A stretch of DNA of 59,662 nt, counting the filler, from Nemertoderma westbladi (taxonomy: Eukaryota; Animalia; Xenacoelomorpha): assembly GCA_032718475.1 (NCBI GenBank). It is 3 parts of 3 records of this genome, joined end to end, with 100 filler letters (N's around TTAATTAATTAA, not from the genome) between each part and the next. Parts side by side here need not be neighbours in the genome. Positions count along the whole stretch, not along the records: positions 25,609 to 51,966 come from JAUCBJ010006509.1; 2 more parts are not named here. One strand, given 5' to 3'. A program made the translations under genes and the position numbers. The notes beneath the pieces were generated by a model that did no database searches, was not told the origin of the DNA, and saw only the letters and a program-made list of their open reading frames with translations. Of the stretch, positions 1 to 59,662 are shown piece after piece. Positions within the stretch are counted from its first letter, which is position 1; each line of letters starts with the position of its first letter.

Positions 1-1310
1 TATATGTTATGGCCAGTCGTCCACGACTACGCTTTCCATGAGTTGGTTGCCAGAGAAGTAGATCTGGTATGACCTCGTCTTTACTTCGCCAGCAGTGCCC
101 ACTGAATCTTAATCTGTGTTCATGCAGGGTGGTTGATACAGGTGGTATTGTACCATACAGCTCGGCGTTTGTCATGTGCTGTCTCCAGCTGATGTCTAGG
201 GCTGCCCTTAGTAGTTTTGTATAGCAACCACCAATTCGTTGTTCAAGTGATTTAGTCAGTGTCCAGGTCTCATCCCCGTATAAAAATACACTTTCCACTG
301 TGGCTCGAAAGAACTTAGTCTTCAGGTGCCTGGAGAGATCTGATTTCCAGATGGTATCCATTTTTGATAGAGCTACCCAAGCCTTTGCTTTCCTAACTTC
401 TATGTCATTTTTACTACTCTCTATTCATGATCCAAGTTACTGGAAGTCATTGACCTTCATTGACCCTATTATTGGACATGCTTTTAATGCTTCTTTGGAG
501 TTCGGAAGGTGTGAAGTGAGGTGTCTTGTCATATATTTTCCTTGTAGGGCTGACCTCGATGTTTGGTGGCTGCCCAAGCAAGTTGCGGAAGTGATTTTTC
601 CACTTCCCAACATGTTCTTCAGGACTATCGGCTTTGAGGCGCCCCTTTGCACAACTTTTCCGACCAGATACCTCATTTACAGTTTGCCAGGTAAGTCTTG
701 ATTGTTGCTGTATGTGAGCAGTTGTAATTGCTTCAGTTTTATCCTGTATGTACTTTTCCTGGCTGATGTTGTAGGCCAATTTAAGATCGTCCTTAGCTTT
801 CTCAACCTTGTTAATGTTTTTCGGTTGTTGGTTGTTCGGTTTTAACTTTGTAGGCTATCTTAAGATCTTCTCTCTTACAAGTAACCTCAGAGTTTTGCCA
901 TGGCACATACTGTTTTCGTTTGGGTTTCTGGGGGATATGCCTCTTAGCTGATTTCTTGTGGGCTGTTATTATATTCTGGTTTATTGAATCGGTGGATTGG
1001 TCTTCATCCATTGACTGAAGTGCTTCAAAGCGGTTTTGAACTTCTACTGTATAAGCATCCTTTACAGCATTGTCAGTTCTGAGTTTCTCCTAGTCATGGT
1101 TGTCACAGTAATCTGATGTAGTAATCTTGTCAAGAAACCTATATGCAGCAAGTATGGTGAACATACTGAATCGAAGGCCTTAAAGTAGTCAACGAAGTCA
1201 ACAACCAATGTCTTCTTTCTTTGTTGACCCTCTGCTATCAAAAATATGCTTAGAGTAAGAATGGGCTCCATGGTCCAACAACATTTGCAGAACCCATTCT
1301 GCTTCTCCTT
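1..1310 (-). mobile_element. RTE-like non-LTR retrotransposon (family A), rearranged and internally deleted copy
   Basis: Reverse complement is near-identical to parts of 20708-22288 (WQTVNEVSGRK, KAKAW.ALSK, GETWTLTK); the RT core is deleted near position 455; a DYFKAFDSV RT fragment lies at 1100-1300. Confidence 0.88.
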
Positions 1311-1768
1311 TATCAGTCTCTTACAATATATATCATTGTGCTATAGGATGTACGTACATGTATAAGTGACGTAATTGCTAATTTCCAAACATTCAAGCAG
1401 TATCTGAAATGTGGGGAAAAAGTTGACATTCCCAAGTAATTTCCCAAAACGCGTAATTTCCCAAAACGCTATCACCGATTTGGTCTCTGTATGGTATCTC
1501 TTCAGTGCCACAGAAACTGAACGAGCAAGCTTTTGTCAACATACATGTGACTGAACTCCATAACAGATTATTAATCTGTCAACCGCACTTATCTATTAAA
1601 ATACTTCTTTATTATCATTATAATAAAGATAAAATACACAATCTACATATGTATACATTAAACTCTATTGTTTTCACTTACAACTGTCTTGTTGACCTAT
1701 TCAATATTCATATTCTTTCACGGTTGCTAATTATTAGTAATGGTGTTTATGTCTATATTGAAATCATA

Positions 1769-2205
1769 ATGACATATTATATCAGAGACACAATTTTATG
1801 GGTGCTTTTATTTATTCCAACAAACTACAAAGCAGACCCTATAGAATATCGTCAAGCATGCTGCGCCTGTCCATCTGTATGTCCTGACCCGAATATATTA
1901 ATTGACAACTTCGACAATTGTAACAATTATATAAATCAAATAAAAGGATTATCCCCAATAACCTTGGGAGATCAAGAATGGTGCTGGTATTGCCAGGAAT
2001 GTTGCGACTATGATCCTGGAAGTGACTCCATCTATAGGGGCAATATATATGATTCCAGTCGAGATTACTCTTTTACTGTTTGTTATCACAATCTGGAAAC
2101 ACTTCGTTCCCAATGCGTAGAGGGGAATGCCTTATACAGTCCAACATGCGAGTCGGCTATGTTTCTTTGTGTATACGGACAATGTTGTGAATATGCATGT
2201 AACAC
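1769..2205 (+). CDS. Channel exon 1: signal peptide plus 16-Cys extracellular domain
   Basis: MTYYIRDTILWVLLFIPTNYKA-DPIEY resembles a signal peptide; 16 Cys up to QCCEYACN; strong donor AC|GTAAGT at 2205/2206 in phase with the acceptor at 5345. Confidence 0.75.
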
Positions 2206-5200
2206 GTAAGTGTATGTTGAAATGTAACTTTGATGAGCGTTCCCGAATTCGAGTCTCAGCTCCAGTTTCCATTTGTTTCTACTACTGTACTTTAGATCCT
2301 TATGGTTTCTATTGGAACCTAGTATAGAGTGGGTGTTATTCCTCAACATCGATTGCTACTACTAGAATCGGCATGCTGCATTGCAGCTGTATTTTTAAGA
2401 ATGCTGTGCCGGCTTGTCAACATAATTGCACCACCACAACTCCCTATCATCCATGACATTTGCTAGATTTTCCGCATCTTGAAGGCCAGTTAAGATGCGT
2501 CTCAAGAAGGTCATGTGCTGTCCACCATGCTTATTCACTCCACGAGGCTTCCAAAGCACAAGATAATGCACTGGCTGGTCCTCATGGCGAAAGCAATGTC
2601 CTGCAAAGCGGAGGCGGCTTTGTTCTAGTGTCAAGCTTGGGGGAACCAATGAGACTCCTGCAATGTCATATAGTGTCTGGTTGGAGATGTGTGCATTGTA
2701 CTTGACACAGTGAACCCGGCGTAGCATTCTTGTGCCATCTGGAGATTTGGTGTCCTCAGGAGTTAGAGCCCAGCAGGACTCCCATAGAGGAGTACTGGAA
2801 CTACTGCTGCTCTAAATAATCGGACCTTAAGTTTCCGATTAATTCTATGTGACTTCCAAATCCTGGAAAGCCTATTCAAGGCTGCCCATGCCTTTCCCTT
2901 ACGTATTCGAAGGTCCTCACCTGACTTCCGGATCCATGATCCCAGGTAATAGAAGTCGTCCACATGCTCAAGCATACCATCCTTTGAGCTTATGCTCATC
3001 CGATCAGAGATTTGCTGAGGACTTTCAAAGTTAACTGTCAAAATTTTGCTCTTTCTGGAGTTAATAAAAAGACCAACACAAGAAGCAGCCTGTTCTAATG
3101 AGTTGAGAAGCCTTTGGGATCGCTCTAGTGATTCTGAGAGTACTCCTAAGTCATCAGCAAAGTCTAGATCAGTTAGGTACTTGGCAGGATTTCCTCGCTT
3201 CTGGAGCCAGTAGGTGGAGTTACAATCACCCCATCATTGGCTGGTGATTCTGCCTTAACCGTGGTGGTTGGTTGGCTTTTCCGCCCAGTAAGTAAGTTGA
3301 TCGATTTCCATGCCTGGGATGATTGCCTGCTGTCATCGGCATCATTGATGTCATCAACCTGTTGGTTTATAAGCTTCTGTAGATTAACAGAGTATTGCCT
3401 GTTCAGGGACCTAGATGCAGCCTTAACTGCATTTTTGGCTGCTGTAGTTTTGTAGTTTTGGCGGCTCTAGTCGGGACTCTTTCTGCGCCTTATAGAGGTC
3501 ATTTCGGCACTTTTGAATTTTGTGGTCAGTCCAGTGGGCCTTTTTCCTGTTTCGACGGTATACAGGAACTGTTTCTGCAGATGCTAATGTGAAGGCAGTA
3601 TAGACCTCGCAGTGATCTGCTGCATCAGAGGAAAGAACCTCATACCTGTTGCTCAGCTGTAGTGTGAAGCTTTATCTCACACTTGGCTGTTGCAACAGAG
3701 GACCAGTCATGCCGCAGCAAGGCAGATTTCGTTGTTCTGCTAGCACGCAGACTATGTCTTACCTTGGCCACAATAAGGCAGTGATCAATGGAGAAGGGTC
3801 GAAGTGTAAATGCATTACAGTCATGTGTAGAGCTCCTGTATTTCCTACGAAACAGAATATGGTCTATCTGGGACTTGTGACTACTGGGTCCACTATGAGT
3901 CCATAGCTTTCCAGTTCGCTTCTTGAACTGGGTTCCAGCCGAAAACAATCCATTTCCAGAGAGGAAATCCTGAAGATGGATGGAATTGCGGTTAACACTA
4001 TCTCTCTAGACCCAGGGTGATGTAGGTGATTGATGCAGACTTGCATTAAAGTCTCCCAGGAATGTTAAGGATGCATGCTGATGCACTCCATTGCATTAGT
4101 AGCGGCTTGTAGATTGTGGTAGAAATTTTCCACCTCCTCTACAGGGGCAACACTAGTTGGAGAGTAGCACACAATCAGAACCACCCTATGAAACTTCTTA
4201 GCCAGTGTTCCAGAACTGTGGCAATGTGACAATGGCAATGGATGATGTGGTTAGAGATTTGGGCTATTTTGTCCAATGCTGCATGTGCTGTTGGATTCAT
4301 TGTTCATTGCCAACTGCCCCCCATGTCCTTAATCAGAACCTCATCTGTCTGTCTAGTCTGCGTTCGGTGCTCTTGAATATCCACTATGCTAAGAGAAAGC
4401 TTGTCTGCCAAGGCAGTCAGTCAGCTCACCTTGTCGCATTTGGGACCCGAGTATAAGGGTGTTTACTGAGGCTAGTCTAGTGACTTGCCTCAGATTCACC
4501 AATGGCTTCGTTGGTTGGGGTGGAACATGAGAGTGGCCTCCATCTCCAGAATCCCTCTCCCCCTCGCAAACTGACCTCCCTGGAGAACCAGGGTTTGGGC
4601 CAGAAAGGTGATCAGGAAAGGGACTCACAGAATTGTTGGCCACTCTCTCTCCAGTAGAGGTTGAGACAGGCAGCTGGTCAGGAGATAACTGACACCTGTG
4701 AGGCCAATTGTGTCCAGTAATTCCACTGGCCTCTAGTGGCCGGACCTCCGCATTACTAATGTAATCCAAAGTGGGGATTGGGGGTGTTTTTTTGCCGAGT
4801 CAACTCTCGGGGCAAATACCACACCCTGGTTTGCCATTCCACAGGGTGGGTGTCGCAGTAGAGTCAGATATGAGGCCCATCACTCATACCTACTCTGAAA
4901 CACATGACCCACCATTGGCTGTGCAGCTCATCTGCTGGGCCATGCCATGTACCCCTGCCGCCAGGTGCAGGTCGTGGTGAAGTGCACTCAGAGTGGACAA
5001 CCAACACTCTACTCCTGACCAGCCAGTGGTAGATCACCATCTGCCTGGCCAGGCCATATACCACTGCAGCCAAGTATATGGTCCTTAATCCAGGACCAAG
5101 GGTGTCCTTATCCCAGAACAAAGAGGATCCTAGTTACAGGACCAGATTTCCCCTAGTAAGAGGGTCTATGTCGAATCGACAAAATATTAGTTATCTCACT

Positions 5201-8200
5201 GCTTTAATATCCTTCCCTGCAAATGTCACCAAAAACAATTATCCAACTGGATTGATCGAATTAGATCAAAACCAAGACTCTTCTGGTAACATTGCTGTCA
5301 ATTTTATAGAAGTGAGTAATGTATTGCTTGTTCCATTTGCACAGGATTCCTCATCCAATAACAGCAGCATCAACGACTACTAAAGATACAACAACAGAAG
5401 CACCAGTAACAACAACAGCAACCACAGCCATACCTACAACAACACCAACCACACCCATACCTACAACAACACCAACCACACCCATACCTACAACACCAAC
5501 CATACCCATACCTACAACAACACCAACCATACCCATACCTACAACAACACCAACCACACCCATTCCTACAACAATGACCACTCCACCCATACCCATAACA
5601 ACGTCTCTCATTCAACCACCCATGACTACAACAAATACAGCCGAAGAGAGCCTCAAACCATTTGATGGGTGAGTTGAGTTAATGATTTCATAAATGTTAA
5701 TTTAAACTAAATAAAAATTTAATTTAGGTCAGGTCAGGTCAGGGTCCTCATATCTTGCTACCACAATTAATATGGTACTACCTAATGCTGTAACCCCAGT
5801 AGGACAGTCTGAAGACACATAGCTTATTCCAAACACTATAAAACCAGAAAACCCTACATTCAGAAATTTAAAGAAATACAATTGGTTTATACCACACCAA
5901 TATGCCATGAAAGTCTAATAGCATTTCTAAATCCCAAAGTAAAAAGGCTTTGAAACGACATCAAAGCGTCAAAACAGAACCAAACCACGATAAATGACAC
6001 TCTTCCCACTGTCAAGAACATGTGTGATCATGCGGATTATCTTGACAACAACCTCGAAGTTAGAAAAACAAAGGAATGGGTAGCTCTATTAAAATTATAC
6101 CATTTGGAAATCAGGCCTCTCCCATCAACTGGAGAACACATTCTCTCGAACCAAGTGGAAAATGTACTTTTTTTAGAGGTGAGACATGGTCTCACGAATC
6201 CCTTGAACAATGAATTGATTGTTGTCACACAAGACTTCTAAACATTAGATTGAGACCACATCGCCAGCTATGACATATATAGCTCTAGAGTAACTTAAAA
6301 GCGATACTGGACTTCGAAGAAACGAAATTGCAACACCCAACTTAGTACAGCATGTATGATAAGTTTTGAAAGACTTAATAAATGAAACCAGATTTGTAGG
6401 CTTGTTCTAATCTCAGTAATGACATTTGAAAAACATTTTGCTTATTGTTTTACAGAACACGAACAGATAACTTTGTGGATACTATACTTCAAACCAATTA
6501 CAGTGGAATAGAACCCCCACAGCAGGTGGCCAATTGTAAGTTGTTAATAAAATCTAAGGTGGCTAATTGTAAGTTGTTAATAAAGTTAATAGTTTAAAAT
6601 TTAAAGTAATAAAAAATATGTAAATATACTAGTCCAACTTGAAAGGGATACTGGACTTGGGAGACAATTATGAGGAATCGGGAAGCCTGAATTAGGATTG
6701 ACCCCATTTCCACTGTCTGAGCTCGAATAGTATCAGTTTGGAACATTGGTACCCCCGCTGCTTTGCAGGTAACAGCCAAGAGAGATGAGCCTTTTAAAAC
6801 TTTCGTTTGTCAATCCATAAAGTGGACTTTTCGGTTTTCCCATGCAGCTACCATTAGGCCCATCTCTATAGGTTATGTGCCACGCCATTTCATTTGTACC
6901 TAATGCTTGACGAAGGTTCCAGTGAGGTCAGTCAACGATAACAAAGGCCTATGCCTATAAAGGAAGGTTAGCTCAGTTGTTAGAGCGCCGGGCCTGCATA
7001 TTGGTTGTAGATTGGAGCCCCACAAGGATCCACTGAGCCCTTCATCCCATGGGGTCGATAAAATGAGGTCCAGTTGAATGACTGGGAGCAAAACAAGTGA
7101 TATGTGTATTGCCCACCACTACCTTTGGGTACCAGAAATCGAATAGAAGCCTTGCTTTACGCCTATATTTGATCATGATCATCCATACATTTGTCTTTAT
7201 TTGTCTTTTTTCATCCTTATGTGTGTTTCATATGCGGCCAAGTATTGTATTCAATTACATAGATTAAAGTCTTTCATGTAATCTGTATTGTGTTTAGTGG
7301 ATGTGATGGTGGAAGTCAATGTTAGAGATATGATTCTTGAGAAAGATGGCAGAGATACTGATTATGTTTTCACATTCTTGATAACTACAAGATGGAATGA
7401 TCCCAGATACACAAACGTAAGTTGCTATAACGTATTTAATCGGCATAACATAGATAAATAGATATAACATAGATAAATAGATATAACATAGATAAATAGA
7501 TATAACATAGATAAATAGATATAACATAGATAAATAGATATAACATAGATAAATAGATATAACATAGATAAATAGATATAACATAGATAAATAGATATAA
7601 CATAGATAAATAGATATAACATAGATAAATAGATATAACATAGATAAATAGATATAACATAGATAAATAGATATAACATAGATAAATAGATATAACATAG
7701 ATAAATAGATATAACATAGATAAATAGATATAACATAGATAAATAGATATAACATAGATAAATAGATATAACATAGATAAATAGATATAACATAGATAAA
7801 TAGATATAACATAGATAAATAGATATAACATAGATAAATAGATATAACATAGATAAATAGATATAACATAGATAAATAGATATAACATAGATAAATAGAT
7901 ATAACATAGATAAATAGATATAACATAGATAAATAGATATAACATAGATAAATAGATATAACATAGATAAATAGATATAACATAGATAAATAGATATAAC
8001 ATAGATAAATAGATATAACATAGATAAATAGATATAACATAGATAAATAGATATAACATAGATAAATAGATATAACATAGATAAATAGATATAACATAGA
8101 TAAATAGATATAACATAGATAAATAGATATAACATAGATAAATAGATATAACATAGATAAATAGATATAACATAGATAAATAGATATAACATAGATAAAT

Positions 8201-11200
8201 AGATATAACATAGATAAATAGATATAACATAGATAAATAGATATAACATAGATAAATAGATATAACATAGATAAATAGATATAACATAGATAAATAGATA
8301 GATACCTGGCTCAAATTAATTTCTATGAAATTCGATAATGCATATAATAAGCTTGCGCTTGCTCTGATGGTATATTTTTTATTAATTGAATCGGCTCTCT
8401 GGTTGTGAATACCCAGACTATTGACCCTTGGACAACTACCCCCTGACAATTGCTACCCGGACTATAATTTCCCCTTGGGCATTGCCCCCCTGGACAATTA
8501 CACCATGGAAAATTACACTCCAGACAATTGCACCCCCGGACGATGGCCTCCCAAGGACTATTACCCCCACGAAGAAGTCCATTTCAAATGGAAAGGGCAA
8601 ATAGTATGTCAATTGCGTATTCCACATGGGAGAATTGCTTCTGAATTTATGTATGAAGAATATCGCTAGATATATGTATAACAAATCACAAAATAATGCT
8701 ATTCGTTCTAGGATACATCATTAAATGACTACCTTGACTCGACTATTTTCTTGTTCTTGGATATGATGTTGAACATTTGGACATTTTTTTAAAAAAATTT
8801 ATTTAAATAAAGTCATTCAATGAAGAATCACATTGACTGCCTATTTAATGTCCGGGCCGTACGATTGTATTTTATTATTTCTTCAGATTCCACACTTTAA
8901 CACATCGATTACACTAAAAGAAAGTGACGGGTTGAGCGATTTGTGGATTGTCGTCATGGAAACCTGGGGGGCGTTGCGAAAACAGAATGACCGAGATGTA
9001 ATGAGGGCTATAATATGGGCCAATGGTAATGTGAGAACCATACGGAGGTTAGGAAGAGTTAGGGTTGAAAATTTTAACAAATCGAAAAAATTACAACTAG
9101 ATTACTTTATTTCAACTTCAACTTATTTTATTATATTGAAAAGGAATAGACAAAGAAACATACAGTAATTAATGTATGCCTTAATATGTTTTAATCTTTT
9201 AATTAATTTCTACCTTGCTTGGAAACCTATTTTTGCAATTATATTATTCAGCACATTACAAAAACAACTATTACTGCAATCATATTCTTACTGCCAAATA
9301 AAGTAAATATCTAAAGTTAATAAATTTTCTCTCCTATTTAAGACAAACAAGACGGGTTAAATGCGATCCAGAAATGTTTCTATTCCCCTTCGACTTCATG
9401 AGGTGTCGGATTCTATTGAGGGCTGAATATGCTAATGATCGTAAGTGGTGACATACTGAAAATTTACATTTTGTAAAATGAACAGTTACGAATGTTGTAA
9501 TATATGTTTAGTCAGGTGAGGACTTTCGAATATGTAAGGGAAAAGCATGGGACGCATTGAATGGGCTTTCCAGAATTTGGAAGTCACACAGAATTCATCG
9601 GAAACTAAAGGTACGATTATTTAGAGTAGCAGTAGTTCCAGTACTCCTCTATGGGAGTCCATGCTGGATTCTAACTGCTGAGGACACCAAATCTCTGGAT
9701 GGCAAATTCACAAGCTACAAGCACAAACATTCATGCTACGCCGGGTTCACTGTGTTAAGTACAATGCACGCATCTCCAACAAGACACCATATAACATTGG
9801 AGGTGTCACTACTACTACTAGGATCGGCATGCTGCATTGCAGCTGCATTTTTAAGAATGATGTGCCGGCTTGTCAACAAAATTGCACCGCCACAACTCCC
9901 TATCACCCATGACATTTGCTAGATCATCCGCATCTTCAAGGCCAGTGTCCTTTAAGATGCGTCTCAAGAAAGTCATGGGCTGTCCACCATGCTTATTCAC
10001 TCCATGAGGCTGCCAAAGTACAAGATTATGCACTGGCTGATCCTCACGGCGAAAGCAATGTCCTGCAAAGCGGAGGCGATTTTGTTCTAGTGTCAAGCTT
10101 GGGGGAACAAATGAGACACCTCCAATGTTATATAGTGTCTGGTTGGAGATGTGTGCATTGTACTTGACACAATGAATCCGGCGTAGCATTCTTGTGAATG
10201 TGCCATCCAGAGATTTGGTGTCCTCAGCAGTTAGAGCCCAGCATGGACTCCCATAGAGGAGTACTGGAACTACTGCTGCTCTAAATAATCGGACCTTAAG
10301 TTTCCGATTAATTCTCGGTGACTTCCAAATCCTGGAAAGCCTATTCAAGGCTGCCCATGCCTTTCCCTTGCGTATTCGAAGGTCTTTCTTTTAAGCTGAC
10401 TTACGGATCCATGACCCCAGGTAACAGAAGACGTCCACATGCTCAAGCATACCATCCTTTGAGCTTATGCTCATCCGATCAGAGACTTGCTGAGGACTTT
10501 CAAAGTTAACTGTCAAAATTTTGGTCTTTCTGGAGTTAATAAAAAGACCAACACTAGAAGCAGCAGGTTCTAATGAGCTGAGGAGCCGTTGGGCTCCCTC
10601 TAATGATTCTGAGAGTACTCCTAAGTCATCAGCAAAGTCTAGATCAGTTAGGTACTTGGCAGGATTTCCTCGACTTCTGGAGCCAGTAGGTGGAGTAATC
10701 ATCACCCCATCATCATTATGATGATCTAAGGACATGCCCAACCACAAGAATGAACAAGAATGGTGCAAGTGTGTCTCCTTGGAGGACGCCCCATAACACT
10801 TCAAATGGTTCTGTGTCACCGTAAACAGTAGACACAAATGTTGTCGAACCATCGTATACTGATCTAATTGCTGCAATAATTTCATCAGGAATCCCATATA
10901 ATGAAAGTATGCTGAACATACGTGAGCGAGAGACTGAATCAAAGGCCTTGAAGTCAACAAAGATAACAGCCAGATGCCTGTCTTTCTTTTTTGATAATTC
11001 TTCAATTATCCTTCTAAGTGCCAAAATGGGCTCCATGGTCCCACGACCTTTACGGAACCCATTCTGATTTCCACGGAGCAGTCTCTCAATCGGATCCCTG
11101 ATGCGATTTAATAGAATCCTATTGTATAGCTTTGCAGCAATCGAGATCAATGAGATTCCCCGAAAAGAACCATAGAGTGTTAGGTTGCCCTTCTTGGGAA

Positions 11201-14200
11201 CTAGCACCAACTTATTTGTTTTCATTTCTTGTGGGACTCTTGTTGTTCGGTACATGTCTACTATGATGGGATAGATGAGCTTTAAACACTCAGGTATTTT
11301 AAAGACCACATTGGTACCCCCAAGCTTGACAGTAGAACAAAGCCGCCTCCGCTTTGCAGGACATTGTTTTCGCAGTGAGGACCAGCCTGTGCACAGTCTT
11401 GTGCTTTGGCAGCCCCATGGCGAAAATAAGCATGGTGGACAGCCCATGAATTTCGTGAGACGCCTCCTAAAGGACACTGGCCTTGAAGATGCGGATAATC
11501 TCTCGAACTACTACTTTCCAATGGCTTCATTTGACTTACGGATTACTGGGGAGATCCAGCCATATTTCTATAAAATTATCTAACCTTTTTATTGATTTTT
11601 ATTGTGGGAACCAATAATGCAAAGGTATTAATAGCAAAACGTACTACAAGTAAGTATACGCTCTCAGGGCAAATGCCTCACACTAATTTACCATTCCACA
11701 AGGTGGGTGTCGCAGTCAGATATGGGGCCCATCTGTGGCTGATTACTCATTGTACCCACCATTTGCTATCCTATCCTGCACAGCTCATCTGCTGGACCAT
11801 GAACTGCACCCCTGCTGCCAGTTTAGGTCCAGTTAAGTGCACTCAATATGGAAATGATTGCGCTCTACTCCTGTCCAGCCTTTGGTAGATTACCATCTGC
11901 TGGTCAGCCATATACCCCTTCAGCCGAGTATAGGGGTCATTAACCCACGACCAATGGGATCCAAATCCCAGAACGAAGGGTGGAAATATGAGAACCGAAT
12001 ACACAAATGTTCTCACTTTGGATCTCGAGAGTCTAGAAATTCTTCACTGGATACGCTAATATGCAGGGGTTGGAAGGTCTAAATAGGTCTAGCCGTTCTA
12101 AATGCGGTCTCAACTACCAGTCTAATTTTACTCCATATTCGTCCCACTAATGTCCACCAACAACTGCTAAACCCCCGCGAACAGTGGAAGAATCGAATAA
12201 TCTTCCTATTCTCGGGCGTACAGCTGTTGCTAACTGTGTCAAATGTGAAACCTCACCAGGGCTACTCTCTCCAGAAAGGGAAAATCAATTTTATTACTCA
12301 AATAGTGAAGCCTTATCAGTCAACAAACAATCTGTAGTTCAGGGTGCGTACTGGGTTGCGAGCTAATTTAATTTTAAAATTTTATCCGAAAAAATCTAAT
12401 AATTCTGAATACCGAATGTGCTAAACCTGGGTCAAACAGCTGTCAATAGGACCGCATTACCTAGCGTTTCGAGTACCAACTCAATGTCTAATACTGTCCA
12501 ACCTTCCTGCAATCGACTACTCAAAATAAGTAAATGAATAACGTTGTAGCTAATATTTTGTCCACAAAAATAGTACTGACATGTTTTATTTCAATCACTT
12601 AACTTATGTACTAAAATAACATAAACGAGAGAAATTAAACCCCAATGAAACCTAATCCGGTAAAACAAATGCAATGAAAACTACTGATTTATGCCACTAA
12701 TTTAATTTGCGTCGGCTAAGCTGGTGCACACAAAACGTCTATTAAAGCCAACCTTTACCTAGGTAATGCGCTAATGCTCCTCAAATATCTAAATATTCCA
12801 GTCCTAATTTAAATAATTTTAAAGGCGCGTTTATAGCGTTTTAATTTGAATAATTACGCTTAATATCGCTTCCTCTTTTATACTACATTTTGCTGAAACT
12901 AAATTTGTTTGGTCGGACTTAGTTTATTAGCTAAGTTGACTAGTAGGTTGGCTAGGTTGGTTTATTTTGTTGGACTTGGGTATCTAAGATGGACAGAAAT
13001 ACCGAAACTGGCTTAGTTATCTAAATGGGCTAAATTGGACTGAAATATGAAAGGTGTTTCCGGCCTGTCAATGAAGCAGAACCCCCACGGCATCCGCCGA
13101 TCTCTATAGTGATCCCTAAAACATGCCCGGTACTTCCCTTTAATAAATAGAAAACCCATAGTTTGTCATCTCGTCCACCTGCTCCCAAACGCGCTCCCGG
13201 TAGGTACTTCCTACGCAGTCTACTCCATTATAGCGCAGAGTGCCACTCAACCGGTAAGCCGGTGTAGAGTACTGCAAAGCAAATAACGCAGTTAAGTTAG
13301 CAAAATCTGATTACATAATAATAAGGTCAGTCAGTCTTTCACGGTAGAAATTTCTGCATTAATTATAGCAAAAGTACAAAAGTAAAGCAAAATCATAACA
13401 AACAAAGATTACAGCTTAATTCAACAACAAATCACATGACAGCTTCCAACTACAAAACATAACAAGAATAATAACAAGTCGCCAATGGTCAAGCAAATTC
13501 TCCTGCCGTTGGAGCAACCGAAATGGCTAAGCCAATGAGTGAGCTGGATTACAACCCTCCTGGCTCCTTTCTCTGAGTATTATTACCTTATATGGTTATG
13601 AAATTGTTTTATTCTATAATAGACTTATATACACGAATCTAACACTATACGCAAGCTATTACGTAATGGTGAATTCTTACATAGGGATTACTGTGGCTAT
13701 AATTTTTACTATCAAATTCGTTTGTGGTGGTATTCCTATTAAATATACACTGTAAATAACAATGTGTTAACTATGAATACAACTATTACGCCCAAGTAAA
13801 TATAAATGCACCCAAATGTTCCTCTGTCCCTAATATGACTAAAAATGACCGCTAATCCTTATCCTTTCACCAATTTCCTATAATAACTATTACGATTTTT
13901 TACTTAAATACCAAATACATACAGTAATACTGTATTACTTCAATTTTCTTCCGAATAGCACTAATATCATTCATCTGGGAAAATCTTAAAAAATTCAGGT
14001 CTGTTTCTTACTTACTAAATATTCGGACGATTACCTACTAAATATAAAATGATTGCCTAGGCATTGCAGGACCAGATTATGCCCTTAATAAGAATAACAA
14101 TATGTTGGCAAGCTAAGCTGTGTTAATAAGAGGGTCTCTGCAGCCACAGATCTCTGCAGCACCTCCTTTATGCTGCATGGGAAGTGGCAAGTTTTATGTA

Positions 14201-17200
14201 TCAATGACCAATAATACCTGACCTGACGTTGCATGTAAGACATACTACGGAACACTTCAATGGTACTTTAAAAAGTGCCAATCCCAGCCAGAAGTTACTT
14301 ACACATTCGTTGACTGCGGACGATACCATGTGGCACAACAATGACAATGTTCCATTTACTGGTACCGCTTTTACCGTATGACCAATACTAGGAATAAAAA
14401 ATTCCCAACAACCTCACATGTGTAGATGCCTTTCTCTTCATTAATAGTTGCTGAAGATGTGAAGTTAATGTATGTTAAGAAATTATTCGATTTAATTTGT
14501 ATTCTTAATTTTTTTTACACATTGTTCGAATGATAATGTCATGATGGGCTTGGATTCGGAGATGGGGCAGGTTTATCGCGATATTACGATTGATATGACT
14601 GACTCCAGCACTTTAAATTTAGTGTCTGTCTAATAATTGTAGTCAGAGTGTTATAAATTGGTTTTCGTACAGTAATACATAATCATTTTGAATTATTTAC
14701 ATAAAATTTTTGGTCGTTGATGCGTAAAAAGTACTGAAAAGAGCATACTAAACTAATGTGTAAACAGTTATTACAATGTAAATTTAATTTAACAATATAC
14801 ATGTTTTATTCCTCAGGTATTGATGGAACTAGGATTGCTGCATATTGGTCGAAATCAAACAATGTCTCGATTTCCTTAACAAATGGTGGCAAAGTTGATC
14901 AATTCCAATATAGAACTCAAGATGTTGGAATGCGGACTGTCAACAATAGACCCACCCAGGGTAATGATGTACTACAATCAGTACTACCATCAATAGTATT
15001 GGGTGAATGGGTGGTTTTATCTATATACCTATAAAAGTCAAATTCTCTCTGTTATGCTCGAACTCCTCCGAAACGGATGGAGGGATTGCGCTGGGACTTA
15101 AAACATGTGTGTATAACTTCAACGAGCGCTCATTATAGGCCACTTTTCGAAAAGTTTAATTCACGTTCGGTACTGGTACCGGTTTTGGTGGAACCGGTAC
15201 TGGCCCGGTTTTTTTTAAATTACCATACATATTAATGGTACTGCATTCTGCATTAGGTAGAGGCCTAGCAATACAATTCAATTCAAGTGAACCCAATGAG
15301 CTCGTATATTATTAATAAGGGAAACCAGAGTAGACTGCACAGATCAATCAAGCGGAAAGTACTAATATGTCTCAAGTATATTTGAGACAATATTATATTA
15401 TTATATAAACACGTCATCATAATATTTATAGTGTACTAAATTTTTTTTTGACACAGCATCTATTTTTGTGCATTAACAGGAGCTTGCAGTAGGTTTAAAA
15501 TTAAGTCACAATTTTCGTTAGATAGATTATAAAGCAGCTAGGTTTAAGTTTTCTAGGAAGTTATTTAGATCATAAGTTTCAGGACGGTAAATCGTACCTA
15601 TAAGTGATGGTTTTTTATTTGATCCGGAGATGCTGACCCAAGTTGATACACAGTCTTTGAGTAATATGCCTGAGCGGTGAGTGTAACTTAAATGGTTCCT
15701 AATGTAGGTAGCAGTACCGCCTCTGCCTAGTTTTCCATAATGTCTGTTGTTAACAAGTGGTTATGAGTATCCGTTTATACTTACTGTTGTGAGATCGGTG
15801 TTTTCGGTTAAAAAACGTTTCAGTAAATGTGAGTAGGTCAAATTGTTTGTCTAATATGTGAAGGTAGTCTGTGGTTGCCGTAAGGTTTTTATTTAGGCTC
15901 CTACAGTTTATAGGGTAGACCGAAAGAGAGTTATTCTCCGTTATAGTTACTCTGAAAGAGAGTTATGTTTTTGAATTTTTCTTCTGAGAAATATGTATCG
16001 TCAGTGTTATTTGAATTTAAGTTATGGTCCGGGTCAATGTTGTTAAATGTATTATCATATTCACTGTAATTATTTGGTAAGAGACATTCATTGAAGAGAA
16101 AAGGTGGTGCCAGAAAAGGGAAGAAAAAACAAATTTCCTATGTAAAGAAAACCAGCCTGAAAATGTTCACTAGTATACAAAACTAAAACAAAATCAACAC
16201 AAAGTAACCAATATTTCCAGACCAACACTAATTAATGAGTTTTAAAGACTGGATATTACACAATGATTTTTAATTTTTTTCCCAGCGGGCATTCGCCTTA
16301 GCATTGTTACCCGGTTAGTTATGCTTCAAATAGCAAATATCGTCTGTATATTAACTACATTGTATAGATAAGATAACAGTAACACACAAGTAAACTGTAC
16401 ACACAAAGTAATGTCATATTCTCCCTCCACCTATATACGGATTGTATTATATATTATAAACAGCTGGATAGCTTAGCTAATAAACCAATCACCAAAGCAG
16501 TCAATCATTGAGAGTTAATTAGTTAATCTACACTATGCCCCCTTCCCTCCAGTTTGCAATCTACACTATGTCCCCTCCCCTCAAGTTTACAATTAGAGAT
16601 TAAGATGGTCTGGTTCTCTGCGGTTCCTTCGCCCTCGGCGGCATACGATCCATCCATCAGAATTAGCCTGGCCGTCGTTGTTGATATCCTGCCTGTATGA
16701 TTCATTAGCCTGCTGGTCCGTTCCTTCATCTGATTGTATACTTCTCCTATTGGTTGGAATGGACCGTTCTGAGACATCTTGGGCATGTTCTGGAATATCT
16801 CGTCTGAGGAAGCGGCGGTTCCTCCAATACGTACGGCGATTTTCACAGCGTATAAGGTAACTACGTCCGCGCTTGCAGATATTAATACCTTAATAACTGT
16901 CCCCTTTCTATCCCACAGCTTTGTCCTGTTATGTTGCATCCTGACCGCTTCACCCGGGTGCAACCAATCTAGGGAATGAGTCCCATGATCATATGATTGC
17001 TTCGACTTTTCACGATGTTCAGTGGTCTTCCTATCTGCTGATGCCACTTCTGAATCTGTTATTTGTTTAAAAGATCCTGGAGCTGTTGGCAAGTGCTCCT
17101 CATTTGTCGCCCGAGTAACCTCTGGGCAGGGCTTAGACCATCCAACTTTGGCGTATTACGATATTCGATCAAAGCGTGGGTGAAGGATGGTGTGGTTATG

Positions 17201-20200
17201 TCCCCATTATGGCAAACCTTCTTGATAATGGATTTGATGATTTTGACTCCCGATTCCGTATAACCATTAGACTCAGGGTGGTATGGGGATGATGGATCAA
17301 GATCTATATTCCATTCTCTACAGAAATGATGGAACTCTTTGCTCTTGAATTGTGGGCCTCCATCTGTAGTGAGACGTACTGGAACACCCATATATTCCAT
17401 CCACATCCGAACTTTCTTAATAGTGACAGTGTTGGTTACCCCTCCTCGGTCACAGTCATATACATCAGGCCATCCCAATAGTTTATCTGTAATGAGGAGT
17501 TAGGCCAGCCCTGCATGATCAAAGAAGTCTGCTGCCACAGCCTCGCAGGGGAATGATGGTACAACATCTTGTAATAGCGGCTCCTTGAGGTGACTTTGTT
17601 TGTGGAGCTCACATTCTTTACACTTAGCCACCATTATGGTGGCATCGTTAACGATGCCTGGCCAAAAAAACGCATTGCCTCACTCGTTTAAGTACTCGGT
17701 CTCTCCCCTGATGTACCGCATGGAGATCTTGAAGCACTTGCTTTCTCATAGGAGATGAAATTAAAACTCGGCATCATTGATACATAATGACTTCTTCAAC
17801 TACTGAGAGACTGTGTCAAATGTTCCAGAATGGATGTAGGTTAACATCTAAAAGTTTTTTGTTAACAGGGAATCCATCTAGAATACCATCTAGAGCAGCA
17901 TCGCCACGCTATCGTGTTCGTCACCTGCGCTGACCAATCCCATTGGATTCCTGAGGAACTGGTATCTGCCCCATGGTGTCAAAAAGGTAGTAAGAGCTTG
18001 ACTCTTTTTAGATAGTTCGATTTGCCAGTATCCATGTCTGGAGTCCATGGTTGAAAACAATGTCATCCCTGAAGGTATCTTAGATACTTCTTCCTTAGGT
18101 ACCGGTGTTGGGTGGACTGGTCGTTTAACGCTGCGGTTTAGGTTAGTATAATCAATAGTTATTCTCGGTTCTATTGAGTGTTTTTTGGGAACTACAACCA
18201 TGGGACCATGGCTTCATTAGGACCTACCTTTCGAATTATCCCTGCATTAAACATATCGTCGAGCTGTTTCTTTACTCTGTCCTCCCAGTGGATTGGGATA
18301 TTATAGGGTTTGTACCTCTTTGTAGGGATAGCACCTTCATTCAGCTCGATGTCAGCTGGCGGACTAGCCATTGGCTTGAGCACGCCGTCACTGGCGAAGA
18401 CATCCTTGAAATCATGATAGAGTGCCTGCTTCCTCTCCTCTGTGCACAGCCCCACTTTCGAAATGGTTGTTGTCACTTTTGCCACAGGCAAACCCCCAGA
18501 TGCCCCAGGTATAAGAGATAATGCCGATATCTGAGCGTGATATGCTTCAATCTTTCCTCTAAATCAATGACGGTTTTTTGGCATGTCGCATCGCACTGGA
18601 CATGGGGCCAATCCCTTGGAATTAAGCCAAGGGCCTCACATCCCTTGTCACTGAGCAGGGGGTGGGGTGTTTTGCGTTCTCAAGGACGTGTGCGATGTTT
18701 TGATACACCTTATTACCGAGTTGTATTGTAAGTTTGACCTTTCCATGAGATTCCAGCTGTTGACCGTCTGGTCCTACCAATAGTTCTTCGTCTGGGTAGA
18801 GAGTTATATTCGTTCCTGTTCCCATATCAACAAGATCATCTAGACTAATCGCGTCTCGTTTTGCACCTGTGTCTGCGAGCCAGGCCATATCCCCAGTGTG
18901 GGTTGGATTGTCAGCGTGCATTGTTCTTAGGGTAATGAGACGACTATCTAGTGTTTCTTCCAAGTGATTAAGAGGTGTGGCGGTGTTAACTGTCCCCATT
19001 TGGACCACATTTAGGTTATGCGGTTTTCTTTTAAGTGGTCTCTTGCAAAACTTGATTAAATGCCCTTTAACTCCGCAATTGAAGCATTCAATATCCTTAG
19101 CGCGACATTTATCCTTGTCGTGGATGCGTCCACAGCTGTGACAATTCACCATGTCATTTTTCAATCGAGTTAACGGATCTGGTCCTGATCTTTTCTGAAG
19201 TACTCCAGTTTTGTACGTTGATTTCCGTAGCGAAGCACATGTAGCTGGTATAGCATCTTTGATCTCCACGACCGACATTGCATCAGACAGTTTGATAGAT
19301 GGGTGTTCGAGATCATTGTCAACAGATTCACTCGCTTCGATAGATTTAGCCGTGGCTAAGACGACGGCCAAGGTCAGATCCTTCATTGGAGTTTTAAGTA
19401 TCTCTTGATGTATTTTCGACTCGTGAAGTCCAGCAATAAATGCTGTCATTATACGTTCGCTACGGTGATAATCCACCATATTACACACTGTTAAGTAACC
19501 ACAAGCTCTATCACTGGCCTGAAGGGCCATATAAAACTCAGTGATGGGATCTCCTGGTTGTTGTTTGCGATTGGAGAAGGTGACCCGCTCTATCATCTTA
19601 TGTCTTTCTTCTCTGAGGTACTTTCGCAGCTTCACCACGATAGCTTTATTATTATCAGTATCGGAGACGTAGATCAAACCTTTGGACCATAACTTTCTCC
19701 ATTCTGGATCTACGGCAGACCTCAGTTGAGCACACTGGGCTCTTGCTGTTACATCTGCTAAGCGTACTCCAGCGGTATAATCGTCCCAACGGATCTCCCA
19801 ATCATCGAAATCCGCAAATGTGAGATCAGCTGGGCATCTAAGACTGGGTAGATCCATTTTTAATGGTTTAGCTGGTACCATCGTGACTGGCGTTGGTTCA
19901 ACCATGCGGGATTCTAGAACAGATCTCCTGATGTTGATTTCCTTCTGAAATGTTAGCACTGTCTTCACTTCATCTGATTAGAAACTGCATACTCAGCTAC
20001 ATCATCGTCACCATCGCCAACTTCCCACAGTTCCGATACCTGTTGGTGAATATCAATAAACTTGTTGATAGCACCTTTAATGTCCTCGAAAGCCTGAAAT
20101 AAAATTTCGAGTTCGACACTACTTGGTTCTTTCGTATTTGGCTAATTCTGCGCGTAGGAGGTTAGTGGTGCGAGTGCAGTGACTCAAGTATCCACTACAA

Positions 20201-23200
20201 TGTTTAATCATTTTCTTGATTTTGTGGCCTTCCATTATATACATTCTGTATGTAAATCATGTCTATAAGTATAAGGTTCGGATAAAATACTGCGCCATAG
20301 TTAAGCTTCAAATAGCAAATATCGTCTGTATATTAACTACATTGTACAATTACATTACATGTATAACTACATTGTATGTTCATTTCTTTCTATTATAGTA
20401 GTATAAAAAATATAGGAAAATGAAATACTTAGCTTGTTGTACAATTATAAAATTTATAATACACCCACTACCAGTTCTGGGCGAGAATCTATTAAAAAAT
20501 AGGATCCTTCACACTATATTTTACGGTACGCTCTCGCTCTGACTGGTATAGGTTACTAATGGGTATCATACATCGCTTAGGAGGTTAAATCTGTTAACAT
20601 GTTCAATCGGCGAACTATTAGTATCAGGGTGCTGCTGCTGGGTGTCGTGTGCTGTAGATTGGGATCGAGGACAATGGCCCTGATTACTGGTACCATTACT
20701 GGTAACCTGAAAACCAACAACCGAAAACATTAACAAGGTTGAGAAAGCTAAGGATGATCTTAAATTGGCCTAGAACATCAGCCAGGAAAAGTACATACAG
20801 GATAAAATTGAAGCAATTACAACTGCTCACATACAGCAACAATCAAGACTTACCTGGCAAACTGTGAATGAGGTATCTGGTCGGAAAAGTTGTGCAAAGG
20901 GGCGCCTCAAAGCCAATAGTCCCGAAGAACGTGTGGGGAAGTGGAAAAATCACTGCAGCAACTTGCTTGGGCAGCCACCAAACATCGAGATCAGCCCTAC
21001 AAGGAAAATATATGACAAGACACTACCTATAGAGACAGGGGACTTCACACCTGCTGAACTCCAAAGAAGCATTAAAAGCATGTCCAATAATAAAGCGAGT
21101 GGATTAGATGAAATTCCAACGGAGGTATGGAAAACAGGAGTGCTAAACAGACTATTATTGAATGTTTGCAACCGGATGTTAAAAGGGGAAAAGCCTCCAC
21201 CAATTTGGACTAAAGGTCAACTAAAGCCTCTCCCCAAGAAAGGAGACCTCGGTATACCAACAAACTATCGTGGGATCTTTCTGCTTGTAGTAGCTGCCAA
21301 AATATACAATAAGTATCCAGAAGTAATCGTTGCTGCCATTGGATTGTTAGATTGTGACACATTAACTGAGTATTTCTCAAACCTGGCTGGCGTACTGCAA
21401 GGTGACACATTAGCACCATTACTATTTGTAATTGTACTGGATCACACAATGAGGATGGCCACAAAGGGTGAAGATCTGTGATTCACACTTCAAGAATGCA
21501 GAAGTAGTAGATATCCGGCAACTACAGTCACAGACACCGACTTCGCGGATGACATCGCCCCGCTCTCTATTATGCTAGCAGATGCACAGCTTCTACTGAA
21601 TAAAGTGGAGAGTGCTGCTAAGGAGGTTGGATTGCATATAAATGCTACCAAGACCGAATTCATGACTTTTTATGTTGATGGAAACTTGACAACCATTGAT
21701 AATAATCAACTAAGGAAGGTTGACGACTTCCAGTACCTAGGATCATTGATAGAGAATAGCAAAAAGGACATAGAAGTTAGGAAAGCAAAGGCTTGGGCAG
21801 CTCTATCAAAAATAGATACCATCTGGAAATCAGATCTCCCCAGGCACCTGAAGACTAAGTTCTTTCGAGCCACAGTGGAAAGTGTATTTTTATACGGGGG
21901 TGAGACCTGGACACTGACTAAATCACTTGAACAACGAATTGATGGTTGCTACACAAGACAACTAAGGGCAGCCCTAAACATCAGCTGGAGACAACACATG
22001 ACAAATGCCGAGCTTTATGGTACAATACCACCTGTATCAACCACCCTCCGTGAATGCAGATTAAGATTCAGTGGGCACTGCTGGCGAAGTAAAGAGGTCA
22101 TACCAGATCTACTTTTCTGGCAACCAACTCATGGAAGGCGTAGTCATGGACGACCGGCCATAACATATATAGATCAACTTGAAAGGGATACTGAGCTTGG
22201 GAGAAATGAAATTGCGACAACTATGGAGAATCGGGAAGCCTGGAAGGATCTCATTTCCACTGTCCGAGTTCGCTCGACTTAGTAGTAGTACTGGTAACCA
22301 TCTCGATGTAGTCGCTATGGTGACTGGCAGAAACGAACGTCTTAAGCAACTTGATGTCAGCGTGACTTGAGATACAATGTGATTTATTGTTGTCTTTATC
22401 CACTCTGGCAGTAAGGTTTCCATTTCGAGTATAGACGGAGTAAAGCAACTTATTACGCTTCATCTCGTTTAGCTTACCAAGTAGATTGGCTCGGATCTTG
22501 GTGAGGTGTTCGTTAAAATAAAGCCCAGCTGGAAGATTGGCTTTTGGGACAGAGGAGAAAAAGAAGATTGTTGCGATGAATGTACTGTTCCCTTTCATTG
22601 GCTTCCAATTGCAGGGCTGCGATTTGTTCTTTCATCATCTTATTTTTGGAGAGAGCCTGGTTGATGGTAAATGAGAGGGCATGGATATCAACATCGTTTA
22701 ATTTTTCTTCGAGCGCATCGAGTTTTGTGAGATGAGTTTTGATGTTAGAATCTCGGAATGAAGTTTATTTAGTGTGTCTTCGATTCGATCGAGTTTAGCC
22801 AAGTCGGATGCTGCATTTGCGGCATGTTCGTCAGTTCGTTGTGTAGTTTTGGAGGGCAGATGTTTTATAAATCTAAATCTTATGTGCAAAGTTCGGCAAT
22901 TACTGGAGAAAACTGTTAGGCCTGTACTGGTATGCTGTACTACAGTACTACATCCTATCAGCAATGATGATTATCTGGAAATACCGGGTAACCCACCTCG
23001 GGTATTGAATTATAAAACTTTTTTTCAATGAGCACAGCTTAGCAAAGTCGACTGACATTGTCATCACGGTCGTATCGATGGAGGTATTGAACAGTTGACT
23101 GATGGTCTAACCACTTTGCTAGTAGCAGTATCCCCACGCGCAGTAACTAGCGGTATTTATTTATTATCCTGACAATATTTGTTAATTTATCAGTTATTTT

Positions 23201-25286
23201 AATCCAAGGAACACAAACTAGGTTGTCCAACTGAATCTTAATTTCAGTATTGCAGTTGTAAAAATTAAAATTACATTTTACATTGATTACTCTACTCTTA
23301 TATCAAGTTAATTTTTTGATGTATTTAAATATTACAGCTACAGGCGGCTTCTACTTGTTGAAGTATAGTGCAGTGATGTAAAAATGTAGTATAAGATTAT
23401 ATTTCGGGCCCAGGAATTTATCTGTCAGTCAGGCAGTCATGGTTTGAATAAAGGCCTGTGGCCGAAATATAATCTTATACCACAACATTTTTTACATCAC
23501 TGCATGGTCTGCTTCACTCTTTGTATTACAATAGTACAAATTGTATAGTGATTTATACAGCTCACCAGAAATTTATTTCATAACTAATTATACTGTAATT
23601 GTTTTATTTAAGACTTCCTGTCTATGAATCTATCATTTGTGAGAAACCCGTCCCACACTCTGGCCTATCTCTACCTGCCAGCTGTAATCGAGGTTGTGGC
23701 CGGGTGGTCTATATTTTGGATGGCTGGTTCTGCAACAAACGCACGTGCAAACATATCAATGTTAACTCTAATGGCGTTAGTTAATATCTAAATAATCATT
23801 GGATAATAATAATTACCGGTATTAAAAAGGCCAACTCAAATACTACAGTATTGTAGAACTCATTTGCTATCACACATGCGGATTTTCTTAGTGTGACAAC
23901 AGGCGATAACCAGAAATATATTCACTTGATTTAGATAGTCCCCCCATTCTTTATAAATTTGAGGATCCTTTTATAAGCTGATCTATTTCAAATTGTTGAA
24001 TTAAGATGCTTACTTCAGCAGATGTTTTCATCTGAAACAAACGAGTTGGTGCATCAAATAAAGCAATACCCATCGATAGGTTTTGGAAATTATGTGCTAA
24101 CTCTATTCTAGAGCACCTCGTTACTTATGTAAAATCGCGTTGAGCATGTGCAGAGCAGACCCTGCATAATATTTTGGTATATTTATTATCAATGAATCTT
24201 TTTCTTCATTAGTGAGAATCCAGCAAATACTGCCATATATATAGCAGCAGTGAGGGCTCCATTGCATCATAAAGAAGTAGCACATTTATAGAGATTCCAT
24301 CGATGAAACATGTTTATTGGTTTTTATGTATATTTAATTTAATTTAATTTAATTTCGTACATAGAAAATAAATCTAGTACAGTATAGTAGCAGTAGTAGC
24401 AGGCATAAATAAATAACCTCTGCAAAAGTTATATCACCAGAAGGGATGTCAGGGACTTCAATTTGCGACACGGGATGTGCTATTAACTGGAGGCGTTAGG
24501 TCATTGTTGAACAGTTTCCTGAAATCTGCCTTCCAACCTGCCAGGCATTTATCTGATGAATCAGCATCTTTGACCTTGGTGGATCAGAGCTTGCTGATTC
24601 AATGCCAGCCTTCTGCAGATTTCCTGCTATCATATGCGATATTTATAGCAACCAAATGCTCATTATGCGCCATTGACTGCTATTGCATGATGCTCAAGGC
24701 TGAAGAATGAAGATTCTTCATTGCAACTCCTTCACTTTGACCTTAACAGACTTTGCGTATCTGAATGGAACTATACTTGTATAAAACATACTAGTATAGT
24801 AACTATACTAGTATGTAGTACTACTGTATGTTTTTTATATCTCATTCATATAATAATAAAAATGGTCATTACAAATCTATTTAATAGATATATATACACA
24901 TTTGTTTTCTTAGTGTGAACCGAATTGTTAGTGCTGCTGTCCCAGCCCACAATCTGGGTCTGTTATCCATTACCATGATATATCTTCTCACCTGTCTGGG
25001 GTTTGGACTGGTCTCTATAGTGCTAATGGCTGCCTCGGATTACCTCAGATACACTGCATTAGCCAATAATCCATCCCCAGTAATCCCACAACGTGAACGG
25101 AGGTTAGCCTGGATCGAAGAGACTATAGAAGCAACATTTTATGCTGGAATCTGTGATATTTGGGTAGGTGTCGGTATTTGGTATTTTAGACATGGGGGAC
25201 TTTTCAAAATTCATGCCTCTCAGGGGAAAATGGAGACGATTGACATCCATTCCTATCAGGGAAAAATCGACGCAAATAATATATAG
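1769..25286 (+). CDS. Divergent Cys-loop ligand-gated ion channel subunit (GABA-A/GlyR-like branch) with an N-terminal Cys-rich domain and mucin-like stalk. Exons 1769-2205, 5345-5668, 6456-6535, 7298-7416, 8887-9047, 9343-9440, 14817-14960, 23613-23775, 24914-25286 (or to a donor at 25163/25164). About 632 aa if exon 9 reads through.
   Basis: All introns are GT-AG with matching phases (2,2,1,0,2,1,1,2) and the spliced frame is open. Translation contains RWNDPRY (W-x-D-x-R), IWANGNV, the Cys-loop C-DPEMFLFPFDFMR-C (C-x13-C with FPFD), pre-M1 FVR, M1 YLYLPAVIEVVAGWSIFWM, M2 NAR-ANISMLTLM and M3 TMIYLLTCLGFGLVSIVLMAA. The 3' end (M4) is uncertain. Confidence 0.88.
2356..5150 (-). mobile_element. 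RTE-like LINE (family B), long copy with 5' UTR, AP endonuclease and C-terminal RT region; degenerate
   Basis: KSQIDHILF and SIDHCLIVAKV (APE motifs), LDFADDL, FYYLGSWI, PVLLYGS, RLRFAGHCFR; (TAG)n 3' tail at 2356-2365; 5' UTR contains GGAATGGCAAACCA-like RTE motif at ~4825-4840; stops and frameshifts present. Confidence 0.88.
5345..5668 (+). CDS. Channel exon 2: Thr/Pro-rich mucin-like linker (PIPTTTPTT-type 27-bp repeats)
   Basis: Acceptor TTTGCACAG|G and donor GG|GTGAGT; phase 2-2 links exon 1 to exon 3 in frame. Confidence 0.8.
6050..6340 (+). mobile_element. Diverged fragment of LINE family A (a second 3' fragment lies at ~6630-6733)
   Basis: Colinear nucleotide similarity to 21770-22220 (GAAGTTAGAAAAACAAAGG..., GCGATACTGGACTTCGAAGAAACGAAATTGCAAC). 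Confidence 0.7.
6961..7210 (+). mobile_element. tRNA-derived SINE
   Basis: A-box-like GGTTAGCTCAGTTGTTAGAGCGC head, followed by CTGAGCCCTTCATCCC...GGTCGATAAAATGAG, which resembles a conserved central domain of metazoan SINEs (from memory, unverified). Confidence 0.6.
7445..8300. repeat. Perfect 19-bp minisatellite (ATAACATAGATAAATAGAT), ~45 copies, in channel intron 4
   Basis: Direct inspection; no variant units seen. Confidence 0.97.
8418..8570. repeat. Degenerate ~15-bp GGACAA(C/T)T(A/G)CCCCC sub-repeats, probably a non-autonomous DNA transposon end
   Basis: Repeated GGACAACTACCCCC / GACAATTGCACCCCC motifs. Confidence 0.5.
9343..9440 (+). CDS. Channel exon 6 carrying the Cys-loop
   Basis: QTRRVKCDPEMFLFPFDFMRCRILLRAEYAND, flanked by a TTTAAG acceptor and GTAAGT donor. 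Confidence 0.92.
9513..11505. mobile_element. LINE family B (-) copy (~9809-11310, RT core) inserted into a LINE family B (+) copy (9513-9808 and 11311-11505)
   Basis: The + copy breaks at GGAGGTGTC and resumes at ATTGGTACCCC; between them is an antisense copy with an (ACT)n tail and RT motifs QNGFRKGR, VDFKAFDS, GVLQGDTLAPFLF, LDFADDL. Confidence 0.88.
11640..11990 (-). mobile_element. Diverged copy of the LINE family B 5' UTR (possible non-autonomous derivative)
   Basis: Colinear with ~4800-5120 (CCATTCCACA.GGTGGGTGTCGCAGT, CAGCTCATCTGCTGG, CTCTACTCCTG.CCAGCC). Confidence 0.7.
16316..20346 (-). mobile_element. Gypsy/Ty3 LTR retrotransposon, degenerate (gag-PR-RT fragment-IN; C-terminal RT and RNase H deleted; 5' LTR truncated)
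   Basis: Gag zinc knuckles CHSCGRIHDKDKC and CFNCGVKGHLIKFC, protease LADTGA, RT MDSRHGYWQI / TTFLTPWGRYQFLRNPMGL, integrase TDGGPQF / SPYHPESNG; 3' LTR 16316-16535 matches the remnant 20298-20346; PBS TGGCGCAGT at 20297-20289; PPT at 16536-16550. Confidence 0.93.
20708..22288 (+). mobile_element. 5'-truncated RTE-like LINE (family A) with target-site duplication
   Basis: RT motifs GVLQGDTLAPLLF, DFADDI, FQYLGS, RLRFSGHCWR; (TAG)n tail; 11-bp TSD TACTGGTAACC at 20697-20707 and 22289-22299. Confidence 0.92.
23359..23516. mobile_element. MITE-like element with ~55-bp terminal inverted repeats
   Basis: TGCAGTGATGTAAAAATGT..GTATAAGATTATATTTCGG at left is the reverse complement of CCGAAATATAATCTTATAC..ACATTTTTTACATCACTGCA at right. 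Confidence 0.75.
24410..24720 (-). mobile_element. Probable degenerate LINE ORF2 fragment
   Basis: Minus-strand WKADFRKLFNN-type segment typical of the endonuclease-RT linker; interrupted. Confidence 0.4.
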
Positions 25287-25508
25287 TTGATTACTCCCGA
25301 AAATTTAAATGAAACCCTTTTTTTTATTTTATTGTTTTGGTTAGAATAACACGCCACTGTAACCTGCTCCTTTCCATTATTTGATAATTTAAAATTGAAA
25401 ATAAAAATAAAATAAATTAAATTAAAATCTGGTATCATTGTGCTTTTTATTATTAAAAATTGTTAATAAAGATGTTGATAAAATGAAAAAATAAATAAAA
25501 AAATAAAA

Positions 25509-25608
25509 NNNNNNNNNNNNNNNNNNNNNNNNNNNNNNNNNNNNNNNNNNNNTTAATTAATTAANNNNNNNNNNNNNNNNNNNNNNNNNNNNNNNNNNNN
25601 NNNNNNNN
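25509..25608. other. Assembly gap linker (N44-TTAATTAATTAA-N44)
   Basis: Exactly 100 nt; the 12-mer places stop codons in all six frames; identical to the linker at 51967-52066. Confidence 0.97.
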
Positions 25609-26179
25609 TGTACACAAGTCGCTTCATATTCATATCAGTTCAAATATCAGTGTAATGATGTTTTCTATGTCTGGTTGTAAACTGTTAACCCCCCCTCCCC
25701 CTATCATTAACAATAACGACACACATGGTTATCAGCTAATTATCCGTTGAAGACTACAACTACTACGGGTAGTGTACACCTGGGTTTTCTATACAAATAA
25801 CATTGTGTTGTTCAAAAGACATGAATGAACTAATAAAGAGAGCCTCTATTAATGAATGCTTGTATCCATGGAAGGGGATATTATAACCAACGACATTCCT
25901 ATGTCCAATGAACAGACCTCCAGGGGTTTATATATTAGTTACCAGCTGATAGGTTTCTACTTCTAGACATAATTATTGATTCCCACGTATTTTTATCTCA
26001 CTTCTGCAGTTGACAGCGTAAAACACTAAACTAAGTTTAGTTAATAAGTTTAAGTTGTAGTTTTTAAAAGTAGTTGTTTTTATTTATTGAAGTCTTTTAT
26101 TTGTGCTTTCAACCAATTTAACATTTGATAGCCAACCCGTTAATACTTACCGGAGCTTTCATCTATCAGTCTTCTAGTC

Positions 26180-28551
26180 ATGGCCAGAGTGCCTTTAATG
26201 CATTATTCAAGAATCGATGGTAATTGTGAAAATCAAAATCCCATGATGGTAAGTAATGCCTACTAAGGATTAATAAAAGCTGACAAAAAAACTCATTAAA
26301 AAACATCTGAAGCTTAAATTTAAATGAGTCTCCAGCGCAAATTGGTCACATGAAATAATATTTTGTTTATTGTTTTGGTTAGAATACCAATACACCGGCA
26401 CTGTAACCTGCTCCTTCCCTCTAATGTTTTTTATTCGCGGAAACCTTTGAAAATTATTTAATAATTTAATTATTAACTAATATTTAATTCATTAATAATA
26501 AATTAATGGACTAAATAGATACCTATTGTTTTACGTTGGTGGAGTCCATTTGTATTAGATAATTGATGAAGTCCATTTGTAATTATTTAATAACTAATAA
26601 TTAAATAATATTACTTGCATTTAAACGTAATATCATATCCCGTGTTGTTAGCCGTTGCGGGAGACAGAACCTCATAGAGGCCGCCTGAGAGGGCGAAGTC
26701 CATGTTACCCAGAGTGGAGGCCGTCAGTGAGGGCGTGGTCCATGGTACCCAGGATGGAGGACGCATTAGAGGGTGGATGGGGTCCATGGTACCCAGGATG
26801 GAGGCCGTCAAAGAGGGAAGGGTCCATGGTATCCAGGATGGAGGCCGTCTGAGAGGGCGGGGCCCATGGAACCCAGGATAGAGGCCGTCAGGGAGGGCGG
26901 GGACCTTGGTACCCAGGGTGGAGGCCGTCAGAGAGGGAGGGGTTCATGGTACCCAGGGTGGAGGCCGTCAGAGAGGTAGGGGTCCATGGTACCCAGGGTG
27001 GAGGCCGTCAGAGAGGGAGGGGTCCATGGTACCCAGGGTGGAGGCCGTCAGAGAGGGAGGGGTTCATGGTACCCAGGGTGGAGGCCGTCAGAGAGGGAGG
27101 GGTCCATGGTACCCAGGATGGAGGCCGTCGGAGAGGGCGGGGTCCATGGTACCCAGGGTGGAGGCCGTCAGAGAGGGAGGGGTCCATGGTACCCAGGGTG
27201 GAGGCCGTCGAAGAGGGAGGGGTCCATGGTACCCAAGGTGGAGGCCGTCAGAGAGGGAGGGGTCCATGGTACCCAGGGTGGAGGCCGTCAGAGAGGGAGG
27301 GGTCCATGGTACCCAGGATGGAGGACGCATTAGAGGGAGGGGTCCATGGTACCCAGGGTGGAGGCCGTCAGAGAGGGAGGGGTCCATGGTACCCAGGGTG
27401 GAGGCCGTCAGAGAGGGAGGGGTCCATGGTACCCAAGGTGGAGGCCGTCAGAGAGGGAGGGGTCCATGGTACCCAGGATGGAGGACGCATTAGAGGGAGG
27501 GGTCTATGGTACCCAGGGTGGAGGCCGTCAGAGAGGGAGGGGTCCATGGTACCCAGGGTGGAGGCCGTCAGAGAGGGTGGGGTCCATGGTACCCAGGGTG
27601 GAGGCCGTCTGAGAGGGAGGGGTCCATGGTACCAAGGATGGAGGCCGTCAGAGAGGGAGGGGTCCATGGTACCCAGGGTGGAGGCCGTCAGAGAGGGAGG
27701 GGTTCATGGTACCCAGGATGGGGGCCGTGTTGCCGATCAGAATAGCATTTAATGGTCTCAATGTATGAAATTAAATTAAGTTTTAAAGCAACTAGCCACT
27801 AAACACATAAATTATTGTTGTTTGCGGTCATTTTGCGCCATTATCTCAATTTTTTGCACATTCTTTCCAGTCTATTTTTTGCATCATTTTCATTTTTCGG
27901 TCGAAATTTTATTGGTATTTCATCGTCTAAGCATACAAATCACAATTGGTGTGATGTGTGAAATGCTATCCCGATCCGCAACCTGGGAGACGGCACCAAA
28001 GAGCAGTTTACTCTGCTAAGGGGTACCGGCATTTTATATATGAACAATTTGTATTTTTTTTAAAGTATCCTTATTCAGTGTTCTATAGCGCTCCTTTCTA
28101 TCTTTTAACCTGTACAGTTACAAATTAATTTATTGTTTTGGTTAGATTCAGCCTTCTGTAACCTGGGTTTTTAGTGAAACCCTGGTTTTCTTCACATGGA
28201 GGTAAACTGCAAAGTAAAATCAAAGTCTGTTATACTTAACATATTTAACGTAAATTAACAAATAACGTTATATTATTTATTTAGTATACTAAGGGAAAAT
28301 AGTATACAGATACTAAAACCATTTGAGAGATATTTTGCGGTTTTGTGAAACTTCATCCAATAATTTACATTCCACAGACGTTTCTTCCATTGTGCAGTGG
28401 CTTGCCCAACCACCTCAAGGTTCCCACATCAGCAGATACTCCTGAATTGACCCCCGTGCCCTTACTAAGTGACCAATCATGTTTGGAGCACTTACGCCGC
28501 CAAGACTATATAGTAGAGAGACAAAGGAATACAACTCCAACCAATTTTGAG
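26180..28551 (+). CDS. CCNE: Probable upstream coding exons of cyclin E (26180-26248 MARVPLM...ENQNPMM; 28378-28551 TFLPLC...RRQDYIVE...NFE)
   Basis: Strong splice sites (ATG|GTAAGT, CCACAG|, GAG|GTGAGT); phase 0-0, in frame with the cyclin E exon at 36276; RRQDYIVE resembles the KKHQYEI N-terminal motif of cyclin E2 (recalled). Could instead belong to another gene. Confidence 0.55.
26677..27728. repeat. GC-rich 40-bp minisatellite (GGTCCATGGTACCCAGGGTGGAGGCCGTCAGAGAGGGAGG), ~26 copies
   Basis: Direct inspection; recurring variant units containing GGACGCATTA. Confidence 0.96.
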
Positions 28552-30376
28552 GTGAGTTTTATGTAGATAAATGAGCTAGGGAAAAATATTGAGAGATGGG
28601 ATGGTAATTTATTGCTTTATTGTAACAAACAAATGTGATTAATATATATTGAGGCCAGTATTCGTTGACTGAAGAAGATATGCATTGAGTGCGTATCTCA
28701 TTTCGCCTCTTCAATAAGTCAACCCCCACCGACTAGCGGTACTGGTTGTTTAAACTGAAATCTTTAGCTTTGAGCTCGGTCGAACAACACATCCCCAATA
28801 TTCTAATCGATATATTATTAATTGTAATAATATTATTGTAGGGCCTATAGTAGAGAAATTGTATTTTATGATCATGATGCTAAGGATAAATGGCAATGCT
28901 GTCTCAGTAGAATAAGATGCACGCATTTTCGTTCGACAATGATCATTATTAAAGTCTAAATTTTAAGTCAAAACCATAACATAACGTTTGTTTCTGTGAC
29001 CCGTCAGTGTCAACATCTAGTAATGAGAATATAATATCTACCCAAGATGATGGAAGGAATGACTCATGAGACTCAAGGTAGGATAAATGAATCATCCCTG
29101 TTAGTGCCGGTGATGGCAATATACCTGCTCAGTCTGTTGGGTTTCTTCCCAACCGGGCTTCTGCTAGTGGATGCTGAGAACAATACCTGCTGCTTCCAAC
29201 TGGGAGCTTTCCTTTGTGGAGAAAGGGGCCCATTTTCTGCCCCGGCCCACTAACTCCAACCAATTAATGTTAGCTACTGCTAGCACATGCTCATTTATTA
29301 CGTTAAGTCCCGGATTTACGAGAGTTTCCTAACTACAGCGTGGGCATTAATTTGGGACAAACAGCAACAATCCAGTTCCTATTAGCTGACCCCCCTCCCA
29401 GGTAAATCCGACAACCTTACGTAGGAATCAACGCTATACAGGGAAGCAAGGGAACAAAAGCCGTTAATGGCTATTCCTCTTGGCTCTTTTCTGACAATTT
29501 ACACATTTACGCTAGTCCCACTGCAAAATATATCGTAATTGTCCAACACCAGCGTCCAGGCGGTATCTGTGGAACTTTCATTGTATTACTTAATATATTT
29601 TGTTGTGGTGGTCCAGTCCACTCCGTCCCCCACAGCAACTAAACACATTCGAGTAGCTATGGGTATTTAAATAAATTGTCCTGATGTAGGCTGTGTGTAT
29701 ATGGCCTGTGAACTACATTTATTATTTAATAGCGTACCAATAATGACGAGGCTTACACAATCTGTATAGGATGAAAAATTTGTCGAAAGCATATCCTATA
29801 CTATATTATTATTATTATTTGGCATAATAACAAACAATTCAATGTATTTAAACAAAGAATAACCATATTATGACGATGTTATTTAATAATTTATTACTAA
29901 TAAAAAATATGGGGAAGATAATATCGGAATGTGAGGTTTACCCGGCGGTAAAATGTGGCAAAATCCACCTGGTTTTTATGGAATAATGCACTTATGCGGT
30001 ACAAGACCAATAAACATGGAAAATTGTACGACGAAGTGTGCTCATTAAAATATGGTTGCGGCTTAAACTAGATTTGACATTAAGAAAGCTCCATATGAAT
30101 TGTAGGATTCAAAGATTCAATTCAGTTTTAATTGTTATATCACCAAGCAACACAAGCTGTGCCAATTTCATTTTGTTCAGATATAAAGCTAAGATTCGAA
30201 GTAAAGTAAGAATTGCTGGGTCTTTAGGCCAGGGACTACGCACAAAGTCTGACGACGTATTTCCAGAACTATATTCTCCAGAGATAACTGATACTCGTTT
30301 AGCGACCATTTAAGGATGCAATACAGAGATGTGCCCTGACTACTTCCCTTTAAAGCTTTCATGCCGAATTAAAACC

Positions 30377-30430
30377 GCCCTGGTCGTTGCAGGACTCGAA
30401 CCCACGACCTCAGGAATCAGAGTACAAAAT
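30377..30430 (-). mobile_element. tRNA-derived SINE/pseudo-tRNA fragment
   Basis: Minus-strand B-box arm GGTCGTGGGTTCGAGTCCTGC; no intact cloverleaf found. Confidence 0.45.
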
Positions 30431-30924
30431 CAAGATGGGACCGAGACCACAAGTTATACTTATGGTCATGGTCAAACACTACAACCTGCTACAGTACCAC
30501 CGACCTTTACCTCGGAATGATTTGGTGACTAATACCGTTTTAGCTTATAATCGGATTAGCAAACCAGCATAACCAAAATAACAAATCTCATTAGTTAATC
30601 TGTACTCAGTAATATAAATTCAATGTTTAACTCCAAACTGCATATTGAATGTATCTGAGCTATGTTGACACCAGATTCACGTAAGAAACCATAAAGATAA
30701 ACGGCCGGTAAACTGCCTTCTTCACATTTAAATAAATGATACTACCGGTACACAGAGAAACATCAGCACCTCCATACCCTTTTAAATAACATTCTTGACT
30801 AAAAGAAACAAATAATAAATGCAATGTTTATTATTAGGTTTATATATGTGATTAATATACGGTAGTATTATATTGTTTCTACAACAAACAGAACGCAGTT
30901 GGGTGAAGATATTTATTTATTCAG

Positions 30925-32067
30925 CTAAAACCATGAGAAGGGGTTCATCTTATCGAACCCCGAGGATGGCAGTTTGATAGTGGCGGGTAAATATCTGTGG
31001 AGCCAGGAGACGAGCCGATATACCGTGTAGATGGTCACCGCTATCTTAATGCCACGCACTGTGACCGCGAACAACCGTTGGCGTCTGGTGGAGGTCTCTG
31101 GGACGACGCAGACGCCCTGCCAGTCCAGGGTCTCTCGAGCCCCCCAGTGGTTTACTATACCGGCGGTATGGCCTATCCCCACCACGCCAACCACCACAGA
31201 GGGATGACAGCCGGACATGGTGACGCACTGATGTAGTCGGTGCGTCATATACACGTCTCTCTCAGCTACCAACACCTGACCTAACATCGGCATATCCGCC
31301 GTTAGTTCCTTTAATAAGCTCTCCAAAATATCGCGATCTTTGAACTTCTCAACATCCGCTGATGTTATATCTTCCCTACTCGTTAATACGTGCCAGGCCA
31401 GTTTGCTTTTTTGCCACCATCCCAGTTTCGCGATTATCCGTTTCATCGTGATCCCGATAGGCCGATCCCCTAGATTAATTTTGCATCCCGGAACCTTTTT
31501 GGCTGCCTGGAAAGCGCTTCTAAACTCTCCCCCAGGCGCCATACCCAGTTGCTTAGTTACATGGGCAGCCATGACTAACAGTAGGATTTGAATGACGCCC
31601 GCAACAACTCCGTGTTGTTGGACAGACATTTTTAACTTGCGAAAAGTTACGTTTTTAGCTTCTTGAAGTAAAGTCTCTTCGTCCATTAGTAGGATGTGGG
31701 TGCGACCGGAACATAGTTCCACCATGACTAGATCCGGCTGAACCTTGGCTATAAGTTGCCGCACTTCTGTCACACTCTCCTCACTGAAGTGCGCGGTGCC
31801 CACTAGGTACAGTCTACTGCCGTTACTGGTGGTGAGTAATGTGGTCGTATCCGAGATCTTTACGTCCAAGTCGCGAAGGTTTAATCGTCTCTGGTGATCA
31901 GTTAATCCGTCGTCTCCGTGGTCTGGGTTTAACACGTCGATCTCGGAACCGTTATTCGAGTCGCTTTCTGAAGAATCTGAAGTGACGTCATCCACATTCT
32001 CTATCCCAACCTCATCATCGTCTGTTGACTGTCTGTTTATACGTGTCTGTAGGTTTTCCGCTTCCAT
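30925..32067 (-). CDS. TRABD: TraB domain-containing protein (TRABD), coding region intronless, 380 aa
   Basis: LYLVGTAHFS, VMVELC..R, PGGEFR, LGDRPI, LVAERD, VVGVVGIGH motifs and a C-terminal hydrophobic anchor; first ATG at 32067 (the ORF track start at 32100 is GTG). Confidence 0.92.
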   Translation of the reverse strand: MEAENLQTRINRQSTDDDEVGIENVDDVTSDSSESDSNNGSEIDVLNPDHGDDGLTDHQRRLNLRDLDVKISDTTTLLTTSNGSRLYLVGTAHFSEESVTEVRQLIAKVQPDLVMVELCSGRTHILLMDEETLLQEAKNVTFRKLKMSVQQHGVVAGVIQILLLVMAAHVTKQLGMAPGGEFRSAFQAAKKVPGCKINLGDRPIGITMKRIIAKLGWWQKSKLAWHVLTSREDITSADVEKFKDRDILESLLKELTADMPMLGQVLVAERDVYMTHRLHQCVTMSGCHPSVVVGVVGIGHTAGIVNHWGARETLDWQGVCVVPETSTRRQRLFAVTVRGIKIAVTIYTVYRLVSWLHRYLPATIKLPSSGFDKMNPFSWF

Positions 32068-32483
32068 TTCAGCGGCCGCGTTCGTACTGCACAGTCTCAC
32101 GTTAGCACTGCACCGTGAAGGTAATTACTGAATTACTGAATTAGGCCTACAGATAAACATAAGTTTGGACTTCGAAGTAGATCAATGGAAGGAAGAATAG
32201 CTGTACCAGTAGGCTACTGCAGTAAGTAAATGTAAATAGTAAGTATGATGGAGCCAAGGACTACTATACTCAGGATAGTAGTCCTTGGATGGAGCACTGC
32301 ACTGTACCGTAACGGTCTGCTGGTCCAATAGCAACAACATATGTGAAATCTGAAAACAACTGAAAACGAGGCGCATACATGTGACGCATTGCCGGCCGCA
32401 CTGCTGCTCATCTTTCAGGCAGATAGGGAGGGGTGACTGACTATATGGACTAAAAAACAAGGACCAAAGACCCAATTATAATA

Positions 32484-32660
32484 CTAACCTGCTCCTTTAC
32501 ATGGCAATGGGACCTAACGCTCTTTGTGACCTGTATACAACAAAGAGGTAAAGTCGCATTAGGTCCCAAAGAGCGTTAGGCCCCAGAGAGCGATAAGTCC
32601 CATTGCCATTTAAAGGAACAGGTTAGTAAAGGAGCAGGTTACGGAGGCGTGTTGGGGGAA
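32484..32660. mobile_element. MITE-like palindromic element of a dispersed TAACCTGCTCCTTT family (other pieces at ~25190-25380, 26360-26420, 32750-32885, 33380-33530)
   Basis: CTAACCTGCTCCTTTACATGGCAATGGGAC is inverted relative to GTCCCATTGCCATTTAAAGGAACAGGTTAG; shared motifs recur at the listed sites. Confidence 0.65.
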
Positions 32661-34689
32661 CCAAAACAATAAACGAAAGTTTACAAGTTGTACAGGTCTT
32701 TATTATTTGGGTCTTGGGTCGTCTTTGTTTTGTAGTCAACCGATAGGGAGGGACTTTCGATGCAAACAAAATTCATAACACTCCGCAGGAGAAAATCGAC
32801 GCAAATAACGGTTGATTCTGATTGATTACTCTCAAATATCAAACTTTAACCTGTTCTATTGAGTACCACCCTGATCCTTTCCCTTAAATTATAGTTTAAC
32901 ATTGCGACGTGATATTAATTCGCCGAGATCGGATGTGCGTCAAGCCCCCCCCCCCCCCCCCCCCCACCCCCCACCCCCCTGTAGGCCGCTGTAGAAAAAG
33001 AGCATGCACCGATGCACAGGTTGAAGGTTGATCAGTTATACGAAAACCAGTGGCCTGTTATACTAATCCGTTGAGCCTGCATGGTGCTGATGGGTTTTGG
33101 TAGTAATACGTTACTGCTGATATTTGTGCAATCCCCGTTTTTAAGTGGAAATTGTATCCTATACCATGACCCTGCGTATAGCTTTATCGTGTTTGTGTTT
33201 GTACAAGCATGTAATGCTTGTCTCATATGCAGTAAGATCCTTACAGGGGTGCTATATTATAGCAGTAGCAGCACAGAAAATGTTTAATTCCGAGTAATTT
33301 TATTAAGGTGATTCAAATTATTTGATCGAAATAACTTCACACAACGTTAGATGGTGGAGATGGGGTCTCTTGGCATTGACCAGTCGAAATTGAACCCTCC
33401 CAAAGGGAACGCTGACGCAAATTAACACCCGATTACTCTCAAAAATAACTGTAACCTGTTCTATTGACATAGCCCTTATTATTATGGTTATAATATCCGC
33501 CTCTGTAACCTGCTCCTTTCCCTTAATTGTTATTAATTTGGCGAGATGGGACTTTGTCGTTAGTCGCAACTCATATCCCAATTAGTGTTTTTATTTACAT
33601 TATTATAATAAAATATACGTGATGTTTACCATCGTCATCGTGGGCATTACTGTTTAATTCATAGTTATTAATCCGTGGCCTACAACACAATGAAACTTCT
33701 TGACTAACATTTACTATTAACATCAATTTTTATCATTAACCTCTGTAAATATTCTTATACAACACATAAACTTGTGGTGTGACAAAGTAGTTTACATTAT
33801 TCTTTATTTCCACTAACTATGTACAACATTCCTCGGGACCAGCAAATTGTAAACGTCCTAATTTACATTTTGTTTACACACATATATGAAAACAGTTGTA
33901 CCCGAAGTGCCCCCACAATTCATACTCAATAATAATTACAATTGGGTGGTACAGTTATATTGGATGGGCGAGATGGAGTAGACTAGGCAGTTATTCATGT
34001 TGCGTTGACAACTCGTTTCTATATTACCCGGTACCGCTACAGTCTACACTTCAGATCAATATCCCGTAATACCACACACACCTACACATGAGTCACATGG
34101 GCCCTGCCCCTTACCCCAGCAATTAAATAAGATTATTATTGCGTAACAGGATAAGATAGCCGAACGTTCCCAAGCTAAATAAAAGCGTTCTAAAAGCTGC
34201 TTCTTTCTATGGTGTGATGTGAAGGGCCGTTTTCTTATATTATGCCTTAGCGTACTTCCTAGACCTCCATGGAGAAACCGTTGGTTCCAACAGAATCAGT
34301 TAACGGTTTCCAACACAAAGCTAAGCCCCTCAGCCTCCGCCAGTCTGCCTGTTATCCTCTAAATCCCTTTGTTCGCCGGCGCAATTAACTGTAGCTCTTT
34401 CAGCAGCATCGGACCAGCAGCTCCTTGACGCAATACTTGGACGCGTGCACAAATCTCCAGGGCAGTTTTACTGGAAGCCTTTGTTAGAATGAAGGATTGT
34501 CCTTGGCGAAACGTTGGGAATAACGGGAGGATGGGATGGGGTGTGTGTGCCGTTACAATCGCGCCGAAGCAGGGGCCCGCTGCAGTACAATAAATCACAG
34601 TTGAGTCCAATAAGAACAGCTCCTGCGCTGATGTTGAGTCCACTCTCTCTCCCCACCCGGTTTGGATACCGCTAGCCCTAGCGGGAAGA

Positions 34690-34800
34690 ACTTTTATTTG
34701 GGTTCTCTCCGCTCATTGGATAATAATGGCGGGGATGGGGCCCCATTAGCATCAACGGGCACAATGAGCCATCATGGTACAACGAGGTAACTGTATAAGT
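34690..34800 (+). promoter_or_regulatory. Candidate internal cyclin E promoter (inverted CCAAT, E2F/GC-box-like TGGCGGGG)
   Basis: GCTCATTGG and TGGCGGGGA at ~34711-34736, upstream of the ATG exon at 34945; cyclin E genes are known E2F targets. Motif-level evidence only. Confidence 0.35.
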
Positions 34801-34944
34801 GGGGGTGCTATCTCTCTCACGCCGTTATTTCAACAGACTCAGATATCCGTTCAGTAGATAAGTTTTATTTTAGTAACTTGTATTTTAGTATTTATTTCGT
34901 TTAATTTATATATTTATTTATTTATTTAAATTAACATCTGAATT

Positions 34945-37319
34945 ATGAGTGTTATTTTGGGAGTCAATGCACTGTTGTCACAAACACCTCCTTCGGAAGA
35001 GCCAGTTGGTCCTTCCCCCATGGTAGGTTTTCAGCTATTTTTTCAACATTACTGAAATACTGACAGTTTTTTTGTTTTACTAACTACTTGTGTGTACAGT
35101 GACACTTTACAGTATGCTCATAACCCGGGTGATTTGTTGCATTAACGAAAGTAGTGACGGAACGGCTACTGAAAAAATGTGTTGAACTTTTGTCGTTAAA
35201 AAAGGTGTAATATTTTTAAGGGATTATATTTATTTATTTATCAAGCACGTTAAGTGAAAACCTTACCGGTAGGTGTGTTAGTACCAAAGTATGTAAAAGA
35301 ATAAAAAACAACTAGACCTCTAGATGTTGCATGCACTCAGTGATCAGCTGACAGCAGCCAGCCGATCGATAGGTTTCGTCCCGCAGTTGAAGGCATTCTC
35401 AGGGGGCCAAGCCAGGAAATGTAGAGAAATATTACGGATAAATATAATCCGTAATTATTGTGATTACTCAAGCTTCTACTTCAATTGTAATATTTTGATA
35501 TAATTTCTCAAATTTTGTTATAGGAATCGAAGAGCATTAAAGTAACTTTAAAATTAAACTGAACCTGAAAATTGAAATTGCTTTACTGTTGCTGCGACAG
35601 CATCGGCAGACAAACCTTGTTTGTTCTTCTTTATATTTTAAGATTTAATAGGGTCGAAATAAAGATAATAATTTAGTAATATTATACTACTATATATATA
35701 CTAATATTTAATAACAGTTTCACTTTTAGTTCAAATTTTCGTTTTTGGTATTTTTCGTTAATTTTTATTATTTATACATTGAAACACTAACTAGTAGCTC
35801 CATCTGTACAGGCAAGTGCAAAAACGCCAAAATATCTATAAATTTTGACTGCGTGTGTGAATTTTTCTTAATATTAGTAGTTCCACAATTTTTTTACTCT
35901 AATGCCCACCCCGCCCATTATACATTACATTCTAATTATAAAATCCTAAATATTCCTCCAAAATTGTTGCACTTTTAAGCAGCAAATATCTTCGAATCAG
36001 AAATATCTTCATTATATTATATTATATCTTCATAGTATTATAAATTTGAAATAAACTGCATCCATACTTACTTTCTTTTGATCTTCGTATTTCCATTTTC
36101 ACTGACTCACTACGATCGTTCTTACAACAAACTTCACTGAGATCAGCACACTAATGTGCTACAATGTGTAATGTTAATATTTATACACGAGTAATACTAC
36201 TTTACTGTATGTAATTAGTCAGATTTTATTTAAATAATTTTAACTCGTTTTACGATCCGATTATTTTTTTTTTAGATAAACCCTAACTTTCGGCCATTTC
36301 GGCTCCAGTTTCCCAGTCCAACGGATCTGCTAGCCAAGGCTCAAACCTCGACCTGCAGACTCCCACCCATACCGCCGCTGAACTGGACAGACCGATCGCA
36401 ACTGTGGAACGCCATGAGGTGAGTTTCTTTGTGGAGTTATGGGTGTGAAGGTAACTCCAACCATATTGAACTAACCGCTATCTGGTATTGTTCTCGCTCA
36501 GCTCCTCTCTTGTTTGAGACAAAGTCCATCTGTGATGTTCCCTTGCGTGCTTACAGCCTTTATAATAACTGACAACGCTTGCCAAGGGCTTTGCCCTTTA
36601 TCAAAGCCGGCTCACTGCTATATATCGCATTATTGCTGAATGTATGTCCTCTGTAGTAGTGGCGTTATTAATTCGTGGAATGTGGTGGAACCTAAGAAAT
36701 ATTAGTCGCATACCTGGCTGGCGCAAAACCAATAAAGCTCATATTTTTTCTCTAACGGCCATTAATATTGGGCCACTGATAAAAACCGGTCAAACCAAAC
36801 CTCATACCTATAACCGTTTGATGTGGGCTACAAATCAATTTATACGGATAAATTCCGCAGTTGAATAAATCATGTAACTATATCGAATGCTCATCTCGGC
36901 TATTTGGCATACAAATTCAGATGTTTTTTACAGATTTCTATCGATGCAGACATAAAACTATAGGGTCGGTAACTGGTGCAAAGACACAATAGTTGCAGCG
37001 TTTTTTTTAACCGATTGTAGCTAAAGATTGAAATCTAAAATAAAAATTCTGCATAGCCCAGTAAAGAATCGGTAAAGAGTAAAGAGTCGGAATCTAAAAT
37101 TATATCTGTTTCAAACTTGATCTGATCTCGTTAAGATTCGTAGAAAAATATTGTAACCTTTCGATGTATAAGAAAAGGATAAATTGGGTGCGAGAGTCGA
37201 AGTGGATATTGGATATGATGGGATGGGATATTGGTTGGTTTCTTGTTAGGTTAGGGTATGTTGGTCGGGTACTACAAACAATAATTATAACAATATAACC
37301 CTATCCTAATAAGAACCTG

Positions 37320-37351
<32 letters not shown>

Positions 37352-40300
37352 CCTTCTCTTCCATTGCTGTTACCGTTAATTATTTTTATCTCACATAATT
37401 TTTAGACTAAAGGAACGAACATACGGACGTCACCATTGCTACCTGTCCCGGCACCCGAACCTACAGGCCCGTATGAGGTCCATTCTGCTAGACTGGATGC
37501 AGGAAGTCTGCGAAGTCTACCGTTTACATCGGGAGACCTTCTACCTGTCCCAGGACTACATAGATCGCTACTTAGCTTTGACGTCAGATTGCCCCAAACA
37601 ACATCTGCAGTTAGTCGGTAAGTTGATCCTTTAATAACATTAAAAAAAAGTTATCAACGTGTAAAAGTACCGGAAATAAGAACTTTCTGTCGCTAATTTA
37701 AATCGACCGAAATTCGACTGTTTTTTTTTCAGTTTTATTGAAACAAGTTTATTCTACATATTGCGTGATTCCATTGAGTGGTCCGAAGCCCCATGGCATG
37801 TCCGGGTTGCGAATCGAATTTGGGCACTAAATTATTTGCTATTTCCACTAAATAAAATGTTTTTTTTTACTAAATTGTCACTAAAATGTATTTTTTATAA
37901 TCACTGAAATATGTAACATATTGTATTACTTTCTATTGAATTTCGTTTATTGCTTTGGTTAGGATAAAGTGGCGCTGCAGCGTGCTCATTTCCAATATTG
38001 GTGGTAATCAAGTTATTTTAATGATAACTAATACTATTTTAGTGGAAACTGAATAATTGAATGATTTCCCTGTTAAATTTTGGTGAAAAGGTCGATAATG
38101 TCTGCGGATGGATGCCTTTTAATATTATTAATATTACTACCTTTTCAGGTATAACCGCCTTGTTCATAGCCGCCAAACTGGAGGAAATCTACCCACCTAA
38201 ACTCTCCGAGTTTGCTTACGTCACAGATGGAGCATGCACCGATGCTGATATACTGAGAACGGAACTCGAAATGCTAAAGGTCTGTCCAATAGGAAAAAAT
38301 GATGTAACAATAATTACTAATTATTTAATAATAAAATATGATACATTAATGGTTTAACTCTCATATTATATCATCCTGGGTTTGTTCTTCACTCCTGTCA
38401 TTAACTAGATCATCTGCGGAGTTCTCAGTGTCTTTTGATTCAGTAACGGGGTTGTCTAGATCCGTTTCCGTTTCTTCTGGTTGCGGTTCTGGTTCCGGTG
38501 GGGCTGTATCCGGGAACCGTATCTCCCCATCCCTCGTTCGGATTCGCGAACTCGCATCCAACTCCCTCGCAATATCGGCGAGTCGCTGGTACGTAGCGAC
38601 ACGGCACGGCGGCCCGGACCGGAGGTACTCGGCGCCCAAACCGACCGCAAGATCGGCGACGAACCCGTCGTCGACGCCGCCCACCGGGCTCCCGACGACG
38701 AACGCGAGACCCTGGCGACGCGCGTTTGTCGCCGCCAACCTGACATCGGAGACTGTTGTCCGTCGATCCGGGACCACGATGTACCCGCTGCAGCGCACGG
38801 ACGGGGGTTCGACCCCCCAGCGCTCCGGCGACCCAACCGCAGACTCAGCGAGGATCAGACAACGATCCGAGAGTTTCTCGCACAGAGAAATCCAATTGTC
38901 CGCCTCCTCCTTCCGCAACGGGTCGACGAGCGCCACGATAAACGGGTAGCGATTTAAAAGATCCGCGTAAACTTCGATCAGCTCTTCGGCTGACTTAACA
39001 ATCCCGTTTATCATCTCGTACTTTCCTTTATCCGCCACGTAAATCTCGTGAGCCGCGCAGTTTATCGCCACGTTCACATCGGTTCCCACCGTCAACTCGA
39101 GACCCGTACAGACGTCTTTAACCAACTCGAGTAGAACTTCCGGTCGGTCCGCCGGCGGTACCCAACACGCCGACTCAGTGACTCGCGTCGCGACCCCGAA
39201 CTTTCCCGTTACCATGGCTCCCAACGCCCGATAGACCTTAGCTACCAAAGCGACCGTCTCAGGAGTCGGTAGATCCGTCCGTGGGACTATCATGAGCTCC
39301 TTTACGAGGTTCTGTTTCCCCGCCGCAGATTTCCCGCCGAAAAACACTGTTGTCATGGGAACCGGCATTGCGATGGGCACGGAATCAGAGTTTTCTTGAC
39401 CCGCGATGTTGGCGACTATTTGATGAGCGGGTTGGCCGGTAGAGGCGCTGCGAACTTTAACGAGCGCGGCGGACAACCCCGATATGATAGCGTTGCCCGG
39501 CAACTCGTACGGCTGAGGTTCCGCGTTCTGCTGGACGACGGTTTCCTTCTCTTTACCGACTTTCTTTCCGGATTTCGGGGACCGGGTCCGCTTGTTCGTC
39601 GCGACTACGGCCGGAGTCGGCGACGTCGGTTCGCTCGACTTGGTCTCCTCCGCGAGTCGACGTTCCTCGTCGACCTCGAGGTTCCGAACGACGTCGACGA
39701 CGAGTCGGTCGCACTCCTCGAGTTGGTCGACGCGTCGTCCCGCAACCACCGCCCCCACCGTCGTCTCCAGCAAGGCGATCCCGCCCCCGCAATGAGCGGT
39801 TCTCTCGGCGTCCGACTTGGCCCGCTGTTCCACCGAACCGTTCGCCTCCCCCTTCGGTCTGTCTGCCACGACGTGACTCGCTAACATCTTCTCTTTGCCG
39901 TGTCGCAAACCGTAGACCTCCACTCGCGTTGTGGACTCCCCCCGCTGGTCTATCGTCGGTTCCCCGGCAACCCGGGTAATTGTTATAGGTAACGCCGAAG
40001 CCTCGAAGTAATCGGACAGATATCCATAGACATCTAAAGGGGACTCAATGAACAAATTGTTAAGAACCTTCTCCATCTTCAGCGGTACCCCGTTGTCTTG
40101 GTAATAGATGATTGCTCTTTGTTTCAGTTCGGCTAGCTCTTGGGGACTCAGTTTTGTTTTAGTGCCCATGATGTTGATTTTAATAACAATCTCTTAGTTA
40201 TTATTAACTCACAAAAACACTTAAATCGCGTAAATTTATAACAAATTTATCAGTATTGTATAATAATAATTATTTCCTTGAATATTTTTATAGCATTCTG

Positions 40301-43300
40301 AAATTACATTTTAATTAAACTAAACATGAATAATATATTGTCTATTAAAACGTGTGGCGCAAGCCAAATCATTCCAGGAACATTGTTATCTATAATACTC
40401 TAGTATTGTAATGTTTATTTATCGCACTCCATGTATTTGTATTTTGTTTCCAGGACGACCGCCCTTGTTTGATTGATAATAATGTTGGCATTATTTAATT
40501 GTTATTAATTTTTATTGTAGTGTCGTAGCATCTTATTTGGGAGCTTCTTTTAAAAACATATTAAAAGAAAACACTGAAAACAATTTACTGCAAATGTAAA
40601 TTTGTAAACCCATTTAGAACTCTTTACTTTTCCCGAAATAAATGATAGATTTTTTAGATTGACTGATTCTTATTTATTTAATTATCTTTGATTTTCAGGC
40701 GTTGAACTGGGACTTGCAACCAATGACGGTGAACAGTTGGATCCAGGTCTACCTTCAGTTAGCCCAGTACCTGTACTCCTTACCAGATGAGCCGACACTG
40801 CCAGGTAGACGAGTCTGTCCCAGCCAGCAGTTCCTCATCACCAAGTTCGCACCCGACGCTTTCGTTAGATGCGCTCTGTTAGTGGACCTCGCTATGCTCG
40901 ACATTGCCGCCCTGCAGTTCCCCTACAGTGTCCTCGCCGCCGCCGTCATCTACCATCTGTCCAATCAGGAGATCGCGTTGGGTGTTTCAGGTAAGTTCCA
41001 TAAACAAATAATATTAGATTTTTTTATTTATGTTAGTTTTATACTTACTTTTATTTTATTTTTATTTTACCTTTATAATTCTATAAGCTTTAACATTTCA
41101 ATTAATTATTACGTTTTGTCTCCATATTTTGGTACTAATTAATTTATAAATACTTTTTGTATTTTAGGCCTTTCGTGGGAGTCTATCAGCCCCTGTGTGC
41201 AGTGGTTGTCTGCCTGCAAAACCACTCTACATGAATCATCAGTTCCGGCCGAACTAAAGTGTTTCAGCAAGGTATCCCCTGAGGATTACCACAACATACA
41301 AACTCATGCCGTTGATCTTACTCTATTGGTAGGTTGTTATCCGTTAGTCTTACTCTATTGGTAGGTTGTTATCCGTTGGTCTTACTCTATTGGTAGGTTG
41401 TTATCCGTTAGTCTTACTCTATTGGTAGGTAGTTATCCGTTGGTCTTACTCTATTGGTAGGTTGTTATCCGTTGGTCTTACTCTATTGGTAGGTTGTTAT
41501 CCGTTAGTCTTACTCTATTGGTAGGTTGGTAGGCTTTTGGTCTTACTCTAGTGGTAGGCTTTGGTCTCACTCTATTGGTAGGTTGTTATCCGTTGGTCTT
41601 ACTCTATTGGTAGGTTGTTATCCGTTGGTCTTACTCTATTGGTAGGTTGGTAGGCTTTTGGTCTTACTCTATTGGTAGGTTGTTATCCGTTGGTCTTACT
41701 CTATTGGTAGGTTGTTATCCGTTGATCTTACTCTATTGGTAGGTTGGTAGGCTTTGGTCTCACTCTATTGGTAGGTTGTTATCCGTTGATCTTACTCTAT
41801 TGGTAGGTTGTTATCCGTTGGTCTTACTCTATTGGTAGGTTGGTAGGCTTTTGGTCTTACTCTAGTGGTAGGTTGGTAGGCTTTGGTCTCACTCTATTGG
41901 TAGGTTGTTATCCGTTGGTCTTACTCTATTGGTAGGTTGGTAGGCTTTGGTCTTACTCTATTGGTAGGTTGTTATCCGTTGATCTTACTCTATTGGTAGG
42001 TTGTTATCCGTTGGTCTTACTCTATTGGTAGGTTGGTAGGCTTTGGTCTTACTCTATTGGTAGGTTGTTATCCGTTGGTCTTACTCTATTGGTAGGTTGG
42101 TAGGCTTTTGGTCTTACTCTATTGGTAGGTTGTTATCCGTTGATCTTACTCTATTGGTAGGTTGTTATCCGTTGGTCTTACTCTATTGGTAGGTTGGTAG
42201 GCTTTGGTCTTACTCTATTGGTAGGTTGTTATCCGTTGGTCTTACTCTATTGGTAGGTTGGTAGGCTTTTGGTCTTACTCTAGTGGTAGGTTGGTAGGCT
42301 TTGGTCTCACTCTATTGGTAGGTTGTTATCCGTTGGTCTTACTCTATTGGTAGGTTGTTATCCGTTGGTCTTACTCTATTGGTAGGTTGGTAGGCTTTGG
42401 TCTTACTCTATTGGTAGGTTGTTATCCGTTGGTCTTACTCTATTGGTAGGTTGTTATCCGTTGGTCTTACTCTATTGGTAGGTTGTTATCCGTTGGTCTT
42501 ACTCTATTGGTAGGTTGTTATCCGTTGGTCTTACTCTATTGGTAGGTTGTTATCCGTTGATCTTACTCTATTGGTAGGTTGTTATCCGTTGGTCTTACTC
42601 TATTGGTAGGTTGTTATCCGTTGATCTTACTCTATTGGTAGGTTGGTAGGCTTTGGTCTTACTCTATTGGTAGGTTGTTATCCGTTGGTCTTACTCTATT
42701 GGTAGGTTGTTATCCGTTGATCTTACTCTATTGGTAGGTTGGTAGGCTTTGGTCTTACTCTATTGGTAGGTTGTTATCCGTTGGTCTTACTCTATTGGTA
42801 GGTTGGTAGGCTTTGGTCTTACTCTATTGGTAGGTTGTTATCCGTTGGTCTTACTCTATTGGTAGGTTGTTATCCGTTGGTCTTACTCTATTGGTAGGTT
42901 GTTATCCGTTGGTCTTACTCTATTGGTAGGTTGTTATCCGTTGATCTTACTCTATTGGTAGGTTGGTAGGCTTTGGTCTTACTCTATTGGTAGGTTGTTA
43001 TCCGTTGGTCTTACTCTATTGGTAGGTTGTTATCCGTTAATCTTACTCTATTGGTAGGTTGTTATCCGTTGGTCTTACTCTATTGGTAGGTTGGTAGGCT
43101 TTGGTCTTACTCTATTGGTAGGTTGTTATCCGTTGATCTTACTCTATTGGTAGGTTGTTATCCGTTGGTCTTACTCTATTGGTAGGTTGGTAGGCTTTGG
43201 TCTTACTCTATTGGTAGGTTGGTAGGCTTTGGTCTCACTCTATTGGTAGGTTGTTATCCGTTGATCTTACTCTATTGGTAGGTTGTTATCCGTTGGTCTT

Positions 43301-44580
43301 ACTCTATTGGTAGGTTGTTATCCGTTGGTCTTACTCTATTGGTAGGTTGGTAGGCTTTGGTCTTACTCTATTGGTAGGTTGTTATCCGTTGGTCTTACTC
43401 TATTGGTAGGTTGTTATCCGTTGGTCTTACTCTATTGGTTTGGTTGGTAGGCTTTTGGTCTTACTCTATTGGTAGGTTGGTAGGCTTTGGTCTCACTCTA
43501 TTGGTAGGTTGTTATCCGTTGATCTTACTCTATTGGTAGGTTGTTATCCGTTGGTCTTACTCTATTGGTAGGTTGTTATCCGTTGGTCTTACTCTATTGG
43601 TAGGTTGGTAGGCTTTGGTCTTACTCTATTGGTAGGTTGTTATCCGTTGGTCTTACTCTATTGGTAGGTTGTTATCCGTTGATCTTACTCTATTGGTAGG
43701 TTGGTAGGCTTTTGGTCTTACTCTAGTGGTAGGTTGGTAGGCTTTGGTCTCACTCTATTGGTAGGTTGTTATCCGTTGATCTTACTCTATTGGTAGGTTG
43801 TTATCCGTTGGTCTTACTCTATTGGTTTGGTTGGTAGGCTTTTGGTCTTACTCTAGTGGTAGGTTGGTAGGCTTTGGTCTCACTCTATTGGTAGGTTGTT
43901 ATCCGTTGATCTTACTCTATTGGTAGGTTGTTATCCGTTGGTCTTACTCTATTGGTAGGTTGTTATCCGTTGATCTTACTCTATTGGTAGGTTGTTATCC
44001 GTTGGTCTTACTCTATTGGTAGGTTGTTATCCGTTGGTCTTACTCTATTGGTAGGTTGTTATCCGTTGGTCTTACTCTATTGGTAGGTTGTTATCCGTTG
44101 GTCTTACTCTATTGGTAGGTTGTTATCCGTTGGTCTTACTCTATTGGTAGGTTGGTAGGCTTTGGTCTTACTCTATTGGTAGGTTGTTATCCGTTGGTCT
44201 TACTCTATTGGTAGGTTGTTATCCGTTGGTCTTACTCTATTGGTAGGTTGGTAGGCTTTGGTCTTACTCTATTGGTAGGTTGTTATCCGTTGGTCTTACT
44301 CTATTGGTAGGTTGGTAGGCTTTGGTCTTACTCTATTGGTAGGTTGGTAGGCTTTGGTCTTACTCTATTGGTAGGTTGCTTCTGTTATTGGTGGATTGGT
44401 TAACTATTAAGTTTATTATTATTATAGGAGCGGTCGATGGATCTTCGACGACTTATGGAACTCCAGCTGACTCCATCCTCAAGGGGAAGCCCTATGTTCA
44501 GTATGCTGACGCCCCCTAGTAGCAGTCACAAACATCCTTACCAACACATGGAGAGTAGCGTTCCCATGTCTCCGTGGTGA
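34945..44580 (+). CDS. CCNE: G1/S-specific cyclin E. Exons (34945-35022), 36276-36418, 37406-37617, 38149-38279, 40699-40990, 41168-41328, 44428-44580. 389 aa from ATG 34945, or 444 aa using the upstream exons instead.
   Basis: Cyclin box [53 protein letters not shown] and C-terminal phosphodegron MLTPPSS; all GT-AG, phases consistent. The first exon is less certain than the rest. Confidence 0.95.
38361..40169 (-). CDS. ENO4: Enolase 4 (ENO4-like), intronless, 602 aa, nested antisense in cyclin E intron 38280-40698
   Basis: N-terminus [37 protein letters not shown] matches the ENO4-specific N-terminal region (recalled); enolase-fold remnants ([28 protein letters not shown]); ATTAAA about 32 nt after the stop. 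Confidence 0.9.
   Translation of the reverse strand: MGTKTKLSPQELAELKQRAIIYYQDNGVPLKMEKVLNNLFIESPLDVYGYLSDYFEASALPITITRVAGEPTIDQRGESTTRVEVYGLRHGKEKMLASHVVADRPKGEANGSVEQRAKSDAERTAHCGGGIALLETTVGAVVAGRRVDQLEECDRLVVDVVRNLEVDEERRLAEETKSSEPTSPTPAVVATNKRTRSPKSGKKVGKEKETVVQQNAEPQPYELPGNAIISGLSAALVKVRSASTGQPAHQIVANIAGQENSDSVPIAMPVPMTTVFFGGKSAAGKQNLVKELMIVPRTDLPTPETVALVAKVYRALGAMVTGKFGVATRVTESACWVPPADRPEVLLELVKDVCTGLELTVGTDVNVAINCAAHEIYVADKGKYEMINGIVKSAEELIEVYADLLNRYPFIVALVDPLRKEEADNWISLCEKLSDRCLILAESAVGSPERWGVEPPSVRCSGYIVVPDRRTTVSDVRLAATNARRQGLAFVVGSPVGGVDDGFVADLAVGLGAEYLRSGPPCRVATYQRLADIARELDASSRIRTRDGEIRFPDTAPPEPEPQPEETETDLDNPVTESKDTENSADDLVNDRSEEQTQDDII
40446..40459. promoter_or_regulatory. RFX X-box-like motif ~280 bp upstream of the ENO4 ATG
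   Basis: GTTTCCAGGACGAC (reverse complement GTCGTCCTGGAAAC) fits RYYNYY-WW-RRNRAC with one mismatch. Confidence 0.45.
41309..44378 (+). repeat. ~96-copy 32/33-bp tandem array built from the cyclin E exon end plus 5' splice site
   Basis: Unit CCGTTG(G/A)TCTTACTCTATTG|GTAGGTTGTTAT, with variant ...GTAGGTTGGTAGGCTTT(T); the first unit overlaps coding sequence AVDLTLL. Confidence 0.97.
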
Positions 44581-46027
44581 TATCAACGTATCCCATGGAT
44601 ACAACTATAAACAGACTGGGAACATATGGCAACTAAACTTTCGGTGTGTCAAGTAAAGTTGAAAGCCCAATTAGCTATGGTGCTATTGTAGCTACATGTA
44701 GTAGCGTTAGGTAATATTTAATGGCGTTTGTTTTTAGAATGTGTTCTTTTACGCTAGTTGATATAATTATAATAAGAGGTGATGATCGTATGTATCTTAA
44801 GCTAATACCATTCGATGCGGTTGTCGGTTTTTAGAAACAGTTGATGCCATGTTAATTCTGTATGGTTGGCTTCGATTTTTTTTATGCGTATTTGAGGAAT
44901 GATAGTAATGTTACCCTACGATATAAGAACATTTAAAGCTCTAGCACTCTGCTGTTACGAATTAGTAACTATGTGGACTTAAATTGTTCCAGTTGACAAC
45001 CGCATTAGTTTAGGTATTTGTTTATACCTCAGATATTCCGCAGATCCCAATACCAACGCGCAGTCGGTCGTTGCAATAGGAATGGCGCATACAATATATA
45101 TTTAGCTTAAAGCACTCACTCAACTTTCTCGAACTGAATCATGGAAGACTATAATACGGAATCACCTTGCATTGTAACCTTTAAGACTACCAATAGTTTT
45201 TGAGGAAAAAGAAAAATTATTGGATGAGTACAATAAAACAATTTTAATTTAGAAACAAATTATAATTTGCCAAAATCAAATTTGGGTAGTTAATTTCGAA
45301 GCGCTGATACAAAATATTGAAATCGTTTTTTATCGTTATTGACTTATTACTATCGTATTATTGTTGACGTATTGACTTATTTCTTAACTTTTTAACCAAT
45401 TCTATTTCCTTCAATCAGTGATTGAATAGGATTGATTCAGAGTCAATAACCGGTGCTTATAGCTAAGTTTATATGCCGCCCTTCATACAGACTACGTATC
45501 AAAACGTCAAGCTATTATTTGCTGAAATCGTGCAATCTCATCACTTCTCACTCACGTCATTGATAATTTATTCTGTCTTTATGGAGTTTTTATTCCAAAT
45601 ATTTGATTCACTTTCACCTCTTATTTTTCACGCGCTTGGTATTATAAATTCATTGGCTGTGAATCAGTTGTAGCATTTCATAATTTTTCCATAGCGCGCG
45701 TGTTTGACGTACGCGAATGCCGCAGTGTATTTAATAAATATTTTATTTCGCTTCTTAAACCTTTGACGTAAATCTTGTTAACTTATTTAAGTAAACTTAT
45801 TTTATAGGTAATATTTTACTTCCACTATGCTGCTTTTCATCTTTTAATTTGTTCCATTGATATGGTGATTTATTGTTTTAATGTTATTCGCTTTATTTAA
45901 TTTTAATTATCAACGCTTTTTAGGTCTTTTTAAGAGAACCCGCCCTACCCGTATTATTTAACTCACGTTTAGTAGTTAGTAAATAAGTGTGTTTTACATT
46001 AAGTTACACATGATGGTATTTTGTTGC

Positions 46028-46419
46028 CTGTATTTTAACTTTTACGTCGCCATCTTGTGGGTGTGTCACTCCCCTCTGTATTTTAACTTTTACGTCGCCA
46101 TCTTGTGGGTGTGTCACTCCCCTCTGTATTTTAACTTTTACGTCGCCATCTTGTGGGTGTGTCACTCCCCTCTGTATTTTAACTTTTACGTCGCCATCTT
46201 GTGGGTGTGTCACTCCCCTCTGTATTTTAACTTTTACGTCGCCATCTTGTGGGTGTGTCACTCCCCTCTGTATTTTAACTTTTACGTCGCCATCTTGTGG
46301 GTGTGTCACTCCCCTCTGTATTTTAACTTTTACGTCGCCATCTTGTGGGTGTGTCACTCCCCTCTGTATTTTAACTTTTACGTCGCCATCTTGTGGGTGT
46401 GTCACTCCCCTCTGTATTT
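46028..46419. repeat. Perfect 48-bp tandem repeat, 8 copies
   Basis: CTGTATTTTAACTTTTACGTCGCCATCTTGTGGGTGTGTCACTCCCCT repeated. Confidence 0.96.
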
Positions 46420-46932
46420 AAAGGTTTTTGTCAGTTCTTTTGTACATTGACTGACAATTACTTTTTTGGGCAAGATACAGGAAAGACCAAAATAGAGATA
46501 TTTTAGTGGTAAAAAATAGATGAAGTTTCTTAAAAACAACAAACATACTCTAAAAGATCATTGTTTGTAGTGTTCAGTGCAAATATTGCCTTAACTGGTA
46601 TTGTATCCCTGATGTTTAATTATGCAATAATATTTGGCATTAACCCCGGTTATATGAGGCGACAGTTTATGCCCTTTTGTCTCTAATTTCACTGATTTTT
46701 ATAAGTTTTGGCTACTTTTCTCTTTATTGCTCCTTTTACATCAATCGAATTATTCCATATCTCATCTTTTTAGTTACATTGAATACGTTTTCTTATTTGT
46801 TATGTAGATACCATGTCTTAAAAATTTGATTCTGAAATTATTTTGTGTGTCGTGTTTTAATTTTAATTTTTACTATAGTAATAATAAATATTGGTTTAAT
46901 CTTTTAATTTCTTTACTATTTTCGATTATCAT

Positions 46933-47250
46933 AAGTGACCCCGGCGCTTCCAACACGGAAAATGATAACTGTAGGTTGTGAATAGTAGTTGATGGAGCAA
47001 CTGTCGGTCGGTCCATCTGTCGCTCTAACTGTCTGTCTGTCGGCAAATAGTTGAGGCTGATAACTCAGTCAATTTGTGATGAAATTAATTCGAACTTGAT
47101 ACACGTCATGTAGTCTGTCAAAAGTTTGAAACAGATTTTGTTTGGGTCTTAGAAATTCTCCCGACTCCCGCTAGAGGTGGATAATAGGCAACGGTTGAAA
47201 CAGTGGTACCCGTATTCTAAGCCGCTTACTTCGTCCTACGCTAGTGCCGA
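46933..47250 (+). mobile_element. Probable DINE/Helentron-associated non-autonomous element
   Basis: GTCGGTCGGTCC..CTGTCTGTCTGTC microsatellite followed by a TAACTC...ATT..CGAACTTG motif typical of such elements. Confidence 0.4.
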
Positions 47251-47277
47251 ACAAAAGTAAATTATAGTAACTGTTAA

Positions 47278-47394
47278 TAAAGACCGTTAGAACCTCCGAA
47301 ACGATGCCGGTTAGTAAAGACCGTTAGAACCTCCGAAACTATGCCGGTTAGTAAAGACCGTTAGAACCTCCGAAACTATGCCGGTTAGTAAAGA
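47278..47394. repeat. 37-bp tandem repeat, ~3 copies
   Basis: GTAAAGACCGTTAGAACCTCCGAAACTATGCCGGTTA repeated. Confidence 0.9.
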
Positions 47395-47573
47395 CGACCC
47401 CTGTTAAGTGTCCTGTACTTTCCCTTTCCCGTGGAAAAAAAACTACCTTCTCGGAGCGCATTCCTCATAGACAACCATTGGCAGAAATGAGAGACTGAGT
47501 TACTTTCCCAAACAGTACAGGAAACTTCACATGGGGGTAATTTTGTTTTCTCTGAGGAGGACGAAGTATGGTG

Positions 47574-47787
47574 GGATGGATGGATGGATGGAAGGAAGGG
47601 AGGAAGGGGAAGGAAGGAAAGTAGGAAAGGAAAGTAGAAAAGAAAAGAAAAGAAAAGAAAAGAAAAGAAAAGAAAAGAAAAGAAAAGAAAAGAAAAGAAA
47701 AGAAAAGAAAAGAAAAGAAAAGAAAAGAAAAGAAAAGAAAAGAAAAGAAAAGAAAAGAAAAGAAAAGAAAAGAAAAGAAAAGAAAAG
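47574..47787. repeat. Purine-rich microsatellite: (TGGA)n / (GGAA)n followed by (AGAAA) x ~30
   Basis: Direct inspection. Confidence 0.95.
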
Positions 47788-48694
47788 TCAACAATTCGAA
47801 TGGTTTGAAGAGCGCCTATTTATAGTAAATTTTTACCCCATGTCAATACTTCGAAAGACCATGTCAACACTTCGCAAAGGAAAAATTGTAATGTAAATAG
47901 AATAATAGTATATTATTTTAAAATACAAATACAATATAACTACACCATGACCCGTAATATAGTGTCATTTTCTGATGACACGGACCCCCCCCCCCCCCCC
48001 CCCCACCCCCAAATTTTTTTACAGATCTTTATCATATTGCTTGAAATTTGAGTAGTTCTACTCACCGTGGTTGTTAAAATGAAGCCAGAAGTTTCGATTT
48101 TGCCTTTACATTTTTTTATAAGATTTAAAAAAGTTTTTTTTGCGAAATTGCACATCTCCTATCATCGCCATTCTTCACACTAACCTCGCTTTATAGATAT
48201 CATTAAAAAGCTTGCGTTACAAGGATTCCAAATATGTAACAATATTTGAATTTCGTGACTTTTTCGTGACTAATTTCAATTTCGTGACGTGGAAAGACTT
48301 CCAAGAGATTCCAAAGTAGGAAATCGTATAATCTTCACTTATGATACACTAGCCAAAAACGACGAGCCAATATCGATGGTAAGTGAGTTCACGCTCGCTC
48401 ATCAGGAAAATAGGTGGAACAAACGCTCAGGTGGAAGGGTCTCAATGGATGTCAACCAACCAATCAGGCCACGCCCCTGTTGCGCCACCAACAATAGAGT
48501 TTGGAAAGGCCAGTCGGCCAGTACGACCGGAACAAGTCTGTGTAAGCTTAAACAGGAAACAGCTAGTGGGCAATAATAATAACTGAAGACATATTTTTGG
48601 GACATTATTTCACATTATTTCTACAATATAACGATCCAGTCTTGGGGACTTAGAAAATCACATAAAGTAAAACTTAGTTTTCATTCAAATTGAA

Positions 48695-48945
48695 TTGTTG
48701 TGGGGTGAGTGACGCGGTGTATTAAATATACAATGTAAATAAGACAATATGATAATGCTCTCCATAGCGAAAAATATCAACCGGCCCTATTGGGGCTCGA
48801 ACCCGGTACCTGGGTTTCAAACTTCTGGTTATCATCAGCTGGGTGAGTGTACTGAGCTACCAGACCGGATGAATATTTCGCTATGGAGTGGGAGATCATA
48901 TTTGGGCCAACTAATCGCTATGGAGAGCATTATCATATTGTCTTA
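48695..48945 (-). mobile_element. tRNA-derived SINE with 16-bp TSD and 5' inverted duplication
   Basis: A box GTAGCTCAGT and B box GGGTTCGAGCCC on the - strand; TSD TTTCATTCAAATTGAA at 48679-48694 and 48946-48961; second copy at ~58593-58857. Confidence 0.82.
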
Positions 48946-49547
48946 TTTCATTCAAATTGAAGCCTCAGCCTGCCAGTTTTACCCTCTATATAACTATCGA
49001 AAATTTGTATGTACTATAAATCTCTGATCGAGTGCGACCCAGCCACTCTAATAGACTACCCCGTCCCACATTACATTGAAATAAATGCATCCAAAAATAA
49101 ATAAATATATATATATAGACCAATATAAGTGCGCTTATGCCAAACTTAAATTACGATATACAGTATATTCTATATAACTGTTTACCACTAAGCTGCAATA
49201 AAAGTCTGGGGTTTATGCTGCAGAACTGGTAAGCCACGGACGAACACCTACAACCGTACCAAACCGCCCTCCAAATGGACGCGTACCGGTATGGTATGTG
49301 TAATGTGAGTCTAAAGCCATATTCATTGCCTTGCGACAATTATGGCTTCTGACCCCCACAAACACCCCGAAAAATGGCCCTAGTAAAATTAGAACTGATC
49401 ACTGATGGCTCATACACAATAACAATAAGTAAAAATAATTTAAACATCAAACTGCACAAAAAAAGCATCACATTTTATTGTTTACACAGAGACTAGTCAG
49501 TTATGCTGTCAATTATCATTTTTAAAGATAGTTTAGCTAAGGAATAT

Positions 49548-51570
<2,023 letters not shown>

Positions 51571-51710
51571 TTTGATATTTTTTGTGGAATCAAATTTTTC
51601 AGTTCAAAACTATTCAATTCAATTCAAATAAATAAACACACGCAGTTTCTTAAACAGCGATAGCTCCAATAATGAAAGGACGCCAAATTGGTATCAGATA
51701 TGAATTACGA

Positions 51711-51721
51711 TCCTTTTATAT
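51711..51721 (-). promoter_or_regulatory. TATA box of the alpha-tubulin gene
   Basis: TATAAAAGG on the - strand ~145 bp upstream of the ATG. Confidence 0.6.
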
Positions 51722-51966
51722 CCAGTAGTTAGGTAATAAGGAATTCAAGTTATTTGATAGGTCGTCCGCCACCACCAGCTGCATTGTATCTGCCCTGGGA
51801 ACCATGAACCGAACAATTTTATTAATTAACCACATGGCGAACCAAACCACTCACAGTATACATACTGTGCGAGTAAGTTAGGAGGATAGATAAACCTAAA
51901 CCATCATCTTGTGGTTTAGCGACGAGTAGTTTAGTATGGTATCGCATGCAAAGCGATTGGTAGACC

Positions 51967-52066
51967 NNNNNNNNNNNNNNNNNNNNNNNNNNNNNNNNNN
52001 NNNNNNNNNNTTAATTAATTAANNNNNNNNNNNNNNNNNNNNNNNNNNNNNNNNNNNNNNNNNNNN
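51967..52066. other. Assembly gap linker (N44-TTAATTAATTAA-N44)
   Basis: Same 100-nt linker as 25509-25608. Confidence 0.97.
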
Positions 52067-52490
52067 AACATGGCGCAGTGTGTACTCCAACCTACACTGG
52101 AGTAAAATAATTCCCAGTGGCAGAATATAACCGAATACAGGAATATATATCCCTAATCCATCCATCTTATCCGGAATTTTGAAAATAACTTGCCCTTACA
52201 ATGGGAGAGAAACCAGATAATTATTTGGACTTAAATGAAGAGGATCTACCACAACTCGATATACAAGATCTTCGACATTACTGTACCCAGGCTGGCATAA
52301 ACTTTACAAGTAAAACAGCTGCTAAAACTCTTCAGAAGAAGTTATCCGGAGCATTAAACTTTGAGGATGGAAAGGGCGAAACTGCCTCATGGGACACGTT
52401 TGCTAAAATTTTAGCAGATGAACGGCGGGCTGCTGAGGATCGTTCCGCTAGAGAGCGTGCCGCCGCCGAATTAGCTCGAAGGGGGGTGTT
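52067..52490 (+). mobile_element. 5' fragment of an LTR retrotransposon (LTR end ACA, PBS, gag N-terminus)
   Basis: AACA|TGGCGCAGT immediately after the gap; ORF from 52201 has a SAP-like helix pair (LDIQDLRHYCTQAGI..KTLQKKL) and a coiled-coil, then truncates. Confidence 0.65.
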
Positions 52491-54249
52491 AGAATATCAT
52501 AAACTGTTAGTCTGCCGGACTCGGTTTCTTACATTTTGAGAGAGATATAAGGTGGAGGGAAATTCAAACTTGCTTTTAGTTAGAGGTAGCACTGTGTGAC
52601 ATACCGGCACTGCTGCACTGCAGCAATACTGCAATAGGTCTAGTGCATTTATTGACAGGCCTAAATCGTGTATACATTATACAATGATATGTTAGAATAT
52701 CCTATCTTAACAAAGAGAATCAAGTAGGCCCACTAAATTTAGTGGGCTGCTGCAGCATACCAGGTCGTATTATAGTAGGTCATGATTGTACCTTATTGAT
52801 TGCGGCTTTTTTGGCTAATATGTGGCACAAAAAATACACGTAGCACAAATTAAATAATGAAAAAACCAAATCATCCTGATTTTATGATATTAGGGGTTTT
52901 CTGGGATTCTGATCACGAATATGACACTAAAATATAGGGCCTATTGTACAGTATTATCCAACCAAATTCGTTTTTTTGCCGTTTGAAATTTTATGCTACT
53001 TGTTTTTTTCGTCCCGTCAGACAAGCACCAAAAATAATAGTTGCGTTACCATAAATTATTTTAATGAGTTCTATCTTGATCAGCGGCCTATATATATCTA
53101 TATATATATAAACCCCTATATATAGCTTCAAACCAACGCAAATGGTATATAATGATAGTAAAAATTGTCATAAATTCCAACCCGTCAGCGGTCTAATAAA
53201 CACTAAACATCGTAGTGTTTTACAGTAGTAAGCGTAGGCCTACAATATGTAATAAATTGTCATACAAGTGCATCGTAAGGTTGAGGGGGTTCATGGTGTA
53301 TTTCATAATAAATCTATCTTTAATGGTAATTTATTACCAAAATCCATCTGTCACATCTCATCAGTTGGGACGGTTTTTAATGATGACAGCTGAGCATCAG
53401 TGGGTTAACATCAGTATATTCCCATCCAAGGTTCTCAGGGACATAACGGCACATTATTGTCATCAATGAAGATAATAAATAAATAAATAGTCACAATGGA
53501 CGCCGTAGAGCTGCAATGCTCCCAAGCGGGGGGAAGCGGATAGCTGAAAAAAAAACGGCGGTTTAGATTTAGTATTTATTATTTTTGCTATCTTGATATT
53601 TGGACTTCATACAGTACAGTAGTTAATGACTCCAGTTACTGTGAACTCACTGAGTCACAGAGGATGTATTTTTTCGAAAATTTTAAAATTATTTTACGAC
53701 AATTAGGTGGATTAATAAATATTGTAAGCCTACGAGAAAGTTATCGCGATCGCCTAACGGCTATGGAACAACGAAAATAATGAAACTCACTTCCACTCGT
53801 GAGTTCGGTGCCTTGCACACCGGCTCCAAATCTGGAACAAACTACAGTATTATAAACTCCACTCACTAAAAATCTCGTAAATCACTTCCTCGAAAAATGA
53901 AGAAACATAAGACATAAAACTGAAGACCTACTGTATAGTAACAATAAATAACCGAGTTTACTCTCTCCTTGCCTTATTGTACACGTCCACACAATGGACC
54001 CATCTAAGTGTTGCTATAACGATACTCAACGCACCCCGTTCGATTCCATTGTGGGTTGCGCCTCTACCGGGCAGTAGATGCAATGTAACTCCAGATAATA
54101 GCTCCATCGAAGTGACACTCAAATTGTAACAATCGCTGCCTCTCTCTTAGCCCCCACGTCTATCCCCCCCCCCCCCCCCCATCCCCGTACCTTCCCTATC
54201 ACCTCCCATCCCTTTTTTAAATTAAATATACCACATAAACATATTTACA

Positions 54250-54450
54250 TTGAGTTATATTGGTGTTATAAGCCACAACTCATTTTAGGCATTTTATCGA
54301 TTTTATATCACTGAAGACGTGTGTTAATACACGAAATGGCCATATGATAAAAGGAAATTGTTTTACTTAGAATCGTGGCTTAGACCCTTAAAACACCAAT
54401 ATAACTCGATTTTAATATGTATTCGCCGCGAATGACATAAAAACATGTAA
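54250..54450 (+). mobile_element. Penelope-like element terminal-repeat remnant
   Basis: Inverted segments GAGTTATATTGGTGTT (54252) / AACACCAATATAACTC (54392) flank a minimal hammerhead motif. Confidence 0.55.
54306..54349 (+). ncRNA. Minimal type I hammerhead ribozyme (Penelope-type)
   Basis: Stem I TATCA/TGATA, core CTGAAGA(C), stem II GTGTGT-TA-ATACAC, GAAA, palindromic stem III TGGCCA, UA cleavage site after 54344. Confidence 0.72.
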
Positions 54451-54829
54451 AGACATTTAAACTCGCTTCATATTTAAACATAAACATATCATCTCATTGA
54501 TAGACTACATACTTTAGCTCTGCTACACAATGGGAATAATTAATATGTTGTTAAGTTATAATCAAAATGTTAAGCTATGTACGTACGTTTTATGTAAATA
54601 TACGAGCGCGCAAGGGCTCTCTGTAATGAATATCTGGCCCACACAAGTAAAATGGTCCATGAATAGACAAACAATCTCAGTAAGGGTTAGGAAAATGTTT
54701 TTTTATAATTCCAATATATTATTATTATAGAAGAAAGAAATTGAGTTAAATAAACTGAAGTAAACTTTAGGGGTTCGCCGAATTGCATGGGGAAATCTGC
54801 TATATTAATATTATGTCTGAATGATACTA

Positions 54830-55455
54830 AGTCGTGTGGGGCGAGACACGTAGTCGGCGAGCCTTTGCATACGGTTCATATAGGGCAAATGGGGCATGTC
54901 CGTCTGTCTGTCTGTCCGTCCGTCCGTCTGTCTGGTAAATGTTTGAACGCGAATTTCTCGGCATCGCTCGTTCGGAATTGAACCAAACTTAGTAGGTAAG
55001 TAGTAGAGAGAAAGTTTAGAAAGTTTGTAAAGTTTGGTGAAAAATCATGCAGTCTGACGTCAGCTACGACAGATTATGTGGTTTTTAGAAAATGTTAAAT
55101 TTCTCGGGAAGGCCTCATTTTCCTGAGCTGAAATTTTGGTGGCCTGTAGAGAATCATGAAGTCTATCTTTTACGAAATTGAAAAGTTAAGACATTTAATT
55201 GGGGATCCGCTAGAGACTCAGAAGTAATGACATAGGCCTACCGGTACGGTACTGCTGTACAGTGCTGCACTGGTAAGTACGAAATTGCAGAATAACAATT
55301 TGACACCACCTAGCGGATTAACATATGATTGTATATCGAATGAATACATTTATAGCATGGGATATGGGGTCCAAACTAGACATGCCCCATTTGCTCTATA
55401 TGAACCGTATGCCAAGGCTTGCCGACTACGTGCTGCGCGAAGTCCCCACGAACGT
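54830..55455. mobile_element. Non-autonomous element with 54-bp inverted repeats and a (GTCY)n microsatellite (DINE/HINE- or MITE-like)
   Basis: 54847-54900 is the reverse complement of 55379-55432 with 3 mismatches; GTCCGTCTGTCTGTCTGTCCGTCCGTCC directly inside, then AATTGAACCAAACTT. Confidence 0.75.
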
Positions 55456-55949
55456 GTTACCGTCGTTGCAAAGAAAAGCACGTCGTGGTAAAACATAATC
55501 GTAAAAAATATAGATCCTGTAAGCCCCCGTTTGCCGTACCCGCCGCTATCATGAAGTAATCAAATAATCTCTCAATCTAATATAATATATAATCTAATAC
55601 TCAATATAATCATAATCTCTAATACAGTCCTATCGGTACATAATCAGATCTCGACTCCCAGACTATCAGTCATATCTCCCAAAAACCCTCTTCCATGGCC
55701 TACTCTGTATCACATCCTTACATATTCCCCCCGCACAAAAAAGGCACTCTTACCACAGAGTGTCAAAAGAAAATTCGTAATAGCTAATACTCTAGCTCTC
55801 AAAAAATATACCGAAAAATAATAATATTAAGCACAAAACACATTAAGCACAAAACAAAAAAAAATGTAAATCGTATATGTCCCAAAAATAATAAAAATAC
55901 GCACAAAAAAAATATATAAATCTCATATATTTATATCCCAAAAATAATA

Positions 55950-56690
55950 ATTTGACTGACTTGGTACTTCCGATTTACAATTACGTAATCGGTCAATGTT
56001 TACAAATAAAATCTTATCATGTGGCTTGTCAACCAATCTTATTTCCGCATTATTGCGACAATTTTTAGAATTCTAAAAATGGCCTAGTGAGTTTATGATA
56101 CTTTCCTTTCACCAAATCAGGTCGGTGAAGGAACACCCTATCTCCGACTCGATATGTGACTGATTTACGTTTTTTATCAAACTATTCCTTATATTGCACC
56201 TGCGCCTTATTCTATGTTGTGTCGTGCAATATCCCACGCCGTAGATAGATGATCTGACAACTCAGTTCTATAATCATCCAAATCCACTTGATTTGATAGA
56301 CTGTCCGAGGTCTATTCAAAGCCGTTTCGGTTGGCAATCGGGCATCCCGCCCATATAACAAAAAAAACGGCGATTCATTTGTACTTGAGGGTTGTGATGT
56401 TCTATAAGCAAACAATACACAATGCAACACCCGATCCCAATTGTTATTGTGTCTGTCAGCTGTTTTAGCTAACATGTCTAACAACGTTCTGTTAAAACGT
56501 TCTATCATTCCATCCGTTTGAGGGTGAAATGCACTGGTATTAATTTTCCGAATCCCGCACAAATCGCACACAGATAAAAATAAATCAGACAAAAAGTTAG
56601 TACCTCTGTCTGATAACAGCTCCCGAGGTACTCCATGCCTGCCAATAAAATCTATGAAACAATTTGCTACTGTCTCCGCTTTATACCAAA
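55950..56690 (-). mobile_element. Gypsy-type integrase remnant
   Basis: HGVPRELLSDRGTNF, TSAFHPQTDGMIERFNRTL, LFAYRT, SPFFLLYGRD; frameshifted 3' part; 5' part replaced by a minisatellite. Confidence 0.88.
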
Positions 56691-58086
56691 TGTTGTTATT
56701 GTTGTGTGGGTTCATAACTTTATTAAATACCATATGTTTTTATTGTTGTTTGGGTTCATAACTTTATTAAATACCAAATGTTGTTATTGTTGTGTGGGTT
56801 CATAACTTTATTAAATACCAAATGTTTTTATTGTTGTGTGGGTTCATAACTTTATTAAATAACAAATGTTTTTATTGTTGTTTGGGTTCATAACTTTATT
56901 AAATACCAAATGTTTTTATTGTTGTGTGGGTTCATAACTTTATTAAATAACAAATGTTTTTATTGTTGTTTGGGTTCATAACTTTATTAAATACCAAATG
57001 TTTTTATTGTTGTGTGGGTTCATAACTTTATTAAATACCAAATGTTTTTATTGTTGTTTGGGTTCATAACTTTATTAAATACCAAATGTTTTTATTATTG
57101 TGTGGGTTCATAACTTTATTAAATACCAAATGTTTTTATTGTTGTATGGGTTCATAACTTTATTAAATACCAAATGTTTTTATTGTTGTGTGGGTTCATA
57201 ACTTTATTAAATACCAAATGTTGTTATTGTTGTGTGGGTTCATAACTTTATTAAATACCAAATGTTTTTATTGTTGTGTTGGTTCATAACTTTATTAAAT
57301 ACCAAATGTTTTTATTGTTGTGTGGGTTCATAACTTTATTAAACACCATATGTTTTTATTGTTGTTTGGGTTCATAACTTTATTAAATACCAAATGTTTT
57401 TATTGTTGTGTGGGTTCATAACTTTATTAAATACCAAATGTTTTTATTGTTGTGTGGGTTCATAACTTTATTAAACACCATATGTTTTTATTGTTGTGTG
57501 GGTTCATAACTTTATTAAATACCAAATGTTTTTATTGTTGTTTGGGTTCATAACTTTATTAAATACCAAATGTTTTTATTGTTGTGTGGGTTCATAACTT
57601 TATTAAATACCATATGTTTTTATTGTTGTGTAGGTTCATAACTTTATTAAATACCAAATGTTTTTATTGTTGTTTGGGTTCATAACTTTATTAAATACCA
57701 AATGTTTTTATTGTTGTGTGGGTTCATAACTTTATTAAATACCAAATGTTGTTATTGTTGTGTGGGTTCATAACTTTATTAAATACCAAATGTTTTTATT
57801 GTTGTGTGGGTTCATAACTTTATTAAATACCATATGTTTTTATTGTTGTGTAGGTTCATAACTTTATTAAATACCAAATGTTTTTATTGTTGTTTGGGTT
57901 CATAACTTTATTAAATACCAAATGTTTTTATTGTTGTGTGGGTTCATAACTTTATTAAATACCAAATGTTGTTATTGTTGTGTGGGTTCATAACTTTATT
58001 AAATACCAAATGTTTTTATTGTTGTGTGGGTTCATAACTTTATTAAATACCATATGTTTTTATTGTTGTGTGGGTTCATAACTTTA
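56683..58086. repeat. AT-rich 44-bp minisatellite, ~32 copies
   Basis: ATACCAAATGTTTTTATTGTTGTGTGGGTTCATAACTTTATTAA with point variants. Confidence 0.96.
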
Positions 58087-58235
58087 AATAACTTCAGGTC
58101 TCAAAACCCAAGAATAACAAGATATAAGCAATCAGTATTAATCGACATGTTAACTTTTACGATATTTACATAATCCAAGCATAAAAAAATCTTACTTTGG
58201 CCCCATTTAACATCAATTACTACTTCTATCGGTAG

Positions 58236-58960
58236 GCTGTATTGCAGCTGCATTATTATTTATTAATTATTATATTATTGCAGTTACTATCACCCATGAC
58301 ATTTGCTAGATCATCCACATCTTCAAGGCTAGTGTCCTTTAAGATGCGTCTCAAGAAAGTCATGGGCTGTCCACCATGCTTATTCACTCCATGAGGCTGC
58401 CAAAGTACAAGATTATGCACTGGCTGGTCCTCACGGCGAAAGCAATGTCCTGCAAAGCGGAGGCCGCTTTATTCTAGTACCAAGCTTGGGGGAACCAATG
58501 AGACACCTCCAATGTTATATAGTATCTGGTTGGAGATGTGTGCATTGTACTTGACACAATGAACCCGGCGCAGCCTTCTTGTGAAAGTCCCACGCAGAGA
58601 CGTTGTACTTTCCTTCGAGTGATTAGTTGGCTTAAAAATATGATATCCCACTCCATAGCGAAATTTTCTACCGTCCTGGTAGCTCAGTATACACATCCGG
58701 GTGATGATAACCGGAAGATTGAAACCTAGCAAACCGGGTTCGAGCCCCAATAGGGCCGGTTGATATTTTTCGCTATGGAGAGCATTATCATATTCTCCTA
58801 TTTACATAATATATTTAATTCACCGTCACTCACCCCACAACAATACACTTATTATTATCCAGAGATTTGGTATCCTCTTCTGTTAGAGATCAGAATAATG
58901 GTTCTACTGCTGCCCTAAGGAATCAAACCTTGAGATTCCATTTTATCCTATCTATCATCA
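58236..58960 (-). mobile_element. LINE family B 3' fragment interrupted by a tRNA-derived SINE (+, ~58593-58857)
   Basis: Matches 9830-10320; the LINE breaks at GTGAAAGTCCCA and resumes at TCCAGAGATTTGG; the insert carries GTAGCTCAGT / GGGTTCGAGCCC and a CCCCACAACAA 3' end. Confidence 0.85.
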
Positions 58961-59662
58961 GGTCTTCTGGTATCAAAAAATAATATATTTAAATTTTATA
59001 TATCGCATTTTAATATCACAGAATATCTGTATATTTTTTAACTTTAATAACTGATATATAATTTATTTTATACCTTGTGGTAATAAACAATACACAATTA
59101 ATGTATATTTTAAGTTATATAACGTTCAATCAGTTTAATGCAGATTAATGTAAGTTACAATATTGTCTAAACTATCCATCACATTCAATATATAAATAGA
59201 TTGTTGCACCGAAATACGATGTACAACTACAGACGATATGGAAATAATTAACTGAATAACGTATTTGTAGCACAAAAAAGAAATTTACAACAACCACATA
59301 AAGGTGAGCCAAAACATACAAACGAGTTACACAAAATAACAAAGAAAGAAACACCCCGTTACCGAGTCTAGAAAATATAATTTTCTAATTATTTTATTTT
59401 CATCAACATTAATTTCTATCCCGGTCGAAATAATTCATGTTGCTAAATAAACATAGACAATAATACTTATTATTTAATAATGGATACTGCAAAGCAGTAC
59501 AGAGCACCGTGCGTAGTTCTCTGTGCTGAAGTGGAAAGCTTGAGGCGTACTATCAGATAATCAGGAAATTTCTAGCAATATGAAAAAGTTTTGTACAATT
59601 TGCACATTTTTTTTTTGATAAACTCGTTTGATACAAAAATAATGATTAGGCTCTAACCATAA

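Follow-up and report, generated by a model that had tools for sequence, protein, structure and literature searches.

A predicted Cys-loop channel subunit of Nemertoderma westbladi with a putative stalked cysteine-rich head

We have identified a locus in Nemertoderma westbladi (assembly GCA_032718475.1) that is predicted from its sequence to encode a divergent Cys-loop channel subunit, and this subunit probably carries a cysteine-rich head on a Thr/Pro-rich stalk ahead of its ectodomain. The gene is located on the part of the window (the whole stretch of DNA analysed, 59,662 nucleotides) that comes from JAUCBJ010001788.1 (positions 1 to 25,508). Nine GT-AG exons on the plus strand (1769-25286) join in phase into a single predicted frame of 632 codons that contains no stop or frameshift. 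The order along the predicted protein is a probable signal peptide, a 16-Cys domain, a 108-residue Thr/Pro stalk, and a complete but divergent Cys-loop subunit. The sequence-only reading had placed a signal peptide, a 16-Cys domain, and a Thr/Pro repeat in phase with a channel, and its coordinates, Cys count, and GT-AG junctions proved right, with the signal peptide called by hydropathy.

Exon 1 (1769..2205, +) consists of the probable signal peptide (residues 1 to about 22) and the 16-Cys head (C31-C144), and it ends at a phase-2 donor (GTAAGT at 2206). The hydrophobic stretch of the signal peptide spans residues 8-16 (mean Kyte-Doolittle 2.87). Intron 1 contains a broken non-LTR retrotransposon (LINE) in antisense (2345..5123, minus strand) with endonuclease-like and reverse-transcriptase fragments (RVT_1, E 1.4e-5). 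The LINE, the ends of which were set by matches to other copies within the window, takes up 2779 of the 3139 nt of the intron and leaves 360 nt. Exon 2 (5345..5668, +; 324 nt, symmetrical phase 2-2) encodes the mucin-like stalk (residues 146-253) and ends at a GTGAGT donor at 5669. Its 108 residues include 45 Thr and 25 Pro, and the stalk is likely O-glycosylated. The exon carries a 27-nt repeat in 7.3 copies with units of 27, 24, 27, 27, and 27 nt, all of which keep the frame.

The channel is encoded by exons 3 to 9 on the same strand. The junctions 2205/5345, 5668/6456, and 6535/7298 are all GT-AG and in phase, and five further exons carry the channel with an intact frame as far as its stop codon (25286); the sequence is free of assembly gaps up to 25509. 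Exon 3 (6456..6535) encodes the start of the ectodomain with the first helix and was assigned by position. Exon 4 (7298..7416) encodes ectodomain strands with a WNDPR motif at the end and shows a weak match to pHCl-A (94-128, E 1). Exon 5 (8887..9047) encodes the loop A region and the next strands in the translated frame. Exon 6 (9343..9440) encodes the Cys-loop, and exon 7 (14817..14960), which has a weaker donor, covers the loop F to loop C region by position and phase. Exon 8 (23613..23775) encodes beta10, the pre-M1 Arg465, M1, the M1-M2 linker, and the first half of M2. Exon 9 (24914..25286) encodes the end of M2, M3, a short M3-M4 loop (about 30 residues), M4, and the stop. Ten A(A/T)TAAA hexamers lie 3' of the stop (25400-25502).

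The assignment to the Cys-loop superfamily is based on motifs and structure matches. The tip of the beta6-beta7 loop in Cys-loop or Pro-loop receptors bears the motif [F/Y]PxD (PMC4795631). FPFD at residues 388-391 matches this motif, and the Cys-loop is flanked by C381 and C395 with 13 residues between them. R465, P477, F489, and W490 correspond in exact register to the pre-M1 Arg 26', M1 Pro 14', Phe 2', and aromatic 1', and all conserved interface residues are present in the open frame. The best 60 of the 104 PDB matches of exon 8 are all pentameric channels (best E 4.1e-4), among them structures of GABA-beta and of ELIC (E 4e-4 to 9e-4). Pentameric-channel matches are colinear in three of the five channel exons searched, namely exon 4 (E 1, one of three matches), exon 6 (E 0.7, nine of nine, each to AChR epsilon or GlyR beta at E 0.7-2.8), and exon 8 (E 4e-4). 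Exons 5 and 9 searched alone gave no PDB match, and exon 5 was also blank in the Atlas. The Pfam families PF02931 and PF02932 were not reached by the single exons scanned (six of the seven channel exons, each alone), and exon 8 scored none of eight candidates among longer proteins. By 19-residue hydropathy with a cut-off of 1.5, M1 reaches 1.65 and M3 reaches 2.31; M2 and M4 were placed by position. Plasmid matches of exon 8 were unrelated. One metagenome locus (L001) shares the seeded 8-residue word with exon 8. The word lies there in a frame of 94 aa next to an rRNA operon and lacks a surrounding ectodomain, and the match was put down to chance.

The subunit is likely of the anion type and would then prefer chloride, although this assignment is unsure. 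The anionic mark at the start of M2 was taken as A[R/K] rather than GE[K/R]. AR is found at 498-499 in the M1-anchored register, which agrees with the exon 8 alignment, and anchoring on Pro23'/Leu9' lies three residues off. The M1-M2 linker contains no acidic residue in either register. Two of the six anionic M3 markers (K/T29', D26', aromatic 24', C20', F15', and E10') are matched when the register is anchored on the M3 Cys, and these are Y24' and C20'.

Exons 1, 2, and 3 are predicted to be spliced into one mRNA that encodes a head-stalk-channel fusion, and we consider this probable. The fused architecture proposed earlier is kept as the best gene model, with its premise that such subunits lack extra domains and its Ly6 lead both weakened as described below. 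Under simple scoring, the donors at 2206 and 5669 rank at the 99th percentile among 1420 GT sites, and the acceptors at 5345 and 6456 at the 97.5th and 99.7th percentiles among 1492 AG sites. The 360 nt left of intron 1 once the LINE is subtracted and the frame-keeping repeat units of exon 2 also favour the fusion. There are 12 strong donors 5' of exon 3, and a phase-2 open frame of more than 100 codons is found at 2206 and 5669 alone. The 145-codon open frame of exon 1 has p ~5e-5 at local composition.

It is unlikely that the locus holds two genes, with exons 1-2 encoding a separate secreted protein (254 aa, or 146 aa for exon 1 alone) and the signal-peptide exon of the channel lying outside the window or missed. 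Read-through at either donor meets an immediate stop, but any GTRAGT donor in phase 2 necessarily gives a stop when read through, and across the window the GTRAGT context is found for 22 of 1538 TAA and 13 of 936 TGA triplets (1.4%). Because TAA and TGA rarely lie within GTRAGT, the apparent stops that follow exons 1 and 2 make better sense as donors than as gene ends. An AATAAA at 5710, 38 nt past the read-through stop of exon 2, would suit a gene end there, although words of this type are frequent locally (12 in 1700-9000), and intron 2 has a TATA-like word (5837) that would also fit two genes. The phases agree at two junctions, which speaks for one gene, as does the result that no ATG in introns 1 and 2 is combined with a hydrophobic segment and a phase-2 donor. 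No other signal-peptide exon was found in the 6.4 kb 5' of the channel exons. Two candidates for an alternative first exon, at 5319 (in-frame ATG) and at 5168 (ORF), were rejected because of a poor hydrophobic core or a wrong phase. A distant first exon could still exist, since the window holds 1.8 kb 5' of exon 1.

The head contains 16 Cys between residues 31 and 144 (114 aa), separated by gaps of 0, 1, 3, 12, 20, 2, 2, 0, 25, 10, 10, 6, 4, 0, and 3 residues, and its C-terminal end is CC-x3-CN. None of 3000 nucleotide shuffles of the head domain reached 16 Cys (mean 3.9, maximum 11). No Pfam family was above its cut-off for exon 1 and its sub-fragments; a spurious-looking stretch of YncO (E 0.01) was under the cut-off of that family and was rejected. 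The head had no match in the Atlas, where a true channel exon was likewise blank, one match in PDB (E 2.4), none of 20 candidates scored among longer proteins, and no relative among 105 metagenome pattern matches. The single-sequence models of the head are of low confidence (mean pLDDT 40.8 and 49.4), too low to assign a fold, whether three-finger or other. Neither model gave a Foldseek match at E 0.001, and VIA-align gave best Z values of 3.1 (rmsd 3.5, 61 aligned) and 3.7 (rmsd 3.2, 41 aligned), with none at Z 5. No paralogue was found within the window, and the databases searched yielded no homologue of this architecture. The 16-Cys head may belong to a domain family that is not yet catalogued.

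The coverage of the organism in the databases was gauged with the neighbouring TraB-domain gene. Its best identities are 40-55% and are scattered over many phyla. The one-gene tree, built from 36 of the 120 listed matches that were hand-picked for phylum spread, places it on a long unplaced branch that does not group with arthropods, and the placement is unsure. A close relative of the organism is absent from the databases, which limits the weight of the empty searches with the head.

We propose that the locus would give rise to a single membrane protein of 632 residues, namely a divergent Cys-loop subunit, likely of the anion type, with a disulfide-rich head; its secretion signal, disulfides, and glycosylation are all presumed. 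The head would be held off the channel by the likely O-glycosylated stalk. Mucin-like Thr/Pro stalks are expected to be extended and stiff, and by the rule of thumb for mucins about 100 residues correspond to roughly 25 nm. The probable role of the head would be to bind a large extracellular partner, so that the receptor is anchored or the partner is brought to it, and we conjecture that this partner is the matrix, the surface of a neighbouring cell, or a microbe. With so short an M3-M4 loop there is little space for scaffolding inside the cell, and an anchor on the outside could take its place. Channel formation may require further subunits. Localisation or capture is favoured over direct gating because a stiff stalk of about 100 residues fits a spacer better than an allosteric linker. 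Animal Cys-loop subunits with binding domains, described in PMC8221624, are a precedent for a binding head. The whole reading, a stalked head for anchoring or for capture of a large ligand on a likely anion-type subunit, has in our judgement an even chance of being correct.

The head could instead be a gating sensor, where a large ligand or a pull on the stalk opens the pore in place of a lost neurotransmitter site, and we consider this unlikely. The earlier suggestions that the head senses a ligand, matrix, microbes, or force are likewise speculative. In an ungapped register, the usual aromatic positions of binding loops B, C, and D are occupied by Glu, Gln, and Leu, and loop A no longer has its Pro-Asp pair. 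However, the presumed loop-A position holds Trp, small shifts could restore the other aromatics, and non-binding accessory subunits lose the same residues; the exon 6 alignment there resembles AChR epsilon. The N-terminal domain of DeCLIC influences gating kinetics (PMC9897478), but the DeCLIC domains pack on the ectodomain and have no 100-residue stalk. The boldest version is similarly doubtful: a multidomain receptor of the chloride type, invented independently in animals and without its former neurotransmitter pocket, in which a large ligand or mechanical pull acting on five stalked heads with an undescribed disulfide fold opens the pore. If true, it would be a tether-gated pentameric channel.

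Still less likely than gating is that the head is a diverged Ly6/three-finger domain that acts as a tethered modulator or ligand, folding back on the interfaces of its own pentamer to tune gating. Ly6 proteins modulate nicotinic receptors, whereas the channel here looks anion-type, and a stiff stalk would be a poor fold-back linker. The resemblance noted earlier stands for the CC...CN terminus of a small Cys-rich extracellular domain, to which a CxxC at 72-75 with aromatic neighbours and, in both low-confidence models, a strand over residues 69-75 and a beta-hairpin around 88-108 can be added. In sequence it fails elsewhere. The LU domain has about 80 residues with ten Cys in the CD59 spacing 3, 6, 13, 19, 26, 39, 45, 63, 64, and 69, an L-x-C-x-x-C start, and a CC-x4-CN end (PMC4839075). 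The head has 16 Cys in 114 residues with a different spacing, it ends in CC-x3-CN, aliphatic-x-C-x-x-C is absent from it, and its Pfam scan gave no match to the LU family.

A decaying or non-conducting paralogue, either a membrane-anchored display platform with a drifted pore or a young pseudogene, is suggested by a stretch from M1 to the M2-M3 Pro that is three residues short, by polar and charged residues in M2, and by the lost loop-A Pro-Asp, and is most improbable given 632 uninterrupted codons and the retained C-x13-C, FPFD, Arg26', Pro14', Phe2', and Trp1'.

The favoured anchor or capture subunit was compared with known pentameric channels. The anionic receptors (GABA-A beta, GlyR, GluCl, insect RDL-type, and pHCl) are the best sequence matches, and they share C-x13-C with FPFD, the pre-M1 Arg, and the M1 Pro, as well as AR at the M1-M2 junction in the M1-anchored register and, with anchoring on the M3 Cys, Cys20' and the aromatic 24' of M3. 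Unlike them, the subunit has about 230 extra residues ahead of the ectodomain, mostly unmatched binding-loop aromatics, an M2 register three off, and a short M3-M4 loop. Prokaryotic multidomain channels include DeCLIC, which has two jelly-roll N-terminal lobes, and fusions with PBP-I, MCP-N, and Cache domains (PMC9897478, PMC549065). These also combine an added N-terminal module with a short cytoplasmic loop, but they are Cys-less bacterial or archaeal channels whose globular domains adjoin the ectodomain.

Extra N-terminal domains have been stated to be unseen in eukaryotic homologues (PMC9897478), and the sequence-only reading likewise held that classical subunits begin with the ligand-binding domain. 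This view is outdated, as the available text of the lobster genome paper reports C-type lectin, pentraxin, or LDLa domains on 66 of 116 Cys-loop receptors (Polinski et al. 2021, PMC8221624). According to that text, its authors found the chimeric class solely in lobster and related crustaceans, as a genome observation without functional test. A Cys-rich head with a mucin stalk on a Cys-loop subunit was not found in the literature searched, where subscription journals are thinly covered. Both the lobster receptors and the subunit described here are genome-predicted animal Cys-loop subunits with domains of the extracellular-binding type. No stalk is described for the lobster receptors in the available text, whereas here a different head stands on a Thr/Pro stalk, and neither exon 1, whole or in sub-fragments, nor exon 2 had a Pfam match to CLECT, PF00354 (pentraxin), or PF00057 (LDLa). 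Added extracellular domains are already known from animal Cys-loop subunits, and those reported in the lobster text differ from this head. Residues 23-253 would form a removable unit for distinguishing between anchoring, modulation, and gating by such modules. If a distant animal lineage has a second, unrelated head on a mucin-like stalk, this would mean that the Cys-loop family gained extracellular modules more than once.

The channel gene was modelled by hand on the + strand by extending the exons proposed in the sequence-only reading, whose coordinates for exon 1 (1769-2205) and exon 2 (5345-5668) proved correct when re-examined on the sequence. The model continues with exons 3 (6456-6535), 4 (7298-7416), 5 (8887-9047), 6 (9343-9440), 7 (14817-14960), 8 (23613-23775), and 9 (24914-25286). 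All eight introns are GT-AG, including junctions 2205/5345, 5668/6456, and 6535/7298, which are in phase, and the spliced frame contains 632 codons without a stop. Donors 9048, 14961, and 23776 score weaker than the other donors of the gene, so the exon limits there may be slightly misplaced. A sequence scan puts the first assembly gap of the window at 25509, past the last exon. The exon anatomy and the motifs are all that is observed directly. A 19-nt minisatellite (7445-8300, 45 perfect copies) begins 28 nt past the exon-4 donor.

Exon 1 encodes a hydrophobic stretch (residues 8-16) and 16 Cys between residues 31 and 144, which form the head. Exon 1 is taken as real coding sequence because none of 3000 nucleotide-shuffled sequences reached 16 Cys (mean 3.9, maximum 11) and an open frame is improbable here by chance (p about 5e-5). 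ATG 1769 is provisionally taken as the start codon in the model. The frame is also open for 104 codons 5' of it (1457-1768, +), with an in-frame ATG at 1649; this extension has p about 9e-4 at local composition and exhibits neither codon-position GC bias nor a Pfam match. Exon 2 encodes the 108-residue stalk, of which 45 residues are Thr and 25 are Pro; the core of the exon is a 27-nt unit repeated 7.3 times.

As judged from its motifs, the product of exons 3-9 is a Cys-loop subunit. The signature C381-x13-C395 encloses FPFD, and M1 residues Arg26', Pro14', Phe2', and Trp1' are in exact register, where the M1 and FPFD markers follow the definitions in the portion of PMC4795631 consulted. Against PDB, the matches of exon 8 include chains of the GABA receptor beta subunit and of ELIC (E 4e-4 to 9e-4), and all 60 matches listed (the best 60 of 104) are pentameric channels. 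Exon 6 weakly matched AChR epsilon or GlyR beta (9/9 matches) and exon 4 weakly matched pHCl-A (one of three matches). Exons 5 and 9 matched nothing when searched alone, and none of the six channel exons scanned one at a time reached a Pfam channel family. A metagenome locus (L001) was judged a chance match to exon 8: its 94-aa frame (1252-1536) lies beside a bacterial rRNA operon with no ectodomain nearby, and what it has in common with the M1-M2 region is an 8-residue word plus two Trp positions.

The feature is real and probably one gene; the weak point of the model is whether exons 1-2 belong to the channel, and their fusion to it is judged likely. Donors 2206 and 5669 are both GTRAGT and in phase 2, they reach the 99th percentile among 1420 GT sites by simple in-house scoring, and acceptors 5345 and 6456 demand that phase. 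Only these two among 12 strong donors 5' of exon 3 close a long phase-2 frame. No in-frame ATG occurs within exon 3, and no workable alternative first exon was found in 1-6455 (ATG, hydrophobic segment, and phase-2 donor) or in introns 1-2 (donor of any phase). Intron 1 (3139 nt) is filled by one antisense LINE of 2779 nt, leaving 360 nt. These observations together favour fusion. That exons 1-2 and the channel are two separate genes is considered unlikely: AATAAA at 5710 could terminate a secreted exon 1-2 product, the window holds only 1.8 kb 5' of exon 1, and reading through either donor meets a stop, but stop triplets within GTRAGT are so rare in the window (TAA 22/1538, TGA 13/936) that each gene end would be a 1-in-70 coincidence. 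A secreted isoform may accompany the fusion product. In vertebrate GABA-A beta genes, too, the signal-peptide exon is followed by a phase-2 intron, and such an intron would make module gain by exon shuffling easy. A short ORF (5168-5383, +), whose strong phase-0 donor (5312) lies 33 nt 5' of the acceptor of exon 2, may represent an exon that is cryptic or has decayed.

Further broken LINEs that retain pieces of reverse transcriptase lie in intron 6 (copy at 9510-11978) and intron 7 (copy at 20704-22282), and related copies lie at 1-841 and near 58209-58583. Intron 7 also holds a fragmented LTR-retrotransposon-like element (16523-19977, -) with RT and integrase fragments and a gag-like ORF bearing what we take to be zinc-knuckle-like motifs; a further integrase fragment lies at 56212-56739. 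A 40-nt GC-rich tandem repeat (26677-27728, 26 copies) lies 3' of the channel gene in window coordinates. A TraB-domain gene (30928-32067, -) is intronless and highly divergent from every database relative. An intronless enolase-like gene (38364-40169, -; 602 aa; Enolase_C E 3.7e-27), presumably enolase-4-like, appears to sit antisense within a cyclin-gene intron (ORFs bearing cyclin exons at 37380-37634, 38061-38357, and 40663-41142; Cyclin_C E 2.4e-4). An alpha-tubulin-type gene (49548-51265, -) has at least two coding pieces. The N stretches 25509-25608 and 51967-52066 each comprise two runs of 44 N flanking a 12-nt spacer.

The channel likely prefers chloride because its M1-M2 linker lacks an acidic residue and an AR motif lines up with PAR of the anionic channels. 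Against this, the segment between M1 and the M2-M3 proline falls three residues short, which sets the AR and Leu9'/Pro23' registers at odds, and only two of six anionic M3 markers matched. The M3-M4 loop has about 30 residues. In the ungapped register, with reference positions that we assume for the loop A-D aromatics, Glu, Gln, and Leu stand at the aromatic positions of loops B, C, and D, Trp occupies the loop-A position, and the loop-A Pro-Asp pair is lost. This predicted pattern agrees with an accessory subunit that binds no ligand, or with a ligand of a non-classical type.

We infer secretion, disulfides, glycosylation, selectivity, and partner binding of the product. A stiff glycosylated spacer would hold the head away from a likely anion-type subunit, and the head would bind a large partner outside the cell, by which the receptor may be anchored or targeted; with the risk to the fusion included, we give this reading an even chance. 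That the head instead gates the channel through binding or pull is rather improbable. The sequence-only reading had suggested a Ly6/three-finger resemblance, which fails on sequence. LU domains, in the section of PMC4839075 consulted, span about 80 residues with ten Cys, open with L-x-C-x-x-C, and close with CC-x4-CN, whereas the head differs in Cys spacing, lacks that opening motif, and ends CC-x3-CN. A tethered three-finger modulator is therefore doubtful, although residues 69-108 contain a strand and a hairpin in both poor single-sequence models (mean pLDDT 40.8 and 49.4), which leaves a distant kinship to three-finger domains conceivable. Searches of Pfam, PDB sequences, Atlas, longer proteins, and metagenome contigs with the head yielded nothing usable, and fold searches with both low-confidence models yielded noise only. 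These blanks say little because the TraB-domain gene, though conserved, has 40-55% identity to its best relatives (spread across many animal phyla) and an unplaced long branch in its tree, and a genuine channel exon is equally blank in Atlas. A non-conducting relic in place of the channel is very improbable.

The proposed architecture rests on one predicted gene model without homologues found, and a Cys-rich head with a mucin-like stalk on a Cys-loop subunit was not found in the literature search. Prokaryotic pentameric channels bear PBP-I, MCP-N, and Cache domains (PMC549065, in part) or the lobes of DeCLIC. Eukaryotic homologues are said to lack N-terminal domains of this sort in the part of PMC9897478 consulted, and the text seen of a later preprint still places N-terminal domains in prokaryotes (10.1101/2025.02.27.640520). 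Most sequences in a mollusc survey have the canonical architecture, according to an extract of PMC13174522. The earlier view that animal subunits start with the ligand-binding domain soon after the signal peptide is outdated in view of the lobster genome, where 66 of 116 Cys-loop receptors are reported to have C-type lectin, pentraxin, or LDLa domains and were named a novel chimeric class (PMC8221624, in excerpt). Extra domains on animal Cys-loop receptors are thus already known in kind, and the head and stalk of the present subunit differ from the extra domains of the lobster receptors. The architecture is notable and testable, and of interest to specialists, while its principle has published animal precedent.

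Follow-up and report, generated by a model that had tools for sequence, protein, structure and literature searches.

How does a spliceosome behave when an intron opens with its own donor site repeated close to a hundred times over, and do the additional copies serve any purpose? This is the question posed by the last intron of a cyclin E gene in Nemertoderma westbladi, which lies within the stretch of 59,662 nucleotides analysed here (the ‘window’; three parts of the genome assembly joined end to end). Our answer, to which we assign a probability of roughly 70%, is that the intron houses a minisatellite built from the exon end and its donor, in which the first donor to be met is used and the other copies are tolerated passengers.

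As originally predicted, the gene encodes cyclin E: profile and structure searches place its cyclin box nearer to E than to A, B or D, with Pfam Cyclin_N matches in two exons (Table 1) and, in a search of solved structures, a top match to cyclin E1 for the first of these (E 5e-23, versus 5e-10 for cyclin A2); the exon that follows the pair matches cyclin E1 only. The six modelled exons join into a single open frame of 363 amino acids, the model starting at 36276 with at least one further exon lying 5′ of it. On known structures the array donor, at the end of the penultimate exon, aligns with residue 370 of the 410-residue cyclin E1 chain 9nyq_B, and with residue 268 of the 271 in the crystallised cyclin E1 construct 8h6p_B, three residues from its end. 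A protein search with one of the cyclin exons returned no match, and that for a nested gene matched two distant enolases.

Table 1. Features of the cyclin E gene and its last intron, in window positions; X2 is the run that yielded the spliced contig described in the text.
Feature	Position	Strand	Basis or remark
Cyclin E coding exon, most 5′ in the model	36276..36418	+	AG/GT ends, open joined frame
Cyclin E coding exon, cyclin box	37406..37617	+	Cyclin_N E=1.4e-19; best match cyclin E1
Cyclin E coding exon	38149..38279	+	Cyclin_N E=7.6e-14
Cyclin E coding exon	40699..40990	+	cyclin E1 matches only; X2 contig cover
Penultimate exon, 161 nt	41168..41328	+	joined frame, X2 contig
32-bp minisatellite, 96 registers, first unit across the exon–intron boundary	41309..44378	+	Tandem Repeats Finder, unit parsing, depth check
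Genuine donor TTG/GTAGGT	41329..41334	+	used by the X2 transcript contig
Second donor copy	41361..41366	+	use would frameshift the last exon
In-frame TAG	41362..41364	+	reached from every donor after the second, also upon intron retention
Final donor copy with the rest of the intron (unique sequence), 57 nt in all	44371..44427	+	likely pre-expansion intron, the ancestral state being a reconstruction
Last exon, coding part (50 aa + TGA)	44428..44580	+	joined frame
MLTPPSS, candidate Fbw7 phosphodegron	44503..44523	+	no other T-P-x-x-S motif among the 363 modelled residues

The array is detected at period 32 by Tandem Repeats Finder with scores of 421 and 4498, far beyond chance, and runs head-to-tail, its first unit (41309–41340) covering both the end of the exon and the genuine donor. 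Parsing into registers recovers 96 of these, with donors from 41329 to 44371, inside an intron of 3099 nt (41329–44427; phase 0); the GTAGG donor is kept in 94 and has decayed to GTTTGG in the other two. The proposals that some 96 copies occupy a last intron of about 3 kb, that 57 nt separate the last donor copy from the acceptor, and that the whole represents an expanded exon-end/donor unit are all upheld by this parsing. The description of each unit as the last 20 nt of the exon followed by GTAGGTTGTTAT fits a part of the array: this 12-mer comes after 62 of the 96 donors, the exact exon 20-mer precedes 16 (the genuine donor among them), and 63 of the 95 complete units (43 + 15 + 3 + 1 + 1) show at most two mismatches to the exon’s last 20 nt, but a second unit type, carrying an extra internal TTG/GTAGGC site, makes up 31 of the 95; one further complete unit is short, at 24 nt. 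Likewise, the figure of ~96 near-identical donors matches the number of registers but neither allows for the two that have decayed nor equals the count of GTAGG donor-like sites, of which the intron holds 125, 31 of them inside the second unit type. The units fall mainly into three types (43, 16 and 15 of the 95 complete units), which are interspersed with little higher-order order, and there is no coding in the array, each of the six frames having 47–92 stops. The window as a whole is repeat-prone, eight larger arrays spanning 7243 bases (12%).

Could so regular a structure be a product of assembly, or stand in for far fewer copies in the real genome? Four of the eight listed runs (X1–X4) were compared with both flanks of the array. 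Divided by the number of copies assembled, k-mer depth in X1 comes to 16.1, 16.6, 16.2, 16.3, 15.0 and 15.8 for six of the nine distinct array contigs, and 216/13 = 16.6 for a seventh—the short contigs being assigned by their length, place and mismatch count, so that their identity is probable—with the unique flanks at 17 (3′) and 7.5 (5′). Given a per-copy depth of 15.0–16.6 against these flanks, the copies present in the X1 reads are no fewer than those assembled, and occur in the same proportions. Saying this, no contig listed crosses the array, which short-word assemblies cannot do, and X1 is perhaps the source sample and hence not independent. An independent sample from a separate study, S3 (runs X3 and X4), with seven mismatches to the window over the 479 nt upstream of the array, also carries it, its units standing at many times the flank depth and including, among the contigs listed, two variants that the window lacks. 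We consider both an artefact and a far shorter true array extremely improbable.

The array is found in both of the DNA samples examined, a result that neutrality allows and does not predict. The two variants private to S3, together with the two decayed donors among the 96, indicate that it turns over. Over the contigs listed, and bearing in mind that summed depth is not copy number, the ratio of array to flank depth at the 3′ end is 28 in X3 and 22 in X4 versus 80 in X1, and at the 5′ end 92 in S3 versus 176 in X1; a relative array depth of a third to a half of that in X1 gives a weak hint that S3 may carry a shorter allele.

Which of the donors is taken is seen in X2, a run labelled ‘DNA?’ which, in showing a spliced cyclin E contig, behaves as RNA. 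The single such contig (1383 nt, depth 986) omits the intron at 40991–41167, which has GT..AG ends, and runs straight from 41328 into 44428 (its positions 1114 and 1115); that is, it uses donor 1 and keeps the degron. Compared with the 3′ flank of the array, it again shows the genuine exon letters ahead of the junction. Its loose end before 40697 corresponds to the end of the exon at 38149–38279, and in the other direction its cover runs beyond the stop codon of the last exon, through 3′ untranslated sequence, as far as 45500 (the end of the compared stretch). X2 cover is absent at 41330–41345 and 44339–44416, in both end units, which carries no evidential weight. The most upstream donor is used in the mRNA, as observed in one contig from one run; minor use of donors 2 and 3 is possible, contigs being prone to drop minor forms and the 32-nt insertion made by donor 2 being of a kind that could vanish as an assembly bubble. 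The animals behind X2 (sample S2) may also carry a shorter array, or none.

What sets the first donor apart? Strength does not favour it, the first two donors and the last copy sharing the same 11-nt window that pairs with U1; nor does folding, which we reject as the cause of the choice, donor 1 ranking 93 of 96 in predicted accessibility. What distinguishes donor 1 is therefore its position. A fold calculation that permits G-quadruplexes formed none in the one 101-nt stretch considered, although 29 two-tier GG motifs occur, and recursive splicing via internal AG/GT sites was set aside on account of poor pyrimidine tracts. The original prediction held that the locus shows how the spliceosome picks one donor of ~96; the structure is real, but the question has already been studied on the F7 minisatellite where, in the available part of that report (PMC1557585), splicing uses the furthest upstream of a set of identical donors, downstream copies work once the first is lost, and folding is given as no explanation. 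By the same logic the choice here would be made by order, through exon definition or through 5′-to-3′ scanning of the nascent RNA. The intron also holds 125 UAGG motifs, and silencers located between competing splice sites are described as repressing the intron-proximal one (PMC2095810, in part), such that the silencer-like motif in each copy may perhaps assist the choice of donor 1.

The donor taken decides the C-terminus of the protein. Translation agrees with the original prediction throughout: only donor 1 keeps the frame, giving an intact C-terminus with MLTPPSS; donor 2 puts the last exon out of frame, giving a 24-residue tail that ends at TGA 44468; and later donors stop at the TAG listed in Table 1, as is the case for the remaining 125 of the 127 candidate donors. 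Stops more than 50–55 nt before a junction trigger nonsense-mediated decay, a rule that may not hold in this animal. The stop reached from donor 2 falls in the last exon, that from donor 3 lies 28 nt before the junction, and from donor 4 onward the distance is 60 nt or more; transcripts from donors 2 and 3 are thus predicted to escape decay and those from later donors are not, with the consequence that steady-state RNA cannot separate accurate choice from mis-splicing followed by decay. That the lost tail carries an Fbw7 motif is borne out at the motif level: MLTPPSS fits the pattern of a central T, an S/T at +4 and hydrophobic residues at −1 and −2 set out in the accessible part of PMC8797792, marking it as a candidate phosphodegron of the cyclin E T380 type. 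As no solved structure of cyclin E is matched by the last exon, this assignment rests on the motif. The idea that the array is ‘positioned to delete’ the degron survives insofar as the tail is indeed lost, but with the tail sitting in the last exon it is lost automatically whenever the frame is broken at the last intron.

Might the extra copies nonetheless carry a hidden cost? Donor choice could be leaky, with transcripts from late copies decayed and longer arrays lowering cyclin E output. The one stop shared by 125 of the 127 candidate donors, and its distance from the junction from donor 4 on, would hide such RNA from any steady-state sample; the final copy matches the first in strength and, so near to the acceptor, suits pairing across the intron; and early experiments with duplicated donors gave opposite results, according to the portion of PMC1557585 available. 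The same source describes in-frame, decay-escaping downstream copies in the F7 minigene that were still unused, which counts against this idea, as does the assembly of the correct mRNA at high depth in X2, though depth poorly measures expression; on balance we think such a cost unlikely. We give little credence to a regulatory switch, whereby donors 2 or 3 would produce a decay-resistant mRNA for a degron-less cyclin E that retains its CDK-binding core, as tuned by copy number or by cell state. The predicted escape of both transcripts from decay speaks for it, as does the chance that the truncated product could fold, being cut just short of the end of 8h6p_B, and as does the use of second and third donors in CBS and IFI6 (PMC1557585, in part). 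The transcript contig uses donor 1, however, copies 4–96 would contribute nothing, the degron is lost by default whenever the frame breaks here, and the residues added are merely the repeat read in another frame. It seems equally doubtful that array length sets the split in each individual, with donors 2–3 giving stabilised, degron-less cyclin E and the output of donors 4–96 destroyed; the original suggestion that the array fixes how cyclin E is divided between normal, stabilised and decayed forms finds no support in the sole transcript contig, which uses donor 1.

Sequestration of U1, also proposed at the outset, fares no better. Here the 125 donor-like sites would take up U1 snRNP in amounts large enough to change splicing or early polyadenylation, and each can indeed pair with the U1 5′ end (predicted at −8.8 kcal/mol for the main type and −7.7 for the internal type), but these are weaker sites than three of the gene’s four other donors (−9.3 to −12.1 kcal/mol). 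With few nascent RNAs made from one locus and U1 snRNP very abundant, we find a sponge of this kind scarcely credible. A local effect of U1, in which the array shields its own intron from early cleavage, is possible, if hypothetical.

The best reading of the array is as a still-evolving, tolerated minisatellite, whose copies beyond the first probably have no regulatory job. It may have begun with a short tandem duplication spanning the boundary of a 57-nt intron, and would since have grown and turned over, in a genome prone to repeats, through slippage or unequal exchange. The TTAT at the unit junction has two possible sources, the exon TCATG just upstream or the intron GTTAT just downstream; a variant in S3, TCATCCG beside the terminal copy, leans towards the exon. 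Some leak to later donors is plausible by analogy with CBS and IFI6, where second and third donors are used, and rare slips of this kind would be cleared by nonsense-mediated decay. Taken as such, the locus is a large instance of a known oddity, consistent with a first-donor priority that extends over ~125 competitors and 3 kb and that seems to hold although the last copy is only 57 nt from the acceptor. Its layout, together with a likely variation in length between animals, offers a convenient experiment of nature, in an animal outside the mammals, on whether donors are chosen by order or by proximity. Were donors 2–3 measurably used, giving a cyclin E devoid of its C-terminal degron, the locus would matter more.

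The cyclin E array belongs to a known kind, the donor-spanning minisatellite of the F7/CBS type, or ‘mirage’; our literature search, with subscription journals mostly outside its scope, found no publication describing an array of this sort for cyclin E. The closest published build is the human CBS intron 13 repeat, a 31-bp VNTR, c.1444_1467+7(16_21), of ~24 exon and 7 intron nt (PMC2630376, as far as the available text goes), for which two further donors are recorded as used besides the genuine one (PMC1557585, likewise). As here, the donor is reiterated and units vary by single bases, with 20–24 exon and 8 intron nt in cyclin E; the CBS array differs in its 16–21 copies as opposed to 96, and the cyclin E array in its place in the last intron, where use of any later donor costs the protein its C-terminal tail. 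The CBS repeat number is reportedly linked with enzyme activity.

The 37-bp VNTR of F7 intron 7 (Borensztajn et al. 2006; PMC1557585, in part) likewise has its first unit over the exon–intron boundary with identical donors after it, of which only the most upstream is used, irrespective of folding; it is an internal intron, with 5–9 copies and 4 exon nt per unit. Donor choice in F7 was tested in minigenes, whereas the cyclin E case is known from sequence and one transcript contig. From the same available text, donors are reiterated 10–25 times in IFI6 (6-16) intron 2, LMNB2 and PDGF intron 4—fewer copies than here, again with the genuine donor dominant or exclusive: LMNB2 and PDGF are listed as using the genuine donor only, IFI6 the second and third as well. 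In an invertebrate, the lancelet, the ‘mirages’ of the Adh3 and globin genes are tandem copies of exon–intron boundaries that are described as leaving splicing undisturbed and as differing in length between haplotypes; they have units of 10–160 bp, with 3–6 copies in the globin example, and include acceptor-side arrays (PMC3087553, in the part available). Set beside these published cases, the cyclin E array stands apart in its copy number, in the shortness of the intron that remains, and in the candidate degron carried by the tail that is lost.

Within the last cyclin E intron (41329–44427), which is largely filled by a 32-bp minisatellite repeating its own splice donor, the letters CUUAC occur 87 times, placed in each unit a few bases upstream of the donor and identical to those of the U1 core; a GG-N2-GG-N2-GG-N2-GG motif, formed by the second unit type (array units with an extra internal TTG/GTAGGC site), is found 29 times in the same intron. 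In the predicted folding of the array, no donor is singled out by either motif.

Downstream, at 45331–45336, additional sequence is present in both X2 (a run labelled DNA but spliced like RNA) and X3 (a DNA run from another study), with loose ends of 48 to at least 255 letters; the 3′ untranslated region thus bears an insertion there that is missing from the window's haplotype. One X2 contig (depth 154) omits 261 nt of the same region (44782–45044), the skip having TG..AG ends, four letters between and a short side of 26 nt; it is a deletion allele or artefact rather than a normal intron.

We also observed a second cyclin E-like transcript in X2, a 1699-nt contig of depth 63 that differs from the cyclin E exon at 4 of 43 nt (40700–40742), and whose loose ends, read by eye, give a protein near-identical to cyclin E with many silent changes. 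The contig represents either a cyclin E paralogue or another organism in the run; if a paralogue, its gene could buffer the window's cyclin E gene.

Besides the cyclin E array, the window contains four other long, homogeneous minisatellites (8–45 copies), listed here with three further coding frames; the alpha-tubulin label is our presumption, from the resemblance of that frame's reading.

Other coding frames and minisatellites in the window
Feature	Position	Strand	Match
TraB-domain frame, intronless, 379 aa	30928–32064	minus	TraB, E=1.6e-22
Enolase-like frame, intronless, 601 aa	38364–40166	minus	Enolase_C, E=3.7e-27
382-aa frame	49548–50696	minus	reads like alpha-tubulin
Minisatellite, 19-bp unit	7445–8300		
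Minisatellite, 40-bp unit	26677–27728		
Minisatellite, 48-bp unit	46028–46419		
Minisatellite, 44-bp unit	56683–58086		

The TraB-domain frame is arranged head-to-head with cyclin E, and the enolase-like frame is nested, antisense, in a 2419-nt cyclin E intron; because both are intronless and so near each other, they may be retrocopies. A protein search matched the enolase-like frame to distant enolases only (27% identity); its N-terminus is reminiscent of enolase 4.
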